From assembly GCA_964410905.1 (NCBI GenBank), contig CAYPIR010000001.1, positions 21,861 through 85,860 on the forward strand: a DNA stretch of 64,000 bases. The letters run 5' to 3'. Position numbers and translations under genes: made by a program. The notes under the pieces are model-generated. The model saw only the letters and a program-made list of their open reading frames with translations, was not told the origin of the DNA and made no database searches. Positions 1 through 64,000 of the stretch are shown piece after piece. This DNA is from an uncultured bacterium. GTDB lineage: Bacteria > Omnitrophota > Omnitrophia > Omnitrophales > Aquincolibacteriaceae. Numbering within the stretch: the first letter of the stretch is position 1; the number at the start of each line of letters is the position of its first letter.

Positions 1-600
1 ATTATAAAAAGCATCATCTATCATAGAAAAACTTTTTGTTACAAATATTGTTTGCTGTAAAAAAAGAAGATCTCCGCCCAAACAAATGCCTTCCGGAAAT
101 CGAATATTGTTATCAAGAACAAGACTCCTACGATATATTGCCGTCCACCAATAAAGATTAAAATAAAATTTATCATTACCGTGTTTGGCTATAATGCTAT
201 TCAATTGAACTGTTTTGGTTTTTCCATAATAGTCCGTCTCTTTCGCGTTGCCTTTGACTATATCCGCATTTGTTTCTATCTTTTTCTCCCAAAGTTTCTC
301 ATAAAAATCCAAATCGACTTCATCATCGTTGTCCACAAAACCCAGATATTCTCCAGTTGCCAAATCTAATCCTTTGTTTCTAGCGACTGATTCTCCGCCG
401 TTTTTTTCATTACAAACCGCTTTAAGATTAGAATATTTTTTTGAATATTCTTGAATAATCTCCCAAGAATCATCCGTAGAAGCATCGTCCACCACGATTA
501 TTTCTATGTCTTTAAGCGTTTGATTACATACGCTGTCGAGACATCTACGCAAGTATAATTCTGCGTTATAAACTGGAATAATTATAGAAACCTTAGGCAC
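1..600 (-). CDS. Family 2 glycosyltransferase (GT2), partial. The gene begins at a GTG at 600 and runs off the window at 1.
   Basis: Reverse-strand translation VPKVSIIIPVYNAELYLRRCLDSVCNQTLKDIEIIVVDDASTDDS...GEYLGFVDNDDEVDLDFYEKL is a canonical GT-A N-terminus with the DxD motif. It overlaps the stop of the preceding GT2 gene by 8 bp. The ORF track does not list it because it is cut by the window edge. Confidence 0.75.
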   Translation of the reverse strand, partial: MPKVSIIIPVYNAELYLRRCLDSVCNQTLKDIEIIVVDDASTDDSWEIIQEYSKKYSNLKAVCNEKNGGESVARNKGLDLATGEYLGFVDNDDEVDLDFYEKLWEKKIETNADIVKGNAKETDYYGKTKTVQLNSIIAKHGNDKFYFNLYWWTAIYRRSLVLDNNIRFPEGICLGGDLLFLQQTIFVTKSFSMIDDAFYN

Positions 601-2266
601 TAGCTACCAACCTCTTCTTGAGAATTGAAAAAAGTTCAATTTTAGTCATCGGCTTAAAACCCTCTTTAAAACCCACAGTGGAACAAGTTCCCGCAAATAA
701 GTTTCCTTTATACTTTTTATCCAAATATTCCTTGGATTGCCAATATGTTCTAGGCAATCTAAGAGTAAATCCTGCATCTGAACAATGGCAACAATCCATA
801 ACAACAATTCGAGATTCAATGCCATGCTTGATGTGGGCGGATATGCAAAAATCTTCAACATAAAGATCCCACTGCAGGCATTCATCGAAACGTAATTTAT
901 ATTTATTTATGAGAGATGAATGAGCAATAAGACATTGACAATCAAATGTATCTACTTTTTCATCGCCTGTAATCACTTTGCCTGCCAGCCTGTTTGTTTC
1001 ACTGCCATCTCTGCATTCTTGAAATATCGTACCTTTCAATTCGTTATAAAAAAAAGTATCTATATATCCAATTTTTGCTCCAACAGGCCCCCACAAAAAT
1101 GTCTTATCAAGGTTTTCTATCTTGGGCAAAACATTTTCGAGAACTTCCCAATCTGAGTGACAGAAGACAAACCACGCGGGCTTAGAATATTCATATTTAT
1201 CTAGAAATTGATTATATCTTTCAGCGACTCCAATGTTTTTAACACTATTATCAAAAGCGTGAAACTCTATCTGTTGTTCATTTGAAATAAATCCATTTTT
1301 GCGCACTAAACGATTATACAAATCAAAATCTTGAACAACGCTAATAAAATAAATACTCTTATTTGCCATCTTACGTCTACCCACTTCGCGACAAAAATTT
1401 ATACACGCCGTCGTTGAAATTTTAAGCATCTCTGCTCGAACAAGATCTTTATAATTCAGCGAGTCATAAAAATCTAAAAGTTGGCTGAGCATAAAACTAG
1501 CCATTTCTTTCCCATGCGTATACATGTAACAAGTAGAAAACCATAAACTTAAAACAAAGGCTTTGGATTTTGTAGATATGGCCGCAGATTCAACCTCATT
1601 AAACAAGATGCGCATACCTTCAATTTTATCGTGGACACTAAAGCTGCTCCGCCTAGCAAGTAAAGCTTCACTCTCAAGCACATAATATTTAGCTTCATCG
1701 CATACTTTAACTGCGTTTGATTTAAGCGCTACCAGAAAAGCAAAAATTGGATCCTCCATATCTCGTAATAGCGGAAAAGTAATATTGGAACTTTTTAATA
1801 AATTTTTTCTATATATTGCACTAGCAAATTCCGCAGAAAAGGTATTTTTATCCACCTTTACTCTGCCATTCAAAAACATATTTTGAACTCCACTTGAAAT
1901 AAAAAAATAGATTCCCTTCACTACATCCGCCGCTGTTTCGACCGCCTTACTATGCAACTTCTCATAAAAATCCAAGTCAATAAAATCGTCTGAATCGACA
2001 AATCCGATATATTCTCCCGCCGCTGCTTCTATCCCAATATTGCGAGCGACTGCGGCGCCTCTATTTTCAGATTGTTCAATTATTTTTATCCTAGAGTCTT
2101 TAGCGGCATATTCTTTCAAAATCGCAAGCGAGCCGTCTGTCGATTTGTCATCTACGCAGATAATCTCAATATCCTTCAACGTCTGGGCGCAAACCGTATC
2201 CAAACATTTCCTGAAATACTGTTCTGGCACGTTATAAACTGGAATAATCACTGAAACTTTAGGCAT
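593..2266 (-). CDS. Two-domain family 2 glycosyltransferase (557 aa).
   Basis: N-terminus MPKVSVIIPVYNVPEQYFRKCLDTVCAQTLKDIEIICVDDKSTDGS...GFVDSDD is the GT2 signature. The C-terminal half looks like a second GT-A-like domain. The flanking sequence is low-GC. Confidence 0.85.
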   Translation of the reverse strand: MPKVSVIIPVYNVPEQYFRKCLDTVCAQTLKDIEIICVDDKSTDGSLAILKEYAAKDSRIKIIEQSENRGAAVARNIGIEAAAGEYIGFVDSDDFIDLDFYEKLHSKAVETAADVVKGIYFFISSGVQNMFLNGRVKVDKNTFSAEFASAIYRKNLLKSSNITFPLLRDMEDPIFAFLVALKSNAVKVCDEAKYYVLESEALLARRSSFSVHDKIEGMRILFNEVESAAISTKSKAFVLSLWFSTCYMYTHGKEMASFMLSQLLDFYDSLNYKDLVRAEMLKISTTACINFCREVGRRKMANKSIYFISVVQDFDLYNRLVRKNGFISNEQQIEFHAFDNSVKNIGVAERYNQFLDKYEYSKPAWFVFCHSDWEVLENVLPKIENLDKTFLWGPVGAKIGYIDTFFYNELKGTIFQECRDGSETNRLAGKVITGDEKVDTFDCQCLIAHSSLINKYKLRFDECLQWDLYVEDFCISAHIKHGIESRIVVMDCCHCSDAGFTLRLPRTYWQSKEYLDKKYKGNLFAGTCSTVGFKEGFKPMTKIELFSILKKRLVASA

Positions 2267-2267
2267 T

Positions 2268-2283
2268 CCCCCCCCTTTTTTTT
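2268..2283 (-). repeat. Homopolymeric tract C8T8 on the plus strand (A8G8 on the coding strand), ending 1 nt before the ATG of the GT2 gene at 2266.
   Basis: Read directly from the sequence: cattCCCCCCCCTTTTTTTTgaatt. Confidence 0.9.
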
Positions 2284-2337
2284 GAATTTTCTTCTAACAT
2301 TATGAGTAAACCAATCTTTGAAACTATAGCGCCCCGC

Positions 2338-3531
2338 TTAATCACCAATTAATCCAAGTGAAAATAACGGTTTTTTCTCTGTTGTATTAAAAGCATAAGA
2401 GTCAGCCAATATTATTTTTCTTCCTGTTTTCACGCCTTTAAACTGACTTCGCCCCTTACCCTTTCCTCCGATTTCAAAAACTGTATCCATATCCGTCAAA
2501 ATGTAATCTGGGGTCTTTTTCCCAGTGGTCGATTTTAAATAATTGATTTTTTTGCCGAAAATTTTGCAACATTGCGCAAAAAAATCCTCTCTCAAGCCGC
2601 CCAAAGCCAAGTCAAAACCATTAAACAATAACCGATACGGCAAACTCAACAAAACTTTAGGCTCTTTTAAAACGTTTGTTCCCGTAGGGAATATCACCTG
2701 AATGACAAACGACTGCTCCAAAAGCAATACATATTGTTCAGCCTTATACTTTGTAATTCCTAAATTTTTCGATATGCTCGAATAATTAATTCCGTCCACA
2801 GCCGATAAGGCAGCAAATTTAACTAGTTTGCTTATCGTATTTAACTCTTCCATAGTTATATTTCTGTTAACTCGCGGAATATCTTTGTAAAGAATGGCGT
2901 TCAAAATGTTATCAAGCAGCGGAATAATGTCCGGTTCGTCTAACGCAAAAGGCATTAATCCGCCTTTTATGTAATCGTAAAAATATTCTCCATACCGCAG
3001 TAACGAAACAGGTAATTTTTTACCCATAAAATCTTCTAAACTGAGCGGCTCAATTACTGCGTCTGTTTTAAATTCAATATATTCACGCAAAGAAAACGGA
3101 TACAGCGGCTTTAATATTAGGCGGCGCGACATATCGTTTTTATATTTCCCCATAGACAGCGCCGTAGAACTTGTAAAGAACACTTTTAAATCTAACAATT
3201 CATAAACACTTTGTATCTCTTTATCAAAATTCGCATACGCATGAACTTCGTCCAGCAAGAAAACTCTTATACCCAGTTTCTCTTTCAAATCCTTTAAGGT
3301 CTCAAACATTTTTCCTTCAAAGGATTCCATCGATATGTAAAAAGAATTTTCAAGCTTTAAAGCAAGTTGTTTTAAAGTTGTAGTTTTTCCCACGCCGCGT
3401 GGTCCAACTATGCCAACAAAGTGCTTACCTTTATCAGACAACAATTCCGCAAAAAGCCTTCTGCTTCTTTTGAATTGCTTAGCACTTTCTTTTGACAGCC
3501 TATCCAATTCTACGAGTTTGCTAATTTCCAT
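2338..3531 (-). CDS. AAA+ superfamily ATPase (COG1373 type, ATPase domain plus DUF4143-like C-terminus).
   Basis: Walker A GIVGPRGVGKTT, Walker B FLLDEVH, and the overall architecture typical of COG1373 ATPases. Confidence 0.75.
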   Translation of the reverse strand: MEISKLVELDRLSKESAKQFKRSRRLFAELLSDKGKHFVGIVGPRGVGKTTTLKQLALKLENSFYISMESFEGKMFETLKDLKEKLGIRVFLLDEVHAYANFDKEIQSVYELLDLKVFFTSSTALSMGKYKNDMSRRLILKPLYPFSLREYIEFKTDAVIEPLSLEDFMGKKLPVSLLRYGEYFYDYIKGGLMPFALDEPDIIPLLDNILNAILYKDIPRVNRNITMEELNTISKLVKFAALSAVDGINYSSISKNLGITKYKAEQYVLLLEQSFVIQVIFPTGTNVLKEPKVLLSLPYRLLFNGFDLALGGLREDFFAQCCKIFGKKINYLKSTTGKKTPDYILTDMDTVFEIGGKGKGRSQFKGVKTGRKIILADSYAFNTTEKKPLFSLGLIGD

Positions 3532-3542
3532 ATTTCAGCCCT

Positions 3543-3623
3543 CCAATAATGTTATTTTGTCCAATCATTAAACAAAATATATACTATATTGTCAAGTAAT
3601 TAAACAAAATAACATTATTCTGG
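3543..3623. promoter_or_regulatory. Long interrupted inverted repeat in the PqqD-like/ATPase intergenic region. Arms are 16 to 18 bp and the spacer is about 43 bp.
   Basis: aataatgttattttgt (3545-3560) pairs perfectly with acaaaataacattatt (3604-3619). The spacer is AT-rich and contains tgtcaa (TTGACA on the minus strand). Confidence 0.5.
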
Positions 3624-3636
3624 CACATAAACTCAT

Positions 3637-4131
3637 CTATTGAGCCCCGTCCTTTCCCATTTCTTCTTCTTTTGCTTTTTTTGCCTTAAGCTTTTCGGCG
3701 TCCGTTTCGAGCGCGCTTTTTTCTGGCGTCCAGCCCGTGTCATCTTTAACTTCATGGATTGGGTCGGCAAGCAGCAATTCTTGCGCGTCGTTATATTCTG
3801 TAACAAACAATGCGAAATTTTCCGCTGTCGCAATTTTGCTATTAATTGCAGCCCCGCCCTTTCCATCTCCGCCGGCAACGATAAGCCCTTTTTCAACCAA
3901 CGCGTCAACAAATAATTTAAAATTTTCATCAATATTAGCAGGGACTCCCGCTATAGACTTTAGAGATGCCAAAACCGCTTCGCTAGATGCTCCTCCGATA
4001 ATGCGCGCAAATACTTCCGTTCCAAGCGGATTCATTCCGTAATAAATGCCCGTTTCTGAATTAATGACGATTGCGATTCCATCCGCAATGTCGGAAAACA
4101 TTTTCGATTCGTTTAAAACATAATTTGCCAT
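3637..4131 (-). CDS. PqqD-family protein (a RiPP recognition element, RRE) with a C-terminal low-complexity extension of about 70 aa.
   Basis: IAIVINSETGIYYGMNPLGTEVFARIIGGASSEAVLASLKSIAGVPANIDENFKLFVDALVEKGLIV matches the PqqD/RRE pattern (DGxxVLxNxxTGxYYxLNxxGxxIW...EIxxxL...FLxxLxxxGLI). The tail is AGGDGKGG...KLKAKKAKEEEMGKDGAQ. The ATG lies 1 nt after the kinase stop, so the two genes are translationally coupled. Confidence 0.7.
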   Translation of the reverse strand: MANYVLNESKMFSDIADGIAIVINSETGIYYGMNPLGTEVFARIIGGASSEAVLASLKSIAGVPANIDENFKLFVDALVEKGLIVAGGDGKGGAAINSKIATAENFALFVTEYNDAQELLLADPIHEVKDDTGWTPEKSALETDAEKLKAKKAKEEEMGKDGAQ

Positions 4132-4132
4132 T

Positions 4133-5221
4133 TTATTTTTTCTCCTTGTTTAGTTTGTTGCAAAACTCTCGCAAGCATTCGACATTGGCATAAATATCGG
4201 GTGAGAGATTTATTTGATAAAAGTTGAAGTCCCTAACAAAATTCATTAATTTGCGAACTGTTGCAATATCAAGCTTGTCGCCCATCTGATTGATAGTTGA
4301 ATGAATAAGCTGCGTAATCGCTCTGCCTTTTTCGCACGACGCAATTGAGGGAGCTTTGTCAGATACAATTTCAGGGAAAATGCACGCTTTGATCGCGTAG
4401 TTTTCTCTGAACTGTTTGTGATAATTAGAAATGCTAAATACGTATTTATCACGCCTCGCGTTGTTGGAAACAAACTTGCCGTCAAACTCATAATAAAGTT
4501 CGTTCCACATTCGCGGGCTCAAAGTAACAATGGAATATATTGGCGAACTGAGCAATTTGCCATTCGTTTGTTTTTCTAAGATAAGATAATCATCTGAAAC
4601 ATATTCAAAGCCTTGCATCATAGACAATACCGCCAAAGTAGATTTGCCGCGTTGTCCGCGCGCGCATACCAAAACTCCGCTGCCGTTTAATCCTACCACC
4701 GCCGCATGAACAAGGTTTGCCGTCGGCGATTTGATGACCTTGTTGAAAAGCTGCACAAAAATATGCCCTTGTTTTATGAACTCTTCCGGGTCAAGATTTT
4801 CAGCGGCATAATAGTATGTATTGTTTTTTGCATCGTAAGCATTAACAAAACCTGTCGTTGGAAAAACAGAAATGTTAGAGCCGTCATCGCCTTTAATGTC
4901 GACATCAATCCAATCTTGATGTAAGACTAACTTTTCAATTCTCGCGCGCATTTTGCCGTGCGAATCAAGCAAGGATTCTGACAACTGTTTTATTTTTGTT
5001 TCTTTCCAAATAACAAGCGTCGCGTCATAGCAATCCGAGTTTGATTTCAATGTAAAGGCGAGTTGTTTTTCAACAAGAGGCGTCCACTCTTTATGAAAAC
5101 ATTCAATTCGCAATGTCTTAGAACCTAATCGCACAAACCGTATCCATTCGCGCGTGTTTGTTTGGCGAATATTGCTATCAAGTTTTTGGACATATGCCGG
5201 CGCATCGCCTTTTATGAACAT
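4133..5221 (-). CDS. HPr-kinase-like serine kinase (HprK C-terminal domain homolog).
   Basis: LVCARGQRGKSTLAVLSMMQGFEYVSDDYLIL parallels the HprK P-loop region [30 protein letters not shown]. Its start overlaps the nucleotidyltransferase stop by 8 nt. Confidence 0.65.
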   Translation of the reverse strand: MFIKGDAPAYVQKLDSNIRQTNTREWIRFVRLGSKTLRIECFHKEWTPLVEKQLAFTLKSNSDCYDATLVIWKETKIKQLSESLLDSHGKMRARIEKLVLHQDWIDVDIKGDDGSNISVFPTTGFVNAYDAKNNTYYYAAENLDPEEFIKQGHIFVQLFNKVIKSPTANLVHAAVVGLNGSGVLVCARGQRGKSTLAVLSMMQGFEYVSDDYLILEKQTNGKLLSSPIYSIVTLSPRMWNELYYEFDGKFVSNNARRDKYVFSISNYHKQFRENYAIKACIFPEIVSDKAPSIASCEKGRAITQLIHSTINQMGDKLDIATVRKLMNFVRDFNFYQINLSPDIYANVECLREFCNKLNKEKK

Positions 5222-6216
5222 TTTCGCTGCTCCCGCATTGAATTAAATCCCTCAGCCATTTTTAAAAACAGCGCTATTAACTGATCGCTTTTGCCAATTG
5301 TTTTAAGAAATCTGTGATAAGGCTTATCTTTTAACCAATTTTTCATTACTTCAAAATTTTTAATCGCATTTTTCAGCTTTAATTTTTTGCAGCGCCATTT
5401 CACATCATAGACATAAAATCTGTAAAAAACCAAACGGTTCCTATAATTTGCTGCGGATTTTTTTAGCTTTTTATTGTGGAGAAATAAATCGGGCAAGAGA
5501 TTGGGCGATATGCGATTTAAAAGTTTTGCGGCAAAAAACAATGTCGCTTCGCAAGATGCCTTTTGGGCATTTTGAAAAACTCTTTTCCAATCAAAATTAG
5601 GATTAGTTTCGAGCAAATATTTAATGTCAAAAAGAGCAAACAAAACTCCGCCTAGGGTTGTTTTGTAATGCAAATTTCGGCTTATGTTGGTCAGCGCGAC
5701 AAATACAAAATCCTCAGGGGTAGGCACAAACGCTCTCGCGCCGAAAACATCTTGCAAAGTTGCCCGCGAAAAAAAGTCTCTCATTAAACTTTTGTCATAA
5801 TCAGGGACATCAAAATCAATAAAACGATGTATATCAACCGTTCCTTCGTCCGTTCCTTTTGGATGTAAGTCCGCCGAGTAGGCATTAAATTCCGCGACCG
5901 TATAGCCGAGATTTTTTGCTATCTCAAGCGACTTTCTATAATCTTCTTCGCGTACCAAAATATCTATGTCGCCCATTGCTCTGGGTAATTCCGGTCTTAT
6001 ATATTTCATCGCGCCGCCTTTTAAAATCATTGGAATAATTCCGTTTTGGTTAAGGGCGCGGACGACTTTGCCAAAATGCGCGATAAGTTTGAGGTTGGCA
6101 AAACGATGAAATTCCAGAACTCCTTTTAAACGCGGATAAATTAGGTCGGGCACGTCAAAATTAGGACGGGATTTTATTGTATACGAGAGAAGTAAAATTT
6201 TTCTGCCATCCGCCAA
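5212..6216 (-). CDS. Nucleotidyltransferase-family protein (polymerase-beta-like fold, PF14907-like). The start is uncertain. The listed start is a TTG, and the frame stays open upstream through the (CAAG)n tract to 6432.
   Basis: Motif LKGGAMKYIRPELPRAMGDIDILV (G[GS]...DxD). The in-frame upstream 72 codons (…KQDTNRLSFLKEDKVFWAEEAFYQEIVSQKDQKLIDLAFREESTQKTLDDFLIDFDIE) look protein-like and contain no ATG, GTG or TTG. Confidence 0.65.
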   Translation of the reverse strand: MADGRKILLLSYTIKSRPNFDVPDLIYPRLKGVLEFHRFANLKLIAHFGKVVRALNQNGIIPMILKGGAMKYIRPELPRAMGDIDILVREEDYRKSLEIAKNLGYTVAEFNAYSADLHPKGTDEGTVDIHRFIDFDVPDYDKSLMRDFFSRATLQDVFGARAFVPTPEDFVFVALTNISRNLHYKTTLGGVLFALFDIKYLLETNPNFDWKRVFQNAQKASCEATLFFAAKLLNRISPNLLPDLFLHNKKLKKSAANYRNRLVFYRFYVYDVKWRCKKLKLKNAIKNFEVMKNWLKDKPYHRFLKTIGKSDQLIALFLKMAEGFNSMREQRKCS

Positions 6217-6383
6217 TTCGATATCAAAATCGATGAGAAAATCATCTAGTGTTTTTTGCGTGGATTCTTCGCGGAAAGCAAGATCGATAAGTTTTTGGTC
6301 TTTTTGCGAAACAATTTCTTGATAAAACGCTTCTTCCGCCCAAAAGACTTTGTCTTCTTTTAAAAAACTTAATCGATTAGTAT

Positions 6384-6424
<41 letters not shown>

Positions 6425-6491
6425 AGACATTCTTAAACTCGCGGTTTTGCATTTTTTAAAAATTAGAAAAATAATTTTCTGTCCATTTTTT

Positions 6492-7520
6492 CTATTTCGT
6501 TAAGAGTTCGTTAACTTTATTCATTACCGCGAACGCGTCGGCGACATAAAGCACATCGGCTTTACCTTGCGCCCAGCCGCAATTGGCGTCTGTATTAACG
6601 GCGCGACGTTCGTTAATGAAACGCCAACCGACAACATGCGGTTCCTCACCGTGACAACAAGTCGCAAGCCCTTTTGGATGTCTGGGCGTAGACCCCGTTT
6701 GCCCGACTTGATTCATGTGCCCAATAAAAGAAAGAACCGCCTCGCCTTCAGCTCCAAGGTCGACAAGCGATTTACTGCTTCCAAGAGACGCTTTTGTATT
6801 TTTGAGAAAATCTAAAATATGTTTTTCGGCATCTTTCGAATGCGTCTGGCCATCGGCTTGTTTTTTTGTCCATCCCGCACCCGCAACAAATAAAAGTTCC
6901 GCGTCAGGACGAATTGTCTGCGCGTCTGCTGGCGGAGCCTGAACACCAACCGATTTGGTTCGTTTGTCTGCGTCTGTTAAAGCAACTGTTACTGCCTCAA
7001 CCGCCGCGGAACCAGCCGTGCCATTAAATGCTTGAAACACTCCCGAATCAACCGCCAAAATCCAAGGACGCGCCGCGCGAGAAAGTGTCGCAACCATTCG
7101 CTGACGGTAATACCAACGTTGGATATTGAGTTTTCCGTCCTGAATAGAAATTCCGCTTATATGCGTATCAATTGCTCCGTTTAATCGAAACGAAAGTCCC
7201 GGCAACGCACGCGCAAAACGGCTTGTTGAAGGCGCGATTATGATTGCCGCGCCTGATGTCTTTGCTATTGCTTCAAGAGCCTTAACATCTGAGGCATAGC
7301 GTGAATCCGCGAAATCGGCGCCCGAAACGCCATAAATCTTAGTGGCTCCCGCTCCGGCAATTTGGTCGGCCGCAGATTTAACGTCAGCGCCAATCAAGCC
7401 TATAGAAAGTTCCGCGTTTAAATCTTTTGTAATTTGCCGCGCTCCCGATAAAACCTCAAGCGCGATTTTGGGAAGGCTTCCATTTGAATCCGTATGTGCT
7501 AAATAAAGAATTTTTTCCAT
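6492..7520 (-). CDS. etfA: Electron transfer flavoprotein alpha subunit.
   Basis: The 342 aa product has Etf-alpha N- and C-terminal domains (…PSTSRFARALPG…; FAD-binding C-terminus). It sits next to etfB. Confidence 0.9.
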   Translation of the reverse strand: MEKILYLAHTDSNGSLPKIALEVLSGARQITKDLNAELSIGLIGADVKSAADQIAGAGATKIYGVSGADFADSRYASDVKALEAIAKTSGAAIIIAPSTSRFARALPGLSFRLNGAIDTHISGISIQDGKLNIQRWYYRQRMVATLSRAARPWILAVDSGVFQAFNGTAGSAAVEAVTVALTDADKRTKSVGVQAPPADAQTIRPDAELLFVAGAGWTKKQADGQTHSKDAEKHILDFLKNTKASLGSSKSLVDLGAEGEAVLSFIGHMNQVGQTGSTPRHPKGLATCCHGEEPHVVGWRFINERRAVNTDANCGWAQGKADVLYVADAFAVMNKVNELLTK

Positions 7521-7532
7521 TTTCTCTCTCCC

Positions 7533-8342
7533 TTAACCTTTAATCCATGTAACGATTTCTTTAGCGATTTCGTCAACGGACGTGTCTTTTACAATTCGAG
7601 TTTGGCGCTGCTGCTTTGGAAGCTCGACAGACGCAAATTGTATTTTGTCCGTCTTAAGTCCGGCGGGCGCGGCCTTCTGCAGCGCGGGCATAATTCCGCG
7701 CATATTCGCCATTCCCACTTGAGGGTTATTCGGCGGCTCAGGTAAATTTCCCGTCGCCCAGCCAATCGCCGCGGGCGCGCCGACGCAAGAGGAAACCTGA
7801 TATTTTCCACCCTCGATTCGTTCAAGAATTTTAAAAGAACCGTCTGCTTGAACTGTAAGTTCATCAACAGACAAAAACACATCGGTAATTCCAAGATGCT
7901 CCGCGATAAGTTGAATTGTTGTTCCTGAATCGCGGGAAGCCGAAGAACAGCCGCCGAACACAAGTGTTTTTGTTTTATCAAATCCCGGCAGTTTAGAAAT
8001 AGTGCCGGCAAGCGCAGCCGCGACTTCGGAGGAGTCCGTAAATCCGCTGGCAGAACCGTCAATCGCCACAAGTTCAAACGGAACTTTTTGCGCGATAGTC
8101 ATCATCAACTGCTGAAGTTTTGCTTTAGGTCCAAGGCTCAAAAGAGTAACCTTGCTACCCGGAAATAGCTTCGCTAAGTTTGCCGCTTCAAAAAGCGAAT
8201 GCCCCGCCCAAGGGTCAAGAACCGAAGGCAGCATCATTTCATTTCTAAGCGCATGACCTGTCGACCCTTGAATTGGCTCAAGTGTTTGAAGTGGATCCGG
8301 AACCAAACTTCCGCAAACTATAATATTAAAAACATTACTCAT
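7533..8342 (-). CDS. etfB: Electron transfer flavoprotein beta subunit.
   Basis: The 269 aa product (MSNVFNIIVCGSLVPDP… Etf-beta fold) lies immediately upstream of etfA. There is a strong SD (AAGGGAGGAAGT) before its ATG. Confidence 0.9.
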   Translation of the reverse strand: MSNVFNIIVCGSLVPDPLQTLEPIQGSTGHALRNEMMLPSVLDPWAGHSLFEAANLAKLFPGSKVTLLSLGPKAKLQQLMMTIAQKVPFELVAIDGSASGFTDSSEVAAALAGTISKLPGFDKTKTLVFGGCSSASRDSGTTIQLIAEHLGITDVFLSVDELTVQADGSFKILERIEGGKYQVSSCVGAPAAIGWATGNLPEPPNNPQVGMANMRGIMPALQKAAPAGLKTDKIQFASVELPKQQRQTRIVKDTSVDEIAKEIVTWIKG

Positions 8343-8406
8343 ACTTCCTCCCTTTTTATTGATTACTTTTCATTTGCCTTTAGCTAGTAGTTATAACGCC
8401 GCTATG

Positions 8407-10260
8407 TTAATTAACATTTGAATGCAGTCCGCCGGAACCAGCGCGGAAATCCACGTTCGTCAAATCACTCCCGCGTTCACGTTCGCATGAGCAATTCCAA
8501 AGACATGCCGCGCAATGAATACATTTTTCACGGTCAAAAAGCGGAACTCCGCCATCGGAGTTTGCCGTTATGGCTTGCCCTGAGCACATCTCAATACAAA
8601 TTTTTGTTTTACATTTTTTGCATTTTTCAGAATCTAAAAACACAACGTGATCGGCAAAACCGTCGGCGGCTTGAACTTTTCCGCCTAGTAAGAGCGCGTC
8701 CTGATGCGACAAGAGCAATTTTCCATCGTATTGAATTTTAGGCCAACCTGCCAAATCCATCAAATCATCGTGAACGGATGTATTGGTTTCAGCCGCCTTT
8801 TTGCGCGCCTCTTCAATTTTTTCCGGCGCGATTTTGCCTTTGTAATAATCTTCAATGGAAGGAACGCGTTCAGAAACAGTTTTTAATTTCACGGGGATGT
8901 TAAGAAAGCCTTTTGTAAAACCAGAAAGCCCCATTCCAATCATTCCAAGTTCAAAACAAGCGCTAAATCCATCGCGCGCTTTTTCCGCCAACTTGCCGTC
9001 TTTTTGAATCCAGCTCTCGCGGCGGGTTTTGAGATATGTCGCCTCAAGATTTTCTTTTGTCGTCGGCTTCCCTTCTTTTAAAAGTTGAATATATCCTTCG
9101 GCAAGCTGCGTCCCCGTTGTCCATGCCTCATCAACGCCAGAACCTTTTAACATATTTGTGCTACCTGAGCCTTCGCCGATGCGCGCAAAACCGTCGCCTA
9201 CAATAAATGGCTCGCCGCGAATCCCCGCTTCTTGCAAACTCTTCGCGCCCCAGGATTTTAAAGCCGCGCCTTGCAAATGTTTCCACAAAACAGGATGCTG
9301 CATCCAGTGCTGAAAATAGCGATATGCCGTGCGGACAGGGTTATCAAGCCAAGACGGAATAAAAATTCCAAGCGACGCGACGCGATCAGGATATACATAA
9401 AGAAAACCAAAAATCTCGGGTTCCGGATAGCCGAATGTATGAATTACAGTCCCGGGCTGAAGCGTTGTGTTTTCCGGCAAATCAATTACCGCTTTCATGC
9501 CTAGCGCCCATTCTCGTTGATGATTTCCTTCAGGCAATCCAAATGTATTGTCTAATTTTTGCCCGACCGGACCGTATGGACCGTCGCCTACAACAGTAAA
9601 AGGCGCGTTAATATTCATACCCGGAGAAAACGATCCCGTAGGATTTCCATTTTTCTCAACTCCTTGATCAGCAAGTCTAACCCCCGCTACGCGATTAGAA
9701 TCAAAAAGAGGTTCTTTTACGGGCATTCCCGGCCAAATTTGGACAAGTCCGGACCCCATCAAATTGGAACCAACCCATTGCGTAAACTGTCCCATGGATA
9801 AAATCCAACCACCATGCTTTGCCATAAAGGGAGGAATAAAAGGAAGTTTAAACGAATGGTCTTTAAACCAAGGAAGAATTCCGCCAAGAATTCGCAAAGT
9901 TCCATCTACTATTTTAAGAAGCCAAGAACGGCGGCTTGCGCCGACTGGGTCAAGCAGATAATAGACTTCTTCGTTCTTTACGGGAGTCGCGAGCGGAATT
10001 TGCGCTAACTCTTCAGAAGACAACGATTGTTTAATGCCCTTTGCTTCTGTAACTATTCCCGAAACACCAAAACCAATATCATCGGCGCGTTCATAACAAA
10101 TTACTTGAAGAGGCATTCCTGGCGCAACCTTACTTTGAAAATGTTCAGCGGTGGGTTCTTTTTGAATTTCTTGAGTTAACTTGTGAAGAAATCCCGCGGT
10201 AGCCGGTCCAAAACCAACACAAACAACATCAACGTCAATTTTTTGTCGTTCAACTGTCAT
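8407..10260 (-). CDS. Electron-transfer-flavoprotein:quinone oxidoreductase (FixC-like flavoprotein fused to a FixX-like 4Fe-4S ferredoxin).
   Basis: N-terminal FAD GxGxxG motif (VVCVGFGPATAG). C-terminal ferredoxin cysteines CKKCKTKICIEMCS…CIHCAACLWNCS. Confidence 0.85.
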   Translation of the reverse strand: MTVERQKIDVDVVCVGFGPATAGFLHKLTQEIQKEPTAEHFQSKVAPGMPLQVICYERADDIGFGVSGIVTEAKGIKQSLSSEELAQIPLATPVKNEEVYYLLDPVGASRRSWLLKIVDGTLRILGGILPWFKDHSFKLPFIPPFMAKHGGWILSMGQFTQWVGSNLMGSGLVQIWPGMPVKEPLFDSNRVAGVRLADQGVEKNGNPTGSFSPGMNINAPFTVVGDGPYGPVGQKLDNTFGLPEGNHQREWALGMKAVIDLPENTTLQPGTVIHTFGYPEPEIFGFLYVYPDRVASLGIFIPSWLDNPVRTAYRYFQHWMQHPVLWKHLQGAALKSWGAKSLQEAGIRGEPFIVGDGFARIGEGSGSTNMLKGSGVDEAWTTGTQLAEGYIQLLKEGKPTTKENLEATYLKTRRESWIQKDGKLAEKARDGFSACFELGMIGMGLSGFTKGFLNIPVKLKTVSERVPSIEDYYKGKIAPEKIEEARKKAAETNTSVHDDLMDLAGWPKIQYDGKLLLSHQDALLLGGKVQAADGFADHVVFLDSEKCKKCKTKICIEMCSGQAITANSDGGVPLFDREKCIHCAACLWNCSCERERGSDLTNVDFRAGSGGLHSNVN

Positions 10261-10369
10261 TTTTACCCCTTATGGTAAGAGTGTTTTTAAAAACAAATTG
10301 GATTCCGCAATAAAACAATTTGCAAAATGTCGCCCCTGTAAAATCAATAATTTTACAAGAAAAATTCGG

Positions 10370-10421
10370 CAGAGATTAACAAACGATGCCGCGAGAATAC
10401 GCGGAGGCTTGATAATCTCTG
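10370..10421 (-). terminator. Probable intrinsic terminator downstream of the acyl-CoA dehydrogenase gene.
   Basis: Nested hairpin cagagatta…ccgcg agaatac gcgg…taatctctg, followed on the minus strand by CCGAAUUUUUCUUG. Confidence 0.5.
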
Positions 10422-10488
10422 TCGAATTTTTTATTCATCTAACTAACTTTCAAACAAAAACATCAGAAATGGCTATTAGCAAACCATC

Positions 10489-12582
10489 CTATAACGGATA
10501 ATCCAACGCTTCAGGGATCATAACATTTGCAACAGACTCCGCGGCACGATCTTTTGAGAAACGAAGTCCGACAAGACTCGCTTCAGTCTTCGCTCGAAGT
10601 TCCGCGAATGCTTTGAGTTCAGCGTCTTTAGTAATATCTGTTCCAGCCGGCAAATATCCATAAATAAGATCAGCGCAAATTTTGCCGACCTCGCCAACGG
10701 CACGAGCCGCCTGAACACCGCTCAAATCTGAATAGAAATTAACAAAACCCTCAAGCCCTTCAGCAAGAGTAGGATTCTCCGGGCCCTTTGCTTCAAGTTC
10801 CAAAGTGTCCAAAATTAACTGACGCGTTCCAAGCAGCCACGCGATTGCATCAGTCAGCGGGAACATAACGCCCTGACGCGCTCCGCCATAAAGAGTCTTT
10901 CCGTTAGCGTCTTTATGCGACTGAAGATATTCAAATGACAATAGCCAAAGATCTATCGCGCTGGCAAGAGCAATCGCTCCGGTTTCCGGTTTGCTGCCGC
11001 CTATTTTTCGCAGGTCATTCGCCCAGCCTTTAAACTGCGCTAGGAAAATATCATTCGTCATCGTGCGGCTTAATTGCAAACGCTGCACGCATTCAGGACC
11101 TTCGTATGTTGCCTCAAGTTGCGCGTCCGACCACTTTTGAGTTAAAAACCCCGGGCAGTCTTCCGTGATGCCGTAACCGCCTACAAGACTGACGGCTTCG
11201 CGCATCATTGTTGCGCCGTATCCTGTATTCCAGAGTTTCCCAGCCGGACAATACACGTCAGCCAAGGACTCCCAGACAAGATACTGCGTCAAAAGATCGT
11301 TTTTGAGTTCTTCAAAACGCTTGGCATCGCGTTCGGCTTCTGGTTTTGCCAAAAGTTCGATATATTCCAACGCCTTTTTACGCGGTTCAGCAAGCGCTTT
11401 CGTTTGCGCTCTCACGCCTTTAATCCCTTGTTTTTCAAAGAGCTCATCTTTTTGGCGTTCCAAAACGTCAAACATGTCAAAAATTCTCGAACCTTCAAAG
11501 CCGAGCGCGGCACCCGCTTCGCCTGTCGCCCAAACGTCGACAAGTCTATGCGTTGGATCTTCTTTTTGCTGAATGCCCAAGTCGTAGCGGGATGTCCCTT
11601 GTGTTACAGACGCTCCTCCGCGATAACGGGTCCGTTGATAACGGATAACAGGCTCAATCGCCGAAAGAAGTTTCGCGGTAGTCATAATGCCAACCGTTAC
11701 GCGAGTTCTGCGGAACACGGCTTCGATAACTTCGCTATTGTTAAAATTAGGAATAATTACGCCGTCTTTAATTGTGTATCCGCCGATAATGCGGCTTGCA
11801 GGAACACGCAAATTAAAAATCGGGTCGTGTGTGCTGGAAAGCTGGTGAACAAGTTTCAAAGTCGGCGCGCCGCGGTCATAAACTCCCTGGTCGCCTTCTT
11901 CTAAAATAATCATACAACTTGATTTAATACGCGGATCATCGGTGTCTACGGACGCTGTAACAAAATTCGCGTATCCCATATTGGTGATAAAACGGCCGCG
12001 TTTTTCAACCTGCAAAATAGGCTCCTTGCCTTCTTCCCATTCAGCAACGCGAAGTTTTCCCGACAACATACCCGCGTCCACGCCGACATATGGGAGAGGT
12101 TCCGTTAGAGCAAACGAACCGCGATATTTGGGAGCTTCGTTGTTAATTGGAACGCAGCCGCCCTTATATTGTAATTTTTGTTCTTTCGTGCCTTTTTCAT
12201 GAATAGGCTCAAGAGCAAGATTGTTCGCGAGACTTGCCGTCGCCGCGCCCGCGTCAACCCAGCAAAGTTCAAAAGCAATCATGGCAAGAACAAGATTTTT
12301 GGGACCCTCTATGTATCCGCCTTCTTCCGGTTCCATAAACGCGGCTGTAATCCCCGCTTTATCAAACTCTCTTAACATTTCCTGTTTTTCTTTTGTCCAT
12401 TCATGCGTGGCGCGCTGTTTATCAGCAACCATACGGGCAACAACGCTGCGGGCAACCGCGCGAGTTGATTGAATTACCATTTGAAGATCATAACGGTCAG
12501 AAAAACGCCACATAATTTGGCGAACCGCATCGGTAGGAAGAGTGCTCAGCAACGCTCTTTTTTCAGAATTAGTCGTGGTCAT
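10489..12582 (-). CDS. Large (697 aa) acyl-CoA dehydrogenase.
   Basis: ACAD N/M/C domain pattern at about 700 aa, typical of FadE-like long ACADs. It lies directly upstream of the etf/ETF-QO genes. Confidence 0.8.
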   Translation of the reverse strand: MTTTNSEKRALLSTLPTDAVRQIMWRFSDRYDLQMVIQSTRAVARSVVARMVADKQRATHEWTKEKQEMLREFDKAGITAAFMEPEEGGYIEGPKNLVLAMIAFELCWVDAGAATASLANNLALEPIHEKGTKEQKLQYKGGCVPINNEAPKYRGSFALTEPLPYVGVDAGMLSGKLRVAEWEEGKEPILQVEKRGRFITNMGYANFVTASVDTDDPRIKSSCMIILEEGDQGVYDRGAPTLKLVHQLSSTHDPIFNLRVPASRIIGGYTIKDGVIIPNFNNSEVIEAVFRRTRVTVGIMTTAKLLSAIEPVIRYQRTRYRGGASVTQGTSRYDLGIQQKEDPTHRLVDVWATGEAGAALGFEGSRIFDMFDVLERQKDELFEKQGIKGVRAQTKALAEPRKKALEYIELLAKPEAERDAKRFEELKNDLLTQYLVWESLADVYCPAGKLWNTGYGATMMREAVSLVGGYGITEDCPGFLTQKWSDAQLEATYEGPECVQRLQLSRTMTNDIFLAQFKGWANDLRKIGGSKPETGAIALASAIDLWLLSFEYLQSHKDANGKTLYGGARQGVMFPLTDAIAWLLGTRQLILDTLELEAKGPENPTLAEGLEGFVNFYSDLSGVQAARAVGEVGKICADLIYGYLPAGTDITKDAELKAFAELRAKTEASLVGLRFSKDRAAESVANVMIPEALDYPL

Positions 12583-12612
12583 TAAATTGTTCCTTTCTTA
12601 ATTGGTGTTACA

Positions 12613-12647
12613 GACAAAAAAATCCCCGCAAAACAAAAGGGATTTGG
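12613..12647 (-). terminator. Intrinsic terminator after the restriction-modification cassette.
   Basis: Minus-strand AAATCCC-loop-GGGGATTT followed by UUUUUUUG. Confidence 0.6.
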
Positions 12648-12729
12648 ATAGGAAAGCCGATCCAAGAGTTAAAAAGTAGAGTGATATTATTCAAAAACAA
12701 CTCTAGTTGCAAGAAAAAATAAGGGCAGT

Positions 12730-13470
12730 TTAAACGTTGTCTATGATTAACTTCAAAATCTCTAAAACATCGTGCTTATGCGCAACCGACAACATTCCAA
12801 ACAGCCTAAAAATTTCAAGAAACACGTCCGCATTGCTGTCATCAATTACAAATTCAGCCTCTTCTTTTTGTTCTGCCGTTCTGCCAATTAGCACAGTGTC
12901 TGTCTTCAGTTTTGTTATTGGGAAACACAAATAAAGCATAGGCATAATCCCAACTGCATACTGCTTTTCTCTTGTAATTATTTCAACGACAATATCAAAA
13001 TCTCCAAATTTATGAACTAGCAATGGATATTCGACACTAGATGTTTCAAAAGTAATTTCATTTAATAGAATTTTAACCGGATTTGTCCGCTTTATTTTGA
13101 GTTCGTTTTCCAAAAGATTAAAATCCTCACCAGCATTAACAAAATTTATCAATTTATTTATTTTTTGCTTATCGATTAAACCGTTCTTCGCTAAGTGAAA
13201 AACATACTCTGAAAGTTCATAAAGAGATTTCCGTTTACTATTCGCGCCAGTAAAAGTTAAGTCTTGCAAAGATGTTGTTTTCTTACCTTTTTCGATATCA
13301 GACAAAATTGCGTCATAACCAATTTGCCATTCGACATACATATCCTGAGAAAATGGCGTTTGACGAGTTGCGACAGAAAAACCATATTCATAAATCATTT
13401 TCCGTCTTTTAATTCTGACTTTGCCATTGGTTGTAACTAGTGGGATTTTAATTTTGTATTGGTAACTCAT
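12730..13470 (-). CDS. Putative Type II restriction endonuclease (no recognisable family), partner of the adjacent methyltransferase.
   Basis: The 246 aa ORF overlaps the methyltransferase stop by 4 bp and shares the same AT-rich (about 30% GC) island. Its role is inferred from context only. Confidence 0.45.
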   Translation of the reverse strand: MSYQYKIKIPLVTTNGKVRIKRRKMIYEYGFSVATRQTPFSQDMYVEWQIGYDAILSDIEKGKKTTSLQDLTFTGANSKRKSLYELSEYVFHLAKNGLIDKQKINKLINFVNAGEDFNLLENELKIKRTNPVKILLNEITFETSSVEYPLLVHKFGDFDIVVEIITREKQYAVGIMPMLYLCFPITKLKTDTVLIGRTAEQKEEAEFVIDDSNADVFLEIFRLFGMLSVAHKHDVLEILKLIIDNV

Positions 13471-14630
13471 AGCAAAATTGTCCGCTTAAATAGCTTGTCA
13501 AAATAAATGTTAACTCTTTGTTTTGATAGTTGAATTTGGGCATCATCTATTTGGCTTGTTCCAAATATATCCGGATGCTTCGCACGCGATAAAATTTCAA
13601 AATCTTTTCTATAGACCTTAAATGCCTCATTATTAATAGGCACGTTTAGATTCCCCATATAGTAAGGCAGTCTTTCAGCATAGTCTTTAAAAATATCAAC
13701 ATATTGATAATATTCAAGTTTGCTAGACTTAACCTGAACAGCATTTGGAATATCTTCCTTAATGAATGTTCTGCTTCGTTTTAGTGCATTGATGTCTCGC
13801 ATAGTATAAAAAAGAAAGCCCTTCCAATTCTGCCTTTTATATCTACTAGGATACTTATCCAAATAGTTATCAATATAATCAAATTGATTTAATGAAAATG
13901 TCAAACCTTCCAGAGTTTTAAAACTCCAAGCCTCAACATCCTTAAAGGTCATTCCATGTCCATCTTTTTTATAAATAGCAATAACTATTGGGAAACCAGT
14001 CATTTTGGAGACTTCAGAAAATTCTTGGCTTGAAAACACCAAAGTATCAAGCAATTTATAATTATTTAAAAATGGTTTGAGGCTATTAAAATTAGTTTTT
14101 TTGATTAAATAGGATAGCGGATGCAAAACCGCAACAAATTCGGGCTTTAATTTATTATAAGCAAGCAAAGACGACAAACCAATGTCTCGCGATTCAATGT
14201 CTTTATCAACAGGATACCTAGCCTCAGTTTTTATATCGCATTTAACATGCGAAGTTTTATCGTTATAAGGCGGATTCCCGACCAAAATAACTTTTGCATA
14301 ATCGCTGATACCATAATTAATTCTATTAACTCGATGCAAAGCATTTTGTTTTAAAAAAGTAATTTCTGGGAAATTAGATTTTGCAGTTTCTAGCGCCATT
14401 AAATCAATATCTGCACCAACACATCTAACTTGGAGAGGCAAATCAACATTAAAAAAAGCTCCATATCCACAGCTTGGTTCTAATAAAACATCACAGCTTT
14501 CAAAAGCATTATATTTGTTTAGCAACTCGTACGTTTTAGAAACAAGTTTTTGCGGTGTATAGAAACTGCCTAAATTTGTCTTATCACTATAACTTAAATG
14601 CCTCGCTGTTTTATCTAATAAATTTTGCAT
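13467..14630 (-). CDS. Gamma-class N6-adenine DNA methyltransferase (TaqI/Eco57I-like).
   Basis: Motif X GSFYTPQ, motif I EPSCGYGAF, and motif IV NPPY in gamma order. Confidence 0.85.
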   Translation of the reverse strand: MQNLLDKTARHLSYSDKTNLGSFYTPQKLVSKTYELLNKYNAFESCDVLLEPSCGYGAFFNVDLPLQVRCVGADIDLMALETAKSNFPEITFLKQNALHRVNRINYGISDYAKVILVGNPPYNDKTSHVKCDIKTEARYPVDKDIESRDIGLSSLLAYNKLKPEFVAVLHPLSYLIKKTNFNSLKPFLNNYKLLDTLVFSSQEFSEVSKMTGFPIVIAIYKKDGHGMTFKDVEAWSFKTLEGLTFSLNQFDYIDNYLDKYPSRYKRQNWKGFLFYTMRDINALKRSRTFIKEDIPNAVQVKSSKLEYYQYVDIFKDYAERLPYYMGNLNVPINNEAFKVYRKDFEILSRAKHPDIFGTSQIDDAQIQLSKQRVNIYFDKLFKRTILL

Positions 14631-14704
14631 ATTAATTTTCTCAATATTATTGTTTTAAATAATATTAATATTATATATTTGCCAACACAGTTGTCTAGCC
14701 TTTA

Positions 14705-16723
14705 TTACTTTCCCCAGCGGAACATCAACGCGCCAAGCGGCGGAATACTTATGTTCATTGAAAACGGTCTATATTGCCAAGCCGTCGACTCCGCGTGAAC
14801 GCCGCCCAAATTCCCAATTCCGCAGCCTCCATATTCATTTCCTTGGGAATTTAAAATCTCTTTGTAATATCCCCAGCGCGGAACGCCCACTCGATAATTA
14901 CGCAAAACCACGGGTGTCATATTAAATACAAAAATAAGCACGGATTTTCTGTCCCGAGACCAACGCAAGAAACTTATAACCGAATGGGCGCTATCCGAGT
15001 GGTCTATCCACTCAAAAAGCTCCGGCGAATCATCAGTTTCATAAAGCGCGGGATTCGCGCGGTAAATACGATTCAAATCTCTGACAAATTCACTGATAAG
15101 ATGATGCGCGGGCGACTTTGTCAGGTGCCAATCAAGCGACTGCGCGTAATTCCATTCATTTCTCTGGGCGAAATCCGTCCCCATAAACAAAAGTTTTTTA
15201 CCGGGAAAAGCAAACATATAACTTAAAAAAAGCCTGCTTCCAGAAAACTTCCGCCAATCGCTGCCGGGCATTTTTTCAAGCAAAGACCGTTTGCCATAAA
15301 CAAGTTCATCATGCGAAATGGGCAAAATATAGTTCTCGGAAAACGCGTAGCCCGCTGAAAACGGGAAAACGTCTTGATGCCATTTACGATAAATCGGGTC
15401 TTTTGAAAAGTATTCAATTGTGTCGTGCATCCAGCCCATATTCCATTTCATGCTGAATCCAAGACCGCCAAGATGAACGGGCTTTGACACCGCGGGCCAC
15501 GCCGTGGACTCTTCGGCAATAGTCAAAACTCCAGGATATTTTGCGTGAACAACTCGGTTTAGACGCTTCAGAAACTCTATCGCTTCAAGATTTTCTCTGC
15601 CGCCGTATTTGTTCGCTTCCCATTCGCCGTCTTTCCTCGAATAATTTAGATAAAGCATGCAGGACACCGCGTCCACTCTGAGTCCGTCGACGTGATATTT
15701 GTCCAGCCAGAACAGCGCGTTAGAAATAAGAAAATTATCAACCTCGCGGCGCCCAAAATCGAACACCAAAGTTCCCCATTCTTTTTGCTCGGCGCGCCGC
15801 CAATTCGGAGACGAATAAATCGGCGTTCCGTCAAAATCAAAAAGCCCGTGTCCATCGCGGGGAAAATGCGCCGGCACCCAATCCAAAATCACGCCTATTC
15901 CGTGCTGATGGCAATAATCCACAAAATACATCAAATCTTCTGGCGAACCATAACGCTTCGTAGGCGCGTAATAATTGATGACTTGATAACCCCAAGATTC
16001 ATCCAACGGATACTCCATAACAGGCATCAGTTCTATATGCGTGTAGCCCATGTATTGAACATATTCAACTAGTTGGCGCGCGAGATCTCGATAGTTCAAA
16101 AATCCCCAGCCGTTTTCGCCGTCTCGTTTCCACGACCCCAAATGGACCTCATAAATCGATATTGGCGAAGTTTGCGTTTTTTTATTGTTTCGTTCTTCAA
16201 GCCACTCGCGATCGTTCCATTTATATTTGGCGAGAGAAGAAACTACGGCAGCGGTTTTTGGACGCAGTTCGGTTTCAAACGCGTAAGGATCCGTTTTAAA
16301 CAAGACGGCATCGGTTTCTTTAGAACGAATCGCAAACTTATAAAGCGCGCCATCCCGAAGTTTTGGAATAAAAATAACCCACATGCCAGAAAATGGAATT
16401 TGCGACATCAAATGTTTCTCTGCGTTCCATTTATTAAAATCGCCGACAACTGAAACCGATTTCGCGTTCGGCGCCCATACGGTAAAAAGCACGCCCTTTT
16501 CGCCTTTTATCACGACAGGGTGCGCGCCCATTTTTTCATAACTTCTATAGTGACTTCCTTCATTCAAAAGATAGAGGTCATAATCGCTGATAGAAACGGG
16601 AAATGACGCGGACTTTTTATTTTTTATTCTTGCCGCGCGCAAAGGTTTAGAAACCGTAATGCTTTTTCGTTTCGCTGATTTTATTTTTCTTGTTTTTATT
16701 TTTTTTCGGTTTTTATAATTCAT
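14705..16723 (-). CDS. glgB: 1,4-alpha-glucan branching enzyme.
   Basis: GH13 catalytic-core motifs (…GLRVDAV…; EESTAWP) and the N-terminal CBM48 region DLYLLNEGSHYRSYEKMGAHP. The listed start carries a basic extension, so the true start may be internal. Confidence 0.9.
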   Translation of the reverse strand: MNYKNRKKIKTRKIKSAKRKSITVSKPLRAARIKNKKSASFPVSISDYDLYLLNEGSHYRSYEKMGAHPVVIKGEKGVLFTVWAPNAKSVSVVGDFNKWNAEKHLMSQIPFSGMWVIFIPKLRDGALYKFAIRSKETDAVLFKTDPYAFETELRPKTAAVVSSLAKYKWNDREWLEERNNKKTQTSPISIYEVHLGSWKRDGENGWGFLNYRDLARQLVEYVQYMGYTHIELMPVMEYPLDESWGYQVINYYAPTKRYGSPEDLMYFVDYCHQHGIGVILDWVPAHFPRDGHGLFDFDGTPIYSSPNWRRAEQKEWGTLVFDFGRREVDNFLISNALFWLDKYHVDGLRVDAVSCMLYLNYSRKDGEWEANKYGGRENLEAIEFLKRLNRVVHAKYPGVLTIAEESTAWPAVSKPVHLGGLGFSMKWNMGWMHDTIEYFSKDPIYRKWHQDVFPFSAGYAFSENYILPISHDELVYGKRSLLEKMPGSDWRKFSGSRLFLSYMFAFPGKKLLFMGTDFAQRNEWNYAQSLDWHLTKSPAHHLISEFVRDLNRIYRANPALYETDDSPELFEWIDHSDSAHSVISFLRWSRDRKSVLIFVFNMTPVVLRNYRVGVPRWGYYKEILNSQGNEYGGCGIGNLGGVHAESTAWQYRPFSMNISIPPLGALMFRWGK

Positions 16724-16795
16724 GTTAACTCATATTGGTTATGGATGAGGTGTAATAGCAACATTTGTTATATTCGATTTTTTAGGACCATAACA

Positions 16796-16984
16796 TCAAA
16801 AAAGTTTGCAAGCAGCCGGCGTATTATTTTGCGCGTATGCCTCAAAAACTTTCTGGGTTAAATTAAATGGATTAGATATAGAACTATACGCATGTGTATT
16901 TAATAACGGATGTTTGGGATTAACAGGATTATGTCCTAAAATCTCTGTAAAAGATGAATCTTTGATTATATTATTTTCTTCCAT
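16796..16984 (-). CDS. Small hypothetical protein (62 aa) with a strong Shine-Dalgarno sequence.
   Basis: AGAGGAGAAACTATT precedes the ATG. It sits intergenic between the MFS gene and glgB. No family could be assigned. Confidence 0.35.
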   Translation of the reverse strand: MEENNIIKDSSFTEILGHNPVNPKHPLLNTHAYSSISNPFNLTQKVFEAYAQNNTPAACKLF

Positions 16985-17074
16985 AATAGTTTCTCCTCTC
17001 TATCGCAGAAAACTCTACCGTAAGTGGGCGTTGTATACAAGTGGGCTTTCCTCACGCGCGATTAACGCAACAAA

Positions 17075-18370
17075 TCACTCAGGTATGGCGCTGGGAAGCC
17101 CGCCTGCGCCATGCGGTAAGATTCCTTTTTTTATGTAAACAGCGCGCACAAGCTGCCTCATATCAGGCAATTTTTTTATAAACACAAATGCCGCTATTAA
17201 ACTTAAAGATGTGCAAATAAAAAGCGTCAAGGGAGCGCCAATTTTCGTGGCAATCCAGCCCGACATTAAACTGCCAAACGGCATAGAACCAAAAAACGAC
17301 AATGTATAAAGTCCCATTAAGCGTCCGCGTTTATTTTCGTCAACAATTGTTTGCAAAACGGTGTTGCAAGCAGCCATGTTGCACATAATCGCAAAACCTC
17401 CTATCATCAAAAAAACAGTGGCGGCGGACAACGACTTTAAAAATGCGAAACTCATCACCGCCAAACTATAAAGCGCGGCACTCCAGCCAATCATTTTTAT
17501 AAGTCCCAAAACATTTTTTCGCGCGGCTAAAAAAAGAGCGCCCAATAACGCCCCAAATCCAAAAACTCCCATCAAAAATCCCAAAGTCTGCGGTCCTCCC
17601 CCAAAAATATCCCGCGCGTAAACCGGCATCAAAACTTGAAGCGGAATTCCAAAAAGACTGACAATCCCAAGCAGCGTTAAAATTCGTCGTATGGGCAAAG
17701 AATTATAGGCATATTTTACGCCTTCTTTAAGTTCATCAATAATATGTTTAGGTTCACTTGTAGGGTTTCGTTTTATATTTAAAATTTTTATACAAATAAG
17801 CACTGGAATATAAGACGCGGCGTTTATCATAAAACAAATCTTTTCGCCCGCCGCCACTATTAAGAATCCGGCAATCGCGGGACCGGCAAGCCGCGCGGCA
17901 TTAAACATGGAAGATGAAAGCGCTATTGCGTTTCCCAAGTCCGCGCGGTTATCCAGCATATCAATCGTCAGCGATTGTCTATTGGGAATATCAAAAGCAA
18001 ACAAAATCCCAAGCCATGTCCCCAGCACCATAATGTGCCAAACTTCGATCAAATCAAATGAAACAAGGATGCTGAGAATTGTTGCCTGCACCATAAACAG
18101 CGCCTGCGTAATGAAGAGAATTTTTTTCCGGTCGAATCGGTCGGCTAAAACGCCGCCAAACGAGGTAAGAAAAGCCGAAGGCACTTGTTCCAAAAAGCTC
18201 GCAATTCCCAAGAGAAACGGTGATCCGGTTAAGCGATAAATAAGCCAACTGATTGCGGTTTGCTGCATCCAAGTCCCAACAAGCGAAGCGCTTTGCCCAC
18301 AAAAAAATATACGGTAATTTCGGTTGCGAAGGGCTCTGAAAATCTGTGGTGAATTAAAATGCATTTTCAT
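17075..18370 (-). CDS. MFS transporter (EntS/macrolide-efflux-like). The start is set at the internal MKMHFNSPQIF, because the longer ORF would overlap macB.
   Basis: A 12-TM MFS pattern of about 430 aa, with a 4-nt gap after the macB stop. Confidence 0.8.
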   Translation of the reverse strand: MKMHFNSPQIFRALRNRNYRIFFCGQSASLVGTWMQQTAISWLIYRLTGSPFLLGIASFLEQVPSAFLTSFGGVLADRFDRKKILFITQALFMVQATILSILVSFDLIEVWHIMVLGTWLGILFAFDIPNRQSLTIDMLDNRADLGNAIALSSSMFNAARLAGPAIAGFLIVAAGEKICFMINAASYIPVLICIKILNIKRNPTSEPKHIIDELKEGVKYAYNSLPIRRILTLLGIVSLFGIPLQVLMPVYARDIFGGGPQTLGFLMGVFGFGALLGALFLAARKNVLGLIKMIGWSAALYSLAVMSFAFLKSLSAATVFLMIGGFAIMCNMAACNTVLQTIVDENKRGRLMGLYTLSFFGSMPFGSLMSGWIATKIGAPLTLFICTSLSLIAAFVFIKKLPDMRQLVRAVYIKKGILPHGAGGLPSAIPE

Positions 18371-18374
18371 TTTA

Positions 18375-20336
18375 TTATTCGTAGCGCAGCGCGCGAATAG
18401 GATCAAGCATTGCCGCTTGTTTGGCGGGCCAAAGTCCAAAAACAATACCAACTCCGGCTGAAAAAGCGAACGCTAAAATAAGCGAGGTGGGAGTAATGAT
18501 CATTTTCCAATTGGCAAAAGTCGCGATTGTCCACGATATTCCTGACGCGAGAAAAATTCCGGCGAGTCCTCCCACGAAGGTTACCAAAACAGCTTCTACT
18601 AAAAACTGCGTCAATATATCGTCAGGCGTTGCCCCAAGAGCTTTGCGGAGTCCAATTTCGCGAGTACGTTCTTTTACCGACACAAGCATAATGTTCATAA
18701 TTCCGATGCCGCCGACAACAAGCGAAATCGCCGCGACGCTGCCGAGCAAAACCGAAAAAGTTCTCGTGGTATTTTGAATCGCCGCTTGAAGATCCGCCAT
18801 ATTACGGATAAAAAAACTATCGTATTTATCGGGCGTAAGGCGATGCCTTCGGATAATAAGTTGATTTATTTCTTCTTGAGCTTCCGACATTTTGTCAAGC
18901 GACACCACTTCAACGTCTATTTGATCCACATACTCTTTTCCAAGCAGTCTCCGCATTGCCGTCATAAGCGGAATCAGCACGACATCGTCTTCATCTTGAA
19001 AACCGCTTGAGCCAAGCGAAGGTAAAACACCAAGAATTTGAAAACTTACGCGGTTAATGCGAATGGTTCTGCCAACCGGGTCTTCGCTTCCAAAAAGGTT
19101 ATCCTTTACTGTCTTGCCAATCAACGCCACGCGCTGGCGGCTTTGGTTTTCGTCATTGGTAAAAAACCGTCCAGACACAGGTTCTTGATTTTTCATGGAA
19201 GCGTATTCAGGCACAACGCCCATTACGCGGCTGCTCCAATTTTTATCGCCAAACACAAGCTGCGCGCTGCCGCGGACTTGCGGCGAGACCTTGCTGACTG
19301 TTAAAATCTGCGTCATAGCTTTTGCGTCTTCCACAGTAAATCTTGTCGCGGTTGACGCGTCGACGCTCGCGCCTCTAACTTTTATCGAGCCGGGACGAAT
19401 TATCAAAAGATTAGAACCCATTTTAGATAAATCTTCTCTGATAGACTCTCCCGCTCCTCGCCCAAGCGCGAGCATAGTAATAACGCAAGCCACGCCGATT
19501 AAAACCCCAAGCATTGAAAGGGCGGAACGAAGTTTATTGTTCAGCAGCACTCGTGAAGCCTGCCTAAAATGTTCTTTTAATTCTCCGATGCTGTATTTTT
19601 TCCTTGAAGATGTCCCATGGTTAAATTCTGGAATTTCTAAATCTTTTTTTTCAAAACTTTGTATTTTTTCATCGCTCACAATTCGTCCATCGCTCATACG
19701 AATCACGCGCTCCGCCTGCGCGGCAAGATTTTCATCGTGCGTTACAAGCGCGATAGTCATCCCCTGTCTATGCAAATCTCTAAAAATTTCCATTATTTCT
19801 TTTCCCGCTTTTGAATCAAGATTTCCTGTCGGTTCATCCGCCAAAATCATATATGGATTATTTGCAAGAGCGCGGGCAATTGCGACGCGTTGCTGCTGCC
19901 CGCCGGAAAGCTCATTTGGGCGGTGATTGATTCGTTCTCCTAGTCCTACTTTTTTTAGAAGTTCTCGCGGAATGTCTAAATTTTCTTTTCGACTTTCGGA
20001 GTAAAGAAGCGGAAGGGCTACATTTTCAGCCGCGCTGGAACGCGACATTAAATTGAATTGTTGAAAAACAAATCCAATGGCACGATTCCGCAAAAACGCG
20101 TATTCTTCCTCTCTAAGACCCGCAGTTTCCTTGCCAAGAAGCCTGAAATGTCCAGTGTCTGGAGAATCGAGAAATCCTAAGAGGTGCATAAGCGTGGATT
20201 TGCCGGAACCGGAAGGGCCCATTATTGCGACAAAATCGCCTTTTTCTATCGACAAAGAAATATCTTGAAGCGCGCGAACTTCAACATCGCCAATTTTATA
20301 AATCTTTGAAATATGTTCAGCTTCAAGAAGTTTCAT
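18375..20336 (-). CDS. macB: MacB-type ABC transporter with fused ATPase and permease (FtsX-like). The start is set at MKLLEAEHISKIYK.
   Basis: Walker A GPSGSGKST, ABC signature LSGGQQQRVAIARAL, Walker B ILADEPTGNLD, and a C-terminal 4-TM FtsX-like permease. The chosen start overlaps the macA stop. Confidence 0.85.
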   Translation of the reverse strand: MKLLEAEHISKIYKIGDVEVRALQDISLSIEKGDFVAIMGPSGSGKSTLMHLLGFLDSPDTGHFRLLGKETAGLREEEYAFLRNRAIGFVFQQFNLMSRSSAAENVALPLLYSESRKENLDIPRELLKKVGLGERINHRPNELSGGQQQRVAIARALANNPYMILADEPTGNLDSKAGKEIMEIFRDLHRQGMTIALVTHDENLAAQAERVIRMSDGRIVSDEKIQSFEKKDLEIPEFNHGTSSRKKYSIGELKEHFRQASRVLLNNKLRSALSMLGVLIGVACVITMLALGRGAGESIREDLSKMGSNLLIIRPGSIKVRGASVDASTATRFTVEDAKAMTQILTVSKVSPQVRGSAQLVFGDKNWSSRVMGVVPEYASMKNQEPVSGRFFTNDENQSRQRVALIGKTVKDNLFGSEDPVGRTIRINRVSFQILGVLPSLGSSGFQDEDDVVLIPLMTAMRRLLGKEYVDQIDVEVVSLDKMSEAQEEINQLIIRRHRLTPDKYDSFFIRNMADLQAAIQNTTRTFSVLLGSVAAISLVVGGIGIMNIMLVSVKERTREIGLRKALGATPDDILTQFLVEAVLVTFVGGLAGIFLASGISWTIATFANWKMIITPTSLILAFAFSAGVGIVFGLWPAKQAAMLDPIRALRYE

Positions 20337-20337
20337 A

Positions 20338-21345
20338 TTAAGATTTTTTTGTTCCTGAAGATGACGGCTTTGACGGACGAAAAATATTTGCCGAGCTTTG
20401 TTTTTCGGTTTTACGGACAATAGCTATTTTCTCGTCTTCGCTTAACCCCTTCGTTATAATTGTCATGCTTCCATCTGTATCGCCAAGCTCCACAGCAATA
20501 GGCGTTAATTTTTTCTTATCGTTTTTTTGATAAATGGCAAAGGAACTTTCAAACGGCCGTGCGAGTTCTTTAGGCCAATCCATAATAGCTTCCGACGGCG
20601 CGAGTAAAACATCCTTCGCCTCTTTCACAATAAATGTTACATTCGCAGTCATACCGCTCCTAAACGAATCAGGAACTTCTTCAGGCAACACATCAACTTT
20701 ATAAACATTTACATTGTTTTCCAGCGTGCTTTCAAAGGTGATGTGATCTACCTTTCCTTCAAATGTTTCATTACGATACGCATCCAAGCGAATCTCCGCT
20801 CGTTGCCCTATTTTAATTAATGAAAGGTCTGTTTCATCTACTAACCCCTCAACAATCAACCTGTCGGAAACTACCACAACGGCATCCGTAGTCGATACTG
20901 TTTGACCCGGCTCAACGGAACGGACAATAACCATTCCATCAAGCGGCGACAGCAAAGGCGCCGGCTTATACGCTTCTTCCCATCTTTTTAATGTCTCAGG
21001 ACTCTCACCGCGAGCCGCGTCAAGAAGCACCGCGCGCTCGACTGAACTCATATAAGCAAGAATCTGTCCACGATTTACCATCTCGCCTTCTCGGACAAGA
21101 ATATCTTCTATACGTCCTGCTATCGGCGCTTTGACTTCAACGCGGTTGTAAGGTTTAACCGTTCCCGTCGCCGTAACGCTTAGCCACAAATCTCCGCGCG
21201 TAATTTTATCCATTCTTATTAGTTCTAAACCGTCAGACGATTTTCCGCATGAAGAAAATCCTTGCATCGCTCCGATTAAAATTACTATTAAAATTATCCA
21301 TTTCAAAAATCCACGTTTTTTATTTTTTTGATTGTTCATAATCAT
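20338..21345 (-). CDS. macA: Periplasmic adaptor (membrane-fusion, HlyD family) subunit of the efflux pump.
   Basis: Lipobox-like N-terminus (…GFSSCGK) and a coiled-coil/beta-barrel MFP pattern. It lies between the tolC-like gene and macB. Confidence 0.8.
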   Translation of the reverse strand: MIMNNQKNKKRGFLKWIILIVILIGAMQGFSSCGKSSDGLELIRMDKITRGDLWLSVTATGTVKPYNRVEVKAPIAGRIEDILVREGEMVNRGQILAYMSSVERAVLLDAARGESPETLKRWEEAYKPAPLLSPLDGMVIVRSVEPGQTVSTTDAVVVVSDRLIVEGLVDETDLSLIKIGQRAEIRLDAYRNETFEGKVDHITFESTLENNVNVYKVDVLPEEVPDSFRSGMTANVTFIVKEAKDVLLAPSEAIMDWPKELARPFESSFAIYQKNDKKKLTPIAVELGDTDGSMTIITKGLSEDEKIAIVRKTEKQSSANIFRPSKPSSSGTKKS

Positions 21346-22675
21346 CCTCTAAAGTCACGCCGCGGACTTTGTCCCAATTGGCTTGTTGTTGAAATACATT
21401 CGCAAGACTTTCGACATAATCTTTTTCCGCGCTGACGCTTTCCTGTTCCGCCGTGTCAAAATCGGTAAAATTAACAAGCCCGCTCGAATATTCAGCGCGA
21501 ATAATTTCAGCGCGTTTACGGCTCGCCTCTAAAAACTTCTTTTTAACTTCGACATATTCCATAGCGTCCACATACTTTGTCCATATCTCTGCTAACGACG
21601 CGACCGCCTCATCACGCGCGCTTTTCGCCGTCCGTTCCGCCGCTTCATAATCCGCCTTCGCTTTACGTATTGCCGCGACATTCTTTCCGCCTTCAAAGAA
21701 CGGTATGGAAACAGAAACTCCAAGAGATCCCGAATCACGCAGATTTGACGAGCGATCGCCTGAGTATCCGTAATTATATGTTCCGTCCACCTGCGGCAAT
21801 ACCGAAGATTGCGCTGAAACCATATCGGCTTTAGCCGCTTCCGCGAGTTTAATTAATCGATTAACGCCAAAATTCGCTTCCGCGAGTTCTACATAATTTG
21901 GAGTTTCCGCTCGAAGTTCTTCTATCATTTTTTCAAGGTCATCACCGATAGTAAGCGGTAAAACAAATTCCCCGCCGCTTTCTCGCGATAAACGAAGCGA
22001 TTCACTTTCGATTTGTCTTTGAGTCTGCCCCACATCATAAACCGCCTGACTTGCCGCAGCTTCTGCCCGCAGCGACGAGCCTAAATTTTCACGCCCCGCA
22101 CCGTAACGGAGTCTGACAAGTTCCGCATTCTGTTTCCTGCGCTCTTCAATTTGTTTATTGGTAGCGAGAAGTCTTTCATAACGAATTAATTCCACATATG
22201 AAGAACGCAGTCTATATCGAACCTCTGAACTTATCGTCTGATATTGCCATTGAAGAGCTTCAAGTTGTCTGCCCGCTTTAATCCATTTTCCGGTAATATC
22301 TCCGCCGTGGAAAATAGGCTGTGTGGCCTTTATGTTAAGCGCGAGGCTATCGCCTGTTTTACTGGTGTTTGTTGAGCGTCCAACGTTTTTTTGAACTTCG
22401 CCTTGAACCAAAGGAAGATAATCGCCGAACGCGCTATCTTTGTTTCTCTCGCCGGATGTAATTTGAAAACGGGCCTCTTGAAGATCCGGGTTTTGACTAA
22501 GCGTTTGCCTGACAAGTCCGTCCCAAGTAAGAATTTTCGCGTCATTACTTTTTGAGATTTTCAATTGAGGCAAAGAGACGGCAAGACAACCCGACAATAA
22601 AAACACGGTTGCCAAAATAAACGCGTTAGAAATTTTTTTTCGATACGAAGTTTTTCTGTTTTTCATAAGAGGCAA
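21320..22675 (-). CDS. TolC-like outer-membrane efflux protein (OEP family).
   Basis: Signal peptide and lipobox (LLSGC), with a duplicated OEP repeat architecture. Confidence 0.8.
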   Translation of the reverse strand: MPLMKNRKTSYRKKISNAFILATVFLLSGCLAVSLPQLKISKSNDAKILTWDGLVRQTLSQNPDLQEARFQITSGERNKDSAFGDYLPLVQGEVQKNVGRSTNTSKTGDSLALNIKATQPIFHGGDITGKWIKAGRQLEALQWQYQTISSEVRYRLRSSYVELIRYERLLATNKQIEERRKQNAELVRLRYGAGRENLGSSLRAEAAASQAVYDVGQTQRQIESESLRLSRESGGEFVLPLTIGDDLEKMIEELRAETPNYVELAEANFGVNRLIKLAEAAKADMVSAQSSVLPQVDGTYNYGYSGDRSSNLRDSGSLGVSVSIPFFEGGKNVAAIRKAKADYEAAERTAKSARDEAVASLAEIWTKYVDAMEYVEVKKKFLEASRKRAEIIRAEYSSGLVNFTDFDTAEQESVSAEKDYVESLANVFQQQANWDKVRGVTLEDDYEQSKK

Positions 22676-22741
22676 ATCATACCAAAACTTTATGATGTTT
22701 AATACAGGAAGGAATCGACATTTTTTTATTTTTATATCGTT

Positions 22742-25047
<2,306 letters not shown>

Positions 25048-25054
25048 TTTTTTC

Positions 25055-25597
25055 TTATTTTCCACCTTCGTCCACCTCCAACAATTGATTGCGGATATGA
25101 TAAGCGACAATTCCAAACGCGACAGAAACGTTTAACGAGTTTTTCAGTCCCGACATTTCAATTTCTACGGTTTCATCGCAGAGTTTCACCAACTCATCAG
25201 ACACACCCGAGACTTCATTGCCCAGCACAAGACAAACCGCTCCCGTCGGTTTGTAGTCTTGATAAGGGATACTATTGTCGAGTTGTTCTAAAAAAACAAT
25301 TCTGTAGCCGAGAGATTTAAGTTCCGTCAGAAGCTCCGCTGCGTTTTTGCGATATTCCCAAGTGATTTTTTTCTCGGCTCCAAGCGCAGTTTTAGAAATT
25401 TGGTTATCAGGCGGACAGCCCGTAATTCCGCACAGGTAGAGTTTTTCCAGCCCCGCTCCATCGGCTGTTCGGAAAACAGAACCCACATTATAGAGGCTGC
25501 GAATATTATTTAGGACGGCACAAAATGGAAGGCAGCGTTCATTTTCTTGCGTTCTTTTTTGCCGAACAAGAAGTTCTTCATGACTTAGTTTACGCAT
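25055..25597 (-). CDS. SpoU-family RNA 2'-O-methyltransferase (TrmH/TrmL-like).
   Basis: SPOUT motifs …[11 protein letters not shown]… and …[11 protein letters not shown]. Confidence 0.75.
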
Positions 25598-25603
25598 AAC
25601 AAA

Positions 25604-26371
25604 TTATTTTTTGTTATCCCAAACATAATATCTTCTGTATCCCCAGTGATAAACGCTTTCAGGAATTTTTCTCAAAAACCAAACTACAACTCTCCACCAA
25701 CCCGGCACATAAGCGACCCGCTTCCTTTTTTGAATCACTTTATAAATTTTTTCAGCGGCAATTTCGGGCGAGATAATTCCGACAAGCCCTTTTCTTCCAT
25801 GCAACAATTTTGTATTAACAAACCCCGGTCTTATGTCTATAACTTTGACATCCGTCAGTGAAAACTTTTGCCGCAATCCTTCCATATAATTTGAAACAAA
25901 TGCCTTTGAGGCGTTGTAAGACGGCGAACGGCCGCTGCCTCTGTGCGATGCAACTGACGAAATTCCTACGATACAACCTGTCTTTTTTTTAAAAAAATAT
26001 TCCACTGCAACATTTATCATTGCCGCAAAACCCATCGCATTTACTTTTATCATTTCCTCTTCGCCCGCCCAAGCAAGCGTTTCGTTTTGGACTAGGACTC
26101 CCGCGTTTATAATTATCAAATCAACCCCGGCCAGCACCATAATCAAGTTCCTAAGTTCATGCATTGCTTCTCCGACGTCACGGACATCTATTACGCGGAC
26201 AACAGTTTCGCCTTGAATTTCGTTTTGAAGCGCGCCAAGCGTTTCTTGATTACGCCCAGCGATTCCGACCACATAGCCTTCCGTAGAAAGTTTTTTTGCG
26301 ATTGCGCGGCCGATACCGCTTCCCGCACCAATCACTATTGCTTTTTTAGGCGAGGTGTTTAGATTTGTCAT
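25604..26371 (-). CDS. Short-chain dehydrogenase/reductase (SDR).
   Basis: TGASSGIG-like [15 protein letters not shown], and a catalytic S…YNASK motif. Confidence 0.85.
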
Positions 26372-26559
26372 TTGTTTATGGATAAAAATTTTTCAATGGA
26401 ACGGTCGAAGGTTTTTTCAACAGATTGGGGGAAATAACAGGCGGGTAGTTGTTTACGACTTCTATGATACGCTACGCATTCACAACAAATGCCTTTCCGC
26501 GGGCAAGGTTCGTAGGAACAATTACAAAAACTTTTATTTTTAGTGCTTTTGCATTCCAT
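26368..26559 (-). CDS. Small cysteine-rich protein (63 aa, resembling a zf-like Cys-rich small domain).
   Basis: [21 protein letters not shown]…PACYFP. It overlaps the SDR start by 4 nt. Confidence 0.5.
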
Positions 26560-26611
26560 TTTAGGCTCTCTCTATTTCGCTTTCTCGTTAAAAACTTTCA
26601 CGGCATGTCTT

Positions 26612-26635
26612 ATTCCGTAAATTCCGTGATTCCGT
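26612..26635. promoter_or_regulatory. Three direct repeats of ATTCCGT (spacing 9 and 8 nt) upstream of the Cys-rich/SDR/SpoU gene string.
   Basis: Read directly from the sequence: tATTCCGTaaATTCCGTgATTCCGTtt. Confidence 0.4.
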
Positions 26636-26871
26636 TTCGTTGAATTCTTTTAGTTAAGAAGTCATCTCGCGCGTAGCAGCAGGATCTAGATTCTGTGACG
26701 TTAAAAAACAACGCACAGAATAACTATTCAAAAAATCTTCAATGTATAACCGTTTCACTATTATCACGAGAAGATTACCATCAGTCGCACACCTACTCTT
26801 CGCTTCGGACGCTGCCCCCTTTTTTTGTTTACCTTTCAGGAAGCCTTCGACTTTTACAAATCACAGAAAAG

Positions 26872-26948
26872 TGGTCGGGGCGATTGGATTCGAACCAACG
26901 GCCTCTCGGTCCCGAACCGAGCGCACTACCAAGCTGTGCTACGCCCCG
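26872..26948 (-). tRNA. tRNA-Pro (anticodon CGG), with an encoded CCA.
   Basis: Reverse complement CGGGGCGTAGCACAGCTTGGTAGTGCGCTCGGTTCGGGACCGAGAGGCCGTTGGTTCGAATCCAATCGCCCCGACCA. It has a C1:G72 pair, a 7-bp acceptor stem, D-stem GCAC/GTGC, anticodon loop TTCGGGA and T-loop TTCGAAT. Confidence 0.9.
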
Positions 26949-27011
26949 AATATTTTTTATGAAGGTTGGAAGTATATCAAATTTCAATTTTTCATTGGAT
27001 AAAAATATCCA

Positions 27012-28232
27012 TCAATTTTCAAGTGAATTAGGCTCTTCCTCAGCCTCTAATTTCACGTTATATTTAATCCCTAATCTTTCTAGTTTAATAGCAGATTTAA
27101 CAATGCCTTGCCCACCGGTTAGCTTCGTATTTGCTTTTTCATACGCTTTTTGCACTTCCCCTAACTTACTTCCAACATCTTCCATAGCATCAACAAAGCC
27201 TTCAACTCGGCTGTGCATTTCCTCACCCGTCTTAATGATTGCCTCCATATTTTTGCTTGTCTTGTCTATGCTCCACAAATTGTCCACGACTTTCAAAATT
27301 GGGAAAAGCGAAGATGCTGTCGCGATAGCAATTTTTCTCGCCGCAGCAAACTCAAACAAATCAGGAGATGCTTCAAGCGCCGCAAAATACGCATACTCTA
27401 TTGGGATAAACATAATGACAAAATCCGGACTCCGCCCATTCACCTTTTTGCTTTTTTGATATTCCTTAGACGTCAGCCCTTTTATATGATTTTTTATATC
27501 TTCAACTAGCGCGTTTAAATATTTATTTTTTTCATCAATATCAGCTCCATTAACCCAAGCTGAATAATTCACAAGCGACATTTTGGAATCGATTATAACT
27601 TTTCTATCGTCCGGCAAAGACACGACACAATCAAGTATCACCTTCTCTGAATCTTCGCTTTTATCCGCAAATTGCAGCTCGTAATTCACCCCTTTTTGAA
27701 GCCCCGCCATTTGCAGCACGCGCTCAAGCAGCACTTCGCCCCAATTCCCTTGCATTTTTTTATTTTGCAAGGCATTGGTTAATTCGTTTGCTTCTTTAGA
27801 CAAATTTTGATTCAAATTTTTCAAATCGTGAAACGCCAACTCAAACGAGCGGTTTTTTTCCATTTGTTCTTTGTGAAGTCTCTCTATTGTTTCTTTATAA
27901 ACATTCATCTTTTCTTTTAAAGGATCAATCAACCCCGACATTTCTTTTTGGTTTACATCCTTAAAGTCCTTGGAATGTTCTCGAACAATATCTGCGGCAA
28001 TTGCTTTAAATGTATCAGCGGCGTTTGAGATAATCGCTTCGTTTTCGCGTTTAAGCTGCTCCCGCTGTTGGATAAGACTATCTTTATCTTTTTGAAGCGC
28101 TGTTTTCTCGACTTCGTATTGCGTTATTTTTCGCTGAAATTCGTTTGCTCCTTGCAAAATACCATTTTTTTTACCTAATAAAAATCCTGCCGCGCAGCCC
28201 AAAACCGCCAAAATAACTAGAATGATTTCCAT
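27012..28232 (-). CDS. rmuC: DNA recombination protein RmuC.
   Basis: N-terminal TM segment, a long coiled-coil, and an RmuC-like C-terminal domain (…FVIMFIPIEYAY…). Confidence 0.8.
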   Translation of the reverse strand: MEIILVILAVLGCAAGFLLGKKNGILQGANEFQRKITQYEVEKTALQKDKDSLIQQREQLKRENEAIISNAADTFKAIAADIVREHSKDFKDVNQKEMSGLIDPLKEKMNVYKETIERLHKEQMEKNRSFELAFHDLKNLNQNLSKEANELTNALQNKKMQGNWGEVLLERVLQMAGLQKGVNYELQFADKSEDSEKVILDCVVSLPDDRKVIIDSKMSLVNYSAWVNGADIDEKNKYLNALVEDIKNHIKGLTSKEYQKSKKVNGRSPDFVIMFIPIEYAYFAALEASPDLFEFAAARKIAIATASSLFPILKVVDNLWSIDKTSKNMEAIIKTGEEMHSRVEGFVDAMEDVGSKLGEVQKAYEKANTKLTGGQGIVKSAIKLERLGIKYNVKLEAEEEPNSLEN

Positions 28233-28270
28233 AAATTTTTCTCCCGCGTTTAAGCTTTTATATTAATTAA

Positions 28271-30028
28271 TTATTCAGCAAAAGCCGCTTCGTCAGAAAT
28301 AATTTCTTGTGAATGCGAAGAAGAAGCTGAGGATAAATTTTTTCTGGCTCTGAAACCTTGCGTTAAAAGCGCCGCTTCCATCACCTCTTTAAACACAGGC
28401 GCGGCAACAGTTCCGCCGTAATAGGACGGATGCGGATCGTCCAAGACAACAACCATCGCGTATTGAGGGTTATCAGCGGGAACAAACCCAATAAAAGAAG
28501 ACATAAAATTGCTATGTGAATAACCTTTACCGTTAGGCAAAACCTTTTGAGCAGTTCCCGTTTTTCCGCCGACAGAAACATTTTCAATTTTCGCGCGAGT
28601 TCCTGTCCCCCGCTCAACCACTTCTGTCAAAATATCACGCATAGTTTTGGCGACTTCAGGCTTTATGACGCGCCTTTTTGTTATCGGTTTTTTCTTCTTT
28701 ATAACAACGCCGGAAGCATCTCGTATTTCCGAAATAATATACGGCTGCATCAACACGCCGTCATTTGCTATCACGGACATTGCCGTTACCATCTGTAGCG
28801 CCGTTACCGTAACCTCTTGTCCCATGGGAATATTGTAAGGTGATGTTTTCGACCATTGGGCGACGGGCCGCGTAAATCCAGAAACCTCGCCGGGCAAATC
28901 CACACCCGTAATTTTTCCGAAACCAAAACTTTGAACATAACTTTGAAATTTGTCGCTTCCCATTTTTAAGGCGATTTTCACAGTCCCAATGTTGCTTGAT
29001 TTAATCATAACCTCGCTCATCGGTATCGTCCCATACGGGTGCACATCGCGAAGAGTTTTTACGCCATAATTCCATTTTCCTTTTTCGCAATTAAAATTCG
29101 TATCGGGAGTTACAACTCCGTCATTCAACGCGCCTGAGCCCGCAACAATTTTAAACACAGAACCAGGCTCATACGTATCTGTTACTGAACGGTTGCGTTT
29201 AGAATCAGCGGTCGCTTTGGCATAATAATTTGGATCAAAGCCCGGCTGATTCGCCATAGCCAAAATCTCTCCCGTTTTCGGATTCAAAACAATAGCCCAC
29301 GCGCCCTTCGCGTTCCATTGTTTATACGCCGCTTCAAGAGCCTTTTCCGTCAAGTATTGCAAATGCTGGTCTATGGTGAGCACTATGCGATTTCCGTCTA
29401 TGGCCGGAAGACTTTTCATTTCAAAGGCTTTAATTTCTCTGCCGAGTGCGTCCCGCTGCGTTATCCGCTGACCGGATTTTCCGCAAAGTTCACCATTGAG
29501 CGACCGCTCCAAACCATCCAAGCCTTCGTTATCAACATTAGAAAATCCCAAGACCTGCGAAAGCATCGTCCCTTGCGGATAAAACCGTTTGTATTCTTCC
29601 ATAATTCCAAACTCCGAACTCTTGAGCGCTTTAATTTTGTCAGCCTCTTCTATGGTTACGTGCCTCTTTAACCATACGAAAGCTTTATCGCGTTTGAGAC
29701 GCTCCTTTGCCCAATCAATTTCTAATCCTAAAATTTTTGAAATTTCTTTGGCAAGAGTGTCGACCTCATCGCTAGGAATAATTCGAGGCACCGCGTAAAT
29801 TGAAGGAACTTTTAAATTGGTAACAAATTCTTTTCCATTGCGGTCGGTAATAGAACCTCGAAGCGGCGGGATATCGATACGAACAATATGCTGGCTATTG
29901 GCTCGTTTTAAAAGTGATTGGCGGCGAATGCAGGTAAGTTGAACAAACTGATAAATGATTAGGCTAAAGAGGAGAAAAATCACGCCGTATACAACCCAAA
30001 ATCGCTTGAGAGGAAGCGGCGTTCGCAT
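28271..30028 (-). CDS. ftsI: Peptidoglycan D,D-transpeptidase (class B PBP, FtsI/PBP3-like).
   Basis: SxxK (SVFK), SSN and KTG motifs, plus an N-terminal TM segment. It lies downstream of ftsL. Confidence 0.85.
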   Translation of the reverse strand: MRTPLPLKRFWVVYGVIFLLFSLIIYQFVQLTCIRRQSLLKRANSQHIVRIDIPPLRGSITDRNGKEFVTNLKVPSIYAVPRIIPSDEVDTLAKEISKILGLEIDWAKERLKRDKAFVWLKRHVTIEEADKIKALKSSEFGIMEEYKRFYPQGTMLSQVLGFSNVDNEGLDGLERSLNGELCGKSGQRITQRDALGREIKAFEMKSLPAIDGNRIVLTIDQHLQYLTEKALEAAYKQWNAKGAWAIVLNPKTGEILAMANQPGFDPNYYAKATADSKRNRSVTDTYEPGSVFKIVAGSGALNDGVVTPDTNFNCEKGKWNYGVKTLRDVHPYGTIPMSEVMIKSSNIGTVKIALKMGSDKFQSYVQSFGFGKITGVDLPGEVSGFTRPVAQWSKTSPYNIPMGQEVTVTALQMVTAMSVIANDGVLMQPYIISEIRDASGVVIKKKKPITKRRVIKPEVAKTMRDILTEVVERGTGTRAKIENVSVGGKTGTAQKVLPNGKGYSHSNFMSSFIGFVPADNPQYAMVVVLDDPHPSYYGGTVAAPVFKEVMEAALLTQGFRARKNLSSASSSHSQEIISDEAAFAE

Positions 30029-30030
30029 TT

Positions 30031-30426
30031 TTAAGAAATCGAATCAGTTTTAGCAGCCTGCGCGGTTTGAATCCATTTACCAAAGAAATTCATAATTTCA
30101 GATGAAAAAGACCGCGTTGTTTTTTCAAGCACTGCGGCAGAAATAACACGGTCGGCAATAGCCGGAACTTCAACCACCTGAACTTTATTGGGCAAAGTCA
30201 AGCCCATATCGTAGTGTTTCATTTTTTCTTCAAGAAGGCGGGGGGCCCTCAACTGCTCTATTTTGTAAGCAAACTTTCTGAGAATCTCTTGTTTCTGCTC
30301 CAAAGACTTTTTATTCTTATCAATATCAAGGGAAACGATTACGCTGCCCAATTGAAAATGGACATAGAAAATCACCAAAAAAGCGACTGCCGCAATTGCA
30401 AGTAAACTTTTTACGCTGCCTTTCAT
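30031..30426 (-). CDS. ftsL: Cell division protein FtsL-like.
   Basis: Small bitopic protein with a TM segment plus coiled-coil, in the canonical position between rsmH and ftsI. Confidence 0.65.
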   Translation of the reverse strand: MKGSVKSLLAIAAVAFLVIFYVHFQLGSVIVSLDIDKNKKSLEQKQEILRKFAYKIEQLRAPRLLEEKMKHYDMGLTLPNKVQVVEVPAIADRVISAAVLEKTTRSFSSEIMNFFGKWIQTAQAAKTDSIS

Positions 30427-31334
30427 AATATCCTCTCAATCACGCGCAACTTCGCGCTTCTTGATCTAGGGTTGCTTAATATTTCCGTTCGTTCCGCGAC
30501 AATAGGTTTCTTGAAAACAAGCCGTCCCTTTCCCTGCGCGTTCCATTCTTTAAATTTATTTTTTACAATTCTGTCCTCAAGAGAATGAAACGTAATAATT
30601 CCAAGCCGTCCATGTGGCAAAAGCAAATCAAACGCTCCCGCCATTCCTTCTTTCAGCGCTTCCAATTCGTCGTTTACAGCGATACGAATTGCCTGAAAAA
30701 CTTTTGTGAATGGATTCCGTCTCGCCCACGCGGGACGTTTTCCTTTTTCAAATCTAAGGTGTTCCGGCAACGCCTCTTGTAAAATCTCATTTAAATCCGA
30801 AACCGTATTAAAACTTTTGCCATTTCGTCTGGCTTCGACTATCACATGAGCAAATCTTCGTGAGTGGCGCTCCTCACCGTAATAATAAAAAAGGTCGGCA
30901 AGCTCAGTTTCTGTCATGCTTTCAAGAATTTCAGACGCTCTTGAACCTTTTTCCGTGTCCATCCGCATATCCAACAAACCGTTTGAATCAAAGCTAAACC
31001 CACGATTTTCATCAGCCAATTGTTCTGAAGAAATCCCAATGTCAAGAAGCACCGCGTCAAAACCCGCTATTTGAAAATTCTGAAAAACTTCTCCGACATT
31101 CCTGAAGTTTTCGTGAACAAGTCTGACGCGTGAGTCATTCGCGAAAAGTGGTTTGCATCTTTCTATCGCGGCAGAATCTTGGTCAAAGGAAAATAATTTT
31201 CCGTTCTCGCCTATTTGCGAAAGCATAGCCTCCGAATGTCCGCCGCTACCAAGCGTTCCGTCCATCACAATCGCGCCCGGTCGAATACTCAATGCCGCAA
31301 GAACTTCTTTTAAAAGAACAGGATTATGCCGCAA
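30423..31334 (-). CDS. rsmH: 16S rRNA (cytosine1402-N4)-methyltransferase.
   Basis: MraW family with a SAM-binding motif (DGTLGSGGHS). Confidence 0.9.
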   Translation of the reverse strand: MRHNPVLLKEVLAALSIRPGAIVMDGTLGSGGHSEAMLSQIGENGKLFSFDQDSAAIERCKPLFANDSRVRLVHENFRNVGEVFQNFQIAGFDAVLLDIGISSEQLADENRGFSFDSNGLLDMRMDTEKGSRASEILESMTETELADLFYYYGEERHSRRFAHVIVEARRNGKSFNTVSDLNEILQEALPEHLRFEKGKRPAWARRNPFTKVFQAIRIAVNDELEALKEGMAGAFDLLLPHGRLGIITFHSLEDRIVKNKFKEWNAQGKGRLVFKKPIVAERTEILSNPRSRSAKLRVIERIL

Positions 31335-31659
31335 AGCTGGAAATCGCTTCTTCTTTCGTTGAATAACTTTCCATCAGACCGTTTACTCCAATCATTCGAA
31401 AAGCCTTTTCAACCTCAGGCCGAAGATTGCAAAGTTTGATGTCTCCTTTTTGTTCACGGACGCGGCGAAGACGTTCGACAAGAATTCCAACTCCGGCAAG
31501 CTCCACTCTTCTCGCTTCCTGCAAATCAAGCAAAAGACATTTGTGGTTTTTGTTGAGAAGCCTATTCATACGGTCCTTCATCTTGATCATGCTAAAAGCG
31601 TCCAGGTCTCCGTTAAATTTAAGGACATCTACATTCCGTTTTGTTTTTGAATAAAGCAT
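31324..31659 (-). CDS. STAS-domain protein (anti-sigma-factor antagonist-like), inserted between mraZ and rsmH.
   Basis: STAS pattern LLLDLQEARRVELAGVGILV. Ala sits where the phosphorylatable Ser of SpoIIAA (DSSGLG) would be. Confidence 0.7.
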   Translation of the reverse strand: MLYSKTKRNVDVLKFNGDLDAFSMIKMKDRMNRLLNKNHKCLLLDLQEARRVELAGVGILVERLRRVREQKGDIKLCNLRPEVEKAFRMIGVNGLMESYSTKEEAISSFAA

Positions 31660-31677
31660 ATCAAGCTCTCCTTTGTA

Positions 31678-32115
31678 TTATTTAAAAGCAAGTTTTTCCG
31701 CAAGTTCTTCAAATTTTTGTTCATTAGCATTAAAAAAGTTTTGCCATTTCTCTTTCGCCCAAATTTCTATGCGGTTTGAAACTCCGACAAAAACAACATC
31801 GGATTTAATTTCCACGCGAGTTTTTAATTTTTCTGGAATCAAGATTCTTCCCTGTTTATCGCAATCGACTTCGTAGGCGCTGCCAAAAAAACGGCGGTTA
31901 AACGCGCGCGCTTCGACAGATGTAAAAGACAAATCACGAAATTTTTTCTCTTCAGCTTTCCATTGCTCTTCGGTGAAAACAAACAAGCACTTGTCCAACC
32001 CTTCCGTAATAAAAAATCTCTCGACAAAACGGTCTTTAAAAATTTCACGGAATTTAGACGGAATCATCACACGATTTTTTACGTCAACCACGTGTTCAAA
32101 TTCACCGTAAAACAT
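31678..32115 (-). CDS. mraZ: Transcriptional regulator MraZ. The start is set at MFYGEFEHV, which has an AAGGAG Shine-Dalgarno sequence.
   Basis: Two MraZ (SpoVT/AbrB-like) repeats. It lies upstream of rsmH. Confidence 0.9.
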   Translation of the reverse strand: MFYGEFEHVVDVKNRVMIPSKFREIFKDRFVERFFITEGLDKCLFVFTEEQWKAEEKKFRDLSFTSVEARAFNRRFFGSAYEVDCDKQGRILIPEKLKTRVEIKSDVVFVGVSNRIEIWAKEKWQNFFNANEQKFEELAEKLAFK

Positions 32116-32140
32116 TTTCTTGAGCTCTCCTTTATATCCA

Positions 32141-32171
32141 CCACTTATTACCACTTATTACCACTTTATTA
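32141..32171 (-). promoter_or_regulatory. Three tandem 10-bp direct repeats (TAATAAGTGG on the mraZ strand), about 26 to 56 nt upstream of the mraZ start. This is a putative MraZ operator.
   Basis: Read directly from the sequence: ccacttatta ccacttatta ccactttatta. MraZ is known to bind series of GTGG-containing direct repeats with 10-bp periodicity in its own promoter. Confidence 0.65.
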
Positions 32172-32331
32172 ACGGCGGAAGTATATTCATTCTTAAATGG
32201 CGTGTCAAAACATTTTTTTTAGGGATTTTAAAAACAAGGAGGCTTTTTAGAGACAGAGTACGGGAAGGTGAAAACACGCAAAAAATCTTGTGGGGCAAAA
32301 CTAGGAAAAACGACTTAGGGAAGGAAAAACT

Positions 32332-33048
32332 TTAATCTTCGATATAAAGAATTCTAGAACAGTTTTCACAAACAGTAATTTCCACGCCAATTTTTATTTC
32401 GTTAATTAGTTGAGGGCGGAGTTGCAGCTGGCAAGCCAAACAAACACCATTCACTACGCGTGCGAGCGCTCGCCCTTCTTTTTTTTCCGCAATCCTGTTG
32501 TAGAGGTCTTTAATTTCTGGAGGAAGAACATCAACCGTCGAGCTGCGTTTATTCAAGGCATCTTCAAGTTGAGTTTGAATGTTTTTTTCTTGATTATTAA
32601 GTTCAACGTCTTTTTGTTGATATTCTTTTTCTATAGCTGTGAAATTTTCTTTTTCTTTTTTCACATCCTCTTTAATAGCTTCAACTTCATCTAAAATCTG
32701 GATAATTCCCTCTTCCAAAATCGAGTTGTCTGCTTTAAGCGACGCGATTTCTTGTTGAAGCGCGGAATACTCTTTGTTGGTTCTCACTTGCGAAAGCTGC
32801 CCATCAAGTTTTTTAATTTGATTTTCTTTTTGGGAAAGTTCAAGTTCTTTTTCTTTAAGTTTTACCTGAATGTCTTTGGCTGCTTTTTCAATTTCGCGAA
32901 GATGGTTTTTTTTTGATTCTAACTCGTCCTTGAGTTGTTTCTTTAAATATGGCATTTCCTCAAGCTGTAAACGCGACTGATGTATTAGGACATCAAGTTG
33001 TTGGGCTTTTTTGAGGACATCGAGGTTTTGAGAAATTTGGCTAGACAT
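32332..33048 (-). CDS. Zinc-ribbon-domain protein (COG1579 family) with a coiled-coil.
   Basis: Long coiled-coil followed by CLACQLQL…CENC. Confidence 0.7.
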   Translation of the reverse strand: MSSQISQNLDVLKKAQQLDVLIHQSRLQLEEMPYLKKQLKDELESKKNHLREIEKAAKDIQVKLKEKELELSQKENQIKKLDGQLSQVRTNKEYSALQQEIASLKADNSILEEGIIQILDEVEAIKEDVKKEKENFTAIEKEYQQKDVELNNQEKNIQTQLEDALNKRSSTVDVLPPEIKDLYNRIAEKKEGRALARVVNGVCLACQLQLRPQLINEIKIGVEITVCENCSRILYIED

Positions 33049-33131
33049 AATTGCCGATGATTATATGAGAATCATCTCATCGCTTCAAGAATTAAAGACG
33101 TTTTTTTAACGTGGGATTTTTTATGAGATAA

Positions 33132-33535
33132 AAAAGGAAGGTCTTCTCTATAAGCCGGGTTCTGTTCTTTTATCTCGCGATAAAAGAGACGACCATCTAT
33201 CTAGGACAGTTGTTGCCAATTGTCTCGGTCGGCTTACCCAATAAAGTTAAGAGATTGCTCTCTTTGTAGAAGTGGACGCTTCCGCCAATTTGGCTCTTTA
33301 TCCTGTTTAGCCTTTCTTCACGTAGAGATTGCCGCGTTTCACCCTCTAAGACTTTCGTCCTAAAGACTCGTCTCTGTGGCTCTAATCCGTTCTGAAAATA
33401 TCTTGCGATAAATCCAGAAGATGGGCGTTACCCATTACGATGTCCTATGAAGCCCGGACTTTCCTCCCACAACGGTTTGATGAGACGTTTCTCACCCTTT
33501 CGCTTGTGCGCGATCGTCCGAAAAGACCTTCCCGA
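33132..33535 (-). ncRNA. rnpB: RNase P RNA (bacterial type A).
   Basis: Minus strand contains GGGAGGAAAGUCCGGGCUUCAUAGG (P4 5' strand and CR-I). Near the 3' end ACAGAACCCGGCUUAU matches the P4 3' strand, as in E. coli M1 RNA. P1 pairing is GGAAGGUCUU/AAGACCUUCC. A U-run follows the 3' end. Confidence 0.9.
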
Positions 33536-33558
33536 AATTTTCAAAGAATACTAAAAAA

Positions 33559-33632
33559 TGGACCCACCTGGACTCGAACCAGGAACCAAAGGATTATGAG
33601 TCCTCTGCTCTAACCGATTGAGCTATGGGTCC
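33559..33632 (-). tRNA. tRNA with CAU anticodon (elongator Met or Ile2-lysidine type). No CCA is encoded.
   Basis: Reverse complement GGACCCATAGCTCAATCGGTTAGAGCAGAGGACTCATAATCCTTTGGTTCCTGGTTCGAGTCCAGGTGGGTCCA. Cloverleaf: acceptor GGACCCA/TGGGTCC, anticodon loop CTCATAA, T-loop TTCGAGT. Confidence 0.85.
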
Positions 33633-33776
33633 CCAAAACAAGGACGCGTAGCATAACCAAGAAATAAAAAAAAAACAAGCCGTCAAAATTACAAAAATTA
33701 ATAATTTTACAGACAAATTGGGAAGAATAAAAAAAACCTATAACGCGGCAAATACTTTAAGCGAAAGGAATATCCA

Positions 33777-34178
33777 TTATTTAGATAAAAGCTCCTCTAT
33801 TTTTTTTTGAAGATTGGTTAAATCAAATGGCTTTTCAATGTAAGCACTAATTCCTTCTTGATCAAAAAGAGACTGCATCTGACTGCCAGCGCCAGTAAGC
33901 ATCATGACACGAGTTTTGCGTATGCGTTCCTGCTCCGCCATATCCTCGTGCCTATAGCCTCGAAGATTCCTAAGATATGTTAGCCCGTCATCGCCGCCAG
34001 AAATACGCACATCCAGCAAAACGCAATCGGGTTTTTCTTCTACGGTTTTCAGTAGACCTTCTCCGCCATCATGCGCAACAATGACCTCATAGCCAAGACG
34101 CGTGAATTTTTCTTTAATTATTTGACAGATGTCATCTTCATCATCAACTACAAGAATGCGTTTTTGATTTTCGCTCAT
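33777..34178 (-). CDS. Stand-alone response-regulator receiver domain (CheY-like).
   Basis: VLVVDDEDD…D…K pattern with conserved Asp. There is an insertion of about 30 aa. Confidence 0.8.
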   Translation of the reverse strand: MSENQKRILVVDDEDDICQIIKEKFTRLGYEVIVAHDGGEGLLKTVEEKPDCVLLDVRISGGDDGLTYLRNLRGYRHEDMAEQERIRKTRVMMLTGAGSQMQSLFDQEGISAYIEKPFDLTNLQKKIEELLSK

Positions 34179-34235
34179 GTATTTCTCCACTTAATAAAAC
34201 TGTTGATTTATTTATACGCCGCGAAGTTCCGCCAT

Positions 34236-35756
34236 CTATTTGCAAATTTGCGCGGTACTATTCCAGCTTTTCCCGGTCGGACATTTTAGATAAGGAAAAT
34301 TTCCGGAAACAGGCATCCAAGCTCCATAGGGATTAGTCGTTGCATAAAACCACCCGCCAGTTGCAGGGTATTTGTAAACAGCTCCTCCTCTATTTGTGCC
34401 TGTCACGCCCGTGCCATAAAAATCGCTTATAGCAGTTGCTTTCCCTGTGGAATCCGAAACACCGCCAATGGTATTTGTTGGCGCAAGCCCTGAGGCAAAC
34501 CACCAAGAGTTAGGAATTGAAGATGTCCCGCTTTTTATTGCTCCAATCAGCCCTCCTGTTGCCAGAAAACTCAAACCGTTTCCCGTACTAAAATTTGCTA
34601 CTGAAAATGAATCTTCAATGATAATTGTCCCAGCAACACTCCCTATAAGCCCTCCGGCTGTTATTTGTGCACCAGAGGTTGTATAGCCCAACCCTGGGGG
34701 AGTCCCTTCAGTAATCAAGTTCCCTTGAAAGTAGGAACTAGAAATCCTCACGTCTCTTCCATATCCCACTAACCCGCCTGCGCTGTTTTTGTTATCGCCC
34801 AACTCTGGATTTCTGGCCGAAATTGTGCCTTTAAAATAAGAATTTTCAATAGTGCAATTTCCAATTATCCCGCCAGGCCACTCCCCACAACACCAACTCG
34901 ATTCACATTGTCCAATGAGACCGCCTACCGCGCCGCGATCGGCAAATAAACTCCCTGTAGCGGAACAATTAATAATTTGTATATTTCGCCCAACACCGAC
35001 AAAGCTTCCTACTCGAATATTTTGACTAACAGCAAGATTGCGAAGATGCAAATTCCTTATAACAGCACCATCCGCTTGTGAGAAAAGTCCGTAGCCGCCG
35101 TAATTCCCCGGCGGGATAACCGCATAAACATTGCTGACCGTATGTCCGCCGCCGTCAATAGTACCTGATATAGGAGTCGTCTGTCCCAGCGGGGACCATC
35201 CTTCAGCCAAACTCGGTCCACTATCGTCGCTAGTACCGGGAACTCCATCATAACCCACCCCTTCAAAAAATTGGTTATAACCTTTTCCCCAAAGACTTCC
35301 CCCGAATCCAGCATTACTCGGGTTAGTAGACGAACAATCAAGATCTTGGGTTAAAAGATATGTTTTCCCTGTCGCTGGGAATGCATTTATAAGCCCGATC
35401 AGTTGAAATTCTTCACAGCTGCTTAACAAAATTTCATTCCCCTCTCCTGTCCTCGCCGCCGCTCTAAGGACTGTAGCTCCTGTGCTAGGATTGCGATAAG
35501 CAAAGTGAAGTTTTGTCGCCAAAGGATGGTCAAGATCGACATGAGTAATACCCCAAATTCCGGTTGAAGTTCTTACGCGAAGCGGAGAATTGGTCAATTT
35601 CAAGCTTTCGCAGTTGAGCCCAACTATTTTATCGCCATCGTAGTAGCGCAGCCCGCAATCTGTAGCATATGCATGAGGGAAAGAGACAAAGAAAAGGGAA
35701 AGAAAAAAGAAGACTGCGAAAAGAAATTTGAGGCTATATTTTTGATCTCCCGACAT
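34236..35756 (-). CDS. Secreted protein with multiple GLUG-motif repeats.
   Basis: Signal peptide (KFLFAVFFFLSLFFVSFPHAYA). Recurring GGLIG/GGLVG (GLUG motif). Gly/Ser/Thr-rich. Confidence 0.65.
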   Translation of the reverse strand: MSGDQKYSLKFLFAVFFFLSLFFVSFPHAYATDCGLRYYDGDKIVGLNCESLKLTNSPLRVRTSTGIWGITHVDLDHPLATKLHFAYRNPSTGATVLRAAARTGEGNEILLSSCEEFQLIGLINAFPATGKTYLLTQDLDCSSTNPSNAGFGGSLWGKGYNQFFEGVGYDGVPGTSDDSGPSLAEGWSPLGQTTPISGTIDGGGHTVSNVYAVIPPGNYGGYGLFSQADGAVIRNLHLRNLAVSQNIRVGSFVGVGRNIQIINCSATGSLFADRGAVGGLIGQCESSWCCGEWPGGIIGNCTIENSYFKGTISARNPELGDNKNSAGGLVGYGRDVRISSSYFQGNLITEGTPPGLGYTTSGAQITAGGLIGSVAGTIIIEDSFSVANFSTGNGLSFLATGGLIGAIKSGTSSIPNSWWFASGLAPTNTIGGVSDSTGKATAISDFYGTGVTGTNRGGAVYKYPATGGWFYATTNPYGAWMPVSGNFPYLKCPTGKSWNSTAQICK

Positions 35757-35862
35757 GATAGCTTCCTCAGAATATGTTTTTTAGAACGACACACTCGCAA
35801 AAAATCTCGCCGACGCGCCAACTTACAAATTCACTTGAACAGTCTGTAAGAGTATCGGAATT

Positions 35863-37530
35863 TTATTCGCTTAGCTTAATATCCAAAAAATTTTTAAGTT
35901 TACGAGACCTCGTTGGATGACGCAATTTGCGAAGTGCTTTGGCTTCAATTTGACGGACACGTTCACGAGTAACTTTAAAAATATGTCCAACCTCTTCAAG
36001 CGTTCTTGGGTATCCATCGCCGATACCAAAACGAAGACGCAACACTTTTTCCTCACGTTCTGTCAAAGTCAAAAGAACATCGTCCATCTGTTCTTTGAGC
36101 ATACTGTAGGCAGTTGCGTTAGCGGGAGACACGGCTGTTTTATCTTCAATGAAATCACCAAAACTTGTATCGCCTTCATCGCCTATCGGCATTTGTAAAC
36201 TGACAGGCTCTTGTGCAATTTTTAAGATGCCTTTTACTTTATCCACAGGCATCTTTAAAAGTTGAGCAACTTCTTCTGGGGTCGGTTCACGCCCTGTTTC
36301 TTGCACTAAATGGCGGGAGGCGCGGAAAAACTTATTAATAGTTTCAATCATATGCACAGGAATGCGAATCGTCCGCGCTTGATCGGCAATAGAACGCGTA
36401 ATCGCCTGACGAATCCACCACGTAGCGTAGGTAGAAAATTTGTATCCGCGTTTGTATTCAAATTTATCAACCGCTTTCATTAACCCAATGTTCCCTTCTT
36501 GAATTAAATCAAGAAATGACAAACCGCGGTTGGTGTATTTTTTCGCGATGCTGACAACAAGACGAAGGTTTGCCGCAACAAGCGCTTTTTTAGCGTTTGA
36601 GAGTTCCCACTCTTTGCGGATAATTGGACGAAATTGTTCCAAAAGTTTTTTTTCATCGCCACCAAGTTCTCGCAAAAGTTTTTTACTGCGTTTTTCCAGC
36701 TGTATTTTTTGCGGTTGCAGCGCGACGCTCCGCATTTTTTTTGCTTCATCGTGATTTCTTTTTAACTCTTTTAATTTAGCACGGACATTGGCAACAATCT
36801 GTTCGACAATGGCAATGCTTAAATTAAACCGCATCAAAACGTCAACCGCGACCGTGGCTTTACGCGCTTTTTTAAGCTCGCCTATAAGTTTTTTAAGATT
36901 TCTTTTTATGGTGTCAAGATGCGCTCTCTCTTCACTTTCTATAATTGCTTCAAGCTGGACTTGCCCATTCAAAATTTTCTCGGAAAGTTCCAATACTTCA
37001 AATCGCGCCGCTTGAGTTTCGTAAACCACTTTTTTAAGTTCCGATTCGCAAAACTCTATGCGCTTTGAAATCTCAATCTCTTGCTCACGCGTAAGAAGAG
37101 AAATTTGTCCCATTTGACGAAGATATGTTCTAACGGGGTCATCAATACGCGCCTTTTCTTCTTCCGCCGCGGAGTCATCTTCCATTTCAGTGGACTTAAC
37201 GTTTTTTTTATCAGCGCCTTGCGAAGCATCCATAGGCTTTATGGCCTCATTAGAAACAACTATTCCCTTTTCGCTCAACGCAATAATTATCTCTTCAACC
37301 TTTTCCGGATTATTCCATTCCGTCGGTAATTCCTTTTTCATTTGGTCGATTGTTACAGAACCATTTTGGGTTCCAAACGCAATCAGCTTTTCGAGAACGC
37401 CTGAAGGAAGTTTTGATATGTTTTTTTTGCTGCCGGCAGATTTTTTAGTAGCAGGTTTTTTCTTCTTGGAAGAAACGGACATTTTTTTCATAGCGGTTTT
37501 TTTTGGAGATTTTTTAGCGGATTTTTTCAT
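35863..37530 (-). CDS. rpoD: RNA polymerase sigma-70 factor, with a lysine-rich N-terminal tail.
   Basis: Regions 2 to 4 are present ([19 protein letters not shown]…[14 protein letters not shown]…). It lies downstream of dnaG. Confidence 0.95.
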
Positions 37531-37559
37531 AGAATTTTGAATTGTATATTTTTTCGTTA

Positions 37560-39386
37560 TTAAAATCTATTGTTTTCTGCAACCTTTTTTAAAGTTTTTA
37601 GTTTAAGCATTCTTTCATTATATTCCTTCATCAACTCGTGACTTTTCTCTTTATCTCCCGAAGATTCCGCCTGAGCGATTTTGGCGGAATATTCTTTTAT
37701 TTCTTTTTCTAGCGCCGAACGCTGGATAGCTTTGACGCAATCCATAAACGCGGTTTCTCTATCCGTAAACTCATCTACAGTGAGGGACGTTTCCATAAAT
37801 CCTTTTCGATAAGACTCGTCGGAAATTTTTTCACTAACTTCAAGAACCGAGCTCTTCCCTCCGCGCAAATTAGTCTGCGTTAAATAATCAAATATATTTT
37901 GAGAATCGAGATTTTGCAAATCTTCCCGCTTTATTTCCTTTGAAGCAGTATCGCAAAATGGAGGAACCTCTGTCATAAGTAGAAGCAATAACCATTCCCG
38001 TTTAAGCGCTGGAGTTTTAGGGGCGACTTTTATTAAAGTTTTAGGCGCTTCTTGAAAATCTTTCTGAGAAGAATTCGCGGCAAACACTCTAAATTCCTTT
38101 TTCAAAACCGCTTCGTCTATCTTCAATGCGGTTGATAGACGCTTAATGTATTCGGACAATCTGACCGCGTCTTTTACTTTCCTCAAAGTATCTATCATTT
38201 CGCGCGTGATTTTAGAAACACCTAACGCGTCTTTTTGCGGAAAACGCTTAAGAAGCGATACTAGTTTGTAATCAAAAAAATCTTTAGCTGTTTTGAGTTC
38301 GCGCGCGAACACGTCATTTCCATATTTATTTAAAAAATCATCCGGATCTAATCCGTCCGGCAAATGCACAAGTTTTACCTGCATGCCGCCTTCTAGCAAT
38401 ATTTCAAGCCCGCGCAAAGACGCCGATTCACCCGCTTTATCGCCGTCGTAAACTACTATTACTTCTTCCACAAACCGTCGCATAATTCTGACATGGTCTT
38501 CACCAAGCGCCGTGCCGAGAGTCGCCACGGTATTTTTAAATCCGTGCTGGTAAAGCGCCAGAAAATCCATATAGCCTTCCACCAAAATCAGATTTGGCCA
38601 TTCACGCGATATGTGTTTTTTTGCTTGATAAAGTCCAAACAATTCACGGCGTTTTGAAAAAATCGCGGTCTCGGGAGAGTTTAGATATTTAGGCCCCGGC
38701 TCATCTCCCATAACGCGGCCGCCAAAGGCTATGACTTTCCCTGATAAATTTTGTATAGGGAAAACAAGTCGCCCATGAAATGTATCATAAAGATTTCCCT
38801 TCGCCGATTTTTGAACAAGCGCTGCTTTTTGCAAAGTTTCCATAGAATAGCCGCGCACCGTCATCGCGTTCACCAGCGCTCCCCATTCTTGAGTCGCCCA
38901 GCCCAAACGAAATTCTTTTATAATTTCATTCGAAATTTTACGTTTCGCGAGATAATCCCGCGCCACGATGCCCGATGGTTTCAAAAGTAAATCGTGATAA
39001 AAATTCGCGGCTTCTTCGCAAGCGTCATAAAGCGGTTCTTTTACGGCATCTTCTTTTTTTGTGAATTTTCTTTCCGGCAAGGTTATATGCGCTCGTTCGG
39101 CAAGCATTTTCAAACTTTCGGGAAAAGTCATATTTTCGTGCCGCATTAAAAATGTAAAAACGCTTCCGCCCGCTCCGCAGCCAAAACAATAAAACATTTG
39201 TTTTTCGCGACTTACAAAAAAAGACGGTGTTTTTTCTTGATGGAAGGGGCAGCAAGCTTTGAACTCGCGTCCTGAATGTTTCAGTGTTATGTATTGCGAA
39301 AGGACCTCGACAATATCATTTGCCGCGCGAACATCTTCTATTATTTGGTCATCGTGAGAAGCGTTTTCAAAATGACTTTGCGCCAT
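37560..39386 (-). CDS. dnaG: DNA primase.
   Basis: CHC2 zinc finger [11 protein letters not shown]…CFGCG, a TOPRIM domain, and the dnaG-rpoD arrangement. Confidence 0.95.
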
Positions 39387-39392
39387 AAATAT

Positions 39393-39986
39393 TTACGCGC
39401 TCTTTTTGGGAATAATACCCAATGTCGACTTTGGAGAAAATGGCGATACAATCGCGTCGCGAATATCGGGAAGCAGCGTTGAAACCGTATAACCTGTGTA
39501 TGTTTTTCCGGGTTTGAATGTGTCTTTGATCGCGCTTAGCGGAAAAAGCAAAACAAATTGTATGATGAAACTCATGAGTATAAGTGAATGCGCCACTCCC
39601 AAAATTAGTCCGCCTAAAATTTTCAAAAGACCCTGCCCTTCAATATGAAAAAACTTTCCCAAAAATTTACTCAACCATGAAAGTACAATCCAAATAATCG
39701 CCGCATAGATGAAAAACGCTATAGGATTTGAGACTTTCTCATTAAGAATGAAAATGTTTCGTGTAATAATTTTAGACAGCAGCGGGTAAATTGAAAGACA
39801 TGAAACACCCACAACAAGAAGCACGATAAGACGAGAAAACATATCCCCGAAACCAAGTTTGCTCCCGCGAGCAACTCCCCAAATAACAAATACAAAAAAT
39901 ACCCAATCAATTGGCGTAAAACTTTGCAAAGTAGAAACAAACGCGCCTCGACGGGCACTTTCAATGAAATTATAAAACCATTCCAT
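39393..39986 (-). CDS. cvpA: CvpA-family membrane protein.
   Basis: Four-TM CvpA pattern. Confidence 0.7.
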   Translation of the reverse strand: MEWFYNFIESARRGAFVSTLQSFTPIDWVFFVFVIWGVARGSKLGFGDMFSRLIVLLVVGVSCLSIYPLLSKIITRNIFILNEKVSNPIAFFIYAAIIWIVLSWLSKFLGKFFHIEGQGLLKILGGLILGVAHSLILMSFIIQFVLLFPLSAIKDTFKPGKTYTGYTVSTLLPDIRDAIVSPFSPKSTLGIIPKKSA

Positions 39987-39988
39987 AT

Positions 39989-41335
39989 TTAATCTCTCCG
40001 CTTTGTTAGAACATTGAGCGACTCGCCTTTGAAACCGTCTTCAAAAATTTCTGTCAAATGATACGGTATGATACACCCTTGAACATTTTCCTGACACTCA
40101 AAAAAAACTTTTAAAAAATTCGGAGTAAGACCAACCGCCCGTCCCGTTTTTTCATCAGGATATTCCGCCAATATGTCAAATGTCCGTCCTAAATATATGT
40201 TCCGTCTTGAAAGCGAAAACTCATCTCCCGCCTTTGATAACGCACGAACCCTATCGCGGACAATTTTTTTGTCGCATTCTCCCCAGCCGCTCGCCGCGGT
40301 ACCTTCGCGCGGGCTATATGGAAATACATGAGTTTTGAGCGGCTGCAGTTCTTTTAAAAGATTTAGCGTGTTTTGAAATTGTTCGTCAGTCTCAGACGGA
40401 AAACCGACAAGAGCGTCAACGCTAAACTCAAAATCCGCTACCCGCTCTTTCATCTCCAATACAACATCTCGATATTGTTCACGAGTGTATCGCCTGTTCA
40501 TTTTTTTTAAAATTTCATTATCGCCGCTTTGCAACGGCAAATGAATATGCGGACAAAGTTTTGGAACTTCGCAAAACGCGGCGCGCAACGGCTCGTCTAA
40601 ATCCGTTAGTTCTATGGAACTCAGCCTCACGCGTTTTATCTCGTTAAATTGAGCGCAGGCCTCTATTACGTCACGAAGAGACAAATTTTTTCCATCAAAA
40701 TCTTTTCCATAAGCGCCCAGCTGTATCCCCGTCAAAATAATTTCTTTATAACCCGAGTCTCGCAGCCGCTTTATCTCGTCCAAAATGTCAGGCAGCGGAC
40801 GGCTTCGGGACGCGCCTCGAACAATGGAAACCTTACAATAACTACACGCGTGATTGCAACCGTCTTGAATTTTCACATAAGCCCGCGTTTTTCCTTCGGA
40901 TTTCGAAACGGAAAGCGCGGGATAATTTTCATTGCCCATCGCGTTTTGCGGTTGATTGATGCCGCAAGAGTTTTCAATAAGTTCAAAAATCCGTTCTTTT
41001 TCATTGTTGGGAAAAATCAAATCAACTTCCGGCAAAGCGTCTATCTCCGCTCTGTTTTTTTCCACATAGCAACCGGTTACAGCAACTCTCGCTTCGGGAT
41101 GTTCACGCTTAAGTCTGCGAACCCAATACCTGTTTGTCCTGTCCGCGTCTTGCGTTACCGTGCAAGTGTTTATGACAACCAAGTCGCATTTTATTCCTTT
41201 TTGCCCTTCTATGTCTTTATAGCCGTGCCGTTCGAGAGCTTCGCGCATCGCTTGCGTTTCGTATTGGTTGACTTTGCATCCCAGAGTATAAAAGCGAACC
41301 GTTTTGGTAGGAATTTCTACATTATTAATAGACAT
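39989..41335 (-). CDS. Radical-SAM methylthiotransferase (MiaB/MtaB/RimO family).
   Basis: MTTase N-terminal cysteines (C…C…C), a radical SAM CxxxCxxC (CNHACSYC), and a TRAM domain. Confidence 0.85.
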   Translation of the reverse strand: MSINNVEIPTKTVRFYTLGCKVNQYETQAMREALERHGYKDIEGQKGIKCDLVVINTCTVTQDADRTNRYWVRRLKREHPEARVAVTGCYVEKNRAEIDALPEVDLIFPNNEKERIFELIENSCGINQPQNAMGNENYPALSVSKSEGKTRAYVKIQDGCNHACSYCKVSIVRGASRSRPLPDILDEIKRLRDSGYKEIILTGIQLGAYGKDFDGKNLSLRDVIEACAQFNEIKRVRLSSIELTDLDEPLRAAFCEVPKLCPHIHLPLQSGDNEILKKMNRRYTREQYRDVVLEMKERVADFEFSVDALVGFPSETDEQFQNTLNLLKELQPLKTHVFPYSPREGTAASGWGECDKKIVRDRVRALSKAGDEFSLSRRNIYLGRTFDILAEYPDEKTGRAVGLTPNFLKVFFECQENVQGCIIPYHLTEIFEDGFKGESLNVLTKRRD

Positions 41336-42147
41336 TATTTCGATTCCAAGACTCCATAAAATCTTAAGGCAGCGGCAACACCCACAAAAGCCGTGTCAGC
41401 CTTAAAAAGCACTTCGCCAAGTTTTACGATCCAAAAATTTTTTTCTCTTCTGTGCCATCTTGCCCATTTAATTTCATCTTCAGAAAAACCACCTTCCGGT
41501 CCAATAAAAATATTTAGCTTTTCAAATGACGCTTTATTGGATTCAAAAATTTTTATCCAGCCAGAAAATGGTATCGCGTCTTTCGCGGGATGAAAAATCA
41601 CAACCGCTTCATCTTCGCCTATAGCGGCGAGCACGTCTTTAAAACTTTGCGGGCCATTAATTTTGACAAGGTTTAGACAACCAGACTGTTTGCTTGCTTC
41701 ACACGCGATTCGATTCCAACGCTCAACAACTTTTTCCGTTTTCTCACGCGCGATTTGAACCTCACAGTGTTCCGAAACTATCGGAGAAAATTCAAAAACT
41801 CCCAACTCCTGCGATTTCTCCACAAGCAAATCCGTTTTCCCTTTGCGGAGCATTGTCGGAAACATTCTAAGCTTAACTCTGTCTCGAAACTCGCCCGTTT
41901 TTACTATGAGTCTTGTTATATGAAGTTTGGTTTTTCCATCGGGCAAGAATGACAAAATAACGGCCTCAACTTCCGCGCCCTTCCCATCAGTTACAAAACA
42001 CGCGTCGCCTTCTTTCAGCCGTATGGATTCCTGAACATGCTTGGTTTCCGCCTCATCAAGTAATAAAGTTTCCGTATTCGCCGACAAAGACTGCGTTGTA
42101 AAAAAGCGTCTCAGTTTTCTTGATTGTTTTTTATCATTACTATTCAC
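41335..42147 (-). CDS. rsmE: 16S rRNA (uracil1498-N3)-methyltransferase RsmE.
   Basis: RsmE architecture (N-terminal PUA-like fold plus SPOUT domain). The start is uncertain. Confidence 0.75.
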   Translation of the reverse strand: MNSNDKKQSRKLRRFFTTQSLSANTETLLLDEAETKHVQESIRLKEGDACFVTDGKGAEVEAVILSFLPDGKTKLHITRLIVKTGEFRDRVKLRMFPTMLRKGKTDLLVEKSQELGVFEFSPIVSEHCEVQIAREKTEKVVERWNRIACEASKQSGCLNLVKINGPQSFKDVLAAIGEDEAVVIFHPAKDAIPFSGWIKIFESNKASFEKLNIFIGPEGGFSEDEIKWARWHRREKNFWIVKLGEVLFKADTAFVGVAAALRFYGVLESK

Positions 42148-42171
42148 ATAGCACCTGAAAAATATCTATAT

Positions 42172-42206
42172 ACAAAAAAGACCCGCGAGCAAAAATCCCG
42201 CGGGTC
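42172..42206 (-). terminator. Intrinsic terminator after csp.
   Basis: GACCCGCG-loop-CGCGGGTC followed by UUUUUUG on the minus strand. Confidence 0.7.
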
Positions 42207-42239
42207 AAAAGAGAATCTAAAGGATTCAAAACACAAACA

Positions 42240-42497
42240 CTATTTCTTACCTTCTGGAGCCGCTCCGGCAGTCCCTTCTTCTTTGGGTTTCTTATACCTA
42301 ATTACATTTTTGGCCAATAAACCTTTTTCGCCTTGTTCGACATCGAACTCGACCTCTTCATCAGGATTTAAGCGTTTATAGCCTTCACCTTGAATCGCGG
42401 AATAATGAACAAAAATATCCTTATCCTCGCCTTCTTTGGTCAAAAAGCCGAAACCCTTTACATTAGAGAACCACTTAACTTTACCTTTTTCTGCCAT
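42240..42497 (-). CDS. Cold-shock protein (CspA family) with a short C-terminal tail.
   Basis: [16 protein letters not shown]…FVHYSAI motif. AAGGAGG Shine-Dalgarno sequence. Confidence 0.9.
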
Positions 42498-42569
42498 ACC
42501 GCCTCCTTAAAACTTCATTTATTTCTTTTTTGCATCGCAGACTATCCGGACGCAATGTAACAAACCCGC

Positions 42570-42842
42570 TCATTTCACTTTTATTTTTAAAACAAGTCCG
42601 GGTTTAAAAATTACAACTTTTTTCTCTGGAACGGCCACTTCCTCGCCAGTACGAGGGTTTCTGCCAAGACGGCCTCGGCGGCTTTTCACTTTAAAAACAC
42701 CAAAGTTACGAAGCTCAACCGTTTCGCCGCGCTGAAGACTTTCGGAAATAACATCAAGCGTTTTTTGAACAATCTTCTTAACATCAATTTGTGTTAAATT
42801 AGTTTCATTAGAAACTTTATTAACAATATCTTTTTTAGTCAA
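42570..42842 (-). CDS. hup: HU/IHF-family DNA-binding protein.
   Basis: …RNFGVFKVKSRRGRLGRNPRTGEEVAVPEKKVVIFKPG. Confidence 0.9.
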   Translation of the reverse strand: MTKKDIVNKVSNETNLTQIDVKKIVQKTLDVISESLQRGETVELRNFGVFKVKSRRGRLGRNPRTGEEVAVPEKKVVIFKPGLVLKIKVK

Positions 42843-43039
42843 AACTTTATCTCCCTGAAATATGATTTACGAATAAAACCCATAAAAACTTGCGGATTAT
42901 AACGCGGTATTATTATTTGTCAAGAGGGAAACATCCGTAACTTGCGTATTCATAACAAGTTAGGAATAACGGCCGAAAGATTGCGAGGCATTGCTGTCCT
43001 TGCGTATTGAACGCAAATGCGGGAAAAATTCCTTCTGTA

Positions 43040-43080
43040 GTCATTCTGTCCCAGTGCCCAATGTACTGGAACAGAATGAC
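43040..43080 (-). terminator. Hairpin (16-bp arms, 1 mismatch) downstream of dnaE, followed by a U-rich stretch.
   Basis: gtcattctgtcccagt…actggaacagaatgac. Confidence 0.5.
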
Positions 43081-43175
43081 TTTGGAACTAAACCTGTCCA
43101 CGAATTAGTAGGCAAGCACAAGTATGACGAGATTGTAAAAGCCGATAAATCCCGCGTTTGCAGGCGGCGGGATAA

Positions 43176-46100
43176 TTACGTGCGGATTTTTATGGAATCC
43201 TCACCCGCAATTTTTTCGATTTCTTCAAAAAGTTCTTGCGACGGCGTAACACGCAGCTCTGGCCCCAGTGCCACAACTGTTCCTTCTCCTGACGGAGATT
43301 GAAATTTAATGTTAACGGAAACATTTCCTTTATATTTTTCTAAAACCGTTTTAATTTCTTTCAAGCTTTCTTCAGTAAGTCCCGCGGTAGAAAGTTTGAT
43401 TAAAACACCGACTGTGAATTTTTTCGCTATGTCTTCCAAAGAAACAATTTCGTCCGCTAGAACTTTAACGGCATCTTCTTTCGCGTCCGCTTTCCCTTTT
43501 ACAAAAATCATTTTGTCTTTATTAAGCAATATTAACGATTTTTTATAAACCGACGGAAAAACCACAACTTCGCATGTCCCGCTCAAATCCTGCAAATTCA
43601 AAAAAGCCATTTTGTCGCCTTTTTTTGTCAGAATTTCACGCGACGAATCTACAATCCCTCCTATAAAAATTTCTGCGTCCTGTCCAAACTCTGATAAATT
43701 TGCGGTTGTCGCGTTCGCGTAGTTTTTAAGAATTTTTTCGTGACGGGAAAGCGGATGCGATGAAACATAAAATCCGAGCAGCTCGCGCTCAAAGGCTAAT
43801 TTTTGATTTTCTTGCCATTCAGGAATATCCGGCGCTTTGTTTTCATCTTGTTGAAACGCGGCGTCTCCATTATCAAAAAACGACGCTTGCCCTAAGTTTC
43901 TGTCCTTTTGCAAATTAGAACCTATCTGAAGAGCTGTGTCGAGCATCGCGAAAAGCTGCGAGCGAAAAAATCCCCAGTTGTCAAATGAACCGCTTTTAAC
44001 TAAACTTTCAAGTACGCGGTGATTACAAGTTCTAAGGTCAATTCTCTGAACAAAATCAAGCAACGACTTAAACAGTCCATCTTTTTTGCGCGCCGCGACA
44101 ATTGAGTCTATCGCCGTTTGTCCTACGTTTTTAATGGCGGCAAGTCCAAACCTAATAGCATTGTCCGAACAAGTGAAGTCAGCATAACTTTCGTTAATGT
44201 CAGGTGGAAGGACTTTAATCCCCATCCGTTTTGCGGCTTCAATATACTGAACGACTTTGTCCGTGTTATTCCGTTCAGATGTGAGAAGCGCGGTCATAAA
44301 CTCTACGGGGTAATGAGCCTTTAAATATGCGGTTTGATATGTAACCACCGCGTACGCTGTAGAATGCGATTTGTTAAATCCGTAACCGGCAAACTTCACA
44401 ATATCCGTCCAAATTTTTTCCGCTGTTTTCTTAGGAACTTTATTTTGGACAGCTCCGTTAACAAACGCGTCTTGTTCTTTTTCCATTACCTCAACAATTT
44501 TCTTTCCCATAGCACGCCTAAGCGAATCGGCTTTGGCTAGCGTAAAACCGGATAAGTCGCGCGCTATTCTCATCACCTGCTCTTGATAGAGAATTACGCC
44601 GTAAGTTTCTTTTAAACTTAATTCAAGCAGCGGATGGTCATACTTAATTTGTCCGGGATTGCGCATTCTTATGACAAAATCATCTACCATTCCCGTCTCA
44701 CGCGGTCCGGGACGATAAAGCGCCAAAAGCGCGACCAGATGCTCAAATTGATTCGGACGCATTTTTTTAAGCAAATCGCGCATCCCCGAACTTTCTAGCT
44801 GGAACACGCCGAACGAATCTCCGCGCGAAAGCATTTCATAAGTTTTCGTGTCGCCCTCAGGGAGATTTAAAATATCAATCTTTTTCCCATACCGAGCATC
44901 GATCATTTTTACAGTATCATCTATCACCGTTAAAGTCTTAAGTCCCAAAAAATCCATTTTGAGCAGCCCGATTTTTTCTAGGTCTTTCATCGTATACTGC
45001 GTGCAAAATTGGTTGTCCGGTGTTTTGTAAAGCGGCGCGCGGTCAGTAATCGGAACGTCTGAAATAACAACTCCCGCCGCGTGGACAGACGCGTGGCGGG
45101 AAAGACCTTCTATCGCTTGCGAGGTTTTTAAAAGTTGATTGATTCGGACATCTTCGTTTACTAATTTTTGCAGCTCGGGCTCTTGCACCAGCGCTCTTTC
45201 TAGTGTTATTTTTAGTTCAGTCGGAATAAGTTTCGCTATACGGTCAACCTCGCTGAACTCAAGCCCCATCACGCGTCCGACATCGCGTATGGCAGCCCTT
45301 GCCGCCATTGTTCCGAATGTGATAATTTGAGCTACATTATCCACGCCATATTTTTTCTTAACGTATTCGATGACTTCCTCTCGTCTGACATAGCAAAAAT
45401 CAATATCAATATCAGGCATGCTTACGCGTTCGGGATTAAGAAACCGCTCAAAGTAGAGGTGATAACGGATTGGATCAATTTCCGTGATATGAAGCGAATA
45501 TGCCACGAGGCTTCCGGCAGCCGAACCGCGTCCTGGTCCAACGGGAATGTTTTTTTCTTTGGCGAATCGAATAAAATCCCACACGATCAAAAAGTAACTT
45601 ATGAATCCCATATTGGTGATTAGGTCCAGTTCCAAGCGCAGTCTTTTATCGTATTCTTCCGGGATGTTTCCGCCGAAACGCTCGCGGAGAAGTTTGTAGC
45701 AAAGATCGTCAAAATAATCTTTAAGAGTCTTTCCGTCTGGCGCGGGAAACTTGGGCAGATGATTTTTGTTAAACTCCAAGAGCAGATTACATTTGTTTGC
45801 TATTTCGACTGTGTTTTGAATCGCCTTGGGATATTGCGAAAAAAGTGCCTTCATTTCATCTGCGGATTTCAAATAATACTGGCTTCCTTGATACCGCAAA
45901 CGATTTGTTTCTTCAAGTTTCGCTCCTGCCCCGATACAAATAAGCGCATCATGAGCAGTTGCCTCAGTTTGATAAATATAATGCGTGTCATTGGTGGCAA
46001 CCAATTCGAGTCCAAGTTCTTCACCAAGTTTTACCGAACCTTCTGTAACTTTTTTTTGCGGGTCAAGGCCATGATCCATAATTTCTAAATAGAACCTTTC

Positions 46101-46613
46101 TTTGCCAAAAATTTCTATATATTCCTGAGCGACCTTGCGGGCTTCTTGGTATCTATCGTGATAAAGATGATATGGGATCTCTCCTTTCAAGCCTCCGGAG
46201 AGCGCAATTATTCCCTGCGAGTATTGCTTAAGGCAATCTTTGTCAACGCGAGGACGATAATAAAACCCTTCGGTAAATCCAATGCTTGTGAGTTTTATAA
46301 GGTTGTGATAACCCTCTTCATTCATCGTAAGAAGCGTGAGATGAAATGAGGCTTCTTTTATGCCGTGGGCCTGTTTTTCAAACCGTGAGCCGGGGGACAC
46401 ATACGCGCTAATGCCGATAATAGGCTTTACGCCTTCTTTCATAGCCGCGTTATAAAACTGTATCGCGCCGAAAAGATTTCCGTTGTCAGTCATCGCGAGC
46501 GCCGGGAAACGAAGTTCCTTGGCGCGCTTGACAAGATTTGAAATCTTACAAGTCGCGTCAAGCAAACTATATTCCGTATGACAATGTAGCGGGACAAAAT
46601 TGCTATGCGGCAT
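43176..46613 (-). CDS. dnaE: DNA polymerase III alpha subunit.
   Basis: PHP domain N-terminus (HCHTEYSLLD), polymerase core, and an OB-fold. The product is 1145 aa. Confidence 0.95.
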   Translation of the reverse strand: MPHSNFVPLHCHTEYSLLDATCKISNLVKRAKELRFPALAMTDNGNLFGAIQFYNAAMKEGVKPIIGISAYVSPGSRFEKQAHGIKEASFHLTLLTMNEEGYHNLIKLTSIGFTEGFYYRPRVDKDCLKQYSQGIIALSGGLKGEIPYHLYHDRYQEARKVAQEYIEIFGKERFYLEIMDHGLDPQKKVTEGSVKLGEELGLELVATNDTHYIYQTEATAHDALICIGAGAKLEETNRLRYQGSQYYLKSADEMKALFSQYPKAIQNTVEIANKCNLLLEFNKNHLPKFPAPDGKTLKDYFDDLCYKLLRERFGGNIPEEYDKRLRLELDLITNMGFISYFLIVWDFIRFAKEKNIPVGPGRGSAAGSLVAYSLHITEIDPIRYHLYFERFLNPERVSMPDIDIDFCYVRREEVIEYVKKKYGVDNVAQIITFGTMAARAAIRDVGRVMGLEFSEVDRIAKLIPTELKITLERALVQEPELQKLVNEDVRINQLLKTSQAIEGLSRHASVHAAGVVISDVPITDRAPLYKTPDNQFCTQYTMKDLEKIGLLKMDFLGLKTLTVIDDTVKMIDARYGKKIDILNLPEGDTKTYEMLSRGDSFGVFQLESSGMRDLLKKMRPNQFEHLVALLALYRPGPRETGMVDDFVIRMRNPGQIKYDHPLLELSLKETYGVILYQEQVMRIARDLSGFTLAKADSLRRAMGKKIVEVMEKEQDAFVNGAVQNKVPKKTAEKIWTDIVKFAGYGFNKSHSTAYAVVTYQTAYLKAHYPVEFMTALLTSERNNTDKVVQYIEAAKRMGIKVLPPDINESYADFTCSDNAIRFGLAAIKNVGQTAIDSIVAARKKDGLFKSLLDFVQRIDLRTCNHRVLESLVKSGSFDNWGFFRSQLFAMLDTALQIGSNLQKDRNLGQASFFDNGDAAFQQDENKAPDIPEWQENQKLAFERELLGFYVSSHPLSRHEKILKNYANATTANLSEFGQDAEIFIGGIVDSSREILTKKGDKMAFLNLQDLSGTCEVVVFPSVYKKSLILLNKDKMIFVKGKADAKEDAVKVLADEIVSLEDIAKKFTVGVLIKLSTAGLTEESLKEIKTVLEKYKGNVSVNIKFQSPSGEGTVVALGPELRVTPSQELFEEIEKIAGEDSIKIRT

Positions 46614-46698
46614 TTAGATATTTGGACCTTTGGTTATAAGCAGATTGTCAAATTGAAAAAATTTTTATCGTATTTTTTACTTTTCATGCTTTTGCAGA

Positions 46699-47436
46699 CT
46701 ACTTCCTAAACACAAATAGATATTCGTGCGCCAGCAGCAAGAAATTGTGTTTAATGCTGTTGGTCTTCCAAAATCCTGTTGCTTTGCAATTATGCTGTTC
46801 TTTGATAATAATCTCCTTTGTGATAAACCCTGCTTTTTCAAATATCTTCATCACCCCAAAACTCATTGGAACAACACAACCCTTTTTTCTAGTGTCGCCC
46901 ATGAGTATGGCGCAGAATTTACCTTTCTTCAAAACACGATAGCATTCAGACGCGACAGATTTCATGGCTTCTAAAAAATCCTTGACGTCCAAAAGCGAAA
47001 GATCACCGTCAATATTCTCGCTGTAATGAATGATGTCGGCATAAGGCGGATGCGTGCAGATCAAGTCTATGCTCTCGTCTGAAATAAAACTAAGGTTTTC
47101 TGCTGTCCCCTTATGCAGAGTAACTTTCCCAGCATTAGGATATTCAAAATCGAGCTTTGCTCGACAGCGATTCAATGCATCCGGGTTTACGTCCACTCCA
47201 ATAATATTGCGATTCAGCAGTTTTGCTTCTACCAGCGTCGTTCCACCTCCGGCAAATTGATCAAGCACCAAATCGCCTTCTCTGGAATAACGCAGCAGGA
47301 TATTGCGCGGAATATACGGCGACCAATTTCCACGCCATTTGGCATCATGTGTCGCCCAATTACCGCGTTCAGGGAAACTCCAAACGGTGTTTGTTTCCAA
47401 CTCAAAATTCTCCGGCGCCCATTTCTTAATTGTCAT
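46699..47436 (-). CDS. DNA methyltransferase (N6-adenine/N4-cytosine, PF01555-like). It is the second methyltransferase of an MboI/DpnII-like system.
   Basis: FAGGGTT (motif I) and THPPY (motif IV). It overlaps the endonuclease stop by 4 bp. Confidence 0.8.
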   Translation of the reverse strand: MTIKKWAPENFELETNTVWSFPERGNWATHDAKWRGNWSPYIPRNILLRYSREGDLVLDQFAGGGTTLVEAKLLNRNIIGVDVNPDALNRCRAKLDFEYPNAGKVTLHKGTAENLSFISDESIDLICTHPPYADIIHYSENIDGDLSLLDVKDFLEAMKSVASECYRVLKKGKFCAILMGDTRKKGCVVPMSFGVMKIFEKAGFITKEIIIKEQHNCKATGFWKTNSIKHNFLLLAHEYLFVFRK

Positions 47437-48290
47437 TGAAATACTCTACCCATCACACCGTCCTCTAAATCTGAAATGCTGTATATATGCTCCATAACGT
47501 CAAAAGTTTCCTCGAGATTGTTGCGTGCGGAAATCCATCCCTTGCCGTCGGTGAGCCACACAAAAACAAATCCATTTATACTCTTCGCCTCTTGTGCAAT
47601 ATTCTTATAGCTCCGCGCTGTTTCATTCAGTTTAGAGCCGCCACCTGCGTAGAAATTCGTTTCAATCGCATAAATGATTTGCCCCACCTTGACGACAAAA
47701 TCGAAACGCTTCGTCACCTTACCATCATTACTGAGTGCCGACAGGTCAAGCCCCCATTTGCTCTCAATATCAGCGATTCTCATTTCTTTGAAATATGTTA
47801 CATCGCGTTGGAGACCTGCCTTGCAAAGATAGTTCTCGACAAGATTTTCCATAAGATGACCGCCGCGATTCTTTCGCCCGTTGCTGTTAAGTCCCGTCTC
47901 TACGCCCGTAACATAATCAACAAGGTTATGAACGATATGCTTTTCCATCAGATCGAACAGCCCCGTTTTCCTCATAAACACCCTATACTGAGCAGCCGTC
48001 TGATTGGGATTTGTGAATTTGTAGGAGAATTCTCCGTCTTCATCTATGGCGTATATTTCGCTTGTTCTAACTGCAAGCAAGAGAGGAATGCATTTCAGGG
48101 TATCAGGATATTTCGTAACCAACGCATCAAATTCTGATTCGATGTCCACTGACCCAATCAGTGAGTTCAAAATATTCAGTTCAACTTTTATCTCATTCAC
48201 ATTGCGGTGAACCTTTTCAAAATCAATGTAATATGCGTAGTCGCTAATACTCTCGCGGAAGTGCGAAAACCATTCAGTGAAATTCCTCAC
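47433..48290 (-). CDS. DpnII/MboI-family Type II restriction endonuclease.
   Basis: Its 285 aa length and sequence pattern resemble the DpnII endonuclease family. It is flanked by a Dam-like methyltransferase upstream and a second methyltransferase downstream, exactly the MboI gene order (M-A, R, M-C). Confidence 0.6.
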   Translation of the reverse strand: MRNFTEWFSHFRESISDYAYYIDFEKVHRNVNEIKVELNILNSLIGSVDIESEFDALVTKYPDTLKCIPLLLAVRTSEIYAIDEDGEFSYKFTNPNQTAAQYRVFMRKTGLFDLMEKHIVHNLVDYVTGVETGLNSNGRKNRGGHLMENLVENYLCKAGLQRDVTYFKEMRIADIESKWGLDLSALSNDGKVTKRFDFVVKVGQIIYAIETNFYAGGGSKLNETARSYKNIAQEAKSINGFVFVWLTDGKGWISARNNLEETFDVMEHIYSISDLEDGVMGRVFQ

Positions 48291-49369
48291 ACACTAGCTC
48301 CTCCATAGTTTGAAATGAGTAATTCGCTTACATGCCCACGCTTCTCGCCAACCGAATTGATAGCACGGCTTGCTGAGATTCTGGCTATAGATAGCGATTT
48401 GTATAGTTCATCAAAAAAGTTGTCGCTTTCGTTAGTGTTCTTAGGATCGGAATTGCTTGCGACAACATATGCGCCCTTACGGCTAAGTTCCTTGATAAAT
48501 CGAGCAAGTTCTTTTTGCTTTTTATCGTCAAATCCACCTTGTGCATATGCTGTAAAACTCGCCGTCTCAGAGAGCGGACGATACGGAGGATCAAAATAAA
48601 CGAAGGTATTCTTATCTATAAATTCTCTCGATTCCTTATAGTCGCCGCAGACAATATCAACATTCTGCAACCGCTCAGAAACCGCGGATAAATTACCCTC
48701 ATCGCAAATAGTCGGTTTTTTATAACTCCCCATTGGGACATTGAATCCACCCTTGCTATTCACACGATACAAACCATTGAAGCAAGTTCTGTTAAGGAAA
48801 ATGAATAACGCTGCAAGTTCTACGGAATCACTTTCCTTGACTTTAAGCGCATTAAAACGGTTTCTGTTCTCATAATAAATGGCACTCCGTTTACTATCAC
48901 TGGCAGCCAAGTATTGAGTTTCAAAAGTTCCAAGAAGTTTGAGTAAATTATCAATGCGATCACGAATAATGATATAGGTGTGAATAAGCTCTCTATTGAT
49001 GTCGCTAATATAAACTTTAGCTAATTTATATTTGCTCAACACATCAAAAAGCACCGCGCCGCCGCCGACAAATGGCTCCGCATATTTTGTAATTGTTTCC
49101 CCTAATCCGACAGGATATTTTTCACGAATTTCACTGAGAATCTGCGATTTCCCTCCTGCCCATTTTAGAAAAGGTTTTACCGTCGAGTCTTCAAGCGGCT
49201 GAAAACGCAATCTTCTTGCGTCCTCTGGCTTCGACGCAGATTTTGGAATTACCCACATATTACCAAGTATTTCGGCACCACCAATTCTGTTCTCTGAACA
49301 CAAAACAGCGACTCGTCTTTGTGAGATACCCCACTGTTCTGATGCCTCTTTGGCAGTCATAAAATCCAT
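48287..49369 (-). CDS. Dam-family N6-adenine methyltransferase (GATC type) with an N-terminal helix-turn-helix extension.
   Basis: KPFLKWAGGK (motif X/I region) and DPPY. The N-terminal MDFMTAKEASEQWGISQRRVAVL resembles an HTH. Confidence 0.85.
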   Translation of the reverse strand: MDFMTAKEASEQWGISQRRVAVLCSENRIGGAEILGNMWVIPKSASKPEDARRLRFQPLEDSTVKPFLKWAGGKSQILSEIREKYPVGLGETITKYAEPFVGGGAVLFDVLSKYKLAKVYISDINRELIHTYIIIRDRIDNLLKLLGTFETQYLAASDSKRSAIYYENRNRFNALKVKESDSVELAALFIFLNRTCFNGLYRVNSKGGFNVPMGSYKKPTICDEGNLSAVSERLQNVDIVCGDYKESREFIDKNTFVYFDPPYRPLSETASFTAYAQGGFDDKKQKELARFIKELSRKGAYVVASNSDPKNTNESDNFFDELYKSLSIARISASRAINSVGEKRGHVSELLISNYGGASV

Positions 49370-49425
49370 TCGTACCCCTCCTCAGAATCTTGTATTATTA
49401 TATTCGCGTTTAAGAATGATATCAA

Positions 49426-50961
49426 TTACTCCCACTCAATTGTCGCGGGCGGCTTGGAGGTAATATCGTATACAACGCGATTGATATGCTTAACTTCATT
49501 TACTATACGGATGCTTACGCTGTCTAGGACTTCATATGGAATCCGAGCCCAATCCGCTGTCATAAAGTCTGTTGTCGTCACTCCGCGAAGAGCCACTGTG
49601 TAATCATATGTTCTAAAATCTCCCATCACGCCGACAGAGCGGACATCGGTTACAACCGCGAAATACTGGTTGATAGAACGTTCAAGCCCCGCTATTTTTA
49701 TTTCCTCGCGAAAAATCGCATCCGCTTCGCGCAAAATCTCAAGTTTCGCCTCAGTTACTTCTCCGATTACGCGAACGCCAAGTCCGGGACCGGGAAAAGG
49801 CTGCCGCCACACCAAGTTTTCAGGAAGTCCTAGTTCAATGCCCATCCTTCTAACTTCGTCCTTAAAAAGAAGTCTAATCGGCTCTATCAACTCCTCAAAA
49901 TCAACAACTGAAGGAAGTCCGCCGACATTATGATGCGATTTAATCACAGCGGAATCGCCAAGCCCGCTTTCAATGACATCGGGATAAATCGTCCCTTGAA
50001 CCAAAAAGTCTACTTTGCCGATTTTCTTCGCTTCGTCTTCAAACACTCGTATAAACTCTTCGCCAATCGCTTTGCGCTTTGCTTCGGGTTCGATAATGCC
50101 TTTTAATTTTTTTAAGAATCGCTCCTTGGCATTCGCGCGGACAAAATGCGAGTCAAAAAACCCGTCAAAAACTTTCTCGACTTCATCGCCTTCATTTTTG
50201 CGCATAAGTCCATGGTCAACAAAAACGCATGTAAGCTGCTTGCCTATTGCTTTTGACACAAGCGCGGCAACAACGCTGGAGTCAACGCCACCGGACAACG
50301 CGCAAAGAGCCTTGCCTTCTCCGACTTGCTTACGGATTTTTTTTATCTGCTCATCAATATAACTCGCCATTGTCCAATCGCCCGAACATCCGCAAATTTC
50401 ATACAAAAAATTGTGAAGCATATTTTTTCCGTTGGGAGTGTGATTTACTTCGGGATGAAATTGAACGCCATAGAATTTTTTCTTAGCATCCTCAATAGCC
50501 GCGGCAGGACAAGTTTCTGTTTTCCCCGTTACGCGAAATCCCGCGGGAAGTTCCTTTACAAAATCCGTATGACTCATCCAACAAGTTTCCGTTTTGCTCA
50601 CGCCTTTAAAAAGCGCGCTGTCGGTTTCAAGCATTGCGGTCGATTTGCCATATTCGCTTTTTGTATGCGCGTTACCAACTTTCCCGCCGAGACTATAAGC
50701 CAGCAATTGACAGCCGTAACAAATTCCTAAAATAGGCACGCCCAAATTTAAAATACGTTTGTCGCAACGTGGAGATTTTTCATCACAAACACTGTTGGGA
50801 CCACCTGTTAAAATAATGCCTTTGGGATTTTTCGCAGCAATTTCTTCGAAAGGTTTATTCCAAGGCAACAGCTCGCAATAAACATTTTGTTCTCTAACTC
50901 TTCGCGCGATAAGCTGACTGTATTGTCCGCCAAAATCTAAAATCACTATGGTTTGATTCAT
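49426..50961 (-). CDS. guaA: GMP synthase (glutamine-hydrolysing).
   Basis: GATase1 active-site Cys (GICYGCQLL), the ATP-PPase motif SGGVDSSV, and a C-terminal dimerisation domain. Confidence 0.95.
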
Positions 50962-51015
50962 AATTTCCTCATTAAATATTTTTGAATGTTTCTCTATAGA
51001 TTAAGCCAATAAAGT

Positions 51016-51762
51016 TTGGATTATATCACGCTTTATGTTAAATTATCCGCCGTTATGCTTAAACTTTTGCGAACACATACAAAAACTATTGTTTGGATTG
51101 TTGTCGGTTCATTTCTTCTTTGGGGCGGATATTCCGTTACAACACTTAAAAAAGAAGGCCGTTACGCGGGCGAAGTCTTCGGCAAAGCCGTAACATTCCA
51201 AGACTTCAATGTTTTTTCACGCGCCACACAGCTTTTTATGCCCTCGGAACAGCCTCTTGAAGACGCCGATCTTGTTCGCGCGTACACTTGGCAAAACATT
51301 ATTTTTTCACGCGAGGCAAAACGCGAAGGCGTAAAAATCTCTGACGAAGATGTCCGAAATGAAATTGCCAAAATTTTAACCCAGCAAGGCATAAGCAACC
51401 CTACTCAAGAACAATATCGTATTTGGCTTGCCCGCTCGCTTCAAATTTCTCCAAGCGAATTTGAGGAAGGGCTTCGCGAATTTATGCGCATTCAAAAGTT
51501 AATTCAAAGCAAAATTTCCAGCTTCGCGCTTCAAGATAAAATATCTGCCGCCTCGTCTGAGGAAGAAAAAGCAAAGTTCGCCGTCAAGCAGCGTGAAAGT
51601 TTTATCGCTTGGACAGATGAGGTAAACGCCCGTGCGAAAATTAAAGATTATCTTGCTCTGACGCTTGCGAGGAACAATTCAGTAGAAGTTACAAATGAAG
51701 TTCAAGCAATCGCGGAGCCCATCACTTCGGAAGTGAAAACTGACGAAAAAACAAATCCATAA
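51016..51762 (+). CDS. SurA-N-terminal-domain-like periplasmic chaperone-like protein with a single N-terminal TM segment. It has no PPIase domain. The start may be the internal MLKLL at 51055.
   Basis: TM segment IVWIVVGSFLLWGG followed by a SurA_N-like helical domain. Confidence 0.55.
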   Translation: MDYITLYVKLSAVMLKLLRTHTKTIVWIVVGSFLLWGGYSVTTLKKEGRYAGEVFGKAVTFQDFNVFSRATQLFMPSEQPLEDADLVRAYTWQNIIFSREAKREGVKISDEDVRNEIAKILTQQGISNPTQEQYRIWLARSLQISPSEFEEGLREFMRIQKLIQSKISSFALQDKISAASSEEEKAKFAVKQRESFIAWTDEVNARAKIKDYLALTLARNNSVEVTNEVQAIAEPITSEVKTDEKTNP

Positions 51763-51803
51763 TTCCTTGTCTTAATTCTCTATCACTATAAGGAGATTCT
51801 CAC

Positions 51804-52838
51804 GTGAACACTGTTGACTCTATCGCAAAAATTGTAAATGGAACTGTTGTCGGCGATTCTTCCGCGCAAATAGAAAACGTAACGAACTCCGAGAACCCTC
51901 TCAAAAACCATATAGCGTTCGCGCAAGATGAGAAAACTCTGAAGGCTTTAGAAGCGTCTGAAATAACTTGCGTTATTGTTTCAAAACAAGTTACGCAATC
52001 ATCGAAAATTCTTATTCAAGTTGAGCAACCCAAACACGCGTGGGCAAAGCTTTTGCGCGCGCTATTCCCCGCTAAAAAATTTTCAGGAACAATCTCTGAA
52101 AAATCTGCCATCGCGAAGTCGGCAAAATTAGGAGCGAATGTTACAGTAGAAGCATTTGCGAATATTGGCGAAAATGTTGTCATAGAAGACAATGCGGTGA
52201 TACGTTCCGGATCATTTATAGATGAAAATGTGAAGATTGGAAAAAATTCTGTGATTCATCCAAATGTCGTAATTTATGCCGGCTCAGTTCTGGGTGATAA
52301 TGTAATTATTCACGCGGGAACGGTTATTGGAGCCGATGGGTTTGGTTACGTGGAAACTCAAGGCGAGCGAGAAAAACTCCCGCAAATTGGAAATGTCATA
52401 ATTGAAAATGATGTGGAAATTGGAGCTTGCTGCACAGTCGACCGCGCGGCCATCGGTTCTACCCGCGTTGGCAAAGGTTGTAAAATTGATAACCTTGTTC
52501 AAATCGCGCACAACGTTCAACTGGGTGAACACTGCGCGATTTCCGCGCAAACAGGAATTTCCGGAAGCTGCAAAATCGGATCGCATGTTACGATGGGTGG
52601 TTCGGTCGGCATTGGCGATCATGTTGAAATTGGCGACTGGGCAATGATTGGCGCCGGAGCGGGATTCCCCTCCAATAAAAAAGTCCCAGGCAAACAAATT
52701 TATTTCGGGCAACCGGCAAGACCATATCAAGAAATGCGAAAGCAATTTGGCGCGCAACTTCGTTCGGCTGAAACTTTAGACGATGTCCGAGCTCTTAAGA
52801 AAAAAGTCGCGGAATTAGAGAAAAAACTGCTCGGTTAA
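51804..52838 (+). CDS. lpxD: UDP-3-O-(3-hydroxyacyl)glucosamine N-acyltransferase.
   Basis: N-terminal LpxD domain, left-handed beta-helix hexapeptide repeats, and a C-terminal coiled-coil. Confidence 0.9.
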
Positions 52839-52848
52839 TTTCTAGCCT

Positions 52849-53514
52849 CTATCGCTTCAATTCAATCAGACTTAAAAACTCGCTCCGCGAACGCGCGTCT
52901 TTTCTAAACGCCCCAAGCATTGCGCTTGTTACGGTGTAAGCACCCGCTTTGCGAACGCCTCTCATTGCCATACAAAGATGAAGCGCCTCAATAACAACCG
53001 CCACGCCTTCCGGATTTAATTCTTCCATCAAACATTCGGCAATTTGCGTTGTAAGCCTCTCTTGTACTTGAAGACGCTTAGCAAAAATTTCCACAATACG
53101 CGGTATTTTGCTAAGTCCTACAATTTTTCCATTTGGCATATAAGCGATATGCGCTTTACCATAAAATGGCAGCAGATGATGTTCGCAAAGCGAAAAAATC
53201 TCAATATCTTTAACAATAACCATTTCATCATACGGTTCTTTAAAAATCGCTCCACTCAGAACCTCTTTTGGATTTTGTTTATAGCCTTGTGTCAAATACC
53301 GAAGAGACTTCGCCACTCGCTCCGGGGTTTTTAGCAGCCCTTCTCGCTTAGGATTTTCGCCCAAAAGTTCCAGCATATTTTTTACCACATTTTCAAAAAT
53401 TCCATCCGGAGTTTTTGATAATCTCTCTTGTTTCGAGGCGTTGCTCAAAGATTTCCGCGCATTTTTTAAGGCATTCCCCGTAGCTTTATCATACATAATC
53501 ATTTTCTTTTTCAT
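52849..53514 (-). CDS. folE: GTP cyclohydrolase I.
   Basis: …[33 protein letters not shown]…. Confidence 0.9.
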
Positions 53515-54398
53515 AAAATTTTCCTATCCCCAGTCTCCGTAAGAGTTTTTTTAAAAACTTTCGCGATAAAAACTAAAATGAGCATTAAAAAAATCCAGCC
53601 TACCACGCCGTCATAGACTTTCTTGGTCGCCCAGAAAAAAACATTATCGTTTGAAAATCTCATAAAAAGTCCCGCGCTCTTAATAAAGAAAACACAGCCG
53701 GCATGCAAGCCTATGGATGTCCAAAGAGAACGGGAGCGGGTAAGCGCGAAATTAAGCGCGAGACCAAACAAAAAAAGTCCGACAAAAGCAGGCCAAACGG
53801 ATTGCCATTCGGCAAATGATTGTATCGGCGCGAGAACTAATTTCAAACTATCAGCAATTCCGGGCGACGTGGAAATTTCCGGCTTTTTCACGCTGACAAA
53901 ATGAAGCGAAGAATAAAAAAGACTTGTCGCAATCATCGCGAGCGCGGTGCCGCCTCTAAATAATTTATCCCGAAGTCCCGTGAACACAAACCCGCGAAAA
54001 AAAAACTCCTCTATTGTTCCAATCAAAACCGCGGCCAAGAAACAGCCGACAAGTTTTCTAGCCCATTCCAAATACGGCAAATCGCGTAAAGCAATTTGAG
54101 AATTTACTCCCAGCAAGGACACGGCAGAAAAAATCAAGAGCGTTACAATCGCTATCCCAAAGCCTTTTAAAAAAAATACTAGACTTTGTTTTTGCCAATC
54201 CATTTTATAAGCGGCAAATGTTTCTTTTTTTATCTTCACAAACAAAGCAACCGCGACGAGCGTCAAAATCATAACGACTCGATTAAAAATCCTTCCGAAC
54301 TTAAACGATGGCATCAAGTCGTAAAGGATGGGCGTCAGCACAACGCTTAGGACAAGTATAGAAAGGAAAATTGCCAGAAACTTAAAAACCGATTTCAT
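53511..54398 (-). CDS. CPBP-family intramembrane metalloprotease (CAAX protease/Abi).
   Basis: EExxxR motif (EEFFFRGF) and conserved His in TM helices. Confidence 0.75.
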
Positions 54399-54413
54399 AG
54401 TCCGCCTTTTTTT

Positions 54414-54869
54414 CTACATTCTTAATTCCAAAGTCATTTCGATCTCAACGGCAGCATTCATAGGAAGGCTCGCGACTCCGACAGCCGAACGCGCGTGCGT
54501 TCCCGCCTCGCCGAATATTTTAACAAGCAGCTCTGACGCGCCATTAACGACTTCAGGAATTTCATAAAAATTCGGCGCGGCTTGAACAAAACCTGTCAAA
54601 TTAACAACCCGCACTATTTGGTCAAATCCAATTTCTTTCATAATAGAAACTGAGTTTAAAACCGCGGCTTTAGCGGCAAGCTGTCCCTCTTCAAGCGTCA
54701 GAGTATCGCCGACTTTCCCGGTCAAAATTTTGCCCGTGGAATCCTTAGAAATTTGCCCGCTGATGAACGCGCGATTCCTGGAAATCACAACGGGTTTATA
54801 AACTCCGACAGGTTGAGGAGCCGGCGGAAGAGATATTCCCAATTCACTCAATTTTTCTTCTATGGACAT
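54414..54869 (-). CDS. ridA: RidA/YjgF-family reactive-intermediate deaminase.
   Basis: YjgF fold pattern …PARSAVGVASLPMNAAVEIEM. Confidence 0.85.
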   Translation of the reverse strand: MSIEEKLSELGISLPPAPQPVGVYKPVVISRNRAFISGQISKDSTGKILTGKVGDTLTLEEGQLAAKAAVLNSVSIMKEIGFDQIVRVVNLTGFVQAAPNFYEIPEVVNGASELLVKIFGEAGTHARSAVGVASLPMNAAVEIEMTLELRM

Positions 54870-54883
54870 AAACCACCTCTTTG

Positions 54884-55582
54884 TTATTTTTTAGAAATAT
54901 TTGTTATTATAAGTGTAGCGGCGCCAAAACAAAAACGTTTCATTAGCGTAAACTCAAACCCTTCTTTTTCCATTTCCGCAACAATTTCGTTTGGTGTTTT
55001 AAAATCCCGAACCGATTCAGAAAGAAACCGATATGCTTTCCAATCGCCTGAAACAATCCCGCCAATCAACGGTAAAAAAATCCAAAGATAAGGATAGAAA
55101 AATATTTTAGCAAAAAAATTTGTCGGCCGCGTCAGCTCCAAAAACGCGACTTTCCCGTTATGTTTCAAAACCCGTTTTATGTTTTTTAAAAAAACAGAAA
55201 AGGATTGGACGCTTCTCAGCGTAAAAGCGGACACCACCAAATCAAAACTTCCGTCCACAAACGGCAAAGCCTCAAAATCGCCTTTGAGCCAAATAGTATT
55301 TTGCGAGATTCGTTCTCTAGCGGCTTCAAGCATTTTTTTAGAAAAATCCAATCCCACAGAAATTTCCCATGTTTTACTTTTGATAAAACATTCCAAAAAC
55401 TTTCCTGTCCCGCAGCCCAAATCCAAAATGGCCTTGGGTTCAACATCAAAAGTTTTTAAAATTATTTTCGAGGATTTTGCCCTCCAGCCGTCAGACATTC
55501 CAAAACTCAAAATGTTGTTAATCGCATCATAGTAAGGCGTTATAGAATCAAAAGATTTTTGAATAAATTCTTTATCAGCCAT
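54884..55582 (-). CDS. ubiE: Demethylmenaquinone/ubiquinone C-methyltransferase.
   Basis: Class I SAM methyltransferase (LDLGCGTGKF) with the UbiE/MenG family pattern, adjacent to the mqn genes. Confidence 0.8.
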   Translation of the reverse strand: MADKEFIQKSFDSITPYYDAINNILSFGMSDGWRAKSSKIILKTFDVEPKAILDLGCGTGKFLECFIKSKTWEISVGLDFSKKMLEAARERISQNTIWLKGDFEALPFVDGSFDLVVSAFTLRSVQSFSVFLKNIKRVLKHNGKVAFLELTRPTNFFAKIFFYPYLWIFLPLIGGIVSGDWKAYRFLSESVRDFKTPNEIVAEMEKEGFEFTLMKRFCFGAATLIITNISKK

Positions 55583-55596
55583 ACACAGCCTCCTTT

Positions 55597-56670
55597 TTAT
55601 TTAAAAACACTCAAAACTTCATACTCCGTATTTCTTTGAACCGGTATAAAACCAGCGTTTTTAATAAGCCGTGTTAAATCTTCCTTGCGTGTCAAAATTT
55701 TTATCCCAGTCGATTCTAAAACTTTATCTTCCAAGAGAGTTCCGCCCATATCGTCCGCGCCGAACATCAAAGCAATTTGCGCCAGCTTCAGCCCTTCTGT
55801 AAGCCAGCCTGCCTGAATGTGCTCAAAATTATCCAGCATAAGCCTAGAAATTGCTACAGTCTTTAGATAATCATCTCCTCCCGCTTGTGATAAATGACTT
55901 AATGCCGGCGTCCCTCGCGGCGAAAAACTCCAAGGAATAAACGACCGAAAGCCCTTTGTTTCATTTTGAAGTGCTCTTAACCTTAAGAGATGTTCAACGC
56001 GTTCCGCCTTTGTTTCAATATGACCAAACATCATTGTCGCGGTTGTTTTAAAACCAACCTCGTGCGCTTCCCGCATTACTTCAAGCCATTTTTCAGTTGA
56101 AATTTTTTTTGGACTAATTATTTTACGAACCCGCTCAACCAAAATTTCCGCTCCGCCTCCCGGCAGTGAACTGAGCCCTGCTTCTTTAAACTTCAGCAGT
56201 ATATCGCGGAGAGACATTTTGTTTTTTTTTGCCAACATTTCCATTTCTATCGCGGAAAAAGAATGTATGGCAATTTGCGGAAATTTTTTATGAATAGCGT
56301 TCGTGATTTCTAAAAAATAATTCAAATCTAAATCAGGATTAATTCCTCCTTGTATCAACACCTGCGTCCCGCCCAAACGGACAAGTTCTTCCACTTTTGT
56401 CAAAATCGCCTCGCAAGACAAAACAAACTTTTTTGAGCTTTTAGGTTTGCAATAAAACGCGCAAAATCCACATTCAATCACACAAACATTTGTATAACTT
56501 ACGTTGCGGTCGACAACAAAACTAACCGCGTGGGGCAAAAGACGCGGCGTTAATTTTAAGGCTGCTTGTCCCAGCTCAAGTAAATTGGCATCATAAAGCG
56601 CGACTCCGTCTTCTAACGATAGCCTTTCGCCCGCGAGCCTTTTTTGCAAAATAGGTTCAATGTTTGCCAT
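55597..56670 (-). CDS. Radical-SAM enzyme of the futalosine pathway (MqnC/MqnE family).
   Basis: CVIECGFCAF radical-SAM cluster motif. Length about 357 aa. It is adjacent to mqnA. Confidence 0.75.
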   Translation of the reverse strand: MANIEPILQKRLAGERLSLEDGVALYDANLLELGQAALKLTPRLLPHAVSFVVDRNVSYTNVCVIECGFCAFYCKPKSSKKFVLSCEAILTKVEELVRLGGTQVLIQGGINPDLDLNYFLEITNAIHKKFPQIAIHSFSAIEMEMLAKKNKMSLRDILLKFKEAGLSSLPGGGAEILVERVRKIISPKKISTEKWLEVMREAHEVGFKTTATMMFGHIETKAERVEHLLRLRALQNETKGFRSFIPWSFSPRGTPALSHLSQAGGDDYLKTVAISRLMLDNFEHIQAGWLTEGLKLAQIALMFGADDMGGTLLEDKVLESTGIKILTRKEDLTRLIKNAGFIPVQRNTEYEVLSVFK

Positions 56671-56672
56671 AA

Positions 56673-57503
56673 TTAATTAAAAAATTCTATTTCGCTGAGT
56701 TCGTTACGAACAAGTCCGTCTTCATAAGCAAGGTTAAAAAAACGCGTAAGCCCTTGTTGCATTTCATTATCAAGGCTATATTCAAGTCCGTCAAAATATC
56801 CAATCAATTGGCAAAACCTAGCATCTCCCAGATCGATTTTCATAGAATCAAAAATCATTTTTTCCAAATCCGCCAAATTGCATTTCGTGTTTTCTCGCAG
56901 CGCGTGGCAAAATTCATGAAGCTCGTCGGGATTATTCTTAGCAAAATCTTTGCGAGCAACCCAAAGAGAAAAAACAAACGGAAGGTTTGTTAAATTTCGC
57001 CACAGTCTAGCTAAATCATATTTATAAATAAGCGTTTTGGGCTGACAAAAAAGAGCCTCATCGCCAATCACAACCGCCGCAATATGTTTTTTAAATATTT
57101 CTCCCAAGTTTTGCGCTACGGTTTCAAATGAATTTTTAAAACCAAACGAATGTTTCAAAATAATTTTTATTAACGATATTGAACTGTAGCTTTCTTTTGA
57201 AAGCGCTATCGTTCCCCCGTTCAATTCCTCTATTTTTTTTCGAGATAAAAGCAAAACGCTGCGCGCAAAAGCTTGCGCTCCAATACAAATGTCGGGCAAA
57301 AGTAAATATTCATTTTGATGTCTTAAGTACTCAAGTGAGGATACGGGGCCTAACGCAATACGCCCTTCACGCAGCGCGGAATTTATATTGGCGGGATAAT
57401 CTTCCAAAAACTCTATATCTTTTAAGCCGCGATTTTTAAGTCTTTCTTCCAGCCCAAAATAAAACGGCAGACAATTGAGATAAGAGATTTTTCCTATTTT
57501 CAT
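56673..57503 (-). CDS. mqnA: Chorismate dehydratase MqnA (futalosine pathway). The start is set at MKIGKISYL, which overlaps the ubiX stop in an ATGA arrangement.
   Basis: The ISYLNCLP N-terminus is typical of MqnA/MqnD. Confidence 0.8.
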   Translation of the reverse strand: MKIGKISYLNCLPFYFGLEERLKNRGLKDIEFLEDYPANINSALREGRIALGPVSSLEYLRHQNEYLLLPDICIGAQAFARSVLLLSRKKIEELNGGTIALSKESYSSISLIKIILKHSFGFKNSFETVAQNLGEIFKKHIAAVVIGDEALFCQPKTLIYKYDLARLWRNLTNLPFVFSLWVARKDFAKNNPDELHEFCHALRENTKCNLADLEKMIFDSMKIDLGDARFCQLIGYFDGLEYSLDNEMQQGLTRFFNLAYEDGLVRNELSEIEFFN

Positions 57504-58069
57504 TTCGCGTTTCCGACCCAACGCGGAAAAAGCATATGCGTCAAATCCATTTGATCTAAAACTTTTCCAACTACAAAATCGATCAAGTCTCGCACCGTAT
57601 TTCGCGCGGAATAAAACGCCGGCATCGGAGGAACAATCCGCACTCCAAGCCGCGAAAGTTTCAGCATATTTTCTAGGTGTATGGCCGAAAGCGGCGTCTC
57701 GCGAGGAACAAGTATCAATTTACGCCCTTCTTTAATCGTGCAGTCAGCGGCTCTGTGAATAAGGTTTTGGCTAAGCCCCGCGGCAATCGCGCCGAGCGTT
57801 CCCATACTGCACGGAATAATCACCATTCCCGCAGTTGGATACGAGCCGCTTGCAATTGATGCCGTAAAATCATAAAAATTGTAAACGCGTATAGATTTTG
57901 AATTTTCAAGAAAAGCGAAATTCCCATTTGATTCTTCAGCGATAACTTTTTTTGCCGTGTCAGAAATAACAAGTTCTACGGGGATATTCCTCTCTCCCAA
58001 AACTTCCAAAAGCCTTTCGGCATAAACCGCTCCGCTTGCTCCTGTAACAGCTACAACATAAGGTTTCAT
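57500..58069 (-). CDS. ubiX: UbiX-family flavin prenyltransferase.
   Basis: VAVTGASGAVYAERLLE… UbiX/Pad1 pattern. Confidence 0.9.
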   Translation of the reverse strand: MKPYVVAVTGASGAVYAERLLEVLGERNIPVELVISDTAKKVIAEESNGNFAFLENSKSIRVYNFYDFTASIASGSYPTAGMVIIPCSMGTLGAIAAGLSQNLIHRAADCTIKEGRKLILVPRETPLSAIHLENMLKLSRLGVRIVPPMPAFYSARNTVRDLIDFVVGKVLDQMDLTHMLFPRWVGNAK

Positions 58070-58117
58070 AATTTTGTCCTTTTAAATAATTTCCAAACCT
58101 CCGATAAAACCTTTTTT

Positions 58118-58981
58118 TTAAAACACCTCGTCGCAGAAAACCGCGATAAAAAATAAAACGCTCACCACCGCGTTCATAGTAAAAAATGCTTCGTTAATTT
58201 TTACTTCGCTAAAAGACCGCGTAAGACTATGTTCGCGAATTAAAAACCCGCTTATGACAAAAATGCCTGCGAAATAAAAAATTCCGCTATGGGCAAAAAA
58301 ACCAGCCGAAATCCAAAAAAGCACCGCAGCAATATGCAAAATCCGCGAAATAGTTAAAGTAACCTCTCTGCCCCATTTGGCAGGAAACGAAAAAAGATTG
58401 TTCGCGTGATCAAATTCTATATCCTGCAAAGCGTAAATCATATCAAATCCCGCTACCCAAAAAGTTACACCCAAGGTTAAAAACAAAGGCGGGAAATCAT
58501 ATGTTCCACGGCTCGCTATCCAAGCGCCATACGGAGCGATGCCAAGAATTAAACCCAATATGAAATGCGAAAAATAGGTTACTCGTTTTGCGTATGGATA
58601 GACCCAAGTCAAAATGACTGGGATTGGAGAAAGAAAAACACAAAGTGCTCCAAGTTTAACCGCGCTGTATTCAAAAATAATAAATGAGGCGACAATCGCT
58701 ATTAAAACATTTCGCGCGCTTAACTGCTTTTGCGGAAGCGCCCTGCCGCAAGTTCTAGGATTTTTCGCGTCTATATTTCTATCAACAAAACGGTTGATTG
58801 CCATCGCCATTGTTCTAAAGTTCACCATCGCCAAAGTTATCCACAAAAAAATGGAAGCGCGAGGCAACCCGCCTTCGGCAAGAATCAATCCTGAATAAGC
58901 AAACGGGAGTGCGAAAATTGAATGCTCAAGTTTAATGTCTTTTGAGAAAACCAAGAGTTTTTTAAGAAAAGTTTTAATCAA
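58118..58981 (-). CDS. UbiA-family aromatic prenyltransferase (MqnP-like).
   Basis: NRFVDRNIDAKNPRT (NDxxDxxxD) and eight or more TM helices. Confidence 0.85.
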   Translation of the reverse strand: MIKTFLKKLLVFSKDIKLEHSIFALPFAYSGLILAEGGLPRASIFLWITLAMVNFRTMAMAINRFVDRNIDAKNPRTCGRALPQKQLSARNVLIAIVASFIIFEYSAVKLGALCVFLSPIPVILTWVYPYAKRVTYFSHFILGLILGIAPYGAWIASRGTYDFPPLFLTLGVTFWVAGFDMIYALQDIEFDHANNLFSFPAKWGREVTLTISRILHIAAVLFWISAGFFAHSGIFYFAGIFVISGFLIREHSLTRSFSEVKINEAFFTMNAVVSVLFFIAVFCDEVF

Positions 58982-60428
58982 TCCCGTATTCTGCCCATCT
59001 GTCCGTTACAAGTTTTTTTATTTCCTCACTCATTATTATATCGTCAGGCCAAGGGCGGTTCATTCCCTCTTCTTTTGTTTTGCGAGTAGCGTCTATCCCA
59101 ATTTTTGAACCTCTTAAATTGTCTGGCGAGCTGTGGTCAAGTTCATCAAGCGGACCTTCAGAAAAAACAAAATCTCGTTTCGGATCTATATTATTTAGTA
59201 CTCGCCACGCAACTTCGCTTGTATTTTGGATATCCGCGTCGTTGTCCAAAACTATAATCATTTTAGAAAACATCATTTGTCCCAGCCCCCAGAGAGCGTG
59301 AATGATTTTTCGTCCTTGCGCGGGATATGTTTTCTTTATTTTGACTATCAAACAATTGTGAAAATTTCCCTCCCACGGCATCGCAATGTCCAATATTTCC
59401 GGGAACTGTTTTTGAATAAGCGGCAGAAAAATTCTTTCTATCGCTTTTCCCATAAAACAATCTTCCATAGGCGGACGGCCTACAACAGTCGTTGCGTAAA
59501 TAGGCTTTTTGCGATGAGTCATACAAGTTATGTGAAAAACAGGAAAATCTTTTGCCTGCGAATAAAATCCTGTGTGATCGCCAAAAGGACCTTCAAGACG
59601 ACTTTCTCCCGCTTCAACATATCCTTCTAAAATTATCTCGGCTTCCGAAGGGATTTCCAAATCAATGGTTTTGCATCGAGCAAGTTCGACTGAACTCCGC
59701 CGCAAAAATCCCGCCAACATCAATTCATCAATCCCTGACGGCAGCGGACACACCGCAGAAAACATAAGCGCGGGATCAGCGCCAATCGCGACCGCTACAG
59801 GCAATTTCCCGCCGCCCGTCTCGCTTAATTTTCTAAAATGCTCAGAACCATCTTTATGAATATGCCAATGCATTCCAGTTGTTTGATTGTCATAGACTTG
59901 CATCCGATACATCCCAAGATTGCGAACGCCGGTTTGCGGGTCTTTGGTGATAACAATTGGAAGAGTGATAAATTTGCCGCCGTCTTTCGGCCAACATTTC
60001 AAAATCGGAATCGTGTCAAGAATCGCTCCCTCTCCTGCCCTAACAACAACTTCTTGACAAGGCGCATTTCGGACAATCTTGGGGATAATGTTTTTTAGCT
60101 CAAATGCTTTTGGAACAAGCGATAGACCTTGTGTAATATTTTGCGGCGGTTTTAAATCCAGAAACGATTTTATGCGCGCGGCAATTTCGTCTATGTTTTT
60201 CACGTCAAGCGCCATTGCCATCCGCTTGTAGGAACCATATAAATTGATAGCCACTGGAAACGCAGAGCCTTGTATATTTTTAAAAAGAAGCGCGGAGCCA
60301 TTCTGCTTCACAACTCGGTCATATATCTCCGTAATCTCAAGTTCCGGATTAACTGACGCATCAATTTCCCGCAACTCTCCAGAGTCTTTTAAGACTTTAA
60401 TAAATTCAGATAGGTTTTTAAAGTTCAT
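58974..60428 (-). CDS. ubiD: UbiD-family decarboxylase (MqnM-like).
   Basis: UbiD family pattern across 484 aa. Confidence 0.9.
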   Translation of the reverse strand: MNFKNLSEFIKVLKDSGELREIDASVNPELEITEIYDRVVKQNGSALLFKNIQGSAFPVAINLYGSYKRMAMALDVKNIDEIAARIKSFLDLKPPQNITQGLSLVPKAFELKNIIPKIVRNAPCQEVVVRAGEGAILDTIPILKCWPKDGGKFITLPIVITKDPQTGVRNLGMYRMQVYDNQTTGMHWHIHKDGSEHFRKLSETGGGKLPVAVAIGADPALMFSAVCPLPSGIDELMLAGFLRRSSVELARCKTIDLEIPSEAEIILEGYVEAGESRLEGPFGDHTGFYSQAKDFPVFHITCMTHRKKPIYATTVVGRPPMEDCFMGKAIERIFLPLIQKQFPEILDIAMPWEGNFHNCLIVKIKKTYPAQGRKIIHALWGLGQMMFSKMIIVLDNDADIQNTSEVAWRVLNNIDPKRDFVFSEGPLDELDHSSPDNLRGSKIGIDATRKTKEEGMNRPWPDDIIMSEEIKKLVTDRWAEYGID

Positions 60429-60718
60429 CTATTAAATTCCTTTTACATCTTCGTCACGCAACCGTAGGACTTACATAAAAAACAACCTTATTTCCAAAGC
60501 TTCGCAATGTTGTTTTTTGTTTAATCTTAGATTAGCATCTTTATAGAAAAAACATAAGAAAAATTCATCGTCGTTAACAAGCAACGCCATCTGAGAATCA
60601 ATTGAGCTTTGGTAACTACGATAAATTTTTGTTTAATTTAGACAATACAAATTGCCTCGGTTTAATTCGCGCGGAATTGCTTTTCCAAACAAATTTACTA
60701 CAGAAAATCATAAAACGG

Positions 60719-61639
60719 TTAGGATTGTGATTCAAGAAAACGCAGAAGTTCTTGCATATCAAGAGGTAAGTCGCTTTTGAGGGCTATCCATTTTTTAGTA
60801 TGCGGTTGTTCAAAACCAATAGAGAGCGCGTGAAGGGCTTGTCTTTTGATAGCCGGAAACGGAATGCCATAAAGAGTGTCCCCAAGCACCGGATGCCCCA
60901 TATGAGCAAAATGAACGCGGATTTGATGAGTCCGTCCCGTTTGAGGGCGAATTTCAACCCAAGTCGCGTTTTTATATCGTTTAAGAACTTTAAAAAAAGT
61001 TAACGCCTCTTTGCCGCCCGTCGGTCTAACAATAATTTTTTTTCTATTTAAAAACGCTCTGCCGACAGGCTCATTGCAATATCCCTCATCGTGCTGCACG
61101 ACTCCTTGGACAATCGCGTTATACACACGATCTACTGAATGCTCTTTAAATTGCTCAGCAAGCTTAGCGTGCGCAAAATCGTTTTTCGCCACAACCAAAA
61201 GCCCCGACGTATCCTTATCCAAACGGTGAACAATTCCAGGTCTAATCGCATCACTCCCACCTTTTAAATTTTTCACATGGAAAAGAACAGCGTTTACAAG
61301 CGTATGATCAGGATTTCCATTAGCAGGATGAACCACCATTCCAGAAGGTTTGTTTACAACAAGGCAATCCTCATCCTCATAAACAATTTCAAGCGGAATT
61401 TCTTCGGCGAGAAGCGATTTCGTAATAATTTCTCTGTCCGCAACAATGACGGCCTCGCCCTCTTTTACCAAATAATGAGAGCTTGCGACATTGCCATTTA
61501 CCGAAACATCTCCATTTTTAATCATCTTTTGCAAATGGGCTCTTGAATGCTTATCAGCCATTTTTTGCGCTAAAAAAACATCAAGCCTTCTATCCGCGTC
61601 CATTGCCTCGACTAGAAACTCAAAACTTTTTGCTGCCAT
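60719..61639 (-). CDS. rluD: RluA-family 23S rRNA pseudouridine synthase (RluD-like) with an S4 domain. The start is set at the internal MAAKS.
   Basis: HRLDKDTSGLLVVAK catalytic Asp motif and an N-terminal S4 domain. Confidence 0.85.
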   Translation of the reverse strand: MAAKSFEFLVEAMDADRRLDVFLAQKMADKHSRAHLQKMIKNGDVSVNGNVASSHYLVKEGEAVIVADREIITKSLLAEEIPLEIVYEDEDCLVVNKPSGMVVHPANGNPDHTLVNAVLFHVKNLKGGSDAIRPGIVHRLDKDTSGLLVVAKNDFAHAKLAEQFKEHSVDRVYNAIVQGVVQHDEGYCNEPVGRAFLNRKKIIVRPTGGKEALTFFKVLKRYKNATWVEIRPQTGRTHQIRVHFAHMGHPVLGDTLYGIPFPAIKRQALHALSIGFEQPHTKKWIALKSDLPLDMQELLRFLESQS

Positions 61640-61640
61640 A

Positions 61641-62378
61641 TCAGTTTCTTTTTGCCTTTCTAACTTTAAAGAACACAAACGCGATTAAGATAATGCCCGC
61701 GCTGATAAGTTGATTTGCCGTAAGTCCTTGCCAAGTCCAAGATGATTCGCGTAAAAATTCAACTAAGTAGCGGCCAAGCGCGTAAAGCATGAAATAAAGA
61801 AGTCCAATTTCGCCTGAAAAATGCTTGCGTTTTGCCCGTAACCGCAAGAAAAAGAAAAGCCCTACATTAAAAGCGGCTTCGTAAATTTGAGTGGGGTGAA
61901 CTTTGTACTCAAGAGCAGGAAACTGCACGGCAAATGGCAAATCACTCGGTTTTCCGTAGCAGCAGCCATTTAAAAAACAACCCATTCTGCCAAACACATG
62001 TGAAAGCGCGACATATGGCGTCAGAAAATCAAGACTTTGCCAAACTCCCCAGCCGTGATTCCTTGTCCAGTAGATGAAACTTACAAAACCTGATATTGCT
62101 CCTCCATAAAAAACAAGTCCGCCTTGCCAAACTTTTATAATGTCTAATGGATTGGCCCCGTAATAAGAAAAATTCTGGAAAACATAAAAAAGTCTCGCGC
62201 CGATAATCCCCCACATCACGACAAAAAAAACCATATCTAAAATTTGGGCGACGGGCGGGAAACCGTCTTTTTTTGCTTGGCGATGCATCAAAAACAAAGA
62301 GACAAGAATGCCGATAGCGATACAAAGTCCATAAGAAAAAACATGAAAATCACCAAATGAAATTACAACGGGATGCAT
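61641..62378 (-). CDS. lgt: Prolipoprotein diacylglyceryl transferase.
   Basis: …GRMGCFLNGCCYG… Lgt signature. Confidence 0.9.
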   Translation of the reverse strand: MHPVVISFGDFHVFSYGLCIAIGILVSLFLMHRQAKKDGFPPVAQILDMVFFVVMWGIIGARLFYVFQNFSYYGANPLDIIKVWQGGLVFYGGAISGFVSFIYWTRNHGWGVWQSLDFLTPYVALSHVFGRMGCFLNGCCYGKPSDLPFAVQFPALEYKVHPTQIYEAAFNVGLFFFLRLRAKRKHFSGEIGLLYFMLYALGRYLVEFLRESSWTWQGLTANQLISAGIILIAFVFFKVRKAKRN

Positions 62379-62830
62379 CAGTTCCCCTTTCGTTTAAAAG
62401 CATAAATAAAGTACAGCCCGACACCCACGGAAATAGCGATGTCCGCGACATTAAAAACAGGCCAAACTTTAAAATCGATAAAGTCCACAACCGCGGAGAA
62501 TCTTAGGCGATCAATCCAGTTCCCTATCGCCCCGGCAATAATAAGCGAATACGCGAACATATCGAGAGAGGAATTCTTTGAGGATTTCTTTTTGTTAAGA
62601 TAAAGCAAAAACATGAGAAGAAAAATAAGGCTAAGAGTAATCGCGCCAAAAAGGATTTCTTTATGCTCGCTAAAAAGTCCAAAGGCGACTCCTTTATTCA
62701 TAACGAGCGAAAAATCCAAAATTCGAGGAATTATTTGAACAGAACGCTCCAACGAAAGATTTTTAAGAGCGAAGAATTTTGTCGCTTGATCTAGCAGAAT
62801 AACTATTATGACTAGCAGGTAACAAAACAT
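62378..62830 (-). CDS. lspA: Lipoprotein signal peptidase II.
   Basis: …NKGVAFG…FNVADIAI… LspA motifs. Confidence 0.9.
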   Translation of the reverse strand: MFCYLLVIIVILLDQATKFFALKNLSLERSVQIIPRILDFSLVMNKGVAFGLFSEHKEILFGAITLSLIFLLMFLLYLNKKKSSKNSSLDMFAYSLIIAGAIGNWIDRLRFSAVVDFIDFKVWPVFNVADIAISVGVGLYFIYAFKRKGN

Positions 62831-63444
62831 TAAAACCGGCGAATGTCTTTATCGATTTCTTCCTGCGCCTTTATAGAAAGCCGAGCGTAAGGGATTGCCA
62901 AAAGTCTTTTTTTAGGAATCGCTGTCCCATAGACTTCGCAAATGCCATATGTGTCGTCTTCTATTTTTTTCAAGGCCACGCTGATATCGTTTAAAAGCTG
63001 CTGCTGATTTGAAGCGATGCCGATGTTCAGTTCTCTGTCATAGTTGTCTGTAGCAAGGTCGGAAGGATCAGAAAGTTCCGCCGCGCTGCTCACGCCTTTT
63101 TTAACAAGCGCGTCTTCCTCCACCTGCTGAATATTACCGACAATCTTTTTTTGAATTTGAAGCAAAGTTTTCTTGAAGCTGTTTAGTTCACTCTTGAGAA
63201 ACGGAGATTTTTTAAGTTTCTTTTCAGTCTTAGCGATTGAAACTTTTTTTGCCGATTTGCTTTTCACCGCGGCTTTCTTAATAATTTTAACTTTCTTTTT
63301 AGAAGGCGTAACTTTTTTAATTGTTTTTATTTTTGATTTTTTAGGGCCAACTTTTTTTACCGTTTTTTTAGCAACTTTTTTTATCGCTTTTTTCACTGCT
63401 TTTTTCACTGCTTTTTTTATCTTGTTTTTTTTCGCTTTCGCCAT
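62830..63444 (-). CDS. DksA/TraR-family protein with a lysine-rich (histone H1-like) N-terminal extension of about 80 aa.
   Basis: C-terminal DksA-like coiled-coil and zinc-finger region (only one Cys retained). N-terminal AKKAVKKAVKKAIKKVAKKTVKK repeats. Confidence 0.6.
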   Translation of the reverse strand: MAKAKKNKIKKAVKKAVKKAIKKVAKKTVKKVGPKKSKIKTIKKVTPSKKKVKIIKKAAVKSKSAKKVSIAKTEKKLKKSPFLKSELNSFKKTLLQIQKKIVGNIQQVEEDALVKKGVSSAAELSDPSDLATDNYDRELNIGIASNQQQLLNDISVALKKIEDDTYGICEVYGTAIPKKRLLAIPYARLSIKAQEEIDKDIRRF

Positions 63445-63658
63445 AACAAACCCTCTTTCTATACTGAATAACCGGGAAACGGCGCTCGGTTTTTATTGAC
63501 AAAAAATGACTCTTTCCGCCTAAAAAACGCGCGCATTATACCGACCGCTTCATATGGGCGCAAGCGATAAAACTCTTTTGAAAATTAAATTATGGGAAAG
63601 AAACGAGATTTAAAAAAGAGGCTGATGATTGGTTAGAAGCGTAAAAAGTTCCACTGCC

Positions 63659-64000
63659 TTACTTGTTTATAAAATCTATTAAAACGGTCGGCAGCTGCCC
63701 TTTTTTTTGCAACTCTTTAGAGAGAGATTTTAAAAACGCGCTAACAACGGCTGGGTCAAACTGCGTTCCAGAACAATTTATAATTTCTTGTATTGCAAAG
63801 TCAAGACTCTGTCCTTCTCTATAACATCGTGAAGAGACGATTGCGTGAAAACTATCGACAACGCATATAAGCCTCGCCTCGATTGGAATCTCTTCACCTT
63901 TTAATCCACGAGGATAACCCGTTCCGTCAAAGCGTTCGTGATGCGCTAAAATTATTTCACGCACGCGTTTAAATCCGCTTAAAGGCTCTAAAATTCGCGC
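63659..64000 (-). CDS. HD-GYP domain protein, C-terminal part only. The gene continues beyond the window end.
   Basis: HHERFDGTGYPRGL motif. Confidence 0.7.
   Translation of the reverse strand, partial: ARILEPLSGFKRVREIILAHHERFDGTGYPRGLKGEEIPIEARLICVVDSFHAIVSSRCYREGQSLDFAIQEIINCSGTQFDPAVVSAFLKSLSKELQKKGQLPTVLIDFINK

Follow-up and report, generated by a model that had tools for sequence, protein, structure and literature searches.

The closest described systems to the genes analysed here include lasso-peptide pathways. In pseudomycoidin biosynthesis the kinase PsmK phosphorylates the C-terminal Ser, and placing a hexose on that phosphate requires PsmN (PMC6993621); for PsmN itself, activity in vitro is unproven (PMC11912497). 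Rumen Butyrivibrio, too, has complete lasso clusters that join a kinase, a nucleotidyltransferase and GT2 (PMC7533575). Until now the trio of kinase, nucleotidyltransferase and PqqD-family RiPP recognition element (RRE) has been discussed only as a lasso-peptide tailoring add-on, and the original prediction for the window (the whole stretch of 64,000 nucleotides under analysis) accordingly read such a trio as an orphan, possibly stand-alone RiPP-style cassette akin to those of pseudomycoidin and paeninodin. The kinship with the PsmK/PsmN/B1 set of pseudomycoidin stands, while paeninodin is no example of the full combination, since its cluster has no nucleotidyltransferase. The orphan reading proved wrong: neighbourhood comparison of ~85 loci identifies the trio as the conserved 5' module of a glycosyltransferase operon. 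No account of this cluster was found in the literature searched.

All three genes are co-directional on the minus strand, as had been proposed: the nucleotidyltransferase (5212..6430), a P-loop kinase of PEPCK/HprK fold in its short form (4133..5221, 362 aa) and the PqqD/RRE protein (3637..4131, 164 aa, with a conserved C-terminal extension). The kinase ATG overlaps the nucleotidyltransferase stop by 10 nt (ATGTTCATAA) and not by the 8 nt first given, and the RRE gene begins 1 nt past the kinase stop, in line with the predicted spacer. The order nucleotidyltransferase, kinase, RRE and then glycosyltransferases recurs in ~85 homologous loci, 78 of which have GT2 genes (~2.5 copies per locus); accessory genes of these operons encode GT8, DUF4422, GT1, Caps_synth, FkbM methyltransferase and HAD hydrolase, and further a radical SAM enzyme, an aldo-keto reductase and an epimerase.

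Downstream of the trio the window holds a two-domain GT2 glycosyltransferase of 557 aa (593..2266, minus strand, PF00535 2.5e-39) and a second GT2 gene cut by the left window edge (1..600, minus strand), with at least 200 codons open and a GTG start at 600 that overlaps the previous stop by 8 nt. The second product is 52% identical to the N-terminal GT2 domain of the first (E 1e-52). The first belongs to ORF cluster c21, and GT2 genes of this type directly follow the RRE (PqqD) gene in other genomes, with a median start 507 nt after the RRE gene start in four other loci. In leftward extension only Logan contigs of 2-3.5 kb carried the window's operon genes, and no record of the GT2 product was found. 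Between the RRE gene and the first GT2 gene lies a gene for an AAA_14/DUF4143 ATPase (2338..3531, minus strand, PF13173 6.1e-19), and the spacer between this and the RRE gene contains a 35-nt inverted repeat (3545..3619, 80% complementary, 5-nt loop). The ATPase forms a singleton cluster with no counterpart in any other locus and, as judged from these comparisons, is a lineage-specific insertion in the operon. It is also a candidate defence gene, matching PADLOC PDC-S01 (2.8e-27); PADLOC gave no match for the trio. Profile search returned the neighbours described earlier as a COG1373 ATPase and etfA, namely this AAA_14/DUF4143 ATPase and etfA.

The missing lasso functions were looked for widely. 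In tblastn searches of the window and 94 loci there were 0 matches to an Asn-synthetase-like macrolactam synthetase (query, a paeninodin-type cyclase), 0 to the transglutaminase-like leader peptidase B2 and 0 to a paeninodin-family precursor, and no cyclase Pfam family occurs among the neighbours in the window or the homologous loci. No conserved precursor was found among small ORFs of at least 15 aa in 86 loci, a search that very short or highly variable peptides could escape; when 2,688 intergenic ORFs (15-99 aa, 86 loci) were clustered, the recurrent ones were antisense shadows of GT2 genes and tRNA regions. The absence of cyclase, B2 protease and precursor from the window is thereby confirmed. 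Such absences would fit a decayed lasso cluster that retained its tailoring genes alone, which is the literal meaning of an orphan cassette, but this is hardly credible: the arrangement without cyclase is kept at 50-64% identity in >130 species-level genomes, its active sites are intact and its genes tightly coupled, and neither a cyclase nor a B2 protease occurs in any of the 94 loci. The conserved cyclase-less arrangement and the intact active sites thus contradict a lasso remnant. Very improbable, too, is a secreted glycosylated RiPP (an antimicrobial or signal) with its precursor gene elsewhere in the genome. RiPP-type recognition and tailoring proteins are indeed present, and an ABC half-transporter resembling lasso exporters occurs in some loci, but precursor, protease and immunity genes are lacking, an exporter is missing from most loci (an exporter gene cluster is found in a minority of only 7), the operon crosses phyla without a linked precursor, and phase variation together with low GC would better suit a surface structure.

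Our best explanation, to which we assign a probability of roughly 0.45, is that the trio forms the head of a mobile, repeat-switched operon whose soluble enzymes would build a glycoconjugate, with the trio as a PsmK/PsmN-type phospho-glycosyl priming module feeding the glycosyltransferases. From the pseudomycoidin enzymes we infer that the RRE protein would hold a peptide or protein acceptor, that the HprK/PEPCK-fold kinase would phosphorylate a hydroxyl group of this acceptor, and that the PF14907 enzyme of nucleotidyltransferase fold would add the first sugar to the acceptor phosphate, leaving the glycan to be extended by the downstream GT2 enzymes and, in relatives, possibly also by GT8 and others. 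Translation of the nucleotidyltransferase would be switched on and off as slipped-strand events alter the CAAG copy number.

The assignment of the nucleotidyltransferase is borne out by the match of ORF 5212..6216 to PF14907 NTP_transf_5 (E 3.1e-26, 92.9 bits, cut-off 31.2) and by an active site of pol-beta type, G[GS]...DxD...D, here with the residues KG...DxD...D.H; across 84 homologues, conservation is at least 95% at K136-G137, D153, D155, D198 and H200 (ON-form numbering). PsmN is presumably of the same family, which we take from its description as an uncharacterised nucleotidyltransferase. This TTG-initiated ORF is, however, only the in-frame remainder of a longer gene. The start at 6216 is wrong, the reading frame being open on through a repeat, and 25 full-length homologues have N-termini that align with the stretch from the repeat to 6216. 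The true start is the ATG at 6430..6428, and the repeat, (CAAG)10 at 6384..6423 on the minus strand (Tandem Repeats Finder: period 4, 10.0 copies, 40 nt, 100% matches), lies in the 5' coding region between this ATG and the conserved N-terminal part, where changes in unit number would switch the frame. In the coding frame it encodes [SKQA]n. Three-frame translation places ATG 6430 one base out of frame at 10 units: its frame runs into a stop after 17 codons, so that the gene is frame-shifted and OFF in the assembly. Nine or 12 units would turn it ON, and deletion of a single unit gives an intact 405-aa ORF.

Simple repeats (poly-G, poly-T or (AG)n) at the operon start or in GT genes were found in at least 10 homologous loci, either as G10-G15 or T15 tracts just upstream of the nucleotidyltransferase gene (L007, L008, L040, L052, L081) or as poly-G or (AG)n tracts within or between GT genes (L015, L033, L036, L052, L071, L078). 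The sole other contig that reaches the CAAG repeat (L001) breaks inside it. Both the frame analysis and the independent repeats in homologous operons support the tetranucleotide switch of the original prediction, and hence an operon predicted, from the position of the repeat and from the homologous loci, to be phase-variable. Genes downstream would probably be affected by the switch as well, because start and stop codons overlap or abut. That repeat switches arose independently and repeatedly at the operon start suggests a product exposed to host immunity or phages.

The HprK-like assignment of the kinase holds on the grounds of fold and catalytic residues (Walker A GxxGKS/T, catalytic His and Asp-Asp), which place it in the HprK/P-PEPCK P-loop superfamily; its score against Pfam PF07475 (Hpr_kinase_C) is itself below the cut-off (21.3 bits, cut-off 33.3), and so are those against TIGR04355 and TIGR04352 (E 1.5e-7, ~31 bits, cut-offs 200) and TIGR04249 (19 bits, cut-off 125). 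The likeness to lasso kinases is confined to ~57 core residues, as illustrated by a Priestia plasmid homologue (hhalign probability 90.6% over 57 columns). Fold comparison indicates that the kinase resembles PEPCK over both its domains, and PEPCK is a small-molecule kinase. The kinase of the window is without a fused RRE, which most kinases of gut relatives carry (e.g. P0079, PF05402 1.4e-5).

The homologous loci were recovered from MAGs of gut, rumen and termite origin that span at least six phyla, with Gastranaerophilales, Desulfovibrio, gut Alphaproteobacteria, Bacteroidales, spirochaetes and Planctomycetota as hosts. A search of plasmids gave one relative, in Crinalium, and led to a distant clade in cultured cyanobacteria, where the same genes recur in a different order alongside genes for glycan tailoring. 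No relative was found in viral contigs. GC is 0.34-0.42 in the operon vs 0.47-0.50 in the flank of the window, and lower in the trio than in the upstream flank in 44 of 57 loci, which supports a horizontal origin of the operon. The window also encodes a MacB-HlyD-OEP efflux system, and its host is a diderm.

This distribution bears on a rather unlikely alternative, in which the module would be directed at a glycan: the glycosyltransferases would decorate an envelope glycolipid (LOS/LPS core or ABC-exported O-polysaccharide), and the kinase and nucleotidyltransferase would add phosphate or a cap to the glycan or else activate a small substituent, resembling WbdD capping or the lic1 choline kinase/cytidylyltransferase, with the RRE-tail protein as scaffold or regulator only. 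In keeping with this, 71 of 72 taxonomically labelled loci belong to diderm lineages like the window host, with no typical Firmicutes although the samples are from gut, and phase variation of the operon and of single GTs is a familiar trait of the LOS and capsule loci in Haemophilus, Neisseria and Campylobacter. The operons encode nearly exclusively soluble enzymes, like LOS outer-core loci (proteins with at least four predicted membrane segments occur in 1 of 77 operons). The cyanobacterial relatives adjoin genes for Wzm/Wzt(Wzt_C), an OafA-like acyltransferase-SGNH protein, FkbM methyltransferase and sulfotransferase, and the two-domain match to PEPCK points the same way. Yet RRE/PqqD domains are so far known as peptide binders only, and most gut versions carry two RREs; His-Lys-Asp-Asp kinases of known substrate act on proteins or peptides; and PF14907 has the pol-beta nucleotidyltransferase fold, not that of sugar-1-phosphate nucleotidyltransferases. 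By the same membrane-segment count, and with an exporter gene cluster in 7 loci only, the operon does not qualify as an Und-P-dependent O-antigen or capsule cluster, which would include an initiating polyprenyl-phosphate transferase, a flippase or polymerase, or an ABC exporter.

The RRE protein belongs to the PqqD family as predicted, since it matches PF05402 at 28.5 bits (cut-off 23.4) and its model has a B1-like winged-helix fold with a three-stranded sheet. TbiB1 is a PDB profile match (8.9e-6), and in Foldseek the AF2 model (block-mean pLDDT 85-96 for residues 1-86) has TbiB1 and other leader-bound B1 proteins of lasso pathways as top matches, at target-normalised TM 0.83-0.84; of the four lasso components looked for (cyclase, B2, precursor and B1-type RRE), the RRE is the one present. 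The tail, described earlier as low-complexity and ~70 aa long, is really a conserved domain of ~78 aa with the invariant motif EYNDAQELLLADPIHEVKDDTGWTPEK at residues 112-138 (3718..3798, minus strand), as determined by column conservation over 81, 71 and 187 sequences and by comparison with the cyanobacterial clade. The motif DAQELLLADPIHEVK..GW persists even in that clade, the common core being D..[DE]LL..DPIHEV...GW. The tail has no Pfam match even at E 10, no Pfam or NCBIfam model fits the motif, and it is absent from the literature searched. An exhaustive phmmer search of 1.84 billion representatives returned 28 matches, nearly all fragments of the same RRE-tail family; the remainder consisted of one 110-aa protein (P0261) and noise of ankyrin and FN3-like type.

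The tail itself, which the original prediction named as a possible modified core, may be the acceptor, its disordered invariant C-terminal segment being phosphorylated or nucleotidylylated and the glycan built on it, though we regard this as distinctly doubtful. Among the polypeptides co-inherited with the operon, in two deep clades and no fewer than six phyla, the RRE-tail protein is the only one that is not an enzyme; an acceptor specific to each host and encoded at another locus is less likely for that reason. In the AF2 monomer model pLDDT falls below 50 over residues 125-138, as expected of a substrate or docking peptide, and most kinases have their own RRE, which could bind the tail. On the other hand, no tail position is Ser or Thr in all sequences and no Ser, Thr or Tyr is invariant: position 135 is T/S in 115 and Q in 55 of 186 sequences, 20 sequences are without S/T at both positions 132 and 135, and cyanobacterial tails end GWPNAK.... 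A motif invariant throughout would more often mark a docking site than a core peptide. Tail subtype does track kinase form (37 long-form kinases with an IGY tail, 30 short-form with the other tail, 10 mixed), but this link may be plain co-inheritance, and mutual information between tail and RRE columns gave no contact signal, being dominated by the split into two subclades.

As to the preferred priming module, to our knowledge the HprK-type kinases of RiPP pathways target a C-terminal Ser, and the operon encodes nothing of the kind, which speaks against it. Also counted against it were the absence of a conserved acceptor gene, the few exporters, the ~57-residue kinase core, the unproven activity of PsmN and the break in L001.

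The kinase/nucleotidyltransferase/RRE trio emerges here as the fixed core of a far larger cyclase-less family invariably accompanied by glycosyltransferases, common in uncultured gut, rumen and termite bacteria, and cultured cyanobacteria offer experimental access to it. The invariant motif of the RRE tail is a concrete handle for finding the acceptor. These loci will be misannotated by genome-mining tools in which PqqD together with HPr kinase counts as "lasso-like". It is tempting, if a long shot, to speculate on a self-contained protein-primed phosphoglycan system in which the D..ELL..DPIHEV...GW peptide of the RRE-fold protein would be the carrier for a phase-variable glycan, acted on by the kinase, the PsmN-like enzyme and variable soluble GTs, in a mobile operon of at least six gut phyla with an ancient cyanobacterial sister. 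If true, this would add a new class to the bacterial glycoconjugates and put the RiPP recognition fold to a new use.

Phase-variable LOS and capsule loci include Haemophilus lic1, lic2 and lgtC and the capsule and flagellin glycosylation genes of Campylobacter. Like these loci the operon has low GC, soluble GT2/GT8 enzymes and, in the promoter or 5' coding region, a repeat of tetranucleotide or homopolymer type; unlike it, they have no RRE, HprK-fold kinase or PF14907 enzyme. The pairing of an HprK-related kinase with a PqqD-family protein is also found in the NCBIfam systems HprK_rel_A with PqqD_rel_X, HprK_rel_B, and SynChlorMet ScmC/ScmD. The models of these systems are the best NCBIfam matches of the window proteins, at ~31 bits vs 200 and 27 vs 100, and the cyanobacterial relatives are likewise far under the cut-offs, so the family is a separate one outside the curated models. 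With the Butyrivibrio lasso clusters there are in common an HPr-type kinase, an uncharacterised nucleotidyltransferase, PqqD, family-2 glycosyltransferases (GT2/EpsH) and gut-type habitats (PMC7533575), but those are clusters of Firmicutes with LasA, LasB, LasC and LasD, while the family of the window is without all four and occurs in diderms. Paeninodin-type kinases (PadeK/ThcoK) have the same His-Lys-Asp-Asp core (PMC9266682), with likeness limited to that core, in complete lasso machineries that contain no nucleotidyltransferase. The pseudomycoidin (psm) cluster of Bacillus pseudomycoides has the same HprK-superfamily kinase with Asp-Asp, DxD nucleotidyltransferase and PqqD-fold RRE (PMC6993621). 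Unlike the window it also has a cyclase, a B2 protease, a Ser-ending precursor and an exporter, whereas the window has an RRE with a conserved tail, a kinase with a PEPCK-like N-terminal domain and several dedicated glycosyltransferases after the trio.

The three genes near the left end of the window, all on the minus strand, comprise a nucleotidyltransferase ORF at 5212..6216 (PF14907, E 3.1e-26), an HprK-like kinase ORF at 4133..5221 and a PqqD-family protein ORF at 3637..4131, the last scoring above the Pfam cut-off. The nucleotidyltransferase stop and the kinase ATG overlap by 10 nt, and the kinase stop and the PqqD ATG lie 1 nt apart. The match of the kinase to the HprK models is partial, covering ~55 residues and missing every curated cut-off. 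Across 85 homologues the kinase residues H172, G192-K193-S194-T195 of Walker A and D210-D211 are conserved to at least 95%, which identifies the same His-Lys-Asp-Asp set as is reported to be essential in lasso-tailoring kinases (PMC9266682). Aligned by profile with the paeninodin-type kinase of a lasso cluster on a Priestia plasmid, the kinase family reaches a probability of 90.6%, over 57 core columns only. The nucleotidyltransferase retains the pol-beta-type KG...DxD...D.H residues, and the model of the PqqD protein fits leader-bound lasso B1 crystal structures with target-normalised TM values of 0.83-0.84, while its sequence profile matches TbiB1. Folds and conserved residues establish the enzyme types of the trio, with intact active sites, in agreement with the three domain assignments of the original prediction.

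The trio had been described as an orphan cassette, a view that comparison with homologous loci does not sustain. The kinase has >650 database homologues at 50-62% identity and the PqqD protein >970. In five metagenome neighbourhoods and 80 loci from a one-genome-per-species scan (131 confirmed matches) the gene order is nucleotidyltransferase, kinase, PqqD and then glycosyltransferases. When ORFs were called and clustered in 89 loci, each trio gene was found in 80-85 of them and one GT2 cluster in 78, at ~2.5 copies each. The association of the trio with soluble glycosyltransferases is a fixed one; a polytopic membrane protein occurs in one of 77 operons. Accessory clusters include GT8, DUF4422, GT2-GT1 fusions, Caps_synth, FkbM methyltransferase, HAD hydrolase, radical SAM enzyme, aldo-keto reductase and MptE-like proteins, and sequence inspection alone adds epimerase-like and transketolase-half-like clusters and an ABC half-transporter-like cluster (seven loci). 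In the window itself, the GT2 at 593..2266 belongs to a cluster whose members in four other genomes directly abut the gene for the PqqD protein, and a second GT2, with its start at 600, is cut by the window edge. Between the PqqD gene and the GT2 lies an AAA_14/DUF4143 ATPase (2338..3531, minus strand), which is present in none of the other loci and has a PADLOC match to PDC-S01, a candidate defence family (2.8e-27); it is an insertion into the operon restricted to this lineage. A 35-nt inverted repeat (3545-3579 / 3585-3619) is located in the spacer 3532..3636 ahead of the ATPase gene.

Unrelated accessory enzymes of the homologous loci share a C-terminal peptide, LFGF[IL]P[IL], in one to three copies. 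Its carriers include 15 of 22 aldo-keto reductases, 4 of 9 transketolase-C-like proteins, two GT2 proteins and fusions of a reductase with a radical SAM enzyme, for example at L004 16190-17209, L007 18173-19342, L008 11020-13074 and L079 16761-17867; what is visible of the window's operon does not show it. Its role could be that of a common membrane anchor or of a docking tag, conceivably one that the RRE domains bind.

The three genes of the original prediction are real but were wrongly bounded. The nucleotidyltransferase gene extends further than had been predicted: beyond 6216 its frame remains open in the upstream direction, runs through the perfect (CAAG)10 repeat at 6384..6423 and closes at a stop immediately before ATG 6430. 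In the assembled sequence ATG 6430 is in a different frame, which stops after 17 codons. With one CAAG unit fewer, this ATG and the ORF share a frame that encodes 405 aa, and residues 30-75 of the product align to the N-terminal ends of homologues of full length (median 395 aa). There is no start codon between the repeat and TTG 6216, and no ribosome-binding site at TTG 6216. Owing to this frame shift, the 405-aa ORF restored by unit removal and the lack of a usable start at 6216, the repeat is an in-gene translational switch, which is ON when the copy number is divisible by three and OFF at the assembled 10 copies. We infer that the switch also affects the two coupled downstream genes. In five other loci (L007, L008, L040, L052, L081) a tract of G10-G15 or T15 closely precedes the nucleotidyltransferase gene; that of L052 is a G15 tract between TTTACG and TATAGAAT, which we read as putative promoter hexamers. 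Six loci have poly-G or (AG)n tracts inside or between glycosyltransferase genes. That separate lineages have different kinds of repeat at an equivalent functional site points to selection for the ability to switch. The earlier idea of phase-variable glycosylation is supported.

The C-terminal tail of the PqqD protein (residues 87-164) is not of low complexity, as had been supposed. Residues 115-138 (DAQELLLADPIHEVK..GW.P) are invariant or nearly so in sets of 81, 71 and 187 sequences. In the AlphaFold monomer residues 87-122 are modelled confidently (block means 92-93, ~72 at 111-120), with a helix at 98-103, a strand at 110-113 and a helix at 116-122, and residues 125-138 are disordered (pLDDT <50). 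No Pfam model matched the tail even at E 10, and the motif lies outside all Pfam and NCBIfam models. When 1.84 billion representative proteins were searched, matches were almost confined to the RRE family of the trio. The only free-standing case among them is P0261, a metagenomic protein of 110 aa that lacks a PqqD domain and has the motif variant LLVDPIHDVKDETGWNP. The motif LLLADPIHEVKDDTGWTPE (window 3718..3798; compared with P0270) resembles the ankyrin-repeat consensus LLLDAGADVNVKDDSGWTPLH, which is probably a coincidence.

Roughly half or more of the family's kinases, among them P0079, P0114 and L006 10001-11473, are long forms of ~490-510 aa with a second PqqD/RRE domain at the C-terminus (P0079, PF05402 1.4e-5), in which, by eye, the helix-strand extension is kept and the tail motif is missing. 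The window's kinase is of the short form. Tails ending ...GWTPEKDSIGYTKEET go with long-form kinases and those ending ...SAL[NE][PT]D with short ones (37 long with the IGY tail, 30 short with the other, 10 mixed). The RRE-tail protein might itself be the carrier, a third possibility, which is attractive in that no other protein without an enzyme function accompanies the operon from phylum to phylum. Against it stands the lack of an invariant hydroxyl residue; no Ser/Thr position of the tail is universal.

Locus labels, counted from the 80 record titles of the scan, gave 41 loci in Gastranaerophilales / Melainabacteria, 15 in Alphaproteobacteria, 9 in Desulfovibrionaceae, 3 in Bacteroidales, 2 in Spirochaetes, 1 each in Planctomycetota and "Heliobacteriaceae", and 8 unclassified. 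With few exceptions these are MAGs or uncultured isolates, sampled from the gut, the rumen or termites; a Desulfovibrio version with the RefSeq PqqD protein WP_165078582.1 possibly comes from a cultured isolate. Identities of 45-64% across phyla, non-conserved flanks and, in 44 of 57 loci, a trio G+C lower than that of the flank upstream indicate horizontal spread. No relatives were found on viral contigs. In the window the operon region has a G+C of 0.34-0.42; for the etf and acyl-CoA dehydrogenase genes at its right the value is 0.47-0.50.

In Crinalium epipsammum PCC 9333, a cyanobacterium in culture, one plasmid has genes for a 154-aa PqqD protein, a PF14907 protein and an "HPr kinase", along with an FkbM methyltransferase, two GT-A proteins, a second PF14907 protein and an ABC transporter. 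The kinase shares 22% identity with that of the window, and the PqqD protein only 25%, yet the latter has the C-terminal end ...DLLLLDPIHEVDVEAGWPNAKTA. The cyanobacterial proteins form a deep sister clade of >430 members (Scytonema, Calothrix, Fortiea, Nostoc, Kamptonema, Geminocystis and others), which share a C-terminal K[FY]TDME[DE]LL.LDPIHEV...GWP..K without exception. In Calothrix PCC 7507 and Geminocystis NIES-3709 the set is interleaved with genes for GT2 enzymes, an OafA-like acyltransferase-SGNH protein, an epimerase and a sulfotransferase-FkbM fusion, and in the latter (L095 3261-5260, 5373-9157) the cluster is near Wzm/Wzt(Wzt_C) O-polysaccharide exporter genes, with several transposase genes between. 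None of these cyanobacterial proteins reaches an NCBIfam cut-off. Polysaccharide-type partners in cyanobacteria, the PEPCK-like two-domain kinase and a distribution confined to diderms favour the main rival explanation, in which an envelope glycolipid acts as acceptor and its glycan is capped or decorated by the trio; the one or two peptide-binding domains per system speak against it.

In the 16 kb to the right lie genes for ETF, ETF-QO, acyl-CoA dehydrogenase, a restriction enzyme, a branching enzyme and efflux pumps. Adjoining the operon on its upstream side, an EtfA / EtfB-like / ETF-QO-like / 697-aa acyl-CoA dehydrogenase block occupies 6492..12582 (minus strand), its EtfB-like ORF (7533..8342) having no Pfam match at 1e-5. 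It is followed at 12730..14630 (minus strand), in a low-GC patch (0.32-0.37), by an R.Pab1-type restriction endonuclease (PF09522, 6.8e-43) and an overlapping 387-aa ORF, without Pfam match, which is possibly its methyltransferase. A MacB-type ABC pump, HlyD-family adaptor and OEP (TolC-like) outer-membrane protein (18375..22675, minus strand) constitute a TolC-type efflux system, which makes the host a diderm. The sole Rfam matches in the window are class A RNase P RNA (33135..33529) and two tRNA genes (33559..33632 and 26875..26948), all on the minus strand.

Using the complete paeninodin-type cluster of the Priestia plasmid as positive set, tblastn found no match to its cyclase, B2 protease or precursor either in the 64-kb window, as originally claimed, or in 94 loci; its kinase and B1 protein do match. 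No conserved small ORF was found across the loci. Relatives with known chemistry are those of the pseudomycoidin cluster, where the kinase PsmK phosphorylates the C-terminal Ser of the lasso precursor and one or two hexoses on that phosphate need the nucleotidyltransferase PsmN (PMC6993621), although in vitro reconstitution of PsmN activity is lacking (PMC11912497). By analogy, the RRE would present a polypeptide, the kinase would phosphorylate it, the PF14907 enzyme would join the first sugar to the phosphate and the GT2 enzymes would lengthen the chain; a phase-variable glycoconjugate as the outcome seems to us the best explanation. No paper in the literature searched describes this operon. 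In rumen Butyrivibrio, complete lasso clusters contain a kinase, a nucleotidyltransferase and a GT2 (PMC7533575). The kinase/nucleotidyltransferase/RRE trio is known as a tailoring set, and is here found in a new, conserved and cyclase-free glycosyltransferase context.
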